64,000 nt of DNA from assembly GCF_030384885.1 (NCBI RefSeq), contig NZ_CP128613.1. One strand, written 5' to 3'. Below are positions 1 to 64,000 of the stretch, one piece after another. Both the position numbers and the translations under genes were made by a program. The notes beneath the pieces are model-generated. The model saw only the letters and a list, made by a program, of their open reading frames with translations. It did not search any database and had not been told where the DNA came from. Numbering within the stretch: the first letter of the stretch is position 1; each line of letters starts with the position of its first letter. Source of the stretch: Escherichia coli. Its GTDB lineage: Bacteria; Pseudomonadota; Gammaproteobacteria; Enterobacterales; Enterobacteriaceae.

Positions 1-1253
<1,253 letters not shown>

Positions 1254-1274
1254 TATCAGGCATCTGAACCAATT

Positions 1275-1385
1275 GCCTGATACTGATCGCCTGATGCGAC
1301 GCTTACGCGTCTTATCAGGCCTACGAGCCGATGCCATTTTGTGTAGGCCGGATAAGGCGTTCACGCCGCATCCGGCATGTCGTAG
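1275..1385. repeat. REP/BIME palindromic cluster
   Basis: Inverted REP units (gcctgatgcgacgcttacgcgtcttatcaggcctac / gtaggccggataaggcgttcacgccgcatccggcatg) in the glpK-glpX intergenic region. Confidence 0.8.
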
Positions 1386-1483
1386 ACTCTGAAATCGTGC
1401 GGGGGCAACCCCCGCACACATCAATAATCCCGCCCTTCCCCTGTGCTACACTTCGCGCCATTCCTTACTGCTTAGAGTTTGCT

Positions 1484-2494
1484 ATGAGACGAGAACTTGC
1501 CATCGAATTTTCCCGCGTCACCGAATCTGCGGCGCTGGCTGGCTACAAATGGTTAGGACGCGGCGATAAAAACACCGCGGACGGCGCAGCGGTTAACGCC
1601 ATGCGCATTATGCTCAACCAGGTCAACATTGACGGTACCATCGTCATTGGTGAAGGTGAAATCGACGAAGCACCGATGCTCTACATTGGTGAAAAAGTCG
1701 GTACCGGTCGCGGTGATGCGGTAGATATTGCTGTTGATCCGATTGAAGGCACGCGCATGACGGCGATGGGCCAGGCTAACGCGCTGGCGGTGCTGGCAGT
1801 AGGCGATAAAGGCTGCTTCCTCAACGCGCCAGATATGTATATGGAGAAGCTGATCGTCGGACCGGGAGCCAAAGGCACCATTGATCTGAACCTGCCGCTG
1901 GCGGATAACCTGCGCAATGTTGCGGCGGCGCTCGGCAAACCGTTAAGCGAACTGACGGTAACGATTCTGGCGAAACCACGCCACGATGCCGTTATCGCAG
2001 AAATGCAGCAACTCGGCGTGCGCGTGTTTGCCATTCCGGATGGTGACGTTGCGGCCTCGATTCTCACCTGTATGCCAGACAGCGAAGTTGACGTGCTGTA
2101 TGGCATTGGTGGCGCGCCGGAAGGCGTGGTTTCTGCGGCGGTGATCCGCGCATTAGATGGCGACATGAATGGTCGTCTGCTGGCACGTCATGACGTCAAA
2201 GGCGACAACGAAGAAAATCGCCGCATTGGCGAGCAGGAGCTGGCGCGCTGCAAAGCGATGGGCATCGAAGCGGGTAAAGTGTTGCGTCTGGGCGATATGG
2301 CGCGCAGCGACAACGTCATCTTTTCTGCCACTGGCATCACCAAAGGTGATCTGCTGGAAGGTATTAGCCGCAAAGGCAATATCGCCACCACCGAAACACT
2401 GCTGATCCGCGGTAAATCACGCACCATTCGTCGCATTCAATCCATCCACTATCTGGATCGTAAAGACCCGGAAATGCAGGTGCACATTCTCTGA
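1484..2494 (+). CDS. glpX: fructose-1,6-bisphosphatase class II
   Basis: ORF 1331-2494; start moved to the ATG giving MRRELAIEFSRV (336 aa); upstream part of the ORF overlaps REP sequence. Confidence 0.92.
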   Translation: MRRELAIEFSRVTESAALAGYKWLGRGDKNTADGAAVNAMRIMLNQVNIDGTIVIGEGEIDEAPMLYIGEKVGTGRGDAVDIAVDPIEGTRMTAMGQANALAVLAVGDKGCFLNAPDMYMEKLIVGPGAKGTIDLNLPLADNLRNVAAALGKPLSELTVTILAKPRHDAVIAEMQQLGVRVFAIPDGDVAASILTCMPDSEVDVLYGIGGAPEGVVSAAVIRALDGDMNGRLLARHDVKGDNEENRRIGEQELARCKAMGIEAGKVLRLGDMARSDNVIFSATGITKGDLLEGISRKGNIATTETLLIRGKSRTIRRIQSIHYLDRKDPEMQVHIL

Positions 2495-2516
2495 GTGATT
2501 TGATCGATTGAGCCTT

Positions 2517-2544
2517 CCAGTCCTTCGGGACTGGAATTTTTTTG
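2517..2544 (+). terminator. rho-independent terminator after glpX
   Basis: GC hairpin ccagtccttcgggactgg followed by a T-run. Confidence 0.7.
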
Positions 2545-2590
2545 TTCGGAGAACGAAGATAAGGCAAGTCAATCAAAACAGGAGAAAAAC

Positions 2591-3337
2591 ATGGCTGATT
2601 GGGTAACAGGCAAAGTCACTAAAGTGCAGAACTGGACCGACGCCCTGTTTAGTCTCACCGTTCACGCTCCCGTGCTTCCATTTACTGCCGGGCAATTCAC
2701 CAAACTAGGCCTTGAAATTGACGGCGAACGCGTCCAGCGTGCCTATTCCTACGTTAACTCTCCTGATAATCCCGATCTGGAGTTTTACCTGGTGACCGTC
2801 CCCGATGGCAAATTAAGCCCACGACTGGCGGCACTGAAACCGGGCGATGAAGTGCAGGTGGTTAGCGAAGCAGCTGGCTTCTTTGTGCTGGATGAAGTAC
2901 CAGATTGCGAAACGCTATGGATGCTGGCAACCGGTACAGCGATTGGCCCTTATTTATCAATTCTGCAACTGGGCAAAGATTTAGATCGCTTCAAAAATCT
3001 GGTTCTGGTTCACGCCGCACGTTATGCCGCCGACTTAAGTTATCTGCCACTGATGCAAGAACTGGAAAAACGCTACGAAGGGAAACTGCGCATTCAGACG
3101 GTGGTCAGTCGGGAAACGGCGGCGGGTTCGCTCACCGGGCGAATACCGGCGTTAATTGAAAGTGGTGAACTGGAAAGTGCGGTGGGCTTGCCGATGGATA
3201 AAGAAACCAGCCATGTGATGCTGTGCGGCAATCCACAGATGGTTCGCGATACGCAACAGTTGCTAAAAGAAACCCGGCAGATGACGAAACATTTACGTCG
3301 TCGACCGGGCCATATGACAGCGGAGCATTACTGGTAA
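2591..3337 (+). CDS. fpr: ferredoxin/flavodoxin-NADP+ reductase
   Basis: 248-aa ORF with RBS ggag upstream; sequence recognised as Fpr. Confidence 0.92.
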   Translation: MADWVTGKVTKVQNWTDALFSLTVHAPVLPFTAGQFTKLGLEIDGERVQRAYSYVNSPDNPDLEFYLVTVPDGKLSPRLAALKPGDEVQVVSEAAGFFVLDEVPDCETLWMLATGTAIGPYLSILQLGKDLDRFKNLVLVHAARYAADLSYLPLMQELEKRYEGKLRIQTVVSRETAAGSLTGRIPALIESGELESAVGLPMDKETSHVMLCGNPQMVRDTQQLLKETRQMTKHLRRRPGHMTAEHYW

Positions 3338-3341
3338 GCGG

Positions 3342-3770
3342 TTACTTATCGATAAACGGCACGATGAGCAGATCCGCTTTCAACTTATTGATCATCCCGC
3401 GGTATGCCGGCATCAAACGGTTGATAAATGAGTGGTGATGACCACAGACAAGGAGGTCGCACTGCTCTTGTTGCATAATATCCAGCAGTGTTTCCGGCAT
3501 TTCCCCACGTTCAATACGCAGTTTTGTCTTCGGCCATTGAATATTTTTCGTCAGTTTATACAGCTTGTTATCCGACTTATTCTTCAACAATTGAAGAATA
3601 TCCTCTGTTGCAGGGAAGTAGATACCCGGATACAACTCGCTTAAGCCATCATCAATATGAATTAACGTCAGGTGAGCGTCATTATGTCTGGCGAGCTCCA
3701 GGGCTTTATTCACCAGTAAGGCATCTTCTTCATTCCCGGAAATTGCCACGCCAATGTGTTTATAAGCCAT
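3342..3770 (-). CDS. uspD: universal stress protein D
   Basis: 142-aa ORF; Usp-like sequence in conserved position next to fpr. Confidence 0.88.
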
Positions 3771-3796
3771 GTTTAACTCCTTCTAAAGCAACTCCA

Positions 3797-4096
3797 TCAA
3801 GCTAACGAACGCAGTGATAACTCAAAAATAATCATCTCGGCCTGGCATGAGAAGGTGAAGGCCGCATCAAGTTCAACTTGCCCCTCCAGATCCTTAATCT
3901 TATAGGCCACGCTGGCCCCTTCATCCGCAGAGGATGCAGCGGTGGCAAGCTCTTTCAGTTTAGTCATAAAGGACTCTGCTTCTTCGCGGGTGGCAAAAAA
4001 GCGCGAAAACTTACTGGTACAGTTGTCGTTATCAATCACCGTACCGATATCAATCGCACATCCTTTAGTACTGCATTTATCTACGACATCTTTCAT
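3797..4096 (-). CDS. yiiS: DUF406 family protein
   Basis: 99-aa ORF; position and length match K-12 yiiS. Confidence 0.8.
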
Positions 4097-4307
4097 AGGG
4101 CACCTCTGTATATTCGCCTCTCTGTCGATTACGACTTAAGAATAATGCGCCGTTAAGGGAAGAACAAACAAGTAATGATCTTATGGATTACCATTTTTTT
4201 TGATATTGCTTAAGGTGAAGAGCTCAGAAGGATTTTCCGGGCATTGTCATTTTCAACGTGGAAATAACAAACCCGGAAAAAAATAGCAGTAAGAGATATA
4301 TTAAAGG

Positions 4308-4748
4308 TTAATTACTTGATTTATTGTCGGCTTTATACTTCACATCCTGAGTATCTTTACCATATTTATTTTCGCCTTGTGTGCCAACAAACGCACCAAG
4401 ATCGATAAACATCATCACCAGAATCAACGTCGGGACAAAACGCCCCACCGCCCATTGCCAGACACCAGGTAAAATCGCCCAGTTACCCGCCAGCAGCATC
4501 CACGCCACAATCATCAGAAATGCCCATGCGCCGGAACGCCCGCGATCATGCAAGCGCTTAACGGTTACTGCCGCTGTTGGCCAAAGCAAGCACACAAGGC
4601 AAAACGCCGCGGTCTGAATATCGAGTAAATTTTTACCCGCCAGTGAGAAAAGCACCAGCATGCCTGCGAACCACAGGCCTATCCAAATCCAGAAATCACG
4701 GCGTCCAATACGCCCTTTAAATGAAAATAACCATTGCTGTATGGTCAT
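4308..4748 (-). CDS. yiiR: DUF805 inner membrane protein
   Basis: 146-aa hydrophobic ORF; synteny. Confidence 0.8.
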   Translation of the reverse strand: MTIQQWLFSFKGRIGRRDFWIWIGLWFAGMLVLFSLAGKNLLDIQTAAFCLVCLLWPTAAVTVKRLHDRGRSGAWAFLMIVAWMLLAGNWAILPGVWQWAVGRFVPTLILVMMFIDLGAFVGTQGENKYGKDTQDVKYKADNKSSN

Positions 4749-4848
4749 GTAAGTTCCTTGATGGTTGTCTTTTCCAGGATTCTACCCTTTTGACAAGGGC
4801 GACAGATATCGTTTTAATCAGAGCCAGTCATAACAAAAGGTACTGTCA

Positions 4849-5448
4849 ATGAAGCCAGGGTGTACGCTGTTTTTTCTCTTATGTTCTGCATTAACCGTTA
4901 CAACAGCGGCGCATGCACAAACACCAGATACGGCAACGACCGCGCCTTATCTGCTGGCTGGAGCCCCTACTTTCGATCTCTCCATCAGCCAGTTTCGAGA
5001 AGACTTTAACAGCCAGAACCCCAGCCTGCCACTGAACGAATTTCGTGCCATCGACAGCAGTCCCGACAAAGCCAATCTCACTCGTGCTGCAAGTAAAATT
5101 AATGAGAACTTGTATGCTTCTACAGCGCTGGAGCGCGGTACCTTAAAAATCAAAAGCATTCAAATGACCTGGCTACCCATCCAGGGGCCAGAGCAAAAAG
5201 CCGCGAAAGCGAAAGCTCAGGAATACATGGCAGCGGTGATCCGCACACTCACCCCATTAATGACCAAAACACAAAGCCAGAAAAAACTGCAGTCGCTACT
5301 AACGGCGGGGAAAAACAAACGTTATTACACCGAGACCGAAGGTGCACTGCGTTATGTTGTCGCGGACAACGGCGAAAAGGGGCTGACCTTCGCTGTTGAA
5401 CCGATTAAGCTGGCGCTATCTGAATCGCTTGAAGGTTTGAATAAATGA
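4849..5448 (+). CDS. yiiQ: DUF1454 periplasmic protein with signal peptide
   Basis: 199-aa ORF with N-terminal signal peptide (MKPGCTLFFLLCSALTVTTAAHA); synteny. Confidence 0.8.
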   Translation: MKPGCTLFFLLCSALTVTTAAHAQTPDTATTAPYLLAGAPTFDLSISQFREDFNSQNPSLPLNEFRAIDSSPDKANLTRAASKINENLYASTALERGTLKIKSIQMTWLPIQGPEQKAAKAKAQEYMAAVIRTLTPLMTKTQSQKKLQSLLTAGKNKRYYTETEGALRYVVADNGEKGLTFAVEPIKLALSESLEGLNK

Positions 5449-5555
5449 CAAAAAGCAAAGCCTTTGTGCCGATGAATCTCTATACTGTTTCACAGACCTG
5501 CTGCCCTGCGGGGCGGCCATCTTCCTTTATTCGCTTATAAGCGTGGAGAATTAAA

Positions 5556-6323
5556 ATGCGACATCCTTTAGTGATGGGTAACTGGAAACTGAACGGCAGC
5601 CGCCACATGGTTCACGAGCTGGTTTCTAACCTGCGTAAAGAGCTGGCAGGTGTTGCTGGCTGTGCGGTTGCAATCGCACCACCGGAAATGTACATCGATA
5701 TGGCGAAGCGCGAAGCTGAAGGCAGCCACATCATGCTGGGTGCGCAAAACGTGGACCTGAACCTGTCCGGCGCATTCACCGGTGAAACCTCTGCTGCTAT
5801 GCTGAAAGACATCGGCGCACAGTACATCATCATCGGCCACTCTGAACGTCGTACTTACCACAAAGAGTCTGACGAACTGATCGCGAAAAAATTCGCGGTG
5901 CTGAAAGAGCAGGGTCTGACTCCGGTTCTGTGCATCGGTGAAACCGAAGCTGAAAACGAAGCGGGCAAAACTGAAGAAGTTTGTGCACGTCAGATCGACG
6001 CGGTACTGAAAACTCAGGGTGCTGCAGCATTCGAAGGTGCGGTAATCGCTTACGAACCAGTATGGGCAATCGGTACTGGCAAATCGGCAACTCCGGCGCA
6101 GGCACAGGCTGTTCACAAGTTCATCCGTGACCACATCGCTAAAGTTGACGCTAACATCGCTGAACAAGTGATCATCCAGTACGGCGGCTCTGTAAACGCG
6201 TCTAACGCTGCAGAACTGTTTGCTCAGCCAGACATCGACGGCGCGCTGGTTGGCGGTGCTTCTCTGAAAGCTGACGCTTTCGCAGTGATCGTTAAAGCTG
6301 CAGAAGCGGCTAAACAGGCTTAA
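5556..6323 (+). CDS. tpiA: triosephosphate isomerase
   Basis: 255-aa ORF; TIM motifs ([20 protein letters not shown]). Confidence 0.95.
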
Positions 6324-6332
6324 GTCTGACAG

Positions 6333-6355
6333 GTGCCGGATTTCACATCCGGCAC
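6333..6355. terminator. hairpin between convergent tpiA and cdh
   Basis: Perfect inverted repeat gtgccggat-ttcac-atccggcac; no clear T-run, so a bidirectional terminator is only probable. Confidence 0.45.
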
Positions 6356-6365
6356 TTAACTCGCC

Positions 6366-7121
6366 TCAACGCAAAATCTCACATTGATGATCCTGGATTT
6401 CCTCGGCTGAAGCACGGTTCAGCGTCAGTAGATTTCGTTGTGTCGCCAGCAACACAAACGAATTATCACTCTGCCGCACCATCGCCAGCCCGTAGCTTCC
6501 CATATGTTCCCGCGCCTCAGGCACTTCTTCTGCAAGCATCATAAATGGGCTGCGTTGTACCAGTTCGCTTTCCGTTACCCGACGCGCCAGATATTCATGC
6601 CCGCGCAAGCCACCTGGCAGCGGCAACCAGCGACTGCTGATGTTCGCCAGATTGTTATCCAGCTGTTCGCGCACATCAGGGCGAATACAAGAGATATGAA
6701 TATGAAAATGGTTTTGCGTACGTCCGGTGCGGGAGTTAATCGCTAAAGAAACCGCGCGATCGGGAACCGGCTGGCCGTATTTTTTGCTCATAAAATCACG
6801 CGCCTGCCAGGCCAACCAAAAGAAGTTCGGCGTTGAAGGATCGGTCAACAAAGGACTTTCAGTACCGTTAATACGATACGTTGGCATCAACAGATATTGC
6901 AGTGGGCCATTAAGATCTTTTAAAACCACGTATCCGGCATTAGGTTTGACTTCCGCACATGGCGAAGGATTTTGATTTTGCTGCTGATTGGGCAAACATT
7001 CCTCAAGGACAATCTTACGTAATGTATCCGACTCTTCACCGGTTAATTTCCAGTAACCAATACCGGCAGCCACAACGGCGATAACTATCATCACCAAAAA
7101 AAGAAGACCCGCTTTTTTCAT
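6366..7121 (-). CDS. cdh: CDP-diacylglycerol pyrophosphatase
   Basis: ORF 6366-7313; start set at [12 protein letters not shown] (251 aa), which avoids overlap with sbp and its terminator. Confidence 0.88.
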
Positions 7122-7176
7122 CTTTTTTTCCCTGTACCTCAAAGAGATGCAAGGGTAACGCAAAATCGTGACAAAT

Positions 7177-7208
7177 AAAAAACCCGGTCGCGAGAAACCA
7201 CCGGGTTT
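7177..7208 (-). terminator. rho-independent terminator after sbp
   Basis: Hairpin aaacccggtcgcgagaaaccaccgggttt followed on the minus strand by a T-run. Confidence 0.65.
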
Positions 7209-7227
7209 GATAATTATCCTGGGGAAA

Positions 7228-8217
7228 TCAGCGTTTGCTGATCTGATCGAACGTACCGCCGTTAGCAAAATGCTCTTTTTGCGCTTTCGTCCAGCCGCCG
7301 AACTCTTCATCAATGGTGAATAACTTCAATTTTGGAAACGCATTTTCGTACTTTTTCGCTACCTCAGCGTCGCGCGGACGGTAGTAGTTTTTCGCGGCAA
7401 TTTCCTGACCTTCTGGCGAGTAGAGATATTTCAGGTAGGCTTCCGCCACCTCTTTAGTACCTTTTTTCTCAACCACTTTATCGACCACCGACACGGTTGG
7501 CTCTGCGAGGATAGACTCACTCGGCGTGACGATTTCGAATTTATCTTTCCCCAGTTCATTCGCTGCCAGCAGAGCTTCGTTTTCCCAAGCAATCAGTACA
7601 TCGCCAATTCCGCGCTCGACAAAAGTGTTAGTGGAGCCGCGCGCGCCAGAATCCAGAACTTCGACGTTTTTATACAGTGCCCGAACAAAATCCTGCGCTT
7701 TTGCCTGATCGTTGTTGTTGTGGTGCAGCGCGTAGCCCCAGGCAGCCAGGTAGTTCCAGCGCGCGCCACCAGAGCTTTTCGGATTAGGCGTGATCACCGA
7801 AACACCCGGTTTAATCAGATCGTTCCAGTCATGGATCTGCTTCGGATTGCCCTTACGTACCAGGAAAACAATGGTGGAAGTGTACGGTGCGGAGTTATCC
7901 GGCAGACGTTTGATCCACTCTTTATCAATCCGCCCGCGTTCCGCAATTGCGTCCACGTCATAGGCCAGAGCCAGAGTGACAACATCAGCTTCAATACCAT
8001 TGATTACCGACGTCGCTTGTTTGCCTGAACCACCGTGTGACTGACGAATCACCACGTTATCGCCAGTTTGCTGTTTCCAGTGGGCGCTGAATGCCTTGTT
8101 GTACTGTTCGTACAATTCGCGCGTTGGATCATATGAAACGTTAAGAAGCTGAATATCCTTTGCCATAACGCTGGTTGCCGCCAGCAAAAATGTTAACCCT
8201 ACGCCCCACTTGTTCAT
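7228..8217 (-). CDS. sbp: sulfate/thiosulfate-binding periplasmic protein
   Basis: 329-aa ORF with signal peptide; recognised Sbp sequence. Confidence 0.93.
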
Positions 8218-8381
8218 CGCCCGACTCTCTTATGTTGTGTTGTGATGAGCAAAGCGTGCCAGAAGGTTAACCAAACATTAAAGAATAAAAAAAGATTGGC
8301 TATAACTTGCGGGTATATGTTGGGGGATTAAAAAGGCGGAAGAAATCCGCCTCATATTGCTGACAAAGTGCGCTTTGTCCA

Positions 8382-8485
8382 TGCCATATGCGGCGCGAAC
8401 GCCTTACACGGCCTACAAAAGTTTGCAAATTCAATAAATTGCAGAATTCATGTAGGCCTGATAAGCGAAGCGCATCAGGCATTTT
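8382..8485. repeat. REP/BIME palindromic cluster
   Basis: gccatatgcggcgcgaacgccttacacggcctac ... gtaggcctgataagcgaagcgcatcaggc between sbp and pfkA. Confidence 0.75.
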
Positions 8486-8536
8486 TGCTTCTGTCATCGG
8501 TTTCAGGCTAAAGGAATCTGCCTTTTTCCGAAATCA

Positions 8537-9499
8537 TTAATACAGTTTTTTCGCGCAGTCCAGCCAGTCGCCTTTGAACGGACGCTTCATGTTTTCGATA
8601 GCGTCGATGATGTCGTGGTGAACCAGCTGTTCGTTCTGGATACCTACACAACGACCGCCGTAACCTGCCAGCAGCAGTTCAATGGCGTAAGCACCCATAC
8701 GGGAAGCCAGAATACGGTCGTAAGGCACCGGAGAACCACCACGCTGAATGTGGCCCAACACAGTTGCACGGGTTTCACGACCAGTTTCTTTCTCGATGAA
8801 ATGCGCCAGTTCGTCAACATCACACATGTGTTCAGTAATCGCCACGATCGCGTGTTTTTTACCTTTCGCGATACCCGCTTTGATTTCGTTTACCAGGTCT
8901 TCACGGCTGAATTCAACTTCCGGAACTACAACGAATTCACAGCCACCGGCAATGGCCGCAGCCAGGGTCAGATCGCCACAATAACGACCCATCACTTCCA
9001 CCACGGAAATACGCTGGTGAGAAGAAGAGGTGTCACGCAGACGGTCGATCGCTTCTACAACGGTGCTCAGCGCAGTGAAGAAACCGATAGTGTAGTCAGT
9101 GCCTTTGATGTCGTTGTCGATAGTGCCCGGCAGGCCGATGCACGGGAAGCCCATTTCGGTCAGACGCATTGCACCCATGTAGGAACCGTCACCGCCGATA
9201 ACCACCAGCGCGTCGATACCACGTTTTTTCAGGTTTTCGATAGCCACAGCGCGGATGTTCTCGTCGCGGAATTCCGGGAAGCGTGCAGAACCGAGGAACG
9301 TACCGCCACGGTTAATCATGTCAGATACGCTGTAACGGTCTAGCTGTACCATACGGTCTTCATACAGACCCAGATAGCCGTCATAAATACCCATTACTTC
9401 CAGACCTTCTGTCAGCGCAGAACGAACAACCCCGCGAATTGCGGCGTTCATGCCTGGCGCATCACCGCCGCTTGTCAACACACCGATTTTCTTAATCAT
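8537..9499 (-). CDS. pfkA: 6-phosphofructokinase I
   Basis: ORF 8537-9595; start set at [23 protein letters not shown] (320 aa). Confidence 0.95.
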
Positions 9500-9679
9500 G
9501 ACTACCTCTGAACTTTGGAATGCAAAATGAAATCTGTTGCCGGAAGTCTTCTTGCACATCGAAGTGATCCAACGAATGTGCAAATAGTATAACAATCACT
9601 TCCTGCTGAATTGATTCAGGTCAGGCCAAATGGCGGTATTTTATACACAAAATGCGGGTCTGGCTCTCTTTTATACTGA

Positions 9680-10582
9680 TTATGAAAGCATAGACCGTTT
9701 ACCCTCCCTGGGTACGACGGAACAGGGGTCCTGATGGATAATCACATCCGATCCCGGAAAACGCCGTAAAATAGCCTGCTCTACCTGATCCGCCACCATA
9801 TGTGCCTGAACCAAAGGCAGAGAGTCTTCCATTTCCAAATGAATCTGAATAAAGCGGGTCGGCCCTGACTGCCGCGTGCGAAGATCGTGAGCGCCGCTAA
9901 CACCCGGCCAGGAAGTCACGATATCAATAATTTCTTGCCGTTCCTCATCAGGTAATGCGCGATCCAGTAATGACTGTACCGCCTCATATCCCATGCGTAA
10001 CGCGCTATATAAAATATAGATGCCGATTCCCAATGCAAACAGAGCATCGGCGCGATGCCAGCCGTACCAGGACAACCCCAGCGCCAGCAGAATTGCGCCG
10101 TTCATCATAACATCAGACTGGTAATGTAGCATATCAGCCCGCACCGCCTGGCTTTGCGTCCGGCGCACCACCCACCGCTGAAATGAGACAAGGATAATCG
10201 TACAAATTAGCGCCACAATTGTTACGATAACCCCGACGCCTGGATCTGTCATCGGTGTTGGAGATACCAGATGTTGAATACCCGTCAAAAACAGGAATAG
10301 TGCCGAACCGGAGATAAACATACTTTGCGCCAGCGCCGCGAGGGACTCAGCTTTACCGTGACCAAACGAGTGATTATCGTCGGCAGGTTGCAGGGAATAT
10401 CGCACCACCAGTAAATTCGTCAACGACGCGCCGATATCCACCAGCGAATCCACCAGCGCGGCGAGAATACTCACCGACCCGGTATACCACCATGCAAAAA
10501 TTTTAATCAGCAATAGCAGCGAAGCCATCGCCGTTGCAGCAATCGCCGCCCGACTGACCAGCCGTCCATAAGATTGATTCAT
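9680..10582 (-). CDS. fieF: cation diffusion facilitator Fe/Zn efflux transporter
   Basis: ORF 9680-10624; start set at [13 protein letters not shown] (300 aa); CDF family membrane protein. Confidence 0.92.
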
Positions 10583-10663
10583 AAATACTCCCGCTATCAA
10601 CTGACGGTAGTATAACGGAAGCAAATCATCTGCAATGCATTAAGCAGTAGGCAAATTGAGGAT

Positions 10664-10730
10664 AAAAAAAACCCCCACATCATGTGGGGGAAGACAGGGA
10701 TGGTGTCTATGGCAAGGAAAACAGGGTTTA
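10664..10730 (-). ncRNA. cpxQ: cpxP 3'UTR-derived small RNA (CpxQ-like), including the terminator hairpin
   Basis: Hairpin cccccacatcatgtggggg plus T-run on the minus strand directly after the cpxP stop; CpxQ is known to be processed from the cpxP 3' end. Boundaries approximate. Confidence 0.5.
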
Positions 10731-11231
10731 CTACTGGGAACGTGAGTTGCTACTACTCAATAGCTTCAACGATGAACTTTTTTGCCATTGCGTCACGTCG
10801 CGCAACTGCTCCATTCGTTGTTGATGTTTCTCGTTTAAAACCGCTTGCTGCTCCGGCGTTAACAGGCGATACATTTGGTTGCGGACTTTTGCCATCTCAA
10901 CCTGACGAGCAATTTGCTCATTCGCCATTTTTTCTGCCTGTGCGCGCACAGCGTTTTCATCAAAATTTTCTGCGGTGACAAGGCGATGCATTGTCTCCAG
11001 TTCGCTAACATTAACAGGCGGCTGTTCGTGCCGGGCCTGTTGCATAAGATCTCGCATCTGCTGACGCTGATGTTCGGTTAAACTTATGCCGTCGAACATA
11101 TGGCTCTGCGTACTGCGCTGCGTAAGTTCTTCACCCGGATGCCAGTTATCGCCTGAACCGACTTCAGCAGCGTGGCTTAATGAACTGACTGCCAGCGTTG
11201 AGGCCATGACGGCAGCGGTAACTATGCGCAT
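10731..11231 (-). CDS. cpxP: periplasmic Cpx pathway inhibitor/adaptor
   Basis: ORF 10731-11234; second ATG gives [21 protein letters not shown] (166 aa); contains LTxxQ motifs. Confidence 0.93.
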
Positions 11232-11304
11232 CATTTGCTCCCAAAATCTTTCTGTCGCGATTCAACGATAGAGAGTTTACGATTCAGGCTGCAAACATGC
11301 GTCA

Positions 11305-11330
11305 GGGGGTGTAAAACAACGTAAAGTCAT
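11305..11330. promoter_or_regulatory. CpxR-P binding site (GTAAA-N5-GTAAA) in the cpxP/cpxRA divergent promoter region
   Basis: gtaaaacaacgtaaag tandem GTAAA boxes between cpxP and cpxR. Confidence 0.7.
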
Positions 11331-11380
11331 GGATTAGCGACGTCTGATGACGTAATTTCTGCCTCGGAGGTATTTAAACA

Positions 11381-12079
11381 ATGAATAAAATCCTGTTAGT
11401 TGATGATGACCGAGAGCTGACTTCCCTGTTAAAGGAGCTGCTCGAGATGGAAGGCTTCAACGTGATTGTTGCCCACGATGGGGAGCAGGCGCTTGATCTT
11501 CTGGACGACAGCATTGATTTACTTTTGCTTGATGTCATGATGCCGAAGAAAAATGGTATCGACACATTAAAAGCACTTCGCCAGACACACCAGACGCCTG
11601 TCATTATGTTGACGGCGCGCGGCAGTGAACTTGATCGCGTTCTCGGCCTTGAGCTGGGCGCAGATGACTATCTCCCGAAACCGTTTAATGATCGTGAGCT
11701 GGTGGCACGTATTCGCGCGATCCTGCGCCGTTCGCACTGGAGCGAGCAACAGCAAAACAACGACAACGGTTCACCGACACTGGAAGTTGATGCCTTAGTG
11801 CTGAATCCAGGCCGTCAGGAAGCCAGCTTCGACGGGCAAACGCTGGAGTTAACCGGCACTGAGTTTACCCTGCTCTATTTGCTGGCACAGCATCTGGGTC
11901 AGGTGGTTTCCCGTGAGCATTTAAGCCAGGAAGTGCTGGGCAAACGCCTGACGCCTTTCGACCGCGCTATCGATATGCACATTTCCAACCTGCGTCGTAA
12001 ACTGCCGGATCGTAAAGATGGTCACCCGTGGTTTAAAACCTTGCGTGGTCGCGGCTATCTGATGGTTTCTGCTTCATGA
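11381..12079 (+). CDS. cpxR: envelope stress response regulator
   Basis: 232-aa OmpR-family response regulator; recognised sequence. Confidence 0.95.
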   Translation: MNKILLVDDDRELTSLLKELLEMEGFNVIVAHDGEQALDLLDDSIDLLLLDVMMPKKNGIDTLKALRQTHQTPVIMLTARGSELDRVLGLELGADDYLPKPFNDRELVARIRAILRRSHWSEQQQNNDNGSPTLEVDALVLNPGRQEASFDGQTLELTGTEFTLLYLLAQHLGQVVSREHLSQEVLGKRLTPFDRAIDMHISNLRRKLPDRKDGHPWFKTLRGRGYLMVSAS

Positions 12080-13449
12080 TAGGCAGCTTAACCGCGCGCA
12101 TCTTCGCCATCTTCTGGCTGACGCTGGCGCTGGTGTTGATGTTGGTTTTGATGTTACCCAAGCTCGATTCACGCCAGATGACCGAGCTTCTGGATAGCGA
12201 ACAGCGTCAGGGGCTGATGATTGAGCAGCATGTCGAAGCGGAACTGGCGAACGATCCGCCCAACGATTTAATGTGGTGGCGGCGTCTGTTCCGGGCGATT
12301 GATAAGTGGGCACCGCCAGGACAGCGTTTGTTATTGGTGACCACCGAGGGCCGCGTGATCGGCGCTGAACGCAGCGAAATGCAGATCATTCGTAACTTTA
12401 TTGGTCAGGCCGATAACGCCGATCATCCGCAGAAGAAAAAGTATGGCCGCGTGGAACTGGTCGGTCCGTTCTCAGTGCGTGATGGCGAAGATAATTACCA
12501 ACTTTATCTGATTCGTCCGGCCAGCAGTTCTCAATCCGATTTCATTAACTTACTGTTTGACCGCCCGCTATTACTGCTGATTGTCACCATGCTGGTCAGT
12601 ACGCCGCTGCTGTTGTGGTTGGCCTGGAGTCTGGCAAAACCGGCGCGTAAGCTGAAAAACGCGGCCGATGAAGTTGCCCAGGGAAACTTACGCCAGCACC
12701 CGGAACTTGAAGCGGGGCCACAGGAATTCCTTGCCGCTGGTGCCAGTTTTAACCAGATGGTCACCGCACTGGAACGTATGATGACCTCCCAGCAGCGCCT
12801 GCTTTCTGATATCTCTCACGAACTGCGCACGCCACTGACGCGCCTGCAACTGGGTACGGCGTTATTGCGCCGTCGTAGTGGTGAAAGCAAGGAACTGGAG
12901 CGTATTGAAACCGAAGCCCAGCGTCTGGACAGCATGATCAACGACCTGTTGGTGATGTCACGTAATCAGCAGAAAAACGCGCTGGTGAGCGAGACATTGA
13001 AAGCTAACCAGTTGTGGGGTGAAGTGCTGGATAACGCGGCGTTCGAAGCGGAACAAATGGGCAAGTCGTTTACGGTTAACTTCCCGCCTGGGCCGTGGCC
13101 TCTGTATGGCAACCCGAACGCTCTGGAAAGTGCGCTGGAAAACATTGTTCGTAATGCTCTGCGTTATTCCCATACGAAGATTGAGGTGGGCTTTGCGGTA
13201 GATAAAGATGGTATCACCATTACGGTGGACGACGATGGTCCTGGCGTTAGCCCGGAAGATCGCGAGCAGATTTTCCGTCCGTTCTATCGCACCGATGAAG
13301 CGCGCGATCGTGAATCTGGCGGTACAGGTCTTGGGCTGGCGATTGTCGAAACCGCCATCCAGCAGCATCGTGGCTGGGTTAAAGCGGAAGACAGCCCGCT
13401 GGGTGGTTTACGACTGGTGATTTGGCTGCCGCTGTATAAGCGGAGTTAA
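12076..13449 (+). CDS. cpxA: envelope stress sensor histidine kinase
   Basis: 457-aa ORF; 4-nt overlap (ATGA) with cpxR; H-box SDISHELRTPLT. Confidence 0.95.
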   Translation: MIGSLTARIFAIFWLTLALVLMLVLMLPKLDSRQMTELLDSEQRQGLMIEQHVEAELANDPPNDLMWWRRLFRAIDKWAPPGQRLLLVTTEGRVIGAERSEMQIIRNFIGQADNADHPQKKKYGRVELVGPFSVRDGEDNYQLYLIRPASSSQSDFINLLFDRPLLLLIVTMLVSTPLLLWLAWSLAKPARKLKNAADEVAQGNLRQHPELEAGPQEFLAAGASFNQMVTALERMMTSQQRLLSDISHELRTPLTRLQLGTALLRRRSGESKELERIETEAQRLDSMINDLLVMSRNQQKNALVSETLKANQLWGEVLDNAAFEAEQMGKSFTVNFPPGPWPLYGNPNALESALENIVRNALRYSHTKIEVGFAVDKDGITITVDDDGPGVSPEDREQIFRPFYRTDEARDRESGGTGLGLAIVETAIQQHRGWVKAEDSPLGGLRLVIWLPLYKRS

Positions 13450-13459
13450 ACTCCGCATT

Positions 13460-13545
<86 letters not shown>

Positions 13546-13554
13546 CTCCGGGGG

Positions 13555-14229
13555 TTATTTTCCCCACAACCGCCGTGAAAAATCTTCGATTTTGCCGCTC
13601 AGTCGGCGCTTCTGCATCGTTCGCGTCCAGCTTTTCGATAACCCGGCAGCGGAGAGTAAACGGTGATACTGCTCGTCATCAAACGGCATATGCCATGCGA
13701 TGGCAGCAGCCTCCTGCACGGTCAAATCGCTGACACGGGAAACCAACTCCAGCGGCGCATCAGCAGATACCAACCCTGGCGCAATCACGCTATACAACCA
13801 TCCCACTTTACCCGTGTTTTGCATCAACTGCGCTATATCGCTGATATCAAAATGGTAATTGAGTTTATAGCAAGGGGAGCGTGGCTGGCTGACCTGAATT
13901 AATGCCTCTCCCCAGCGGAAAATATCGCCAATATAAACATTACTTTCCGTCAGACCGTCGGTTGAGAGATTTTCGCCAAACGCAGGCGCAACAAACAACT
14001 CCGCCTGTTCAGGAAATTCCCGCGCCCAGTAGAGATAATGTTCGCGAGGATAATGACACAGCGCCCTGTCTGGCCCACCGTGAACGACTTTCTCTGCCTG
14101 CTCGTCACCTTCCAGCCCCAGCTCTGTAAGCATCAATTCGCCATCAACCTGGATTTTGGCAATTGCGCTGGGTTTGCCTTCGGGATAAGCCTGAATCTTG
14201 CCCGTGTATACATCAACCGGATATCGCAT
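13555..14229 (-). CDS. yiiM: MOSC domain protein
   Basis: ORF 13555-14259; start set at MRYPVDVYTGK (224 aa). Confidence 0.85.
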   Translation of the reverse strand: MRYPVDVYTGKIQAYPEGKPSAIAKIQVDGELMLTELGLEGDEQAEKVVHGGPDRALCHYPREHYLYWAREFPEQAELFVAPAFGENLSTDGLTESNVYIGDIFRWGEALIQVSQPRSPCYKLNYHFDISDIAQLMQNTGKVGWLYSVIAPGLVSADAPLELVSRVSDLTVQEAAAIAWHMPFDDEQYHRLLSAAGLSKSWTRTMQKRRLSGKIEDFSRRLWGK

Positions 14230-14377
14230 CTGTTCCCTCTCCACGAGAAATTTCCCCATTAGACCATATTTATTTTATGTCAGGCGTGCTGTTTTCGCGG
14301 TATGTATCCAGGCAGGAGCTCAATCGCAAACCGGACGAACGTTAGTTCATCCGGCTGTGGGGATTAAGGAAGCAGGT

Positions 14378-15361
14378 TTATTTTACCGTGCCTAAAATTT
14401 CGATTTTCGCCACTCTGGCTTTGACTTTACGTGACCAGATAGAGGTAAGGATTGGCACCAGAATCGAAGTCACAATGACCGCCGTCGCGACCAGCGAAGT
14501 TGCTGCCGGAGCCATCGGTTTCAACGCAGGCACCATTTCTGCAATCAGCACAGGTGTCGCTACCGCCGCCCCTGCGGAACTGGAAGCGGCAATTCCGGCA
14601 GTGCCATCGCCACCGCCAATCAATTTATCGGCGATAATCAACGGAATACCGGTCACGATAATTACTGCCACACCCAACAGGATCCCCAGCAAACCTGTCT
14701 GGGCAATTACAGTCAAATCAATGGTATTGCCCAGCGCGAAGGCAAAGAATGGAATCAGCGTCTGCACCGCTTTGCTGAAAAATTCTCGTAATTCAGGGTC
14801 AAGGTTCCCAAGGGCAAAGCCCACCAGGAACGGTAACACTGCGCCGACGAAAACATGCGGTTCAAACGAGGCAATCCCGGCAGTGCCCAGGATAATCATC
14901 GTCATGAGCGGCCCGGACTCCAATGACATCAACACAAATGCCCCAGCTTCTTCTTTCGTACCGTACTGCTGCATGATGGAAGCGTAAAGTCCGCCGTTGG
15001 TCATATCCATCGCCGCCACCAGCGCCAGCGTTGAAAGTCCGGCAAAGAATCCAACTTCAACACCATGTTCCGGAATAATGCGCGAGGCAATTGCCGCAAC
15101 CACCCACGCGACGGCAATTTTTGTTACCACCAGCGTACCGGATTTACGCAATACCGTTCCCGTCGCGCTTAATTTTATTGACGCCCCCATGCAAAAAAAC
15201 CACACCGCCAGAATGGGCACCGTACCGGTAATCATCCCGTTGGTGAATGATCCAAAATATTTCCCCGCCCCCGGCGAGAAGGTGTGGCACAGTGCGCCAA
15301 GGAATAGCGGGACGAGCATCATCCCCCCCGGGATTTTTTCAATCGAGCGTTTTATCTGCAT
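14378..15361 (-). CDS. kdgT: 2-keto-3-deoxygluconate permease
   Basis: ORF 14378-15370; start at [11 protein letters not shown] (327 aa); polytopic membrane protein. Confidence 0.9.
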
Positions 15362-15480
15362 TTCCATCACCTGTCGGCATATTTTTAAGGGCTGATGCGT
15401 AATTCCTCAACGGAGCATCAGTGTTGATGAAAACGAAGATAGACATTCATTTAATCAATAAAAGTGATCAAAACCACATC

Positions 15481-15503
15481 AATTGAAACACTGTTTTATT
15501 TTT
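15481..15503. promoter_or_regulatory. KdgR-type operator candidate upstream of kdgT
   Basis: Imperfect palindrome tGAAACActGTTTTA about 120 bp upstream of the kdgT start. Confidence 0.45.
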
Positions 15504-15537
15504 ATCGGATCATTGTTTTTATTTTGAAATTGATCAC

Positions 15538-15566
15538 AAAAAAACCACCGCCGTTGGCGATGGTTC
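15538..15566 (-). terminator. rho-independent terminator after sodA
   Basis: Hairpin accaccgccgttggcgatggt followed by a T-run on the minus strand. Confidence 0.6.
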
Positions 15567-15620
15567 ATTTTTTAAGCTGATATGCGGCGTAAACGCCTCA
15601 TTGCAGCAGGCGGCAAATGA

Positions 15621-16241
15621 TTATTTTTTCGCCGCGAAACGTGCCGCTGCTTCGTCCCAGTTCACCACGTTCCAGAACTCTTTGATGTAGTCAGGACGGC
15701 GGTTCTGGAATTTCAGGTAGTAAGCATGTTCCCACACATCCAGGCCCAGAATCGGGAAGCCGGAAGCGCCAGAAATAGCTTCACCCATCAGCGGGGAGTC
15801 CTGGTTAGCAGTAGAAACCACCGCCAGTTTATCGCCTTTCAGCACCAGCCATGCCCAGCCGGAACCAAAGCGGGAAGCTGCCGCTTTCTCAAATTCTGCT
15901 TTGAAGTTATCAACGGAGCCGAAGTCACGTTCGATAGCCGCTTTCAGGTCACCCTGTAAGGTGGTGCCTTTTTTCAAACCTTTCCAGAACAGGCTGTGGT
16001 TAGCGTGACCGCCAGCGTTGTTGCGCAGTACGGTTTTCTTGTCTGCTGGCAGCTGGTCCAGTTTGGTGATCAGCTCTTCAACCGGCAGGTTGGCAAATTC
16101 TGGCAGGCTTTCCAGCGCCGCGTTGGCGTTGTTGACGTAGGTCTGATGGTGTTTGGTGTGGTGGATTTCCATGGTCTGCTTATCGAAGTGCGGTTCCAGG
16201 GCATCGTAAGCATACGGCAGGGATGGCAGGGTATAGCTCAT
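15621..16241 (-). CDS. sodA: Mn superoxide dismutase
   Basis: ORF 15621-16247; start at [18 protein letters not shown] (206 aa). Confidence 0.95.
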
Positions 16242-16304
16242 ATTCATCTCCAGTATTGTCGGGCGGCCGATTGTTAATGCCGCGTAAGCAGTTGGTTCAT
16301 TATA

Positions 16305-16340
16305 GTTAATTAAATGATATTGAAAATGATTATCAATGCC
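16305..16340. promoter_or_regulatory. Fur-box-like sequence in the sodA promoter region
   Basis: aaatgatattgaaaatgattatcaatg resembles the GATAATGATAATCATTATC Fur box. Confidence 0.4.
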
Positions 16341-16525
16341 GTACTTTTCGTAAGGGTATGGTTTTGCAGGAAAATGCCCGAGATGTGAAGCAAATCACCC
16401 ACTTAATGCCGTGATTGCCAGTAAATCGACAACGGCGGCAACAGGCGAAAGGTTAATCGACAGCACGATTTTTACACTCATCTCGTCGGAGATGTGACGC
16501 GACGAAAAATGATGAGGATAAGAAG

Positions 16526-17560
16526 ATGAGTAACGCGATTACGATGGGGATATTTTGGCATTTGATCGGCGCGGCCAGTGCAGCCTGTTTTTACGCGCCG
16601 TTCAAAAAAGTAAAGAAATGGTCATGGGAAACCATGTGGTCAGTCGGTGGGATTGTTTCGTGGATTATTCTGCCGTGGGCCATCAGCGCCCTGTTACTAC
16701 CGAATTTCTGGGCGTATTACAGCTCGTTTAGTCTCTCTACGCTGCTGCCTGTTTTTCTGTTCGGCGCTATGTGGGGGATCGGTAATATCAACTACGGCCT
16801 GACCATGCGTTATCTCGGCATGTCGATGGGAATTGGCATCGCCATTGGCATTACGTTGATTGTCGGTACGCTGATGACGCCAATTATCAACGGCAATTTC
16901 GATGTTCTGATTAATACCGAAGGCGGACGCATGACGTTGCTCGGCGTTCTGGTGGCGCTGATTGGCGTAGGGATTGTAACTCGCGCCGGGCAGTTGAAAG
17001 AGCGCAAGATGGGCATAAAAGCCGAAGAGTTCAACCTGAAAAAAGGGCTGGTGCTGGCGGTGATGTGCGGCATTTTCTCTGCCGGGATGTCCTTTGCGAT
17101 GAACGCCGCAAAACCGATGCATGAAGCAGCTGCCGCACTGGGCGTCGATCCACTGTATGTCGCTCTGCCAAGCTATGTTGTCATCATGGGAGGCGGCGCG
17201 ATCATCAACCTCGGTTTCTGCTTCATTCGTCTGGCAAAAGTGAAGGATTTGTCGCTAAAAGCCGACTTTTCGCTGGCAAAACCGCTGATCATTCACAACG
17301 TGTTACTCTCGGCACTGGGCGGTTTGATGTGGTATCTGCAATTCTTTTTCTATGCCTGGGGCCACGCCCGCATTCCGGCGCAGTATGACTACATCAGCTG
17401 GATGCTGCATATGAGCTTCTATGTATTGTGCGGCGGTATCGTCGGGCTGGTGCTGAAAGAGTGGAACAATGCAGGTCGCCGTCCGGTAACGGTGTTGAGC
17501 CTCGGCTGTGTGGTGATTATTGTCGCCGCCAACATCGTCGGCATGGGCATGGCGAATTAA
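16526..17560 (+). CDS. rhaT: L-rhamnose:H+ symporter
   Basis: 344-aa polytopic membrane ORF; synteny with the rha genes. Confidence 0.93.
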
Positions 17561-18405
17561 TCTTTCTGCGAATTGAGATGACGCCACTGGCTGGGCGTCA
17601 TCCCGGCTTCCCGGGTAAACACCACCGAAAAATAGTTACTATCTTCAAAGCCACATTCGGTTGAAATATCACTGATTAACAGGCGGCTATGCTGGAGAAG
17701 ATATTGCGCATGACACACTCTGACCTGCCGCAGATATTGATTGATGGTCATTCCAGTCTGCTGGCGAAATTGCTGACGCAAAACGCGCTCACTGCACGAT
17801 GCCTCATCACAAAATTCATCCAGCGCAAAGGGACTTTTCAGGCTGGCCGCCAGCCGGGTAATCAGCTTATCCAGCAACGTTTCGCTGGATGTTGGCGGCA
17901 ACGAATCACTGGTGTAACGATGGCGATTCAGCAACATCACCAACTGCCCGAACAGCAACTCTGCCATTTCGTTAGCAAACGGCACATGCTGACTACTTTC
18001 ATGCTCAAGCTGACCGATAACCTGCCGCGCCTGTGCCATCCCCATGCTACCTAAGCGCCAGTGTGGTTGCCCTGCGCTGGCGCTAAATCCCGGAATCGCC
18101 CCCTGCCAGTCAAGATTCAGCTTCAGCCGCTCCGGGCAATAAATAATATTCTGCAAAACCAGATCGTTAACGGAAGCGTAGGAGTGTTTATCGTCAGCAT
18201 GAATGTAAAAGAGATCGCCACGGGTAATGCGATAAGGGCGATCGTTGAGCACATGCAGACCATTACCGCGCCAGACAATCACCAGCTCACAAAAATCATG
18301 TGTATGTTCGGCAAAGACATCTTGCGGATAACGGTCAGCCACAGCGACTGCCTGCTGGTCGCTGGCAAAAAAATCATCTTTGAGAAGTTTTAACTGATGC
18401 GCCAC
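17557..18405 (-). CDS. rhaR: AraC-family L-rhamnose regulator RhaR
   Basis: ORF 17557-18570; start chosen at the GTG giving [13 protein letters not shown] (282 aa, matching the K-12 length as I recall it). An upstream ATG at 18495 (312 aa) is an alternative. Confidence 0.85.
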
Positions 18406-18478
18406 CGTGGCTACCTCGGCCAGAGAACGAAGTTGATTATTCGCAATATGGCGAACAAATACGTTGAGAAGATTCGCG

Positions 18479-19315
18479 TTATTGCAGAAAGCCATCCCGT
18501 CCCTGGCGAATATCACGCGGTGACCAGTTAAACTCTCGGCGAAAAAGCGTCGAAAAGTGGTTACTGTCACTAAATCCGCAGCGATAGGCGATGTCAGTAA
18601 CGCTGGCCTCGCTGTGGCGTAGCAGATGTCGGGCTTTCATCAGTCGCAGGCGGTTCAGGTAACGCTGAGGCGTCAGTCCCGTTTTCTGCTTAAGCTGTCG
18701 ATGTAGCGTACGCAGCGAAAGAGAAAATTGATCCGCCACGGCATCCCAATTTACCTCATCGGCAAAATGGTCCTCCAGCCAGGCCAGAAGCAAGTTGAGA
18801 CGTGATGCGCTGTTTTCCAGGTTCTCCTGCAAACTGCTTTTACGCAGCAAGAGCAGTAATTGCATAAACAAGATCTCGCGACTGGCGGTCGAGGGTAAAT
18901 CATTTTCCCCTTCCTGCTGTTCCATCTGTGCAACCAGCTGTCGCACCTGCTGCAACACGCTGTGGTTAACGCGCCAGTGAGACGGATACTGCCCATCCTG
19001 CTCTTGTGGCAGCAACTGATTCAGCCCGGCGAGAAACTGAAATCGATCCGGCGAGCGATACAGTACATTGGTCAGACACAGATTATCGGTATGTTCATAC
19101 AGATGCCGATCATGATCGCGTACGAAACAGACAGTCCCACCGGTGATGGTATAGGGCTGCCCATTAAACACATGAATACCCGTGCCATGTTCGACAATCA
19201 CAATTTCATGAAAATCATGATGATGTTCAGGATAATCCGCCTGCGGGAGCCGGGGTTCTATCGCCACGGACGCGTTACCAGACGGAAAAAAATCCACACT
19301 ATGTAATACGGTCAT
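18479..19315 (-). CDS. rhaS: AraC-family L-rhamnose regulator RhaS
   Basis: 278-aa ORF; recognised sequence. Confidence 0.93.
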
Positions 19316-22328
<3,013 letters not shown>

Positions 22329-22332
22329 ACAC

Positions 22333-22370
22333 TGCCGGATGCGGCGCGAGCGCCTTATCCGGCCTACGGG
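22333..22370. repeat. REP element
   Basis: gccggatgcggcgcgagcgccttatccggcctac between rhaA and rhaD. Confidence 0.75.
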
Positions 22371-22410
22371 TCGTGCATCCGACAACACCGAATTTACAGG
22401 AACACAGAAC

Positions 22411-23235
22411 ATGCAAAACATTACCCAGTCCTGGTTTGTCCAGGGAATGATCAAAGCCACCACCGACGCCTGGCTGAAAGGCTGGGACGAGCGCAACGGC
22501 GGCAACCTGACGCTGCGCCTGGATGACGCCGATATCGCGCCTTATCACGACAACTTCCATGCACAACCGCGCTATATCCCGCTCAGCCAGCCCATGCCTT
22601 TACTGGCAAATACACCGTTTATTGTCACCGGCTCCGGCAAATTCTTTCGTAACATCCAGCTTGATCCTGCGGCTAACTTAGGCGTCGTAAAAGTCGACAG
22701 CGACGGCGCGGGCTACCACATTCTCTGGGGGCTAACTCACGAAGCCGTTCCAACCTCTGAACTTCCGGCTCACTTCCTTTCCCACTGCGAGCGCATTAAA
22801 GCCACCAACGGTAAAGATCGGGTGATCATGCACTGCCACGCCACCAACCTGATCGCCCTTACCTACGTACTGGAAAACGACACCGCGCTCTTCACTCGCC
22901 AGCTTTGGGAAGGCAGCACCGAGTGTCTGGTAGTGTTCCCGGATGGCGTCGGCATTTTGCCGTGGATGGTGCCCGGCACGGACGAAATCGGCCAGGCGAC
23001 CGCACAGGAAATGCAAAAACATTCGCTGGTGTTGTGGCCCTTCCACGGCGTCTTCGGCAGCGGTCCGACACTGGATGAAACATTCGGTTTAATCGACACC
23101 GCAGAAAAATCAGCACAAGTATTAGTGAAGGTTTATTCGATGGGCGGCATGAAACAGACCATCAGTCGTGAAGAGCTGATAGCACTCGGCCAGCGTTTCG
23201 GCGTTACACCACTAGCCAGTGCGCTGGCGCTGTAA
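22411..23235 (+). CDS. rhaD: rhamnulose-1-phosphate aldolase
   Basis: ORF 22321-23235; start at [21 protein letters not shown] (274 aa); the upstream ORF portion overlaps the REP. Confidence 0.93.
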
Positions 23236-23244
23236 GGAGCAAAC

Positions 23245-23559
23245 ATGATCCGCAAAGCCTTTGTCATGCAGGTTAACCCCGACGCCCACGAAGAGTATCA
23301 GCGTCGGCATAATCCAATCTGGCCGGAACTGGAAGCAGTGTTGAAATCTCACGGTGCGCATAACTACGCCATTTACCTTGACAAAGCGCGTAATCTGCTG
23401 TTTGCCACGGTAGAGATTGAATCTGAAGAACGGTGGAATGCGGTAGCCAGTACTGATGTTTGCCAACGTTGGTGGAAGTATATGACCGACGTTATGCCAG
23501 CTAACCCGGATAACAGCCCAGTCAGTAGCGAGCTGCAAGAAGTGTTTTACCTGCCTTAA
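23245..23559 (+). CDS. rhaM: L-rhamnose mutarotase
   Basis: 104-aa ORF immediately after rhaD. Confidence 0.92.
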
Positions 23560-23568
23560 TTGCCCAAT

Positions 23569-23604
23569 GTGCCGGAAACGCCTCCGGCACAATACTTTTA
23601 ATTT
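23569..23604 (+). terminator. probable terminator after rhaM
   Basis: Hairpin gtgccggaaacgcctccggcac followed by a T-rich stretch. Confidence 0.5.
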
Positions 23605-23872
23605 CTACTTAAAAAAATAAACATATTGCACCTTCAATGAGTATATCCAGGCAAGTTATATTTCCCCGATACATTATGAGCAAATCACAAAAATAATGAA
23701 TAACTCATTAATGATTCATGTCGTTTATTTAAATAACCATTATTTGCATTACTCCGCAAACCTGACCTTTCCCTCTATCTCAAATTGTCATCGTTTGCCG
23801 ACATATCGACTCTCATCACTTAGTCGCTCCACCATTACAATGGGTTAAAATATATTTTATGGAGTTCGATTA

Positions 23873-24421
23873 ATGGCTGCTCTTACTGCAAGCTGTATTG
23901 CCTTGAATATTCAGGGCAATAGCGATTATTCCATTCTGAGACAGCTGGCTACAATAGCATGTCAAAATGGTTTCATTACCGATTCTCATACGTTTCTGCA
24001 GACCCTACTGCGACGCGAAAAAATGCACTCCACAGGATTTGGTTCTGGCATTGCCGTACCACACGGTAAAAGAGCCTGCGTTAAACTACCCTTCGTGTTA
24101 TTCGCCCGCAAAGCACAGGCCATTAACTGGAAAGCCAGCGACGGCTAAGGCGAAAACCTGATTGTTAATCGTCTCGCCATCCCACATGGCTGGAGCGAAC
24201 AGGAACGCCGTTTTCGTGGATTTTTTATTACCCTCGCCCAACCGCTCGAGGTGAATAACGAAGTCATTAACCATGTGTTGATCGCCTGTGCCGCCGCTGA
24301 TGCGCGCCACGAGTTGAAAATATTCAGCTCTCTGGCAAGCGTACTATGTACGTATCCGGCGGAGACTATTGCCGGGCTAACGGGATATGAAGGGTGTATA
24401 GCGTTACTTCGTCAGGAGTGA
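23873..24421 (+). pseudogene. frvA: PTS EIIA-type (frv-like) remnant interrupted by an in-frame TAA
   Basis: One frame reads ...FGSGIAVPHGKRACV...ASDG-stop(24146-24148)-GENLIVNRLAIPHGWSEQ... to 24421; two IPHG-type EIIA motifs; lies where frvABXR sits in K-12, which spans several kb. Confidence 0.5.
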
Positions 24422-24459
24422 ATGATGTCGGATCCACGTTTGACACGGCTTAACGACGT

Positions 24460-24497
24460 GTAGGTCGGATAAAGCGTTTACGCCGCATCCGACCTTG
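24460..24497. repeat. REP element
   Basis: gtaggtcggataaagcgtttacgccgcatccgacc. Confidence 0.7.
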
Positions 24498-24522
24498 TAT
24501 TTCTCAGCAAAAATAAAAACGT

Positions 24523-25578
24523 TTAACGCAGGCGATTATAATCATCGACCATTTCGTTGTACTCACGTAATGCTCTCGGGAAAGAGTCGTCGACCATCCA
24601 ACTTGTGTTTGCATCCTGAAGTTGCTCTTTATCCCAGTCAGAATACGGAACTTTATCTCTGACGCGGCGAACATATTTTTTAGCCTCGAGTTGATACTGG
24701 TCTGCCGAATTAATGAACGAGAAATTCATACCGCCTTTATCCGCTTCTTTGGCCTGCGCCACCAGCGTTTCCAGTTCAGAGACTTTCTTCATTGCCGCAT
24801 CAACATCAAACTTCTCTTGCGAAATCAGGTTATTAATTTGTTTCGCTGAAATCATGACTGCCAGGGAGTAGTAGTGGAATGTTTTTCCTTCTGTTTCTTC
24901 AATATTTTTCAGTTCCGCAAGCTGACGCTTATCGTTAATTTCCTGAATCGCCGCATGATAAGATTCTGCTACAGGTTCAAAGGCTTCAAGATTTTTTAAG
25001 AATGTCTGGTGCAGCGTTTTCCCTTTCGCAAACGCATCGTCTTTATAATTTTCCTGGGTGTAATATTTATCCATTTCGTTAATGGTATTACCCAACGCCA
25101 CGGCAGCATCAATATAACTCACCGCCACGCCATCAATAGGTTGCAGCGCAGGCGTTAACGCCACAGCACTTTTTACGCCTTTTTCACACTCAGCGAGGTT
25201 GGATTCACTAATACCGTAGATACCATAAACAGTACGCTCTTCACCGGTAGGGCCCTGTTTAAAATCTTTCAGCCAGTCAGCATAACGCGCCAGACTGCTC
25301 TGTACAGGGATCTGTAACTTGTTGTAGCACTTGATATAGACATCCATTTTTTCGTCGAAAACCGCTTGTTCATCGACCACCGGTTGAGCAGGCGTTTCAG
25401 GTTTAACTTCTGCTTTTGCAACGGGAGCTTCAGCAGGTTTCGCTTCAGGAGCTGGTGCGGCAGGTTGACTATTGGCAGGCGGGGGCGTTTCTGTTTCGGA
25501 TTTTTTATCGTCACAACCCGTGAGACCGAGGGCCATTATGGCGACTATAATAGCGGAAGATAATAAATTCCTTTTCAT
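24523..25578 (-). CDS. yiiG: DUF3829 lipoprotein
   Basis: 351-aa ORF with lipoprotein signal (LGLTGC); synteny. Confidence 0.85.
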   Translation of the reverse strand: MKRNLLSSAIIVAIMALGLTGCDDKKSETETPPPANSQPAAPAPEAKPAEAPVAKAEVKPETPAQPVVDEQAVFDEKMDVYIKCYNKLQIPVQSSLARYADWLKDFKQGPTGEERTVYGIYGISESNLAECEKGVKSAVALTPALQPIDGVAVSYIDAAVALGNTINEMDKYYTQENYKDDAFAKGKTLHQTFLKNLEAFEPVAESYHAAIQEINDKRQLAELKNIEETEGKTFHYYSLAVMISAKQINNLISQEKFDVDAAMKKVSELETLVAQAKEADKGGMNFSFINSADQYQLEAKKYVRRVRDKVPYSDWDKEQLQDANTSWMVDDSFPRALREYNEMVDDYNRLR

Positions 25579-25690
25579 TTAATTGCCTTATAAATAGATA
25601 AATAAGAGTGTGAATATAATAAATGAAAAAAGAAAATGTCACTACACGCGTTTTGTTTATAAATAAATCGATAATATTCATAAAATGAAT

Positions 25691-25725
25691 AAGTCCTGTA
25701 ATTTAATTTCTAAATCACAGGACTT
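25691..25725. terminator. hairpin between the 768-aa gene and yiiG
   Basis: Inverted repeat aagtcctgt...acaggactt flanked by T-rich sequence in AT-rich DNA. Confidence 0.45.
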
Positions 25726-25788
25726 ATTTTAACTAACGGCACAACCTTTGCGGGAGGGAGTGTCATGTCCCCCACCATTAATCATGCA

Positions 25789-28095
25789 CTACATCCCGTA
25801 GCGTTCGGCAATAGTGGCATGTTTCTCTTCATTCGCCCCGGCTTCTTTGGCGAGACGCCACCAGCACAACGGATGTTCCCAGTCAGCGGTCAATTCGTGC
25901 AAGGTCTTATCGATATCACCTTTAGAAATTGAACGCGGCGCACTGATAACAAAGTAGAATGCGGGAAGTGGCTGCGCATCTTCACCCTGATGACTGTCCG
26001 TTAACGTATAGTCGTCATTACTGTTGCTCCAGTAGTACCAGTTTCGTTCACGGAGCGCCTCACGGAAAGTATTAAACTCTTCTTCACCAGGCATGACACC
26101 TTCGCAGAACCAGGACTCGCCGTATTCGGTCGGGATAATGGTGTTCAGGCACCCATAAAGCGGAGTGAAATTCTTCCGTTCTTCCTCATCCTCTGGTTGG
26201 GTGTTCAATATTTCTGCATCGAATACCACAACTTCATCAACATGTTGCGGATAATCGGTCCGGTAAGTTGGCTCAATGATCCTTGCTGTTACCGGCCCAA
26301 TACGTTGAGCATAGTAATAGCGGTATTCATAATTTTCCCGGAAGCGGATGTTTAACAGCCCCCATTTTTCGTCAATAAAACCTTCGCCTTCCGTGAGCTC
26401 GATTTCCAGTTCAGCAGCAATAGCACGAACCAAATCCCATTGTTGCAGGATGCTGGCGGTCGCCATGATATCCCACTGGAGATTGCGAATATCTTCTTCA
26501 CGGCTAATCATCAGTTGCTGCAATTGTTGTAAATAATCCAGCTGTCGATCCCAGGCTTCCTGTTTTTGTGCTGCCCAAGAGCACATGCGATAAACGCCAA
26601 CCCACTCACGCCCTTTTTCGTGTTGCAGCAACTGTTGCCCAATCGACTCCAGTTCACTCCAGTCTTCCTGTTGGTTGAGCACTCGCGCACGGAACCACAA
26701 GGCCATATGTAGCAGCCCCGCCTGTTCATACTGCTTCGCCAGGTGCTCAATGGTTTGCAGATCGTCACGGTGGAGCAATAAATCCAACAGATCGAAGCAA
26801 AGACCATTATCTTCCTGGATGTGGCTTTCGACGTAGCGTTGCAGAAGTTCAATCGACTCATCAATCGCATTACAGGCGTTTAACGCATTGACCAGTTTGC
26901 CCAGCAATTCCGCATCATCTGGCGCGTTCAGGTAAGCGCGGCGGAATGTTTCGACGTCTTTTTCTGGATCTGGTTGCGTTTCTTCATCGCTATTTTCAGG
27001 TACTTCTACAACCGGACGAGCAAGCAACTCTGCTTCTTTGGCGGCGATTTTTTCACTCAGTTCGAGAAACTCACGATCAACCCCCAGTAACACGCGTAAT
27101 TTTGGCATGTGTCGCTGGGCCAGTTTCATCGCTATTTTGGCAACCCAGACGGATTCACGCTCCAGCGCCAGGGTAATTTGCAGTTTCGCCAGATCAACCA
27201 CTTTGCGGTGCGCTCCGGCCTGCGAGCGGTGCTCCAGCATTTTTTGGATGATGCGCGCCAGTTGCCAGTTGTTTCTTTGTGGATGACGGGGAAGTAACAC
27301 AGTAATGATTTTCAGCCATGACCCCCATGAATGGGGAGTCAGATCTGACCAACGCGGTAATTCCTCCCAGACTTCTTCGTCCTGCCCGCATAACGCCATG
27401 ATGTACAGTTTTTTGAGGTGATTACTAATGCGGTCGCGGCCCCAGTAATCATTGGCTTCTGTCAGCTCATCAATCAGTATGCGTGCTTCATCATAACGCT
27501 GAAGTTCAATCAGAATATCGGCACGAGTATAAAGTAATGCATCAATATCATCTTCCCCGGCTGCTTTAACTGCGTCGATTTGTCGATCCAGATAAGCCAA
27601 TGCCTCCTCTATTCTTTTGGAATCTATCAGTGCACTGGCATATTCAGTGGACAAACACTGAAAACAGCTCCAGGTCGGATCAATCCGCGCGATGGTTTCT
27701 TCACATACCGCCATACGTTCATTCGCCCAGCCAGGTGCATCAATATTTTCGTAGCAGGCGGATAAATCCTGGGTAACGCAGATAGATTGTGGGCAATCTT
27801 TTGTCTCTTCCCGGTGCGCTTTTTCAAACAGCGCCACTACGTCAGGCAGTACTTTTTCACCTTCTTCGCGGTTAGTCAGGCGATGGCGCATTTCCCAGTG
27901 ACCAATAAAAATCTCCAGCCACGGATTTTTTGCCACCTGGGTAAGTGCTTTTACTTCAGGTAACAGCGAATCGCACTTTTCCATTTGCAGGTGCATAACG
28001 CCTTCCGAATAATCATCGATAAGTTGCGGAATATATTCCTGCCCGGCATCGCGTAACTCCTTAGTATATTTGTGATACCACTCCCATATATCCAT
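25789..28095 (-). CDS. hypothetical 768-aa acidic, predominantly alpha-helical protein, partner of the Hsp90-like ATPase
   Basis: Long uninterrupted ORF; ATG lies 1 nt after the stop of the upstream gene with RBS aagga; sequence is helix-rich and repeat-like; no catalytic motif recognised. Confidence 0.8.
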   Translation of the reverse strand: MDIWEWYHKYTKELRDAGQEYIPQLIDDYSEGVMHLQMEKCDSLLPEVKALTQVAKNPWLEIFIGHWEMRHRLTNREEGEKVLPDVVALFEKAHREETKDCPQSICVTQDLSACYENIDAPGWANERMAVCEETIARIDPTWSCFQCLSTEYASALIDSKRIEEALAYLDRQIDAVKAAGEDDIDALLYTRADILIELQRYDEARILIDELTEANDYWGRDRISNHLKKLYIMALCGQDEEVWEELPRWSDLTPHSWGSWLKIITVLLPRHPQRNNWQLARIIQKMLEHRSQAGAHRKVVDLAKLQITLALERESVWVAKIAMKLAQRHMPKLRVLLGVDREFLELSEKIAAKEAELLARPVVEVPENSDEETQPDPEKDVETFRRAYLNAPDDAELLGKLVNALNACNAIDESIELLQRYVESHIQEDNGLCFDLLDLLLHRDDLQTIEHLAKQYEQAGLLHMALWFRARVLNQQEDWSELESIGQQLLQHEKGREWVGVYRMCSWAAQKQEAWDRQLDYLQQLQQLMISREEDIRNLQWDIMATASILQQWDLVRAIAAELEIELTEGEGFIDEKWGLLNIRFRENYEYRYYYAQRIGPVTARIIEPTYRTDYPQHVDEVVVFDAEILNTQPEDEEERKNFTPLYGCLNTIIPTEYGESWFCEGVMPGEEEFNTFREALRERNWYYWSNSNDDYTLTDSHQGEDAQPLPAFYFVISAPRSISKGDIDKTLHELTADWEHPLCWWRLAKEAGANEEKHATIAERYGM

Positions 28096-28096
28096 T

Positions 28097-29932
28097 TTAT
28101 TTTCCTTGATTAATTAAGACAGGAATAACCTGAGTAAAATCTTCCAGTGCCTGATGTAAATCCCACTGCTGTTCTTTATTACCACTGGAGCACAAAATCA
28201 CTTTCAGCGATTTTAATAACCGTAATGCTGCCGCTGGCTGTTGATGGTGTTGTAATGCCGTCACCAGTTGCATGACACAGGGGTTATTAAGATTGATATA
28301 CAGACTTGAAGTTTTAGTCTTTTGGATTTGCGAGGTAAATTGCCGCGCCAGCATTAACGCTGCGGTGCTGATGCGTTTATCTGCGTCATCCTGTTCGAGA
28401 ATTTGTTTTAATTCTGCTTCGCGGTCTGGCGTGACCACGAGCGGTAAAACCGCTGGTTCGAAGCGGGAGATAATTAATTGCTCGCCGTCGCAAAGATGCT
28501 CTTCCAGATAAGCAACCTGCTCTTCAGGTAATTCTGCCAGGCTGAACAACTGCTCATTACCCGTTTGCGTACCGACTTCGATAATCCGGCAGTGATATAA
28601 CAGCGCCCAACGACGTAAAAATGGCACCACCGCATAACGATCGCCACGGGCTACGGGCCGTTGCAGAATATGAAACAACATCTCTTCAAAACCGCCGTCG
28701 CGGCTTAACAGAATATGAATGCTGTTATTAACGCGTAAATCCTTCGCCAGCAACGCCCCTTTTGACGTTGGCACCTGCAAGCGATCTTTGAGCAAATCAA
28801 ACAGACGGTCATCACATAATGCCGCACCGAGCAACGCTTCGTTGTGGCGCATTAATACACGCCGCCAGATTTCTGGCTGATTTTGTGCGAGATCGGACAA
28901 ACCAGAAATCAGCGCCTCTTTTAACGCCTCCTGCACCGCAACCCAGGTTTCGTCCCGCTGGAGATCTTCCCGGCTCGCCGTAGGCGTTAGTTTCGATGAC
29001 TCAATCACGCCGCCAATAAATCCGGCCCAGGGAGGTAACAACTCACGCGCTTCATCATCCAGTAACATACCGCGCAAAAACAGCGACAGGTTGCGGTTAT
29101 CGCTGGTGCCGTAGGTTGCGCCATCCTGAATCCATAAAATCCCGACCGCATCGCTCATACCCGCTGGCACCACCGGAATGGTGCAAATCGGTTCAAAGGA
29201 GGATTCAAACTGGGCGGCAAAGGCGAGATTTTTACGCTGCACCAGCGCGCGGTGTATGGTTACGCCTTCGGGGGCAACTTCACGCCACGGTGGTTGAAGT
29301 TTATTTACCGGCTCGCTGGCATCGCCGACATAGACCGGTTCGTGCAGCAATATGCAGTAGCGGGAAAGAACGCGGTTCAGCAGATTATTACTCGCCAGAT
29401 GGCTGTACTCTTCTTTGAGCGTCAGAATCACCTGCGTTCCCGGCGCCGAGGACTGATGCGGCGTAACGGTATATTTTTGCCCGTCGGTAGAGTGGTATTT
29501 CCAGCTCTGATCCGGCGTTTGCCAGGATGTGGTCAACACCGTGACCTCTTTCGCCAACACAAAGGCCGACAAAAAACCGAGGCCGAACATACCAATTAAA
29601 CCGGTGTTGTCATCCTGCTGGCGCAACATTCGGGTATAACCCACGCCCACTGTCGCCAGGAAGCCGTGAATTTCGCTTTCTGTCAGACCCGCACCGGTAT
29701 CGGTAATGGTGATGGTGGACTTCGCCACGTCTGCCACTACACGAATTTGGTTATCCTTTGGCGCATCGGGCTGCTCAATCCTGCGGCGAACGATCGCATC
29801 ATGGCCGTTCTGCACCAGCTCGCGCACGGCAACTACGGGAGTGGAGTAAAGATGCTTACTGAGCACCTCAATTAAACCGTTTAAATTAACTTCTGTAGAA
29901 TATGAACTGCCAGGTAACTGTAATGTACTCAT
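28097..29932 (-). CDS. Hsp90/HtpG-like GHKL ATPase paralog (611 aa)
   Basis: Bergerat-fold motifs: N-box RELVQNGHDA, G1 box ITITDTGAGLT, G2 box GMFGLGFLSAFVLAKEVTV; length close to HtpG; in-frame stop two codons upstream of the ATG. Confidence 0.85.
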   Translation of the reverse strand: MSTLQLPGSSYSTEVNLNGLIEVLSKHLYSTPVVAVRELVQNGHDAIVRRRIEQPDAPKDNQIRVVADVAKSTITITDTGAGLTESEIHGFLATVGVGYTRMLRQQDDNTGLIGMFGLGFLSAFVLAKEVTVLTTSWQTPDQSWKYHSTDGQKYTVTPHQSSAPGTQVILTLKEEYSHLASNNLLNRVLSRYCILLHEPVYVGDASEPVNKLQPPWREVAPEGVTIHRALVQRKNLAFAAQFESSFEPICTIPVVPAGMSDAVGILWIQDGATYGTSDNRNLSLFLRGMLLDDEARELLPPWAGFIGGVIESSKLTPTASREDLQRDETWVAVQEALKEALISGLSDLAQNQPEIWRRVLMRHNEALLGAALCDDRLFDLLKDRLQVPTSKGALLAKDLRVNNSIHILLSRDGGFEEMLFHILQRPVARGDRYAVVPFLRRWALLYHCRIIEVGTQTGNEQLFSLAELPEEQVAYLEEHLCDGEQLIISRFEPAVLPLVVTPDREAELKQILEQDDADKRISTAALMLARQFTSQIQKTKTSSLYINLNNPCVMQLVTALQHHQQPAAALRLLKSLKVILCSSGNKEQQWDLHQALEDFTQVIPVLINQGK

Positions 29933-30243
29933 TTTTCAATACTCATAATCCATCACCTACTATTGAAAATACATTGCTGTTTTTTACAACCGGTGCAAGG
30001 TTTGTTATTTGCATTCACTCATCGGAAACATTTATTTATTGACGCGATGATTAAAACAAAATGTCTTATATAAATAATGATTAATTCTTAAAGGATTAAT
30101 GCGACTGGAGTATATCGATATAAACTGGAATTAACGAGATAATTTCTTGTGGTGAAATTATTATTTAAATGCTGAATAATATATTGAGGATTATTTAATA
30201 GAAAAATAAAACCGCAATCCAGAATCAGAATTGCGGTATTTCT

Positions 30244-31080
30244 TTAATTATGAATCAAACGCTGCGGATGGGTATAAACCGTTGCCCGACCCGGCTTACA
30301 AAAGCCCACCAGCGTCAAATTACAGCGCTCAGCCACTTCTACGGCAAGCGTGGTCGCGGCAGACACCGCAAACAAAATTTCTACGCCGCACATCGCTGAC
30401 TTTTGCACCATTTCATAACTGGCACGACTGGAAACCAGCACCGCACCTTGATGCCAGCTTTCCCCTTCTTGTGACCGGCGGCCTAACAGTTTATCCAGCG
30501 CCACATGGCGACCCACGTCTTCATGCCCGCCTACCAGTTCGCCAGATGGCAACATCCAGGCAGCGGCGTGAGTACAACCAGTCAGTTGCCCCACTGGCTG
30601 GAAATCATTGAGATGGCGTAATGCATCATCCAGTTTGTTGAGATCAAATGTCTGAGTGAACGGCAGCGGCTGCACCGGTTTACCGATGTCATTAAGTTGC
30701 TCCACGCCGCACACGCCACATCCCGTACGTCCCGCCAGTGCCCGACGACGCTCCTTCAACCCCATAAAGCGGCGGCTGGAAAGCTCAATTTGCACTTCCA
30801 GACCATTACAGGAAGGAACGACATCCATGCCAAAGATATCGCGCGGACTTTCGATAATCCCCTCGGAAAGCGAAAAACCGAGCGCAAAGTATTCAAGGTC
30901 TTTGGGCGACGCCATCATCACCACATGCGAAATGCCGTTGTAGACCAGCGCAACGGGAACCTCTTCCGCCACCTCATCTAACCGTGGGTGTTGTAAATCG
31001 TCACGCCGCCATAACTCAATTTGACGAACACCTGTGACATTTGTCACATTTTTGATTTCTTTTTGCTGTGTTTTTTTCAC
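30244..31080 (-). CDS. fdhD: formate dehydrogenase sulfurtransferase/accessory protein
   Basis: 278-aa ORF; recognised FdhD sequence (GRTGCGVCG motif); divergent from fdoG. Confidence 0.92.
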
Positions 31081-31273
31081 TTTCTATTAACCGGATAAGA
31101 ACACACACACCAACATTATGGTATTCTGTTACAAACCCTTCCTGGATGGAGGGAAATTGAGCCAATTCTGGACCTTTGCGGCCCCTTCCGCAAAGAAAAA
31201 TAACTCCCACTCCCTGCACACGCAGCAAGCGAATGTAAATGGGACGTGACAATGTCGAAACAAGGAGCAATCC

Positions 31274-34200
31274 ATGCAGGTCAGCAGAAGGCAGTTCTTT
31301 AAGATCTGCGCTGGCGGTATGGCAGGCACCACGGCAGCGGCACTGGGTTTTGCACCCAGCGTAGCACTCGCGGAAACCCGGCAGTATAAACTGCTGCGCA
31401 CCCGCGAAACCCGTAATACCTGCACCTATTGTTCCGTAGGCTGTGGGCTGTTGATGTACAGCCTCGGTGACGGAGCAAAAAACGCCAAAGCATCTATCTT
31501 CCATATCGAAGGTGACCCGGATCACCCGGTCAACCGCGGTGCACTTTGTCCGAAAGGCGCTGGCCTGGTGGATTTCATCCACTCCGAAAGCCGTCTGAAG
31601 TTCCCGGAATACCGTGCCCCTGGTTCTGATAAATGGCAGCAAATCAGTTGGGAAGAAGCGTTTGATCGCATCGCCAAATTGATGAAAGAAGACCGCGATG
31701 CTAACTACATTGCGCAAAACGCCGAAGGCGTGACTGTTAACCGCTGGCTCTCCACCGGAATGCTGTGTGCTTCCGCGTCGAGTAACGAAACCGGCTATTT
31801 AACGCAAAAATTCTCCCGCGCGCTGGGTATGCTCGCGGTCGACAACCAGGCGCGTGTCTGACACGGACCAACGGTAGCAAGTCTTGCTCCAACATTTGGT
31901 CGCGGTGCGATGACCAACCACTGGGTCGACATCAAGAACGCCAACCTCGTCGTGGTGATGGGCGGTAACGCCGCTGAAGCTCACCCGGTCGGGTTCCGCT
32001 GGGCGATGGAAGCCAAAATTCACAACGGCGCGAAGCTGATTGTGATCGATCCTCGCTTTACGCGTACGGCGGCGGTGGCTGACTACTATGCCCCTATTCG
32101 TTCCGGTACTGACATTGCTTTCCTGTCAGGCGTATTGCTGTACCTGCTGAACAATGAAAAATTCAACCGCGAATACACCGAAGCCTATACCAACGCCAGC
32201 CTGATCGTGCGTGAGGATTACGGCTTTGAAGATGGCCTGTTCACCGGCTACGACGCGGAAAAACGCAAGTACGATAAATCCAGCTGGACCTACGAGCTGG
32301 ACGAAAACGGCTTCGCCAAACGCGATACCACGCTGCAACATCCGCGCTGCGTGTGGAACTTGCTGAAACAGCACGTTTCCCGTTATACGCCAGATGTGGT
32401 TGAAAACATCTGTGGCACGCCGAAAGACGCGTTCCTGAAAGTCTGCGAATACATCGCAGAGACCAGTGCTCACGATAAAACTGCCTCGTTCCTTTACGCG
32501 CTCGGCTGGACGCAACACTCCGTTGGTGCGCAGAACATTCGTACGATGGCGATGATCCAGCTACTGCTCGGCAATATGGGGATGGCAGGCGGCGGCGTTA
32601 ACGCCCTGCGCGGTCACTCCAACATTCAGGGGCTGACGGACCTGGGGCTGCTGTCGCAGAGCCTGCCAGGTTACATGACGCTGCCAAGCGAGAAGCAGAC
32701 CGATCTGCAAACCTACCTTGCCGCCAATACGCCGAAACCGCTGCTGGAAGGCCAGGTTAACTACTGGGGCAATTACCCGAAATTCTTCGTCTCCATGATG
32801 AAGGCCTTCTTTGGTGATAAAGCGACGGCAGAAAACAGCTGGGGCTTTGACTGGTTGCCGAAGTGGGATAAAGGCTACGACGTCCTGCAATACTTCGAGA
32901 TGATGAAAGAGGGCAAGGTCAATGGCTATATCTGCCAGGGCTTTAACCCTGTTGCCTCATTCCCGAACAAAAACAAAGTGATCGGTTGTCTGTCGAAACT
33001 GAAGTTCCTCGTCACTATCGACCCGCTGAACACTGAAACCTCTAACTTCTGGCAGAACCACGGTGAGCTGAACGAAGTGGACTCGTCGAAGATCCAGACC
33101 GAAGTGTTCCGTCTGCCATCGACCTGCTTCGCGGAAGAGAACGGTTCAATCGTTAACTCCGGTCGCTGGTTGCAGTGGCACTGGAAAGGTGCGGACGCCC
33201 CAGGGATTGCGCTGACTGATGGCGAGATCCTCTCCGGTATCTTCCTGCGCTTGCGCAAGATGTACGCCGAACAGGGTGGCGCGAACCCGGACCAGGTGCT
33301 GAACATGACCTGGAACTACGCCATCCCGCATGAGCCGAAGTCGGAAGAAGTGGCGATGGAGAGCAACGGTAAGGCGCTGGCCGATATTACCGATCCGGCA
33401 ACCGGGGCGGTTATCGTCAAGAAAGGCCAACAACTTAGCTCGTTCGCCCAACTGCGCGATGACGGTACCACCTCCTGTGGCTGCTGGATTTTCGCCGGTA
33501 GCTGGACGCCAGAGGGCAACCAGATGGCACGCCGTGATAACGCCGATCCGTCTGGCCTCGGTAACACGCTGGGCTGGGCATGGGCATGGCCGCTTAACCG
33601 CCGCATTCTGTATAACCGCGCCTCCGCAGATCCGCAGGGTAACCCGTGGGATCCGAAGCGTCAGTTGCTGAAATGGGACGGCACCAAATGGACCGGCTGG
33701 GATATTCCGGACTACAGCGCAGCGCCTCCGGGCAGTGGCGTCGGGCCGTTTATCATGCAGCAGGAAGGCATGGGGCGTCTGTTTGCCCTCGATAAGATGG
33801 CGGAAGGTCCGTTCCCGGAACACTACGAGCCGTTTGAAACGCCGCTGGGAACTAACCCACTGCATCCAAACGTTATCTCGAACCCGGCGGCGCGAATCTT
33901 TAAAGACGATGCCGAAGCATTGGGTAAAGCCGATAAGTTCCCGTATGTCGGAACCACCTATCGTCTGACCGAGCACTTCCACTACTGGACCAAACACGCG
34001 CTGTTGAATGCGATTTTGCAGCCAGAGCAGTTTGTGGAAATCGGGGAGTCGCTGGCGAATAAACTTGGCATTGCCCAGGGCGATACCGTGAAAGTCTCCT
34101 CCAACCGTGGCTATATCAAAGCCAAAGCGGTGGTGACCAAACGTATTCGTACGCTAAAAGCGAACGGCAAAGATATCGATACCATCGGTATTCCGATTCA

Positions 34201-34324
34201 CTGGGGCTATGAAGGTGTTGCGAAAAAAGGCTTTATTGCCAACACGTTAACGCCATTCGTTGGTGATGCGAACACGCAGACGCCGGAGTTTAAGTCCTTC
34301 CTTGTGAATGTGGAAAAGGTGTAA
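31274..34324 (+). CDS. fdoG: formate dehydrogenase-O catalytic subunit (selenoprotein; in-frame UGA at 31859-31861)
   Basis: ORFs 31274-31861 and 31910-34324 share one frame and are joined through TGA (..DNQARV-U-HGPTVASLAPTFG..); twin-arginine signal MQVSRRQFFKICAGG; 1016 codons. Confidence 0.93.
31859..31910 (+). promoter_or_regulatory. UGA(Sec) codon plus downstream SECIS-type stem-loop
   Basis: Directly 3' of the in-frame UGA, as bacterial SECIS elements are; the fold was not computed. Confidence 0.6.
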
Positions 34325-34336
34325 CGGAGACGACAT

Positions 34337-35239
34337 ATGGCTTATCAATCTCAAGATATCATTCGTCGTTCCGCGACTAACGGTCTGACCCCCGCGCCTC
34401 AGGCGCGGGACTTCCAGGAAGAAGTGGCGAAACTCATCGACGTCACCACCTGTATCGGCTGTAAAGCCTGTCAGGTGGCGTGTTCAGAGTGGAACGACAT
34501 TCGCGATACCGTCGGCAATAACATTGGGGTGTACGACAACCCCAATGATTTAAGCGCCAAATCGTGGACGGTAATGCGCTTCTCGGAAGTGGAGCAGAAC
34601 GACAAACTGGAATGGCTGATCCGCAAAGACGGCTGTATGCACTGTTCCGATCCAGGCTGCCTGAAAGCGTGCCCGGCGGAAGGAGCAATTATTCAGTATG
34701 CCAACGGTATCGTCGACTTCCAGTCCGAGCAGTGCATCGGCTGCGGTTATTGCATTGCGGGCTGTCCGTTCGACATTCCGCGCCTCAACCCGGAAGACAA
34801 CCGCGTCTACAAATGTACACTGTGCGTTGACCGCGTGGTGGTTGGGCAAGAACCGGCCTGTGTGAAAACCTGCCCGACGGGGGCGATTCACTTCGGTACG
34901 AAAGAGTCGATGAAAACGCTGGCGAGCGAGCGCGTGGCTGAGCTGAAAACCCGTGGTTACGACAATGCGGGTCTGTACGATCCGGCAGGCGTGGGTGGTA
35001 CGCATGTTATGTACGTGCTGCACCATGCTGACAAGCCAAATCTGTATCATGGCTTGCCGGAGAACCCGGAAATCAGCGAAACCGTGAAGTTCTGGAAAGG
35101 CATCTGGAAACCGCTCGCGGCTGTTGGCTTTGCGGCTACCTTTGCGGCCAGTATCTTCCACTACGTGGGTGTCGGTCCGAACCGTGCGGATGAGGAAGAG
35201 AATAATCTGCACGAAGAGAAAGACGAGGAGCGCAAATGA
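34337..35239 (+). CDS. fdoH: formate dehydrogenase-O Fe-S subunit
   Basis: 300-aa ORF with multiple CxxCxxCxxxCP ferredoxin motifs. Confidence 0.95.
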
Positions 35240-35871
35240 AACGACGTGACACCATCGTGCGCTACACCGCGCCGGAACGTATCAACCACTGGATCACCGC
35301 CTTCTGCTTCATCCTGGCGGCGGTGAGCGGGCTGGGCTTTTTGTTCCCTTCCTTCAACTGGTTGATGCAAATCATGGGCACACCGCAGCTGGCGCGCATT
35401 CTGCACCCGTTTGTCGGCGTGGTTATGTTTGCCTCGTTCATCATCATGTTTTTCCGTTACTGGCATCACAACCTAATCAATCGGGATGATATCTTTTGGG
35501 CGAAGAATATTCGTAAGATCGTCGTCAACGAGGAAGTAGGTGACACCGGGCGTTATAACTTCGGTCAGAAATGCGTTTTCTGGGCGGCGATTATTTTCCT
35601 GGTCCTGCTGCTGGTGAGCGGTGTGATTATCTGGCGTCCTTATTTTGCGCCTGCTTTCTCAATCCCGGTGATCCGATTCGCGTTAATGCTGCATTCATTT
35701 GCCGCAGTGGCGTTAATTGTGGTTATCATGGTGCATATCTACGCCGCCCTTTGGGTGAAAGGCACGATTACCGCCATGGTGGAAGGATGGGTTACCAGCG
35801 CCTGGGCGAAGAAACATCACCCACGCTGGTACCGTGAGGTCCGCAAGACAACGGAAAAGAAAGCTGAATGA
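35236..35871 (+). CDS. fdoI: formate dehydrogenase-O cytochrome b556 subunit
   Basis: 211-aa membrane ORF; 4-nt overlap with fdoH. Confidence 0.93.
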
Positions 35872-36797
35872 GTATTCGCATAATCCCGCAAGATGAGCTG
35901 GGTTCGAGCGAGAAACGTACGGCGGATATGATTCCGCCGTTATTGTTCCCTCGGCTCAAAAATTTATACAACCGCCGCGCTGAACGTCTGCGCGAGCTGG
36001 CAGAAAATAATCCGCTGGGTGATTACCTGCGTTTTGCTGCGCTTATCGCCCACGCCCAGGAAGTGGTGCTGTACGACCATCCGCTGGAGATGGATCTGAC
36101 CGCGCGCATTAAAGAAGCCAGCGCACAAGGCAAGCCACCGCTGGATATTCACGTTTTGCCGCGTGATAAGCACTGGCAAAAGCTGCTGATGGCAATGATT
36201 GCTGAGCTGAAACCTGAAATGAGCGGCCCGGCGCTGGCAGTGATTGAGAATCTGGAGAAGGCATCAAGCCAGGAGCTGGAAGATATGGCCAGCGCACTGT
36301 TTGCCTCTGATTTCTCGTCCGTCAGCAGCGATAAAGCGCCGTTTATCTGGGCTGCACTGTCACTCTACTGGGCGCAGATGGCCAATCTGATCCCGGGCAA
36401 AGCCCGCGCTGAATACGGCGAACAACGTCAATATTGCCCGGTTTGTGGTTCTATGCCGGTGTCCAGTATGGTGCAAATTGGCACCACTCAGGGTCTGCGT
36501 TACCTGCACTGCAACCTGTGTGAAACTGAATGGCACGTAGTGCGCGTAAAATGCAGCAACTGTGAACAGAGCGGCAAACTGCATTACTGGTCGCTGGATG
36601 ACGAACAGGCCGCGATTAAAGCCGAAAGCTGCGATGACTGCGGCACTTACCTGAAGATTCTTTATCAGGAAAAAGAGCCGAAAGTTGAAGCCGTGGCAGA
36701 TGACCTCGCCTCTCTGGTACTGGATGCGCGAATGGAGCAAGAAGGCTACGCCCGCAGTTCCATTAACCCGTTCCTGTTTCCGGGTGAAGGGGAGTAA
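35868..36797 (+). CDS. fdhE: formate dehydrogenase formation protein
   Basis: 309-aa ORF with CxxC pairs; 4-nt overlap with fdoI. Confidence 0.93.
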
Positions 36798-36979
36798 TCT
36801 CTGACGTTTTCCGGGTGGCGCAGGTCGCCCGGATTACAGTTGATAGGGTATGACGACACCATCTCTCGTATTCCGCGTTACCCATTCAAGACCATGCTGT
36901 TAGTGCCTGTTTGGCCTCATTCTTCCCGCCAACACATCGATAAGGTTATTGGTATGTCACTGATGACAAGCGTAAGATT

Positions 36980-37080
36980 GCCTGATGCGCTGCGCTTATC
37001 AGGCCTACCAATAAACTGCAATATGTTGAATTTGCACGACTTTGTAGGCAGGATAAGGCGTTCACGCCGCATCCGGCATG
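36980..37080. repeat. REP/BIME palindromic cluster
   Basis: gcctgatgcgctgcgcttatcaggcctac ... gtaggcaggataaggcgttcacgccgcatccggcatg after fdhE. Confidence 0.8.
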
Positions 37081-37127
37081 AACAACTCGCACGTTGTCAG
37101 CAATCTGATTGATATCATTTTTTCCCA

Positions 37128-45727: not shown

Positions 45728-46320
45728 AACACCTTCGCGAAATAGTCCGGGATGGTGGTTTTATCTTTCACCAGAATGCTGGTAATGCCTAGCTGATTAG
45801 CTCCTTCTATATTATCGGCGTTATCGTCGAAAAAGACCGTATCGCTGGGTGAAAAACCTTCCGCCTGCAAAACATGCTGGTAAATTCGTGCTTCAGGTTT
45901 GCGCATCCCCAGATCTTGTGACAGATAGATATGGTCAGCAGCATCACGAATTTCCGGGTATTCCTCCGGCCAGAAGGTGGTATGCAGGCGGTTGGTATTG
46001 GAAAGCACCACCACACGATGACCCTGCTCACGCAGTTTATGCATGATGGCGATCACTTCCGGGCGCAGCGCGACAAACACCGCCTGCCAGCCGTGGGAAA
46101 ACTGCTCATAGCTTAGCGGTAGAGCCATCTCATGACACAGCGCCTCTGCGAACGCTTCGTCGCTAATTTCCCCACGCTCATGCTGATGAAACGGCTCGCC
46201 CATGTGGAAACTCTTCTTAAGCGTAGCCAGGGGAACACGCGTTAAATCGCTCCAGGCTCCCAGCACACGGTTAAAGTCGATATCGACAATCACATTACCT
46301 AAATCAAAGATATAGAGCAT
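45721..46320 (-). CDS. yihX: alpha-D-glucose-1-phosphate phosphatase (HAD family)
   Basis: ORF 45721-46341; start at [16 protein letters not shown] (199 aa); HAD motif DxGxV. Confidence 0.9.
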
Positions 46321-46418
46321 TTTTGCCTCCTTTCGCGCCACAAGAAATTAACTGTAGCGGGAAAGGATGGGTTTGGCTATGTGGTCAGGTATGAAGCAAG
46401 GTCAACGGTCACAAAATT

Positions 46419-47204
46419 CTACGCGTCTTCCTGGGGAAGGATGATTTCAATTTGGCTGTCTTGTAAGCGTGATTTTAGCGCAGCGGGCGGCAGCTCGTCG
46501 GTAAAGAGCGCAGTGACCTGTGCCACGTTACCAATTTCAACCGCCGCCGAAGTATGATACTTAGTGTGATCGGCGACCAGCAGAATATTTCTCGCGTGCG
46601 CCATCATCGTTTTCACCACGTTAGCTTCGTTTACATCAAACTCCATCAACGCGCCATCGCTCTCAATCGCCCCAACGCTTGTTACCAGATAATCAGCCCG
46701 AAAATCGGCCACAAAGGAAGCCGCTGAAGGGCCAATGATCCCGCTATTATGAGAGCGCAACGTACCGCCGGGCACCATCACTTCAAAGCGCGGGTTGTGG
46801 TACAGAATATGCGCCACACGCAGGCTGTTCGTGATTATCCGCAAATGATTATGGTTAAGTAACGCCCGGGCGACATGTTCGACAGTCGTACCGATGGTGA
46901 TAAATATTGTCGATCCATCAGGAATATAGTCTGCCACCGCTTCGGCAATCGCTTTTTTCTCTTCAGTTTGCGAAACCTCACGCTGTTCGAACGCCGTATT
47001 AACGACGCTGGAGGCCCGACCCGCGCCACCGTGATGGCGCGTGATCAGCCCTTGCTCGCTTAATTTACGAATATCCCGGCGGACCGTCTGCGTGGAAACA
47101 TCCAGCAGATTTGCCAGCTCATCAATATTCATATACCCACGCTCGGCGATCAGCATGAGGAGTTGGTCGTGCCGCGGGTTACCGGTCAGTTCGGTAAGGC
47201 TCAT
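46419..47204 (-). CDS. yihW: DeoR-family repressor of the sulfoquinovose cluster
   Basis: ORF 46419-47228; start at MSLTELTGNPRHDQ (261 aa). Confidence 0.9.
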   Translation of the reverse strand: MSLTELTGNPRHDQLLMLIAERGYMNIDELANLLDVSTQTVRRDIRKLSEQGLITRHHGGAGRASSVVNTAFEQREVSQTEEKKAIAEAVADYIPDGSTIFITIGTTVEHVARALLNHNHLRIITNSLRVAHILYHNPRFEVMVPGGTLRSHNSGIIGPSAASFVADFRADYLVTSVGAIESDGALMEFDVNEANVVKTMMAHARNILLVADHTKYHTSAAVEIGNVAQVTALFTDELPPAALKSRLQDSQIEIILPQEDA

Positions 47205-47237
47205 GAAAATTCCTCGAAAAACCATCACCCTGGCATT

Positions 47238-48134
47238 TTATACAAAAAGTGACAAAAAAGATCGGGTTTGATCACAGTCAGGGATCCCGGCACGCCCACC
47301 GGGACGCGTGCATTTTAACGCCGCCACACCGCTGGCAAAGCGGACGGAATCCGCTAAATCTCCACCTGTTGCCAGCGCCACCGCCAATGCGCCGTGAAAA
47401 ACATCGCCCGCACCGGTAGTATCTACCACATCAACTTTGAAAGCTGGCTGATGCTGCCGCCCGCCATTCTCCAGCCAGTCACAGCCTGCACTGCCCTGAG
47501 TAACATAGACATGTCCATTTGTGAGCGTTTGTGCCTGTTTTAGGGCACTCGCCATCTCTTTCACGCCCGTTAGCCGCGCCAGACCCGGTTCTGAAAAAGC
47601 AGCATGATCGCTTAACGCCACCAGCTCACTGATATCCTGCGGCGTAATATCACCGTCCAGCACGGTCATCACGCCCACCTGCCGCGCCAGAGTGAAGGCT
47701 TTTTTTGCGCCGTCGTGCCAGCGTACATCTGCCAGCACCACGTCCCACTGAGAGAAATCAATTTCCTCCAACCACTCTGCGTCAGGCAGCAGGTCCGGGC
47801 TGGGATAGTTAATGATGATTCGCTCGCCTTTGGCATCCACCATGATGGCGGATTGCGAAGATTTCGCCTGGTTATACCGCTTGGTGTAACGGGTGTTAAC
47901 GCCCCAGGATTCCAGCTCTGCCAGCAGGCTGTTTCCCGTGTCGTCGTCACCGACGCGACCAATAAAATCGACCTGCGCACCCAGTCTGGCCGCCGCAACT
48001 GCTGCTGTAGCCGCTGGCCCGCCGCCAACTTCCGTATAATTTTTCGCCACGTATTTACCGATCTCCGTCGGCAACCCTTCCACGTAATAGATGCGATCCA
48101 TCACGGTAATTCCTACACAAGCAACACGAATCAT
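47238..48134 (-). CDS. yihV: 6-deoxy-6-sulfofructose kinase
   Basis: ORF 47238-48140; start at MIRVACVGITVMD (298 aa); ribokinase-family motifs. Confidence 0.9.
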   Translation of the reverse strand: MIRVACVGITVMDRIYYVEGLPTEIGKYVAKNYTEVGGGPAATAAVAAARLGAQVDFIGRVGDDDTGNSLLAELESWGVNTRYTKRYNQAKSSQSAIMVDAKGERIIINYPSPDLLPDAEWLEEIDFSQWDVVLADVRWHDGAKKAFTLARQVGVMTVLDGDITPQDISELVALSDHAAFSEPGLARLTGVKEMASALKQAQTLTNGHVYVTQGSAGCDWLENGGRQHQPAFKVDVVDTTGAGDVFHGALAVALATGGDLADSVRFASGVAALKCTRPGGRAGIPDCDQTRSFLSLFV

Positions 48135-48301
48135 GGTCATTCCTTAAGCATTTTGGGATGCGTTCATTTTAATTTCACCAATTGTTTAAAAAGTGACGGC
48201 TGTCAATTTTTTGACGATAAATTACAAATACGATCAAAAACAGACAAGCAAGGCATGTCATAAATGACAAAAAGTGACATCACTGTATTCAGGAGAGGGT
48301 T

Positions 48302-49198
48302 ATGGCAGCAATCGCGTTTATCGGTTTAGGACAAATGGGTTCGCCAATGGCGAGCAATTTATTGCAGCAAGGGCATCAACTTTGCGTCTTCGATGTGAAT
48401 GCCGAAGCCGTACAGCATCTGGTAGACAAAGGGGCGACTCCCGCTGCTAACCCAGCGCAGGCCGCTAAAGATGCCGAATTTATCATTACCATGTTGCCGA
48501 ATGGCGATCTGGTGCGCAGCGTGTTGTTCGGTGAAAACGGCATTTGCGAAAGCTTATCTACCGATGCGCTGGTCATTGATATGTCGACCATCCATCCGCT
48601 GCAAACCGATAAATTGATTGCCGATATGCAAGCCAAAGGCTTCAGCATGATGGATGTTCCGGTAGGCCGTACTTCTGCAAATGCCATTACCGGTACTCTG
48701 TTACTGCTGGCTGGCGGCACCGCTGAACAAGTTGAACGCGCCACGCCGATCCTGATGGCGATGGGCAGCGAGTTGATCAACGCGGGCGGTCCGGGCATGG
48801 GGATCCGCGTTAAGCTTATCAACAACTACATGAGCATCGCGCTCAATGCGCTGTCGGCAGAAGCCGCCGTTTTGTGCGAAGCCCTCAATCTTCCCTTCGA
48901 TGTTGCCGTCAAGGTAATGAGCGGTACTGCCGCCGGTAAAGGCCACTTCACCACTTCCTGGCCGAACAAAGTCCTCAGTGGAGATCTTTCTCCCGCCTTC
49001 ATGATCGATCTTGCCCATAAGGATCTTGGCATCGCCCTCGATGTCGCCAACCAGTTGCATGTGCCGATGCCGCTGGGGGCCGCCTCACGGGAGGTTTATA
49101 GCCAGGCGCGCGCAGCGGGTCGAGGTCGCCAGGACTGGTCCGCCATTCTGGAGCAGGTCCGTGTCAGTGCCGGGATGACTGCCAAAGTAAAAATGTAA
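48302..49198 (+). CDS. yihU: 3-sulfolactaldehyde reductase
   Basis: 298-aa ORF; NAD-binding GLGQMG. Confidence 0.92.
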
Positions 49199-49221
49199 CG
49201 ACTGGATAAAGGAATAAATGA

Positions 49222-50100
49222 ATGAATAAGTACACCATCAACGACATTACGCGCGCATCGGGCGGTTTTGCCATGCTGGCAGTCGATCAGCGCGAAGCCA
49301 TGCGCATGATGTTTGCCGCGGCTGGCGCACCCGCTCCAGTAGCCGATAGCGTTTTAACTGATTTCAAAGTTAACGCCGCGAAGGCCCTTTCACCTTATGC
49401 ATCGGCGATTCTGGTAGATCAACAATTCTGCTACCGCCAGGTGGTTGAGCAAAACGCGATTGCCAAAAGTTGCGCCATGATTGTCGCCGCCGATGAGTTC
49501 ATCCCTGGCAACGGTATTCCGGTAGATAGCGTAGTCATTGACCGCAAAATCAACCCGCTACAAATCAAACAAGACGGCGGTAAAGCCTTGAAACTACTGG
49601 TGCTGTGGCGTAGCGATGAAGATGCGCAGCAACGCCTGGATATGGTGAAAGAGTTCAACGAACTGTGCCATTCAAACGGTCTGGTGAGCATCATTGAGCC
49701 GGTTGTTCGCCCGCCGCGTCGTGGCGATAAATTCGATCGCGAACAAGCGATCATCGATGCCGCCAAAGAACTGGGCGACAGTGGCGCTGACCTCTACAAA
49801 GTTGAAATGCCGCTTTACGGAAAAGGTCCGCAACAAGAGCTTCTCAGTGCTTCACAACGTCTGAATGACCATATCAATATGCCGTGGGTGATCCTCTCTT
49901 CCGGCGTCGACGAAAAACTGTTCCCGCGTGCCGTGCGCGTGGCGATGACGGCGGGCGCATCGGGCTTCCTGGCCGGTCGGGCCGTCTGGGCATCGGTCGT
50001 CGGTTTACCAGACAACGAACTGATGCTGCGTGACGTTTGCGCACCGAAATTACAACAACTTGGCGATATCGTCGACGAAATGATGGCTAAACGCCGTTAA
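49222..50100 (+). CDS. yihT: sulfofructose-phosphate aldolase
   Basis: 292-aa ORF; synteny. Confidence 0.92.
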
Positions 50101-50115
50101 CATGAGGATACAAAA

Positions 50116-51357
50116 ATGAAATGGTTTAACACCTTAAGTCACAACCGTTGGCTGGAACAGGAAACCGATCGCATCTTTGATTTTGGTAAAAATTCCGTAG
50201 TACCGACTGGCTTTGGCTGGTTAGGCAATAAAGGGCAAATCAAAGAAGAGATGGGCACCCATCTGTGGATCACCGCCCGTATGTTGCACGTGTATTCCGT
50301 TGCTGCGGCGATGGGTCGACCTGGCGCTTACTCGTTGGTTGATCATGGTATCAAAGCCATGAACGGCGCACTGCGCGATAAAAAATATGGCGGCTGGTAT
50401 GCCTGTGTCAATGACGAGGGCGTGGTGGATGCCTCCAAACAGGGCTATCAACATTTCTTTGCCCTGCTGGGTGCCGCCAGTGCCGTCACAACGGGTCACC
50501 CGGAAGCGCGTAAGCTGCTCGATTACACCATTGAAATTATCGAGAAATACTTCTGGAGCGAAGAAGAGCAGATGTGCCTGGAATCCTGGGACGAAGCCTT
50601 CAGCAAAACCGAAGAGTACCGCGGCGGCAATGCCAATATGCACGCGGTGGAAGCTTTCTTGATTGTTTATGACGTAACGCATGACAAAAAATGGCTGGAT
50701 CGCGCGATTCGCGTGGCTTCCGTCATTATCCACGACGTCGCCAGAAATAATCATTATCGCGTTAACGAGCACTTCGATACCCAGTGGAATCCGCTGCCGG
50801 ATTACAACAAAGATAACCCGGCGCACCGCTTCCGCGCATTCGGAGGCACGCCGGGCCACTGGATCGAATGGGGCCGTTTAATGCTGCATATCCACGCTGC
50901 CCTGGAAGCCCGTTGCGAACAGCCTCCGGCCTGGTTGCTAGAAGATGCCAAAGGTCTGTTCAACGCTACCGTGCGCGATGCCTGGGCGCCCGATGGTGCC
51001 GACGGGATTGTTTATACCGTTGACTGGGAAGGCAAACCGGTGGTCCGCGAACGTGTGCGTTGGCCTATCGTCGAAGCGATGGGTACAGCTTATGCGCTCT
51101 ACACCGTTACCGGCGATCGCCAGTACGAAACCTGGTATCAGACATGGTGGGACTACTGCATTAAGTACCTGATGGACTATGAAAATGGTTCCTGGTGGCA
51201 GGAGCTGGATGCGGACAATAAGGTCACCACCAAAGTCTGGGACGGTAAACAGGATATTTATCACCTGCTGCATTGCCTGGTGATCCCGCGTATCCCGTTA
51301 GCGCCAGGCCTGGCTCCGGCAGTTGCGGCGGGTCTGCTGGACGTGAATGCCAAATAA
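50116..51357 (+). CDS. yihS: sulfoquinovose isomerase
   Basis: 413-aa ORF; synteny. Confidence 0.92.
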
Positions 51358-51475
51358 CTGACTGAAAACCCTAACCCTCTCCCCAAAGGGGAGAGGGGAC
51401 CGCCCGGCGCAGTTTTTTGGTTTGACATCAGCCTCATGGGAGGCTGTATGCCGTTTTTTAATTAAGGTGCCTCGT

Positions 51476-52378
51476 ATGCAAATCACCAACATGCATTGCA
51501 GTGGACAAACCGTTTCACTTGCCGCGGGGGATTATCACGCGACTATCGTGACGGTTGGTGCTGGTCTGGCTGAATTAACTTTTCAGGGTTGTCATTTAGT
51601 CATCCCGCACAAACCCGAAGAGATGCCGCTGGCGCATCTGGGTAAAGTGCTTATTCCGTGGCCGAACCGGATCGCCAACGGCTGTTACCGCTATCGGGGA
51701 CAGGAATATCAGTTACCCATTAATGAACATAGTTCAAAAGCCGCTATTCACGGGCTGCTTGCCTGGCGAGACTGGCAAATTAGCGAATTAACCGCCACCA
51801 GCGTTACCCTGACAGCTTTTCTACCGCCCAGTTACGGCTATCCGTTTATGCTGGCTTCGCAGGTTGTTTATTCGCTCAATGCTCGCACGGGCCTTTCCGT
51901 TGAGATCGCAAGCCAGAATATTGGTACTGTGACCGCACCTTATGGTGTGGGTATTCATCCTTATTTAACCTGCAACTTAACATCTGTTGATGACTATCTT
52001 TTCCAGCTTCCGGCAGAACAGGTTTATGCCGTCGATGAGCACGCAAATCCGACAACGCTTCACCACGTTGATGAGCTGAATTTAAATTTCACGCGGGCGA
52101 CAAAAATAGCCGCGACAAAAATAGACCATACCTTTAAAACCGCTAATGATCTGTGGGAAATGACCATTACCCATCCACAGCAGGCACTTTCGGTGAGTCT
52201 TTGTTCCGATCAACCCTGGGTGCAGGTTTATAGCGGCGAAAAATTACAGCGTCAGGGACTGGCAATTGAACCTATGAGTTGCCCGCCTAACGCCTTTAAT
52301 TCCGGCACCGATTTATTATTACTGGAACCAGGAAAAACGCATCGCCTGTTTTTTAATATTCACGGGCAGCACAATTAA
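51476..52378 (+). CDS. yihR: aldose-1-epimerase family protein
   Basis: ORF 51422-52378; start placed at the ATG (MQITNMHCSG) preceded by aagg; the true start could be up to 18 codons upstream. Confidence 0.85.
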   Translation: MQITNMHCSGQTVSLAAGDYHATIVTVGAGLAELTFQGCHLVIPHKPEEMPLAHLGKVLIPWPNRIANGCYRYRGQEYQLPINEHSSKAAIHGLLAWRDWQISELTATSVTLTAFLPPSYGYPFMLASQVVYSLNARTGLSVEIASQNIGTVTAPYGVGIHPYLTCNLTSVDDYLFQLPAEQVYAVDEHANPTTLHHVDELNLNFTRATKIAATKIDHTFKTANDLWEMTITHPQQALSVSLCSDQPWVQVYSGEKLQRQGLAIEPMSCPPNAFNSGTDLLLLEPGKTHRLFFNIHGQHN

Positions 52379-52438
52379 TTTCATTAAGAAAAAAACGAGA
52401 TCATTGTTTAGGGTTGTATTTACACAACAGGAAATATT

Positions 52439-53314
52439 ATGGACTTTTTTACGTTATTTTCGCCAGATGGGGCCATGCTGGAAACAAACGTGGTATGTAT
52501 CGTTATCGCGTTGATGTTTCTTTATACCTTTGTGGGGATATGCGCGGGATTTGGTGGCGGTTTAACCACCATGCCACTCGTCACGTTAATGCTCCCCGTA
52601 AAAATGGCAACACCACTTTCGGTAATTGTCGGCACCGCAACCGCCTTGTACGCCACCTGGCTATCACGCAAAGAAACGGATTGGCGCTCGGCAATGGTGC
52701 TGATTATTTTCTCATTTTTGGGAATACCCGTCGGTTTATATGCGCTGTCATATTTACCCGACCATTTTATGAAAGTGGGCTTAGGTGGATTTCTTATCCT
52801 CTACTCCTTTTACAGCATGTTTATTCCTCGCCTGCCGATTTATGACCGTAACTGGATCGCCGCACCTATCGGCGCAGTAGCTGGCGCATTAGGCGCGGCG
52901 TTCTCAACCAACGGGCCGCCGATGGTTATCTACGGGATGCTGCGTAACTTAGGTCCGGCGGCATTTCGCGGCACACTGAACGCCTTCTTCACCGCAAACA
53001 ACATCGCGGTGATCGGCGGGCTGGCGACCAGCGGAATTTTGACTGTTTCTATCTTTAAACTGGTGCTGTTTTGTATTCCCACCATGATCCTCGGTTCACT
53101 GATTGGACAATATGTGCATAAACGCATTTCGGTCAAAGTGTTTCGTGTGATGGTCTTTTTATTGTTGATTGCCTCCGGTTCTATGTTGATAAAAGGTGCG
53201 TTGGGAATTCCCGCCGCTGCCGCACTTCTGCCTCCGTTTACCTTGTTAGTTATACTGCAACTGGCATTTGGTAAAAAAGTGGCGGCAATCCGCCGAGCTG
53301 AAGAAAGTAAATAA
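52439..53314 (+). CDS. TauE/SafE (TSUP) family membrane transporter, possible sulfite/sulfonate exporter
   Basis: 291-aa polytopic membrane ORF with RBS agga; Gly-rich helices typical of DUF81/TauE; embedded in the sulfoquinovose cluster. Confidence 0.7.
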   Translation: MDFFTLFSPDGAMLETNVVCIVIALMFLYTFVGICAGFGGGLTTMPLVTLMLPVKMATPLSVIVGTATALYATWLSRKETDWRSAMVLIIFSFLGIPVGLYALSYLPDHFMKVGLGGFLILYSFYSMFIPRLPIYDRNWIAAPIGAVAGALGAAFSTNGPPMVIYGMLRNLGPAAFRGTLNAFFTANNIAVIGGLATSGILTVSIFKLVLFCIPTMILGSLIGQYVHKRISVKVFRVMVFLLLIASGSMLIKGALGIPAAAALLPPFTLLVILQLAFGKKVAAIRRAEESK

Positions 53315-53421
53315 TCACTTGCGCGGGTTTTAATTTATACCCGCACACATTCTTTGATTAATGAAACCTGTAATAACAGGATGGCATGAAATATTAGTTT
53401 TATACTCTATGGAGATTATTT

Positions 53422-55458
53422 ATGGATACGCCACGCCCACAGTTATTAGATTTTCAATTTCATCAGAATAACGACAGTTTTACTCTACGTTTTCAAGACC
53501 GTCTTATTTTAATCCATAGCAAAGATAATCCTTGCTTATCGATTGGCTCAGGTATAGCGGATATCGATATGTTCCGCGGTAATTTCAGCATTAAAGATAA
53601 ATTGCAGGAGAAGATTGCGCTGACCGACGCCATCGTCAGCCAGTCACCGGATGGCTGGTTAATCCATTTCTGCCGTGGTTCTGACATTAGCGCCACGCTG
53701 CATATCTCTACTGACGAACAAGGCCGTTTAGTGCTGAAACTGCAAAACGATGATCGTCACCATAACCGCATCTGGCTGCGTCTCGCCGCACAGCCGGAGG
53801 ACCATATCTACGGCTGCGGTGAACAGTTTTCCTATTTTGATCTACGCGGCAAACCGTTCCCACTGTGGACCAGCGAGCAGGGTGTTGGTCGCAACAAACA
53901 AAGCTATGTCACCTGGCAGGCCGACTGCAAAGAGAATGCGGGCGGTGATTACTACTGGACCTTTTTCCCGCAGCCAACCTTTGTCAGCACGCAGAAGTAT
54001 TACTGCCATGTTGATAACAGTTGCTATATGAACTTCGACTTTAGTGCCCCGGAATACCATGAACTGGCGCTGTGGGAAGACAAAGCAACGCTGCGTTTTG
54101 AATGTGCTGATACATACATCTCCCTGCTGGAAAAATTAACCGCACTGCTGGGACGCCAGCCAGAACTGCCCGACTGGATTTATGACGGAGTAACGCTCGG
54201 TATTCAGGGCGGGACGGAAGTGTGCCAGAAAAAACTGGACACCATGCGTAACGCGGGTGTGAAGGTTAACGGCATCTGGGCGCAGGACTGGTCCGGGATC
54301 CGTATGACCTCTTTTGGCAAACGTGTGATGTGGAACTGGAAGTGGAACAGTGAAAACTACCCACAGTTAGATTCCCGCATCAAGCAATGGAAAGAAGAAG
54401 GCGTGCAGTTCCTCGCCTACATCAACCCGTATGTTGCCAGCGATAAAGATCTCTGCGAAGAAGCGGCGCAACATGGCTATCTGGCAAAAGATGCCTCTGG
54501 CGGTGACTATCTGGTGGAATTTGGGGAGTTTTACGGCGGCGTTGTCGATCTCACTAATCCGGAAGCCTACGCCTGGTTCAAGGAAGTGATCAAAAAGAAC
54601 ATGATTGAACTCGGCTGCGGCGGCTGGATGGCTGACTTCGGCGAGTATCTGCCCACCGACACGTACCTGCATAACGGCGTTAGCGCCGAAATTATGCATA
54701 ACGCCTGGCCCGCACTGTGGGCGAAATGTAACTACGAAGCCCTTGAAGAAACGGGCAAGCTTGGCGAGATCCTTTTCTTTATGCGCGCCGGTTCTACCGG
54801 TAGCCAGAAATACTCCACCATGATGTGGGCGGGCGACCAGAACGTCGACTGGAGTCTCGACGATGGCCTGGCGTCGGTCGTCCCGGCAGCGCTGTCGCTG
54901 GCAATGACCGGACATGGTTTGCATCACAGTGACATTGGCGGTTATACCACCCTGTTTGAGATGAAGCGCAGCAAAGAGCTGCTGCTGCGCTGGTGTGATT
55001 TCAGCGCCTTCACGTCGATGATGCGCACCCACGAAGGCAACCGTCCGGGCGACAACTGGCAGTTTGACGGCGACGCGGAAACTATTGCCCATTTTGCCCG
55101 TATGACCACCGTCTTCACCACCCTGAAACCTTACCTGAAAGAGGCCGTCGCGCTGAATGCGAAGTCCGGCCTGCCGGTTATGCGCCCGCTGTTCCTGCAT
55201 TACGAAGACGATACACACACCTACACCCTGAAATATCAGTACCTGTTAGGCCGCGACATTCTGGTCGCTCCGGTGCATGAACAAGGCCGTAGCGACTGGA
55301 CGCTCTATCTGCCGGAGGATAACTGGGTCCACGCCTGGACAGGTGAAGCGTTCCGGGGCGGGGAAGTTACCGTTAATGCGCCCATCGGTAAACCGCCGGT
55401 CTTTTATCGCGCCGATAGCGAATGGGCGGCACTGTTCGCGTCGTTAAAAAGCATCTAA
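53422..55458 (+). CDS. yihQ: sulfoquinovosidase (GH31)
   Basis: 678-aa ORF; GH31-like sequence. Confidence 0.93.
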   Translation: MDTPRPQLLDFQFHQNNDSFTLRFQDRLILIHSKDNPCLSIGSGIADIDMFRGNFSIKDKLQEKIALTDAIVSQSPDGWLIHFCRGSDISATLHISTDEQGRLVLKLQNDDRHHNRIWLRLAAQPEDHIYGCGEQFSYFDLRGKPFPLWTSEQGVGRNKQSYVTWQADCKENAGGDYYWTFFPQPTFVSTQKYYCHVDNSCYMNFDFSAPEYHELALWEDKATLRFECADTYISLLEKLTALLGRQPELPDWIYDGVTLGIQGGTEVCQKKLDTMRNAGVKVNGIWAQDWSGIRMTSFGKRVMWNWKWNSENYPQLDSRIKQWKEEGVQFLAYINPYVASDKDLCEEAAQHGYLAKDASGGDYLVEFGEFYGGVVDLTNPEAYAWFKEVIKKNMIELGCGGWMADFGEYLPTDTYLHNGVSAEIMHNAWPALWAKCNYEALEETGKLGEILFFMRAGSTGSQKYSTMMWAGDQNVDWSLDDGLASVVPAALSLAMTGHGLHHSDIGGYTTLFEMKRSKELLLRWCDFSAFTSMMRTHEGNRPGDNWQFDGDAETIAHFARMTTVFTTLKPYLKEAVALNAKSGLPVMRPLFLHYEDDTHTYTLKYQYLLGRDILVAPVHEQGRSDWTLYLPEDNWVHAWTGEAFRGGEVTVNAPIGKPPVFYRADSEWAALFASLKSI

Positions 55459-55503
55459 TCACGTCCGCCCGTGGGGAAACTCACGGGCAAAGGGAGAACA
55501 ACG

Positions 55504-56889
55504 ATGAGTCACATCACAACGGAAGATCCGGCTACTTTACGTCTGCCCTTTAAAGAGAAACTCTCTTACGGTATCGGCGATCTGGCCTCTAACATCCTGC
55601 TGGATATCGGTACGCTTTATCTTTTGAAGTTTTATACCGACGTTCTGGGGCTGCCCGGCACCTATGGCGGTATTATCTTTTTGATCTCGAAATTCTTTAC
55701 CGCCTTTACCGATATGGGTACCGGCATCATGCTCGATTCCCGGCGTAAGATCGGTCCAAAAGGCAAATTCCGCCCTTTCATTTTGTACGCCTCATTCCCG
55801 GTCACTCTGCTGGCGATCGCCAACTTTGTCGGCACACCGTTTGATGTCACCGGTAAAACGGTGATGGCCACCATTCTGTTTATGCTTTACGGACTGTTTT
55901 TCAGCATGATGAACTGCTCCTACGGCGCAATGGTCCCCGCTATCACCAAAAACCCCAACGAACGCGCATCGCTGGCAGCATGGCGTCAGGGTGGCGCTAC
56001 ATTGGGCCTGCTGCTGTGTACGGTGGGATTCGTACCAGTTATGAATCTTATCGAAGGTAATCAGCAACTTGGCTATATCTTCGCCGCCACGCTATTTTCA
56101 CTGTTCGGCCTGCTGTTTATGTGGATCTGCTACTCGGGCGTGAAAGAGCGTTATGTCGAAACCCAACCTACCAATCCAGCGCAAAAGCCTGGCTTGTTGC
56201 AGTCTTTCCGCGCAATTGCGGGTAACCGCCCACTGTTCATTCTGTGTATTGCCAACCTCTGCACCTTAGGGGCGTTTAACGTCAAGCTCGCCATCCAGGT
56301 CTATTACACCCAGTACGTACTTAACGATCCCATCCTGTTGTCGTATATGGGATTTTTCAGCATGGGCTGTATTTTCATCGGCGTGTTCCTGATGCCTGGT
56401 GCAGTCAGACGTTTTGGTAAGAAGAAGGTCTATATCGGCGGCCTGCTGATTTGGGTGCTGGGCGATCTGCTCAACTATTTCTTCGGCGGCGGCTCGGTCA
56501 GTTTTGTGGCGTTCTCCTGCCTGGCATTCTTCGGCTCGGCGTTTGTTAACAGCCTGAACTGGGCACTGGTTTCCGACACCGTCGAGTACGGCGAGTGGCG
56601 CACCGGCGTTCGTTCGGAAGGTACGGTCTACACCGGCTTCACCTTCTTTCGCAAAGTATCTCAGGCGCTGGCAGGTTTCTTCCCAGGCTGGATGCTGACG
56701 CAAATCGGCTATGTGCCAAACGTGGCGCAGGCTGACCATACCATCGAAGGTTTACGCCAGCTGATCTTCATCTACCCAAGCGCACTGGCGGTAGTCACCA
56801 TTGTGGCGATGGGTTGCTTCTACAGTCTGAACGAGAAAATGTACGTCCGCATTGTTGAAGAAATAGAAGCCCGTAAACGCACGGCATAA
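55504..56889 (+). CDS. yihP: GPH-family sugar:cation symporter
   Basis: ORF 55471-56889; start at MSHITTEDPATL after RBS gggaga (461 aa). Confidence 0.9.
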   Translation: MSHITTEDPATLRLPFKEKLSYGIGDLASNILLDIGTLYLLKFYTDVLGLPGTYGGIIFLISKFFTAFTDMGTGIMLDSRRKIGPKGKFRPFILYASFPVTLLAIANFVGTPFDVTGKTVMATILFMLYGLFFSMMNCSYGAMVPAITKNPNERASLAAWRQGGATLGLLLCTVGFVPVMNLIEGNQQLGYIFAATLFSLFGLLFMWICYSGVKERYVETQPTNPAQKPGLLQSFRAIAGNRPLFILCIANLCTLGAFNVKLAIQVYYTQYVLNDPILLSYMGFFSMGCIFIGVFLMPGAVRRFGKKKVYIGGLLIWVLGDLLNYFFGGGSVSFVAFSCLAFFGSAFVNSLNWALVSDTVEYGEWRTGVRSEGTVYTGFTFFRKVSQALAGFFPGWMLTQIGYVPNVAQADHTIEGLRQLIFIYPSALAVVTIVAMGCFYSLNEKMYVRIVEEIEARKRTA

Positions 56890-56929
56890 ATAATAAACAA
56901 CGCCCTGCGGGGCGTTATAAGGAGTGATT

Positions 56930-58333
56930 ATGTCTGACCATAATCCACTGACATTAAAACTGAATCTGCGGGAAAAAATCGCTTATGGCATGGGCGACGT
57001 CGGTTCGAATTTAATGCTTAGCATCGGCACTCTGTATCTCCTCAAATTTTATACCGATGAATTAGGGATGCCTGCTTACTATGGCGGGATTATCTTTCTG
57101 GTGGCGAAATTCTTTACCGCGTTTACCGATATGCTCACCGGATTTTTACTCGACTCGCGAAAAAATATTGGGCCTAAAGGCAAATTTCGTCCCTTTATTT
57201 TATATGCAGCGGTTCCGGCGGCGTTAATTGCAACGCTCCAGTTTATCGCCACCACTTTTAGTTTGCCGATTAAAACGACGATTGCCACCGCGCTGTTTAT
57301 GATGTTTGGACTTTCATACAGTCTGATGAACTGCTCGTATGGCGCGATGATCCCAGCAATTACCAAAAACCCCAATGAGCGCGCGCAGCTTGCGGCTTAC
57401 CGCCAGGGTGGTGCAACCATAGGGCTATTGATTTGTACCGTAGCATTTATTCCATTGCAGTCGCTTTTTTCTGACTCCACTGTCGGTTATGCCTGCGCGG
57501 CACTGATGTTCTCCATTGGTGGCTTTATTTTTATGATGCTGTGCTACAGAGGCGTCAAAGAGCATTATGTGGACACGACGCCAACCGGACATAAAGCCAG
57601 TATTCTCAAATCTTTTTGCGCGATATTTCGTAATCCGCCATTGCTGGTTTTATGCATTGCTAACCTGTGTACCCTGGCGGCATTTAATATCAAACTGGCA
57701 ATTCAGGTCTATTACACCCAGTATGTGCTGAATGATATTAATTTATTGTCGTGGATGGGATTCTTCAGTATGGGATGCATCCTCATCGGCGTATTGCTGG
57801 TGCCATTAACTGTAAAATGTTTTGGTAAAAAACAGGTTTATTTAGCTGGCATGGTGCTGTGGGCGGTGGGGGATATCCTGAATTATTTCTGGGGCAGTAA
57901 CTCTTTCACTTTCGTCATGTTCTCTTGTGTCGCCTTTTTTGGTACGGCCTTTGTAAACAGCCTGAACTGGGCGCTGGTACCGGATACCGTAGATTATGGT
58001 GAATGGAAAACAGGTATACGTGCCGAAGGTTCTATTTATACCGGTTATACCTTCTTTCGTAAAATTTCAGCCGCACTTGCTGGCTTCTTGCCAGGCATTA
58101 TGCTGACGCAAATCGGTTATGTTCCCAACATCGCGCAAAGCGATGCAACATTACAGGGTTTGCGTCAGCTCATTTTTATTTGGCCTTGTGCGCTGGCGAT
58201 AATTGCTGCATTGACGATGGGATTCTTTTACACGCTCAATGAAAAACGTTTTGCGATGATTATTGAGGAAGTTAACCAACGCAAAAATAAAGAGATGGCG
58301 ACAGAAGAAAAAACGGCTTCCTTAACGTTATAA
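56930..58333 (+). CDS. yihO: GPH-family sulfoquinovose transporter
   Basis: ORF 56924-58333; ATG start after RBS aaggag (467 aa); paralog of yihP. Confidence 0.9.
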   Translation: MSDHNPLTLKLNLREKIAYGMGDVGSNLMLSIGTLYLLKFYTDELGMPAYYGGIIFLVAKFFTAFTDMLTGFLLDSRKNIGPKGKFRPFILYAAVPAALIATLQFIATTFSLPIKTTIATALFMMFGLSYSLMNCSYGAMIPAITKNPNERAQLAAYRQGGATIGLLICTVAFIPLQSLFSDSTVGYACAALMFSIGGFIFMMLCYRGVKEHYVDTTPTGHKASILKSFCAIFRNPPLLVLCIANLCTLAAFNIKLAIQVYYTQYVLNDINLLSWMGFFSMGCILIGVLLVPLTVKCFGKKQVYLAGMVLWAVGDILNYFWGSNSFTFVMFSCVAFFGTAFVNSLNWALVPDTVDYGEWKTGIRAEGSIYTGYTFFRKISAALAGFLPGIMLTQIGYVPNIAQSDATLQGLRQLIFIWPCALAIIAALTMGFFYTLNEKRFAMIIEEVNQRKNKEMATEEKTASLTL

Positions 58334-58399
58334 ATGTCAATAGCCGCTATTTCCATCCTGGTGGGTGGCGGCCTCCCTACGTTTAAAAATGGACTTATT

Positions 58400-59092
58400 A
58401 TGAAAAAGATTAATGCAATAATTCTATTATCCTCTCTGACCTCTGCCTCGGTATTTGCTGGCGCATACGTCGAAAACAGGGAGGCATATAATCTCGCCTC
58501 CGATCAGGGCGAGGTTATGCTACGTGTGGGTTATAACTTCGATATGGGCGCGGGTATTATGTTAACCAATACCTACACCTTTCAGCGAGAAGATGAACTA
58601 AAACATGGCTACAATGAAATTGAAGGTTGGTATCCGTTATTCAAACCAACTGATAAATTAACCATCCAGCCCGGTGGCTTAATTAATGATAAAAGCACCG
58701 GTTCCGGTGGTGCAGTATATCTGGACGTCAACTATAAATTTGTACCATGGTTTAATCTGACAGTGCGAAATCGCTATAACCATAATAACTACAGTTCAAC
58801 AGATTTGAACGGGGAGCTGGATAATAATGACACCTATGAAATTGGTACCTACTGGAATTTTAAAATCACCGAGAAATTCTCCTATACATTTGAGCCACAT
58901 TATTTTATACGCGTAAATGACTTTAATAGCAGCAATGGAAAAGATCATCATTGGGAAATCACTAATACCTTCCGTTACCGTATTAACGAAAACTGGCTCC
59001 CTTATTTCGAATTACGCTGGTTAGATCGTAATATAGAACCATACCACCGCGAGCAAAACCAGATTCGTATCGGGACGAAGTATTTCTTCTGA
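58400..59092 (+). CDS. ompL: outer membrane porin L
   Basis: ORF 58334-59092; start at MKKINAIILLSSLTSASVFA (230 aa) with signal peptide; C-terminal ...GTKYFF. Confidence 0.9.
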   Translation: MKKINAIILLSSLTSASVFAGAYVENREAYNLASDQGEVMLRVGYNFDMGAGIMLTNTYTFQREDELKHGYNEIEGWYPLFKPTDKLTIQPGGLINDKSTGSGGAVYLDVNYKFVPWFNLTVRNRYNHNNYSSTDLNGELDNNDTYEIGTYWNFKITEKFSYTFEPHYFIRVNDFNSSNGKDHHWEITNTFRYRINENWLPYFELRWLDRNIEPYHREQNQIRIGTKYFF

Positions 59093-59100
59093 TGTGAAAC

Positions 59101-59177
<77 letters not shown>

Positions 59178-59182
59178 ATTAA

Positions 59183-60448
59183 TCAAGCTTCAGCCGCCAA
59201 CATCTCTTTCTTACGTTGGCTAATTCGCTTAACCAGCATTACGGAAACCACCGCACCACAGAATGCGAAGCAGGCCATAATGCCAAACACGATTTTGTAG
59301 CCAATAATCCCCGGGTTTAAATCCAGAATGTAGCCATACAGACTGAAGCAGAACATCGCCGGGGCGTAACCGATAAAGCTACCCAACGCCATCGCCGCGC
59401 CTGTTTTATTTTCAGCAATTTTTGCTTCGCCGATAGGTGCAAAAAATACGGCTCGCTGTGTAAAGACTATCGCGCCAAAGCCTAATGTACAGGCCATCCC
59501 TAAATAGACCGGCATACTTTCGTGCGGCAGCATAATCAACAGTACGAGCGCAGCGGTACTGATGATAAAGGTGTAGCATAGATATTTACTCGGCGATTTC
59601 AGGATCTTATCTGAAATCATGCCACCAATCGGTCCACCGATCATTTTCAGACAGTATTGGTTAATGATGCCGTAAGCACCCACCAGCGCAACGGGCAGCA
59701 GATAGATGTTTTTCAGGAATGGAATGAAGAATGTCAAGCCACAGTAAACCGCGTAAACGAAGAAGACGTTGAAAGCGATAAGCCAGATGGTTTTATCTCT
59801 CAGCACCGAAGTCATACTGGTGTTTTGCGATGCTTCGTCTTCTTTTTTCACCTCCACGGACGGTGCCTCTTCTTTGTCATTGAGTACAAAGAAAATGATA
59901 ACGCCCACGGCAATCACAATAAGGGAATAGAACCAGATACCCGCTTTAAAGCCCAACAAGCCACTGCCAAACCAGGTAAATACTGCCAACGCAGAAAATG
60001 CCACCACAGTATCGACAATGCCACGCCCTGTTTCGAAGAAGCCAAACAAACGACCTTGTTGTTCGCTATTGCCCAGTCGACTTACCGACTTGAGCAAGAC
60101 AGGCCAGTTCATCATGTCGCAGGTAACGCCAAATAGCGCCCAGACAAAGAGGATGCCCCAATACCCCGGCATTGTCGTCAAATAAACACCCAGTAATCCC
60201 GTCGCAATGAGGGAGAATGACATGGTGTATCTGCGCGGTAGTTTATCGGCAAAATAAATAGACAGAAAAAAGCCTACTGTCGTGACAAATGAGTTTACCG
60301 ACATAGCATTACCAATTTGACCATTGGTCAAATGGAAATATTCCTGCATCGGGATATAAAACGCATCTTTCAACGACGGTAATTTATAAATTGTACCGCC
60401 ACACAATGTTAATAGACTAAATAACGCCCATTTCTTTTTCGTGAGCAT
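59183..60448 (-). CDS. yihN: MFS transporter
   Basis: 421-aa polytopic membrane ORF; synteny. Confidence 0.9.
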   Translation of the reverse strand: MLTKKKWALFSLLTLCGGTIYKLPSLKDAFYIPMQEYFHLTNGQIGNAMSVNSFVTTVGFFLSIYFADKLPRRYTMSFSLIATGLLGVYLTTMPGYWGILFVWALFGVTCDMMNWPVLLKSVSRLGNSEQQGRLFGFFETGRGIVDTVVAFSALAVFTWFGSGLLGFKAGIWFYSLIVIAVGVIIFFVLNDKEEAPSVEVKKEDEASQNTSMTSVLRDKTIWLIAFNVFFVYAVYCGLTFFIPFLKNIYLLPVALVGAYGIINQYCLKMIGGPIGGMISDKILKSPSKYLCYTFIISTAALVLLIMLPHESMPVYLGMACTLGFGAIVFTQRAVFFAPIGEAKIAENKTGAAMALGSFIGYAPAMFCFSLYGYILDLNPGIIGYKIVFGIMACFAFCGAVVSVMLVKRISQRKKEMLAAEA

Positions 60449-60550
60449 AACATCCCCTAAGCGATTTTGAAAATCACTGTTCTAAAGGCAATAAGATACC
60501 GGCCATTCTTATGGAATGGTTTTTATTAACAGCGGATGAGTTAAAGCTTA

Positions 60551-61531
60551 TTAGTGGTTCAGAAGATGGCTTGCCTCTTGTTTGATTTGTTGTAGTACGT
60601 TACGCACATGATTTATCTGATTAATTGCATCTTCTTTTTCTTTACGTAACCGCGCATCCAGTAAATGATTTTCTGGCAGTGGTGTTTCACTCATCTGGCG
60701 ATAAGGGATCCACGGATTATCATCTTCGTCTTCAAAGCGGAACGCCGGAGCATAATAATCAACCTCTTCTTCCAGGCCATACGCTGTCACCTGCGGTTCT
60801 TCATCGCCAAGGCAGATAAGGTGTGTTAATAACTCTTTGAATGGCATATCACCCTGACCTGAAATACAGGCTTTATGGCCCAGGCCACCTTGTTCTTTAA
60901 CAATCAAGGCATCTTTGATATGGACCTGGGTAATATGTGGTGCCATCGTTTTTAAAGCGTCTATGGGATGTTCATTTGCATTGATCATGTTCGCAAAATC
61001 AAACAGTAAGGAAAGAGACTCCATCTCACTCCCTCTGACCAGCGACACCAGTTCATGGCTTTTTAAATCTTCATGCTGTTCGATCGTAAAGGTCAGGCCG
61101 CTGTCCTGATACGCTTCCCGCACATAGGCAATGTCGTTAGCGATGATCGATAATACGTCGCGCAAATTACCTTCATAACGCGGATAAAAACGCACTGACG
61201 ATGCCCCAGTTTTCAACGCAATGGCAACGGCTTCGTCAATAGATGCCTTATCTGAGGCACTGGTTTCAATATGAATATCAAGGTTCAGATGGCGGGCTTT
61301 ATCGCCAAAGGCAGAGAGTTCTTTATCTGCCATATTGCCCAAAGAAAAACGTTCGCCATCCAGAACATGAATTTTTACGCCTCGCAGATTATTTTCACTC
61401 GCAATATCAAGTAAATCAGCTGGCAATACTCTTTCCAGCCGCATATTTAAATGAAAAGCGTAGGCATGCAAATAAAGAGGAAGAGTATCGACACGTTGTA
61501 GAATCTTTCTTGCGTTATTTATTGTCACCAT
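60551..61531 (-). CDS. yihM: sugar phosphate isomerase/epimerase (TIM barrel) family protein
   Basis: ORF 60551-61585; start at MVTINNARKILQ (326 aa). Confidence 0.85.
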   Translation of the reverse strand: MVTINNARKILQRVDTLPLYLHAYAFHLNMRLERVLPADLLDIASENNLRGVKIHVLDGERFSLGNMADKELSAFGDKARHLNLDIHIETSASDKASIDEAVAIALKTGASSVRFYPRYEGNLRDVLSIIANDIAYVREAYQDSGLTFTIEQHEDLKSHELVSLVRGSEMESLSLLFDFANMINANEHPIDALKTMAPHITQVHIKDALIVKEQGGLGHKACISGQGDMPFKELLTHLICLGDEEPQVTAYGLEEEVDYYAPAFRFEDEDDNPWIPYRQMSETPLPENHLLDARLRKEKEDAINQINHVRNVLQQIKQEASHLLNH

Positions 61532-61538
61532 AAAACAC

Positions 61539-62249
61539 CTACAGATTAATGATGAGATCCACGGCCTCAAATCGCCAATATTCAATATCTATCTGGACAA
61601 TATTGCCTTGCTGGTCAGCGCGATGTTTTTCAATTAAGATCGCAGGCATGCCCGCTGAACCGCCAAGAAATTTACTGATATCACCCGGCATTCTTACGGG
61701 TTTGAAAACCAGTTTTTTTACTACCGTCTCTTTTTGGTAGCATTTTTCCCAGACTGAAGAAAATGAGTGGTTTTCAAGTTGCTCTATAAAACCTGGGGCA
61801 ACTTCAGGATTAATATATGTTTCGTGATAGAAAACTTTATGTCCTTCCAGCGCCCCCCAGCCGGTAATGCGATAGAGTTCAGTTGATGGCGTCACTGCAA
61901 CCAGTGGCGCGAGCGTCTCGGGAATGTCGCTGGTACGGCTTTTCTCAGTAAAGCCCCAGGAAGGTTCCCGCCCTTGCTCAATTGCGGCCCGCTGAAAGCT
62001 CGCCGACAGCTCCGGACTGTAATTAAATCGCGGCTGAGTCACGAACCACCCTTTACGATCCTTACGGAAAATTTTGGATTCTGCCTCAAGGTTCAGCAAC
62101 GCCTGGCGTAACGTCATACGTTTAATGCCCAGCAACTCTCCCAGCTCTCTTTCTGAAGGGAGTTTTCCACCCGGCGTGGTGATGCCATCTTTCAACCACC
62201 GATCCAGTTTCTCTTTTGCATTTTCTACGGTGGATTGATTCTCCGCCAT
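61539..62249 (-). CDS. yihL: GntR-family transcriptional regulator
   Basis: 236-aa ORF; N-terminal wHTH (LPSERELGELLGIKRMTLRQAL). Confidence 0.88.
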   Translation of the reverse strand: MAENQSTVENAKEKLDRWLKDGITTPGGKLPSERELGELLGIKRMTLRQALLNLEAESKIFRKDRKGWFVTQPRFNYSPELSASFQRAAIEQGREPSWGFTEKSRTSDIPETLAPLVAVTPSTELYRITGWGALEGHKVFYHETYINPEVAPGFIEQLENHSFSSVWEKCYQKETVVKKLVFKPVRMPGDISKFLGGSAGMPAILIEKHRADQQGNIVQIDIEYWRFEAVDLIINL

Positions 62250-62415
62250 TGTTTAATCCTTTTGGTTTAAACCAGATGAGGCATCTTACGCTTACGCCAA
62301 AAAAGAAAGCAATTAACAGCGTATGACTTTGCAGATAATTGTGACAAAGCTCTCTATTGACGTAACCACAAACTTATAAGGGAGATACTCGCACTGGTGA
62401 GAACTTACGACAGGC

Positions 62416-62448
62416 AAAAAAAAACCTGCCATCACTGGCAGGTTTTTT
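62416..62448 (-). terminator. rho-independent terminator after typA
   Basis: Hairpin cctgccatcactggcagg flanked by an A-run and a T-run. Confidence 0.7.
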
Positions 62449-62465
62449 ATGACTAAAAAACGAAA

Positions 62466-64000
62466 TTAATCGTCTTTCGGTGCGCGGTTGGCGCGACGAC
62501 GATCGTTTTCCGTCAGGTGACGTTTACGAATACGGATAGAGGTCGGAGTCACTTCTACCAGTTCGTCATCATCGATGAACTCCAGCGCTTGTTCCAGAGT
62601 CATGCGGATAGGCGGAACCAGAACAACGGCTTCGTCAGTACCGGAAGCACGCATGTTGGTCAGTTTCTTACCGGTCAGACAGTTTACAGTCAGGTCGTTA
62701 GAGCGGCTATGAATACCGATAATCTGACCTTCGTAAACTTCTGCACCGTGACCGAGGAACAGCTTACCGCGATCCTGCAGACCGAACAGCGCGAACGCGA
62801 CCGCTTTACCCTGACCGTTAGAGATCAGTACGCCGTTCTGACGCTGACCCACTTCACCCGGACGTACGTCGTCATAGTGGCTGAAGGTGGAGTACAACAG
62901 ACCCGTACCAGAGGTCATGGTCATGAACTCAGAACGGAAGCCAATCAGACCACGGCTTGGGATCACGTAGTCGAGACGTACGCGGCCTTTACCGTCTGGA
63001 TTCATGTTTTTCAGGTCGCCTTTACGTTCGCCCAGCGCCTGCATCACAGAACCCTGATGCTGTTCTTCAACGTCCAGCGTCACGTTTTCATACGGCTCTT
63101 GTTTACGACCGTCGATTTCACGGAAGATAACTTTCGGACGGGATACCGCCAGTTCGAAACCTTCACGACGCATGTTTTCGATCAGAACAGACAGGTGCAG
63201 TTCGCCACGACCAGAAACGCGGAACGCATCGGCGTCTTCAGTTTCTTCTACGCGCAGCGCAACGTTGTGTACCAGTTCTTTGTTCAGACGATCCAGAATC
63301 TGACGAGACGTTACGAACTTACCTTCTTTACCGCAGAACGGTGAGGTGTTAACGCAGAAGAACATAGAAACGGTCGGCTCATCAACGGAGAGTGCCGGCA
63401 GCGCTTCAACGTTTTGCGTGTCGCAAACGGTGTCAGAAATGTTCAGTTCGCCCAGGCCCGTGATCGCCACGATATCGCCAGCTTCCGCCAGATCGGTTTC
63501 GATACGTTCCAGACCGAGGTGGCCCAGCACTTTACCGACTTTCGCGTTGCGGGTTTTGCCTTCGCTATCGATGATAGTAACTTGCTGGTTCGGCTTCACT
63601 TTACCGCGCTTGATGCGGCCAATGCCGATAACGCCAACATAGCTGTTGTAATCGAGCTGAGAAATCTGCATCTGGAACGGACCGTCAAGGTCAACGTCCG
63701 GCGCAGGAACGTGGTCAACAATTGCCTGATACAGCGGGGTCATGTCTTCCGCCATATCTTCGTGGTCCAGACCGGCGATACCGTTCAGCGCAGAAGCGTA
63801 AACGATCGGGAAGTCCAGCTGCTCGTCGGTCGCGTCGAGGTTAACGAACAGATCGAATACCTGATCCACAACCCAATCAGGACGCGCGCCAGGGCGGTCA
63901 ACTTTGTTGATAACAACAATTGGCTTCAGGCCGTAAGCAAACGCTTTTTTGGTTACGAAGCGCGTTTGCGGCATCGGGCCGTCAAATGCGTCAACCACCA
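62466..64000 (-). CDS. typA: ribosome-associated translational GTPase BipA/TypA, C-terminal portion (N-terminus lies outside the window)
   Basis: Frame open to the window edge; EF-G-like domains; C-terminus ...[10 protein letters not shown]. Confidence 0.93.

Follow-up and report, generated by a model that had tools for sequence, protein, structure and literature searches.

Among the three textbook selenoproteins of Escherichia coli is FdoG, the molybdenum-containing catalytic subunit of the respiratory formate dehydrogenase-O. All three formate dehydrogenases of this species are selenoproteins, and their activity is lost in selC mutants (PMC3160892). In the known decoding pathway, SelB together with Sec-tRNA(Sec) binds the SECIS element of the mRNA and decodes the neighbouring UGA as selenocysteine (Sec) (PMC10778597). 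The minimal E. coli SECIS has been defined as an upper stem-loop located 11 nt from the UGA, in which U17, G23 and U24 are conserved and U17 and G23 contact SelB (PMC8659212). For K-12 FdoG, Sec196 has been identified by mass spectrometry and Cys was never found at this position, and translation terminates at codon 196 when tRNA(Sec) is missing (PMC3636253). FdoG and its paralogue FdnG, the latter being the nitrate-inducible enzyme according to the name of the 1KQF structure and previous work (PMC3160892), have been described as having typical twin-arginine (Tat) signal peptides and as being matured by FdhD and FdhE; FdhF, unlike FdoG, is cytoplasmic (PMC10609526).

Here, we have analyzed a 64,000-nt stretch of the E. 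coli chromosome (contig NZ_CP128613.1), referred to below as the window, in which an fdoG gene contains an in-frame TGA. Computation was used here to establish the reading frame and the gene to which it belongs, to match and dissect the SECIS, to assess conservation at the RNA level and to find the sel genes of the nearest complete genome. On the basis of these results, we consider fdoG (31274-34324) to be one intact gene that is translated with Sec at its UGA codon 196, with a probability of about 0.97. It should be noted that both the Sec196 codon and the SECIS of fdoG are textbook features that were already known, and no new biology is involved. The features of the locus are as follows.

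30244-31080, reverse strand: fdhD, accessory sulfurtransferase, divergent from fdoG (TIGR00129, 338 bits; RefSeq)
31262-31267, forward strand: Shine-Dalgarno-like AAGGAG, 6 nt 5' of the fdoG ATG (direct reading of the sequence)
31274-34324, forward strand: fdoG, catalytic (alpha) subunit of formate dehydrogenase-O, 1016 codons including Sec196, stop codon TAA
31274-31372, forward strand: predicted Tat signal peptide of 33 aa (MQVSRRQFFK...SVALA), with SRRQFFK, a hydrophobic stretch and ALA
31859-31861, forward strand: UGA codon 196, Sec-decoded active-site residue, opposite the Sec of 1KQF chain A
34337-35239, forward strand: fdoH, FeS (beta) subunit (TIGR01582, 478.7 bits; RefSeq)
35236-35871, forward strand: fdoI, cytochrome b556 (gamma) subunit (NF007924, the FdoI model, 453 bits, cut-off 341)
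35868-36797, forward strand: fdhE, accessory protein (NF002925, 603 bits; RefSeq)

The product of the gene was 99.8% identical to FdoG (b3894) of K-12 and 77.0% identical to FdnG. The order of genes was also that of K-12, with fdhD divergent upstream and fdoG-fdoH-fdoI-fdhE forming the operon. The FdnI model NF007558 gave 243.6 bits for the gamma subunit of the window, which is under its cut-off of 339. By sequence comparison, the gene is the orthologue of K-12 FdoG and not of FdnG. Thus, the name fdoG, which had been proposed by a sequence-only reading of this DNA, is correct in view of the identity to K-12 FdoG, the fdhD / fdoGHI-fdhE synteny and the FdoI model, which was passed. RefSeq/PGAP labels the gene 'fdnG', which is a generic family name; the gene itself is the fdoG orthologue. 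Among complete genomes, the 3.3-kb fdoG region was 100% identical to that of E. coli 2013C-4282 (NZ_CP027579.1) and 95-99% identical to that of almost every other complete genome of the species. Over the whole 64 kb, the window differed from NZ_CP027579.1 by 66 mismatches, 59 of which clustered at 44.2-48.2 kb; its source is thus a strain very closely related to 2013C-4282.

Read from the ATG at 31274, the fdoG frame has a single internal stop, the TGA at 31859-31861, which is its codon 196. The 820 codons downstream contain zero further stops before the TAA terminator at 34322-34324. In a mechanical list of open reading frames (ORFs), the gene appears as two pieces in the same frame, 31274-31861 (195 aa) and 31910-34324 (804 aa). 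The sequence-only reading had described two same-frame ORFs parted only by a TGA within a QARV-U-HGPT context, and both the ORF list and the translation agree with this description: the translated context is ...LAVDNQARV-stop-HGPTVASLAPTFGRGAMTNHW..., or DNQARV-U-HGPTVASL when the UGA is read as Sec. On the other hand, the coordinate 31910 at which that reading ended its interval is merely the first ATG downstream of the TGA and not the start of a frame, which is open from 31862.

A split of this kind is what would be seen if fdoG were a pseudogene, with the TGA a nonsense mutation and the 195-aa fragment the only product. Naive ORF calling indeed yields the 195-aa and 804-aa pieces, and selC mutants do stop at codon 196 (PMC3636253). 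However, several observations disagree with a nonsense mutation, the first being that fdoG and fdnG of K-12 share the TGA at codon 196. In addition, the TGA coincides with the residue known to be Sec in crystal structure 1KQF, and the open 820 codons behind it are 99.8% conserved. In K-12, whose FdoG is 99.8% identical, a full-length, selenium-containing protein has already been demonstrated.

The RNA directly following the TGA also argues against a nonsense mutation, since a SECIS element scoring above the Rfam gathering threshold is located there.

31856-31914, forward strand: bacterial SECIS, predicted SelB-binding mRNA hairpin within the coding sequence (Rfam RF01989, SECIS_3)
31873-31890, forward strand: minimal upper SECIS hairpin, GG-U(bulge)-AGCAA-GUC-UUGCU-CC, for which the minimum free energy (MFE) fold and the Rfam consensus concur

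The SECIS_3 model matched 31856-31914 at full length (1-59 of 59) with 84.3 bits (E = 2e-19), compared with a gathering score of 63, and this was the top match to any Rfam RNA family across the entire 64-kb window. With nucleotides numbered from the U of UGA, the upper hairpin occupies nt 15-32 and folds as ((.(((((...))))))), and 11 nt separate it from the UGA. U17 (31875) is bulged, and G23 (31881) and U24 (31882) are located in the apical loop, so that all three are unpaired. This anatomy agrees with the published minimal SECIS (PMC8659212).

The folding of about 40 nt downstream of the UGA had been suggested by the sequence-only reading as a check, and it was borne out in part. The expected hairpin shape was indeed obtained, but the energy failed to discriminate: the MFE was -14.6 kcal/mol, against a mean of -13.1 kcal/mol for shuffled sequences (z = -0.61), and 59 of the 200 shuffles were as stable. 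The Rfam consensus structure itself evaluates to just -7.2 kcal/mol. We therefore rejected folding energy as a test for SECIS, since the real hairpin was indistinguishable from shuffled ones, and used the covariance model and comparative data instead. The bacterial SECIS family is not defined by marked excess stability. The lack of a foldable SECIS, which had been named in advance as evidence against recoding, was not what we found, given a SECIS_3 score of 84.3 bits.

Conservation within the species was examined around the UGA and over the whole gene. A match to the 100-nt region around the UGA was present in 5,425 of 5,426 E. coli genomes, and 5,424 of the 5,433 matching E. coli records were at least 99% identical to it, which is difficult to reconcile with a nonsense mutation. 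By contrast, the whole fdoG region showed 95-99% identity in most records. Between the window and K-12 fdoG, 72 nucleotide differences could be identified, none of which was located at gene positions 500-720 (about 100 nt around the UGA; P ~ 0.005).

Within the 64-kb window, ARAGORN found no tRNA, and no sel gene was present. The Sec machinery was accordingly located in the nearest complete genome, NZ_CP027579.1, which served as a proxy in view of the 66 mismatches over 64 kb.

NZ_CP027579.1, 3659412-3659506: selC (tRNA-Sec), annotated; anticodon tca by ARAGORN
NZ_CP027579.1, 3734666-3737898: selA and selB, annotated, intact coding sequences
NZ_CP027579.1, 710067-711110: selD, annotated, intact coding sequence

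An absence of sel genes had also been named beforehand as a finding that would speak against Sec; in the proxy genome, selA, selB, selC and selD are all intact. Taken with the shared TGA, the 1KQF alignment, the SECIS and the conservation of the region, these genes make it very improbable that fdoG is a pseudogene.

A second explanation accepts that the UGA is read through but assigns the decoding to a near-cognate tRNA (Trp or Cys) instead of Sec-tRNA(Sec), with the conservation around the UGA due only to protein constraint or to gene conversion between fdoG and fdnG. This possibility deserves consideration, since the residues encoded by the SECIS (HGPTVASLAPTFGRGAMTNHW) are at the same time a conserved active-site sequence, and the hairpin is no more stable than shuffles. 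Moreover, termination is leaky at a UGA whose next nucleotide is C. The comparison of fdoG with fdnG bears directly on the question. The two genes showed 74.9% DNA identity, with only 56% at third codon positions. The longest identical run between them was 71 nt (gene positions 583-653; window 31856-31926), and the next-longest in the gene was 37 nt. This run starts 3 nt 5' of the UGA and spans the Rfam SECIS_3 match; the UGA and the 57 nt that follow it are the same in the window, K-12 fdoG and K-12 fdnG. Synonymous differences between fdoG and fdnG are common on both sides, through codon 194 and from codon 218 onwards, but codons 195-217 contain none. For a third-position identity of 56%, 0.56^19 amounts to about 2e-5.

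Protein constraint cannot account for 23 codons without a synonymous difference when third-position identity elsewhere is 56%. We suggest that the synonymous-site conservation reflects an RNA-level constraint on the SECIS, to which local gene conversion between fdoG and fdnG could in principle contribute. Decoding by a near-cognate tRNA is further opposed by the 84.3 bits of the covariance model, whose score combines structure with sequence, and by the occurrence of U17, G23 and U24 at exactly the positions required by SelB. Mass spectrometry, which never found Cys at position 196, and the termination seen without selC (PMC3636253) likewise point to Sec-tRNA(Sec). We thus regard near-cognate decoding as highly unlikely.

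As a separate observation, the block of identity between fdoG and fdnG takes in the lower stem, runs about 12 nt past the Rfam model, and exceeds the 17-nt upper hairpin that has been reported to suffice for SelB binding. It is possible, although improbable in our opinion, that the extended 71-nt identity means an extra constraint: the ribosome might be paced at the UGA or release factor 2 (RF2) might be competed with there, the two mRNAs might be co-regulated through SelB occupancy, or recurrent gene conversion might hold both SECIS copies identical. An alternative is simple purifying selection on the SelB site. Gene conversion and ordinary selection on the full stem are the likely explanations for the identity beyond the minimal hairpin.

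Returning to the recoding of UGA196, we asked how the two ORFs relate to known protein families. The NCBIfam profile TIGR01553 (formate dehydrogenase alpha, 1009 positions) matched the first ORF over positions 1-194 and the downstream frame over positions 196-1009; therefore, the TGA occupies the single skipped column. The FdnG sequence of 1KQF aligned with the fdoG product across residues 1-1015 with 1903 bits, and its selenocysteine (X in the alignment) is opposite the fdoG TGA. According to Pfam, the domain set of the Mo-bis-MGD oxidoreductases and an N-terminal [4Fe-4S] motif are present in the product, with Molybdop_Fe4S4 at 63.2 bits, Molybdopterin at 28.8 and 71.7 bits in two halves, and Molydop_binding at 60.2 bits. 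The Molybdopterin domain is the one divided by the TGA, with profile positions 1-67 in the first ORF and 97-300 in the second. The idea of two adjacent same-frame genes, one for a small Tat-exported FeS protein and the other for a larger molybdopterin protein initiated at ATG 31910, draws on the facts that both pieces are listed as ORFs and that the second has an ATG, but it is the least credible of the explanations, since the TIGR01553 profile and the 1KQF structure run unbroken through both pieces, the TGA cuts a Pfam domain, ATG 31910 lies inside the SECIS with 16 conserved codons (HGPTVASLAPTFGRGA) upstream of it, and RefSeq has one coding sequence.

Thus, the view of the sequence-only reading that the UGA is a Sec codon, and that fdoG is neither two genes nor a pseudogene, is backed by the SECIS_3 match, the 1KQF alignment and the intact sel genes. 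The same reading had reported a Tat signal at the N-terminus, and here the evidence was mixed. The N-terminus of FdoG, MQVSRRQFFKICAGGMAGTTAAALGFAPSVALA, contains a twin-arginine motif, and the predicted signal peptide aligns with residues 1-33 of FdnG in 1KQF. However, when the first 40 residues were searched with Tat-signal HMMs, both scored under their cut-offs (PF10518, 8.9 vs 22.7 bits; TIGR01409, 10.7 vs 16.7 bits). Support for a Tat signal thus comes from the SRRQFFK motif and the literature (PMC10609526).

Sec insertion at codon 196, binding of SelB and Tat export are taken from the K-12 literature or inferred, and on this basis the expression of fdoG may be pictured as follows. As the ribosome nears the UGA, the mRNA just 3' of it would fold into the SECIS hairpin (31856-31914), whose upper stem-loop (31873-31890), with bulged U17 and loop nucleotides G23 and U24, would be bound by the C-terminal domain of SelB, a specialised elongation factor. 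At the UGA, Sec-tRNA(Sec) brought by SelB would then compete with release factor 2. The tRNA is the product of selC, with anticodon UCA, and its Sec-carrying form would be made by SelA using selenophosphate supplied by SelD. The expected result is a full-length pre-FdoG with an N-terminal twin-arginine signal, into which the cofactors (Mo-bis-MGD and the [4Fe-4S] cluster) would be inserted with the help of FdhD and FdhE. The folded protein would presumably be exported to the periplasmic face, where it would work with FdoH and FdoI.

The sequence-only reading had also raised a concern about automated annotation, which proved to be justified only in part. Naive ORF calling does split fdoG, and a gene caller unaware of Sec would report ORFs of 195 and 804 aa or call a pseudogene. 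RefSeq/PGAP, however, already gives a single intact coding sequence, WP_015953878.1, at exactly 31274-34324 and without a pseudogene flag. In the nearest complete genome, 2013C-4282, one uninterrupted coding sequence is annotated at this location. The proper annotation is one selenoprotein of 1016 residues with U at position 196, and its importance is limited to annotation hygiene.

Finally, we compared the locus with the known selenoprotein genes of K-12, in which fdoG, fdnG and fdhF contain one in-frame TGA apiece. The SECIS of fdhF (Sec140, FDH-H) is the experimentally dissected prototype. In both fdhF and fdoG, the UGA is followed by CACGG..., and both elements have a hairpin from nt 15, a bulged U17, G23 and U24 in the loop and the frame GGU...GUCU...CC. 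In the upper stem, the pair A18-U30 of fdoG corresponds to U18-A29 of fdhF, a compensatory swap. The upper stem of fdoG also has one extra base pair, its predicted loop is 3 nt compared with 4 nt in fdhF, and the sequence of the lower stem differs between the two.

The product of the paralogue fdnG (b1474, 1KQF) shows 77% amino-acid identity to that of the window gene, with the same predicted Tat-type N-terminus and the same Sec196, and the two genes share the 71 identical nt spanning the UGA and the SECIS. fdnG is found at another locus, yddG-fdnGHI-yddM. Plasmid-borne copies, considered as a possible mobile fdnG, were set aside on the basis of one example, pZYS9073-A; this record is linear, 299 kb long and contains the chromosomal block narZ-yddG-fdnGHI-adhP-maeA, so that it most probably represents a piece of the chromosome.

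The closest system is fdoG of K-12 (b3894), which is the same gene, with 1015 of 1017 positions identical in the protein alignment and 97.6% DNA identity. The sole amino-acid differences between the two FdoG proteins are A483T and K689S. The lineage of the window has a two-gene cassette that separates fdhD from yiiG, just beyond the operon. The position of the UGA, the SECIS and the fdhD / fdoGHI-fdhE context are identical in K-12 and in the window, and the differences between the two genes represent strain-level polymorphism only.

In the PGAP annotation, the fdoG orthologue of the window (31274-34324, plus strand) is labelled 'fdnG: formate dehydrogenase-N subunit alpha', the name of its paralogue, because the equivalog HMM TIGR01553 fails to separate the two paralogues. 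The same 'fdnG' label was present in all E. coli RefSeq records among the matches listed, including the closest complete genome, NZ_CP027579.1 (strain 2013C-4282), and the adjoining fdoH and fdoI are named correctly in the RefSeq E. coli annotation. The authentic fdnG locus was encountered in NZ_CP159530.1 (pZYS9073-A), a linear, 299-kb record labelled 'plasmid', which contains a chromosomal-type block, narZ-narU-yddG-fdnGHI-yddM-adhP-maeA (190033-204129). This record is probably a piece of chromosome that was wrongly labelled as a plasmid; if so, this would account for the few 'plasmid' matches to our SECIS query (100 nt around the fdoG UGA).

Rfam searches gave the following matches around fdoG and in other parts of the window:

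31105-31303: FdoG-1 5'UTR thermometer (RF02778), fdhD-fdoG intergenic region and start of fdoG
8418-8459 (plus), 13464-13541 (plus), 37001-37043 (minus) and 36944-37083: ES036/CssrF and naRNA4/CssrE

The thermometer match scored 32 bits, which is under the Rfam gathering score of 50 for this family; its alignment was good in the 3' half (SD/ATG) and poor in the 5' half. The ES036/CssrF and naRNA4/CssrE matches exceeded the gathering score and were located in intergenic spacers, one of them immediately 3' of fdhE. We take these matches to be REP-type repeat elements.

Further features lie on either side of the fdo locus:

23873-24421: frvABXR remnants, two short pseudogene scraps
25789-29932 (minus): two-gene cassette between yiiG and fdhD
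38600-44300: small-gene patch, downstream of yiiE and yiiF and before fabY
44206-48249: mismatch cluster, from a transposase remnant to fabY, dtd, yihY and yihX

The small-gene patch has the look of a minor island, either accessory or scarred by mobile elements: besides several small hypothetical genes and one that is truncated, it holds a transposase, an alpha/beta hydrolase and a member of the NadS family. The window and NZ_CP027579.1 differ at 66 positions, of which 59 fall within the ∼4-kb cluster and only seven in the remainder of the 64 kb; in this pairwise comparison, the cluster looks like a recombination patch.

The cassette is an accessory module: when 5,426 complete E. coli genomes were searched, 254 carried it at a coverage of at least 80%, always on the chromosome. 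Identity among its copies was just 80-99%, and EPEC E2348/69 is one carrier. It encodes a TPR-repeat protein (768 aa) and a GHKL/HSP90-like ATPase (611 aa), with Pfam matches to HATPase_c_3 (37.5 bits), HSP90 (33.1 bits) and TPR_19 (32.6 bits). A role in defence is possible; PADLOC returned only a weak match, to TmtA (22.7 bits).

Both this interval and the frv region distinguish the window from K-12, in which yiiG and fdhD are separated by only 152 bp. K-12 also has the frvABXR operon between rhaM and yiiG, whereas in the window only two scraps are left, one matching the N-terminal end of a PTS fructose IIA subunit, the other the C-terminal end of frvR; these indicate an internal deletion within the operon.

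Follow-up and report, generated by a model that had tools for sequence, protein, structure and literature searches.

A TauE/SafE-family permease gene in the sulfoquinovose cluster of Escherichia coli: a candidate accessory exporter of C3 sulfonates

The window, a DNA stretch of 64,000 nucleotides, represents ordinary Escherichia coli chromosome from glpK to typA, and the region examined is 100% identical to strain 2013C-4282 (NZ_CP027579), from which the annotation of the neighbouring genes was taken. The sulfoquinovose (SQ) gene cluster is represented by a co-directional array on the plus strand in the order yihU-yihT-yihS-yihR-tauE-yihQ-yihP-yihO-ompL. Upstream of tauE, the annotated genes encode SLA reductase (yihU, 48302-49198), SFP aldolase (yihT, 49222-50100), SQ isomerase (yihS, 50116-51357) and sulfoquinovose mutarotase (yihR, 51476..52378; also placed by tblastn mapping); downstream, they encode sulfoquinovosidase (yihQ, 53422..55458), two GPH-type MFS proteins (yihP, 55504-56889; yihO, 56930-58333) and a porin (ompL, 58400-59092). 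The regulatory/kinase unit of the cluster is divergent from this array on the minus strand and comprises csqR (46419-47204) and the SF kinase gene yihV (47238-48134). The canonical yih cassette of K-12 (ompL-yihOPQRSTUVW, 10 genes) has the same locus and the same ten genes, to which the window adds an eleventh, tauE.

The tauE gene (52439..53314, plus strand) encodes a TauE/TSUP-family permease of 291 amino acids; its immediate neighbours are yihR upstream and yihQ downstream. The open-reading-frame listing gives ATG as the start codon, and a Shine-Dalgarno motif (AGGA, 52429..52432) was read 6 nt upstream of it on the same strand. The first-pass annotation had described an ORF of this length with its own ribosome-binding site between yihR and yihQ, which was confirmed by the ORF listing and the annotation, and had placed it inside the sulfoquinovose cluster, in agreement with the annotation of the flanking yih genes. 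The yihR-tauE spacer comprises 60 bp (52379..52438), and a promoter/terminator scan found no plus-strand promoter in it. The tauE-yihQ spacer comprises 107 bp (53315..53421) and contains two short hairpins on the plus strand (GCGGGT/ACCCGC, 53323-53344; CCTGT/ACAGG, 53367-53380), with no T-tract terminator; the RNA of this 107-nt spacer folds with -23.5 kcal/mol (z=-2.65 versus shuffles). Around tauE as a whole, the scan predicted no plus-strand sigma-70-like promoter or intrinsic terminator, hence no predicted transcription signals of its own, and for this reason tauE is probably co-transcribed with the flanking yih genes.

Against Pfam-A (hmmscan), the sole strong match of the tauE protein is TauE (PF01925, formerly DUF81; the TSUP or TauE/SafE family), with an i-Evalue of 2.4e-35 and 122.8 bits; residues 23-248 align to model positions 2-235 of 237, so that the membership in this family that had been suggested from the letters alone is well founded. 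No NCBIfam model matched the protein, hence there is no curated equivalog name. In RefSeq the product is WP_000345431.1, 'sulfite exporter TauE/SafE family protein', and this name is to be read as a family-level label, since no NCBIfam model matches and since identities outside the clade do not exceed 38%.

An AlphaFold2 model of the protein (82-sequence alignment; pLDDT 93.9, pTM 0.89) is all-helical, as expected of the polytopic membrane protein that had been proposed, and the hydropathy segments agree with the modelled helices. The model consists of two similar helix bundles, each with the succession TM - short helix - TM - TM - TM: the first (residues 16-128) with helices at 16-36, 40-49 (short), 54-75, 82-105 and 108-128, and the second (residues 138-255) with helices at 138-155, 159-168 (short), 173-198, 203-227 and 232-255, followed by an extra C-terminal helix at 259-290. 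TSUP proteins have a reported 4+4 transmembrane architecture, i.e., about eight transmembrane segments arranged as two halves of four, and the modelled architecture matches this pattern. The two halves were also compared at the sequence level, and neither the BLASTP comparison (E=0.33) nor an in-register hhalign match of positions 73-112 to 72-115 (E=0.025, probability 1.9%) was significant. A PDB sequence search gave no match at E<=1, and Foldseek found no TSUP structure in the PDB copy searched; its best match was BacA (TM 0.45, E about 0.01), a weak resemblance that says nothing on function. The lack of a solved TSUP relative reflects the content of the reference set and does not speak against membership in the family.

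Escherichia alleles of tauE differ at dS 0.12-0.25 and dN 0.003-0.009, and the resulting dN/dS of 0.012-0.05 demonstrates strong purifying selection. Across orthologues from 12 genera, the mean column identity is 85% and the start MDFF is conserved in all, and more than 250 homologues reach an identity of 80% or more. Because of the Pfam match, these homologues, the conserved start and the low dN/dS, tauE is a real gene for a polytopic TSUP membrane transporter, far beyond a chance ORF.

Within E. coli, full-length yihQ was found in 3,886 of 5,426 complete genomes, and tauE (at least 80% of the gene covered) in 1,287 of the 5,426 (24%), i.e., in about one third of the genomes with full-length yihQ ('long' cassette). 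The gene is always chromosomal in these 1,287 genomes and single-copy in all but one of them; O157:H7 and ECONIH1 are examples with intact tauE, and one copy truncated by IS1 was seen, in strain BE2-5. Plasmids were considered as a vehicle of its spread and set aside, with only four tblastn matches, of which the two close ones are chromosomal-type records. An expectation attached to the first-pass annotation, that the ORF should not be absent or disrupted in most genomes with a functional cluster, does not hold within E. coli, where tauE is absent in 2,599 of the 3,886 full-yihQ genomes, K-12 included; it does hold outside E. coli, where tauE is widely conserved and intact. Since the K-12 cluster is functional and supports growth on SQ (PMC6278857), tauE is an accessory and not an essential gene in the E. 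coli yih cluster; absent from many clusters and from K-12, it is not a core component of the sulfo-EMP (yih) pathway of this species.

The absence of a known K-12 gene at this position, which had been noted before, was verified: in K-12 (JW5503, a BW25113 derivative), yihR and yihQ are separated by a 198-bp spacer with no gene between. The distal part (about 80 bp) of the tauE-yihQ spacer is 82% identical to the K-12 spacer over 79 bp, the left flank of the K-12 spacer is only about 63% alike, and no tauE coding remnant is detectable in it. Between the haplotypes with and without tauE, the divergence amounts to about 5% for yihR and about 3% for the 5' portion of yihQ, and the whole yih cluster is a mosaic with 87-100% identity between strains. 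A clean recent deletion of tauE in K-12 is ruled out by the diverged left flank, the missing coding remnant and the mosaic cluster, and the sequence comparisons point to an old, recombining presence/absence polymorphism in E. coli. The presence of tauE is probably the ancestral and the K-12 state the derived condition, because Salmonella, a Citrobacter, Mangrovibacter, Superficieibacter and E. whittamii share the position of the gene.

Among 1.84 billion 50%-identity representatives, one full-length cluster was found for the tauE clade (80% identity), and the next full-length relatives beyond it are at most 38% identical; for this reason the clade is a tight and isolated TSUP subfamily. The nearest out-group TSUP proteins (P0127 and P0131, 36-38% identical) have neighbourhoods that are unrelated or too short, and these gave no functional lead. 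The orthologues of tauE are 65-99% identical. When one genome per species (GTDB r220) was scanned, 27 tauE loci were obtained, whose neighbours were mapped by tblastn with the Yih proteins of the window and the proteins of a Hafnia cluster as queries, and at all 27 tauE lies inside a sulfoglycolysis cluster. The order yihR-TauE-yihQ, in sulfo-EMP clusters, is found at six of the 27 loci (E. whittamii, S. enterica subsp. diarizonae, Citrobacter sp. wls619, Mangrovibacter, Superficieibacter and the UBA5654 MAG), as well as at E. coli and S. enterica loci outside the scan. The order yihQ-TauE-MFS, also sulfo-EMP, is found at ten (Kluyvera, C. freundii, Pantoea, Atlantibacter, Lelliottia and others), and at Klebsiella and Cronobacter loci outside the scan. 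At the remaining eleven, including Leminorella, Mixta, C. amalonaticus, Edwardsiella, Buttiauxella, Vibrio owensii, Aeromonas cavernicola and Craterilacuibacter (65% identity), TauE stands at the end of a sulfo-ED-like operon, as it also does at a Hafnia locus outside the scan.

These ED-like operons encode a dehydratase, an HpcH aldolase, an epimerase, a lactonase, a YihU-like reductase, an SDR and TauE, with LacI and SSF genes divergent; sulfo-ED clusters in Hafnia, Leminorella and Vibrio have already been noted (PMC7491151). Loci of Salmonella, Klebsiella, Hafnia, Leminorella and Cronobacter follow the same cluster patterns, and co-location and co-orientation of tauE with sulfoglycolysis genes are thus conserved across taxa. 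In its distribution, the subfamily appears to be confined to Enterobacterales, Vibrio, Aeromonas and one Chromobacteriaceae-like betaproteobacterium and, among the loci collected, to occur only inside sulfoglycolysis clusters.

The sugar importers of these clusters vary. The symporters of EMP clusters are GPH-MFS proteins (YihO/YihP), and those of ED clusters are SSF proteins in 10 of 11 cases, the Aeromonas ED cluster having YihP/YihO-like proteins and an OmpL-like porin in place of SSF. Constant across EMP and ED clusters are TauE and a reductase of the YihU (beta-hydroxyacid-dehydrogenase) type. YihP and YihO of the window are paralogues of the sugar:cation symporter family with 64% identity over 456 amino acids (BLASTP), and YihP always travels with YihO and the OmpL porin. 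Three clusters have a single MFS protein (Klebsiella quasipneumoniae, Lelliottia nimipressuralis and an Enterobacter MAG); this protein is YihO-like (70-79% to YihO), and TauE is present in all three. The six TauE-less clusters examined (K-12, an E. cloacae-complex strain, Serratia fonticola, Yersinia intermedia, Hafnia paralvei and Budvicia) each have two GPH-MFS proteins. A cluster with a single inner-membrane transporter was not seen among those examined. The simplest reading of this gene content, from three single-MFS and six TauE-less clusters, would be one carrier for import and one for export, with TauE able to replace YihP and never YihO. The genes around tauE code only for sulfoglycolysis enzymes, for regulators, for sugar symporters and for a porin, and no homologue of a C-S-cleaving, sulfite-releasing enzyme was found beside it in the clusters examined.

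For the utilization of SQ through such a cluster, cation-coupled symporters (YihO/YihP, or SSF in ED-type clusters) would import sulfoquinovose and its glycosides, and YihU would reduce sulfolactaldehyde to 2,3-dihydroxypropane-1-sulfonate (DHPS), a dead-end C3 sulfonate. The tauE protein, as a predicted inner-membrane permease encoded in the co-directional yih array, would then move DHPS out of the cytoplasm, with sulfolactate as a possible further substrate, e.g., in Hafnia, where an aldehyde dehydrogenase gene adjoins. We therefore propose, with a confidence somewhat better than even, that TauE serves as an accessory exporter whose substrate is DHPS or a related C3 sulfonate, and we infer both this substrate and the direction of transport. 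Export of DHPS had been suggested in the first-pass annotation, and the comparison of genomes supports it, as the orthologue is embedded in clusters of two different sulfoglycolysis pathways at all 27 scanned loci. This reading is favoured because the importer family and the enzymes vary while TauE and the reductase stay constant, and because TauE stands in for YihP and never for YihO. In K-12, which represents the haplotype without tauE, DHPS would have to take a different way out, through YihP, the literature's candidate, or through an unrelated carrier.

Several points count against DHPS export. The substrate and the direction of transport of a TSUP protein are not readable from its sequence, and it was an uptake system that gave the family its name. 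K-12 grows on SQ without tauE, so that DHPS export in this strain can do without the gene. YihP and TauE occur together in most clusters, which would be redundant if both export DHPS. Finally, we infer DHPS to be the common end product of the EMP and ED clusters, and the ED-type reductase is only 30% identical to YihU.

YihP of K-12 is encoded in the same cluster and has the same proposed role as TauE, and clusters with YihO and TauE and without YihP exist; the two are unrelated in fold and family, YihP being a close relative of the importer YihO. The assignment of YihP as DHPS exporter is worded only as 'most likely' in the literature (PMC6278857; repeated in PMC12890257). A further-reaching version of the export proposal, which we consider possible and rather doubtful, is that TauE, not YihP, is the ancestral principal DHPS exporter of both EMP and ED clusters, that YihP is a second importer, e.g., for SQ glycosides, and that K-12 has lost TauE and leaks DHPS through another carrier. 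If this were true, the K-12-based textbook scheme would mis-assign the DHPS exporter.

Transport in the opposite direction, i.e., TauE as an uptake permease for sulfoquinovose, sulfoquinovosyl-glycerol or another sulfonate that supplements YihO/YihP or SSF, appears unlikely. In its favour, SQ is shared by the EMP and ED clusters no less than the C3-sulfonate product is, the sequence does not give the direction, and the acronym TSUP is derived from '4-toluene sulfonate uptake permease' (cited in PMC8873060). However, each cluster already encodes at least one protein from a classical sugar:cation symporter family, GPH-MFS or SSF, and YihO is needed in K-12, where its deletion abolishes growth on SQ (PMC6278857). 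Furthermore, an importing TauE would leave the single-MFS and SSF clusters with two uptake carriers, and their charged product, which cannot diffuse out, without a dedicated exporter.

We likewise regard as improbable that TauE is a safety valve for sulfolactate or sulfolactaldehyde rather than the main route for DHPS. Such an auxiliary role would fit the dispensability of tauE in K-12, and TauE-type proteins have been proposed as sulfolactate exporters elsewhere (PMC8873060, PMC7491151). There are also Hafnia loci with an aldehyde dehydrogenase gene adjoining the ED cluster, which could make sulfolactate. However, Leminorella and most ED loci are without Aldedh in the cluster and always with the YihU-like reductase, and EMP clusters encode only the reductase, with DHPS as the product.

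TauE in the strict sense, that is, a sulfite exporter, is what both the name of the family and the product name in RefSeq imply, and Cupriavidus necator TauE is described as a sulfite exporter (cited in PMC8873060). TauE of C. necator H16 and SafE are, like the tauE product, TSUP proteins with a proposed anion export tied to organosulfonate metabolism (cited in the same paper). As sulfite/sulfoacetate exporters in C2-sulfonate degradation, however, they are encoded together with sulfite-releasing desulfonating enzymes, whereas no sulfite-forming enzyme is encoded in the tauE cluster, whose product is an intact sulfonate. In addition, an intact C3 sulfonate, DHPS or SL, is the end product of both the EMP and the ED pathway (PMC9594981), and the clade has no equivalog match and no other TSUP protein closer than 38% identity, so that sulfite export is very unlikely here. 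That tauE is a decaying passenger gene without function in E. coli, as could be thought from its absence from two thirds of the long cassettes and from the IS1-truncated copy, is essentially excluded by the selection data, with the low dN/dS observed at high dS, and in 1,287 of the 1,295 matching E. coli genomes the match spans at least 80% of the gene, whose length and start are conserved across genera.

Sulfoquinovose turnover represents a large flux in the sulfur cycle, and in the gut it supplies DHPS to sulfite-respiring, H2S-producing bacteria. Of all the pathway's steps, the exit of DHPS from the primary degrader has been tested least, and the K-12 model assigns it to YihP. The tauE gene provides a concrete exporter candidate for Salmonella, for O157:H7, for about a quarter of the complete E. 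coli genomes and for ED-type clusters, and K-12 does not represent the full sulfoquinovose cluster. Should DHPS export prove true, the poorly characterised TSUP family would gain a defined physiological substrate.

The family-level annotation of tauE is already known, as are predictions of TauE-type SL/DHPS exporters in other sulfoglycolysis clusters. Only a long 10-gene form and a short yihTUVW form are distinguished in a survey of the yih cassettes of E. coli from 2025, and text searches of this paper found no mention of tauE (PMC12608037). We found no literature on an eleventh gene in a third of the E. coli long cassettes and in Salmonella, although Denger et al. 2014 may show the gene; outside that paper, none was found on one narrow TSUP subfamily common to EMP- and ED-type clusters, or on TauE replacing YihP in some species.

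The known systems closest to tauE are SftE of the sulfo-TAL clusters of Bacillus, Enterococcus and Clostridium, a TauE-type predicted SL/DHPS exporter (PMC7491151), and the TauE permease of the sulfo-EMP cluster of Arthrobacter AK04, with the same predicted function (PMC8873060). Both share with tauE the PF01925 family, the position of a TSUP gene in an SQ-catabolic cluster beside a sugar importer, and a proposed C3-sulfonate excretion, which is a prediction for all of them. SftE belongs to Firmicutes and the AK04 permease to Actinobacteria, whereas the tauE clade is mainly gammaproteobacterial, and the pathways differ as well. The tauE clade is also set apart by the extra C-terminal helix, with 291 amino acids in comparison to about 240.

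The yihR-tauE-yihQ segment (positions 51400-55458 of the window) is unusually divergent in the source strain. Among complete E. coli genomes, a single one matches the yihQ gene of this strain at 100% identity and 14 match at 95-99%; in the remaining complete E. coli genomes, approximately 3,900 in number, the identity is 92-94.5%. The TauE protein of the source strain shares 99% identity with its Escherichia whittamii counterpart, with DNA identity of only 94.6% (dS 0.24). The products of flanking genes, e.g. yihU and yihS, are proteins common in E. coli. The yih cluster is a recombination mosaic.

A truncation of the tauE gene was observed in E. coli BE2-5 (locus L012, locus positions 1501-3090), in which the TauE gene is cut off after 90 bp by an insertion of IS1A. 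The next sequence is a truncated MFS gene, and this arrangement implies an IS1-associated deletion that took out the bulk of tauE, together with yihQ and a portion of a yihP/yihO gene.

TauE is absent from hybrid clusters in Serratia fonticola (L047), Yersinia intermedia (L048) and Hafnia paralvei (L049). These clusters contain csqR, yihV, yihU and yihQ, as well as a pair of GPH-MFS genes and a gene for a KdgM/OmpL porin; the place of YihT and YihS is taken by an aldolase of class II (PF01116) and an isomerase of the Fucose_iso_C type, i.e. sulfo-EMP2-type enzymes are set in an enterobacterial yih frame.

In Enterobacter sp. ENT03 (L025, locus positions 1000-20800), a sulfo-ED-like operon with a terminal TauE gene directly adjoins a sulfo-EMP yih cluster. 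The latter consists of csqR, yihV, yihU, yihT, yihS, yihQ and yihP, and lacks yihR and a TauE gene of its own; a single TauE gene may serve both pathways. A partial yihTUV-csqR set is located approximately 5 kb from the ED cluster of C. amalonaticus (L023).

In the sulfo-ED pathway as described in the literature, SLA is oxidized to sulfolactate (PMC9594981). The enterobacterial sulfo-ED-like operons contain a gene for a YihU-like reductase (30% identity to YihU; loci L005, L006 and L009 and other ED-type loci, at approximately 8328-9197), and its presence within the operon suggests that the product in these facultative anaerobes would be DHPS, not sulfolactate.

YihP and YihO (window positions 55504-58333) are paralogues with 64% identity across 456 residues, and this degree of sequence identity fits poorly with the division of roles in the literature, i.e. 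one SQ importer and one DHPS exporter.

Other features of the window comprise a two-gene insert between yiiG and fdhD (25789-29932, minus strand), which is possibly a defence-type islet; one gene encodes a hypothetical protein of 768 aa, the other an 'ATP-binding protein' of 611 aa. A PADLOC search returned only a weak match to TmtA (E=5e-6) for the 611-aa protein, and no match for the 768-aa protein. The frv operon appears to be deleted in the source strain; only two short pseudogene fragments (PTS fructose IIA and frvR; 23873-24421) are present in the RefSeq annotation. Furthermore, a transposase gene and an adjoining truncated hypothetical pseudogene (41206-43020, minus strand) are present, with an alpha/beta hydrolase gene on one side and fabY on the other.
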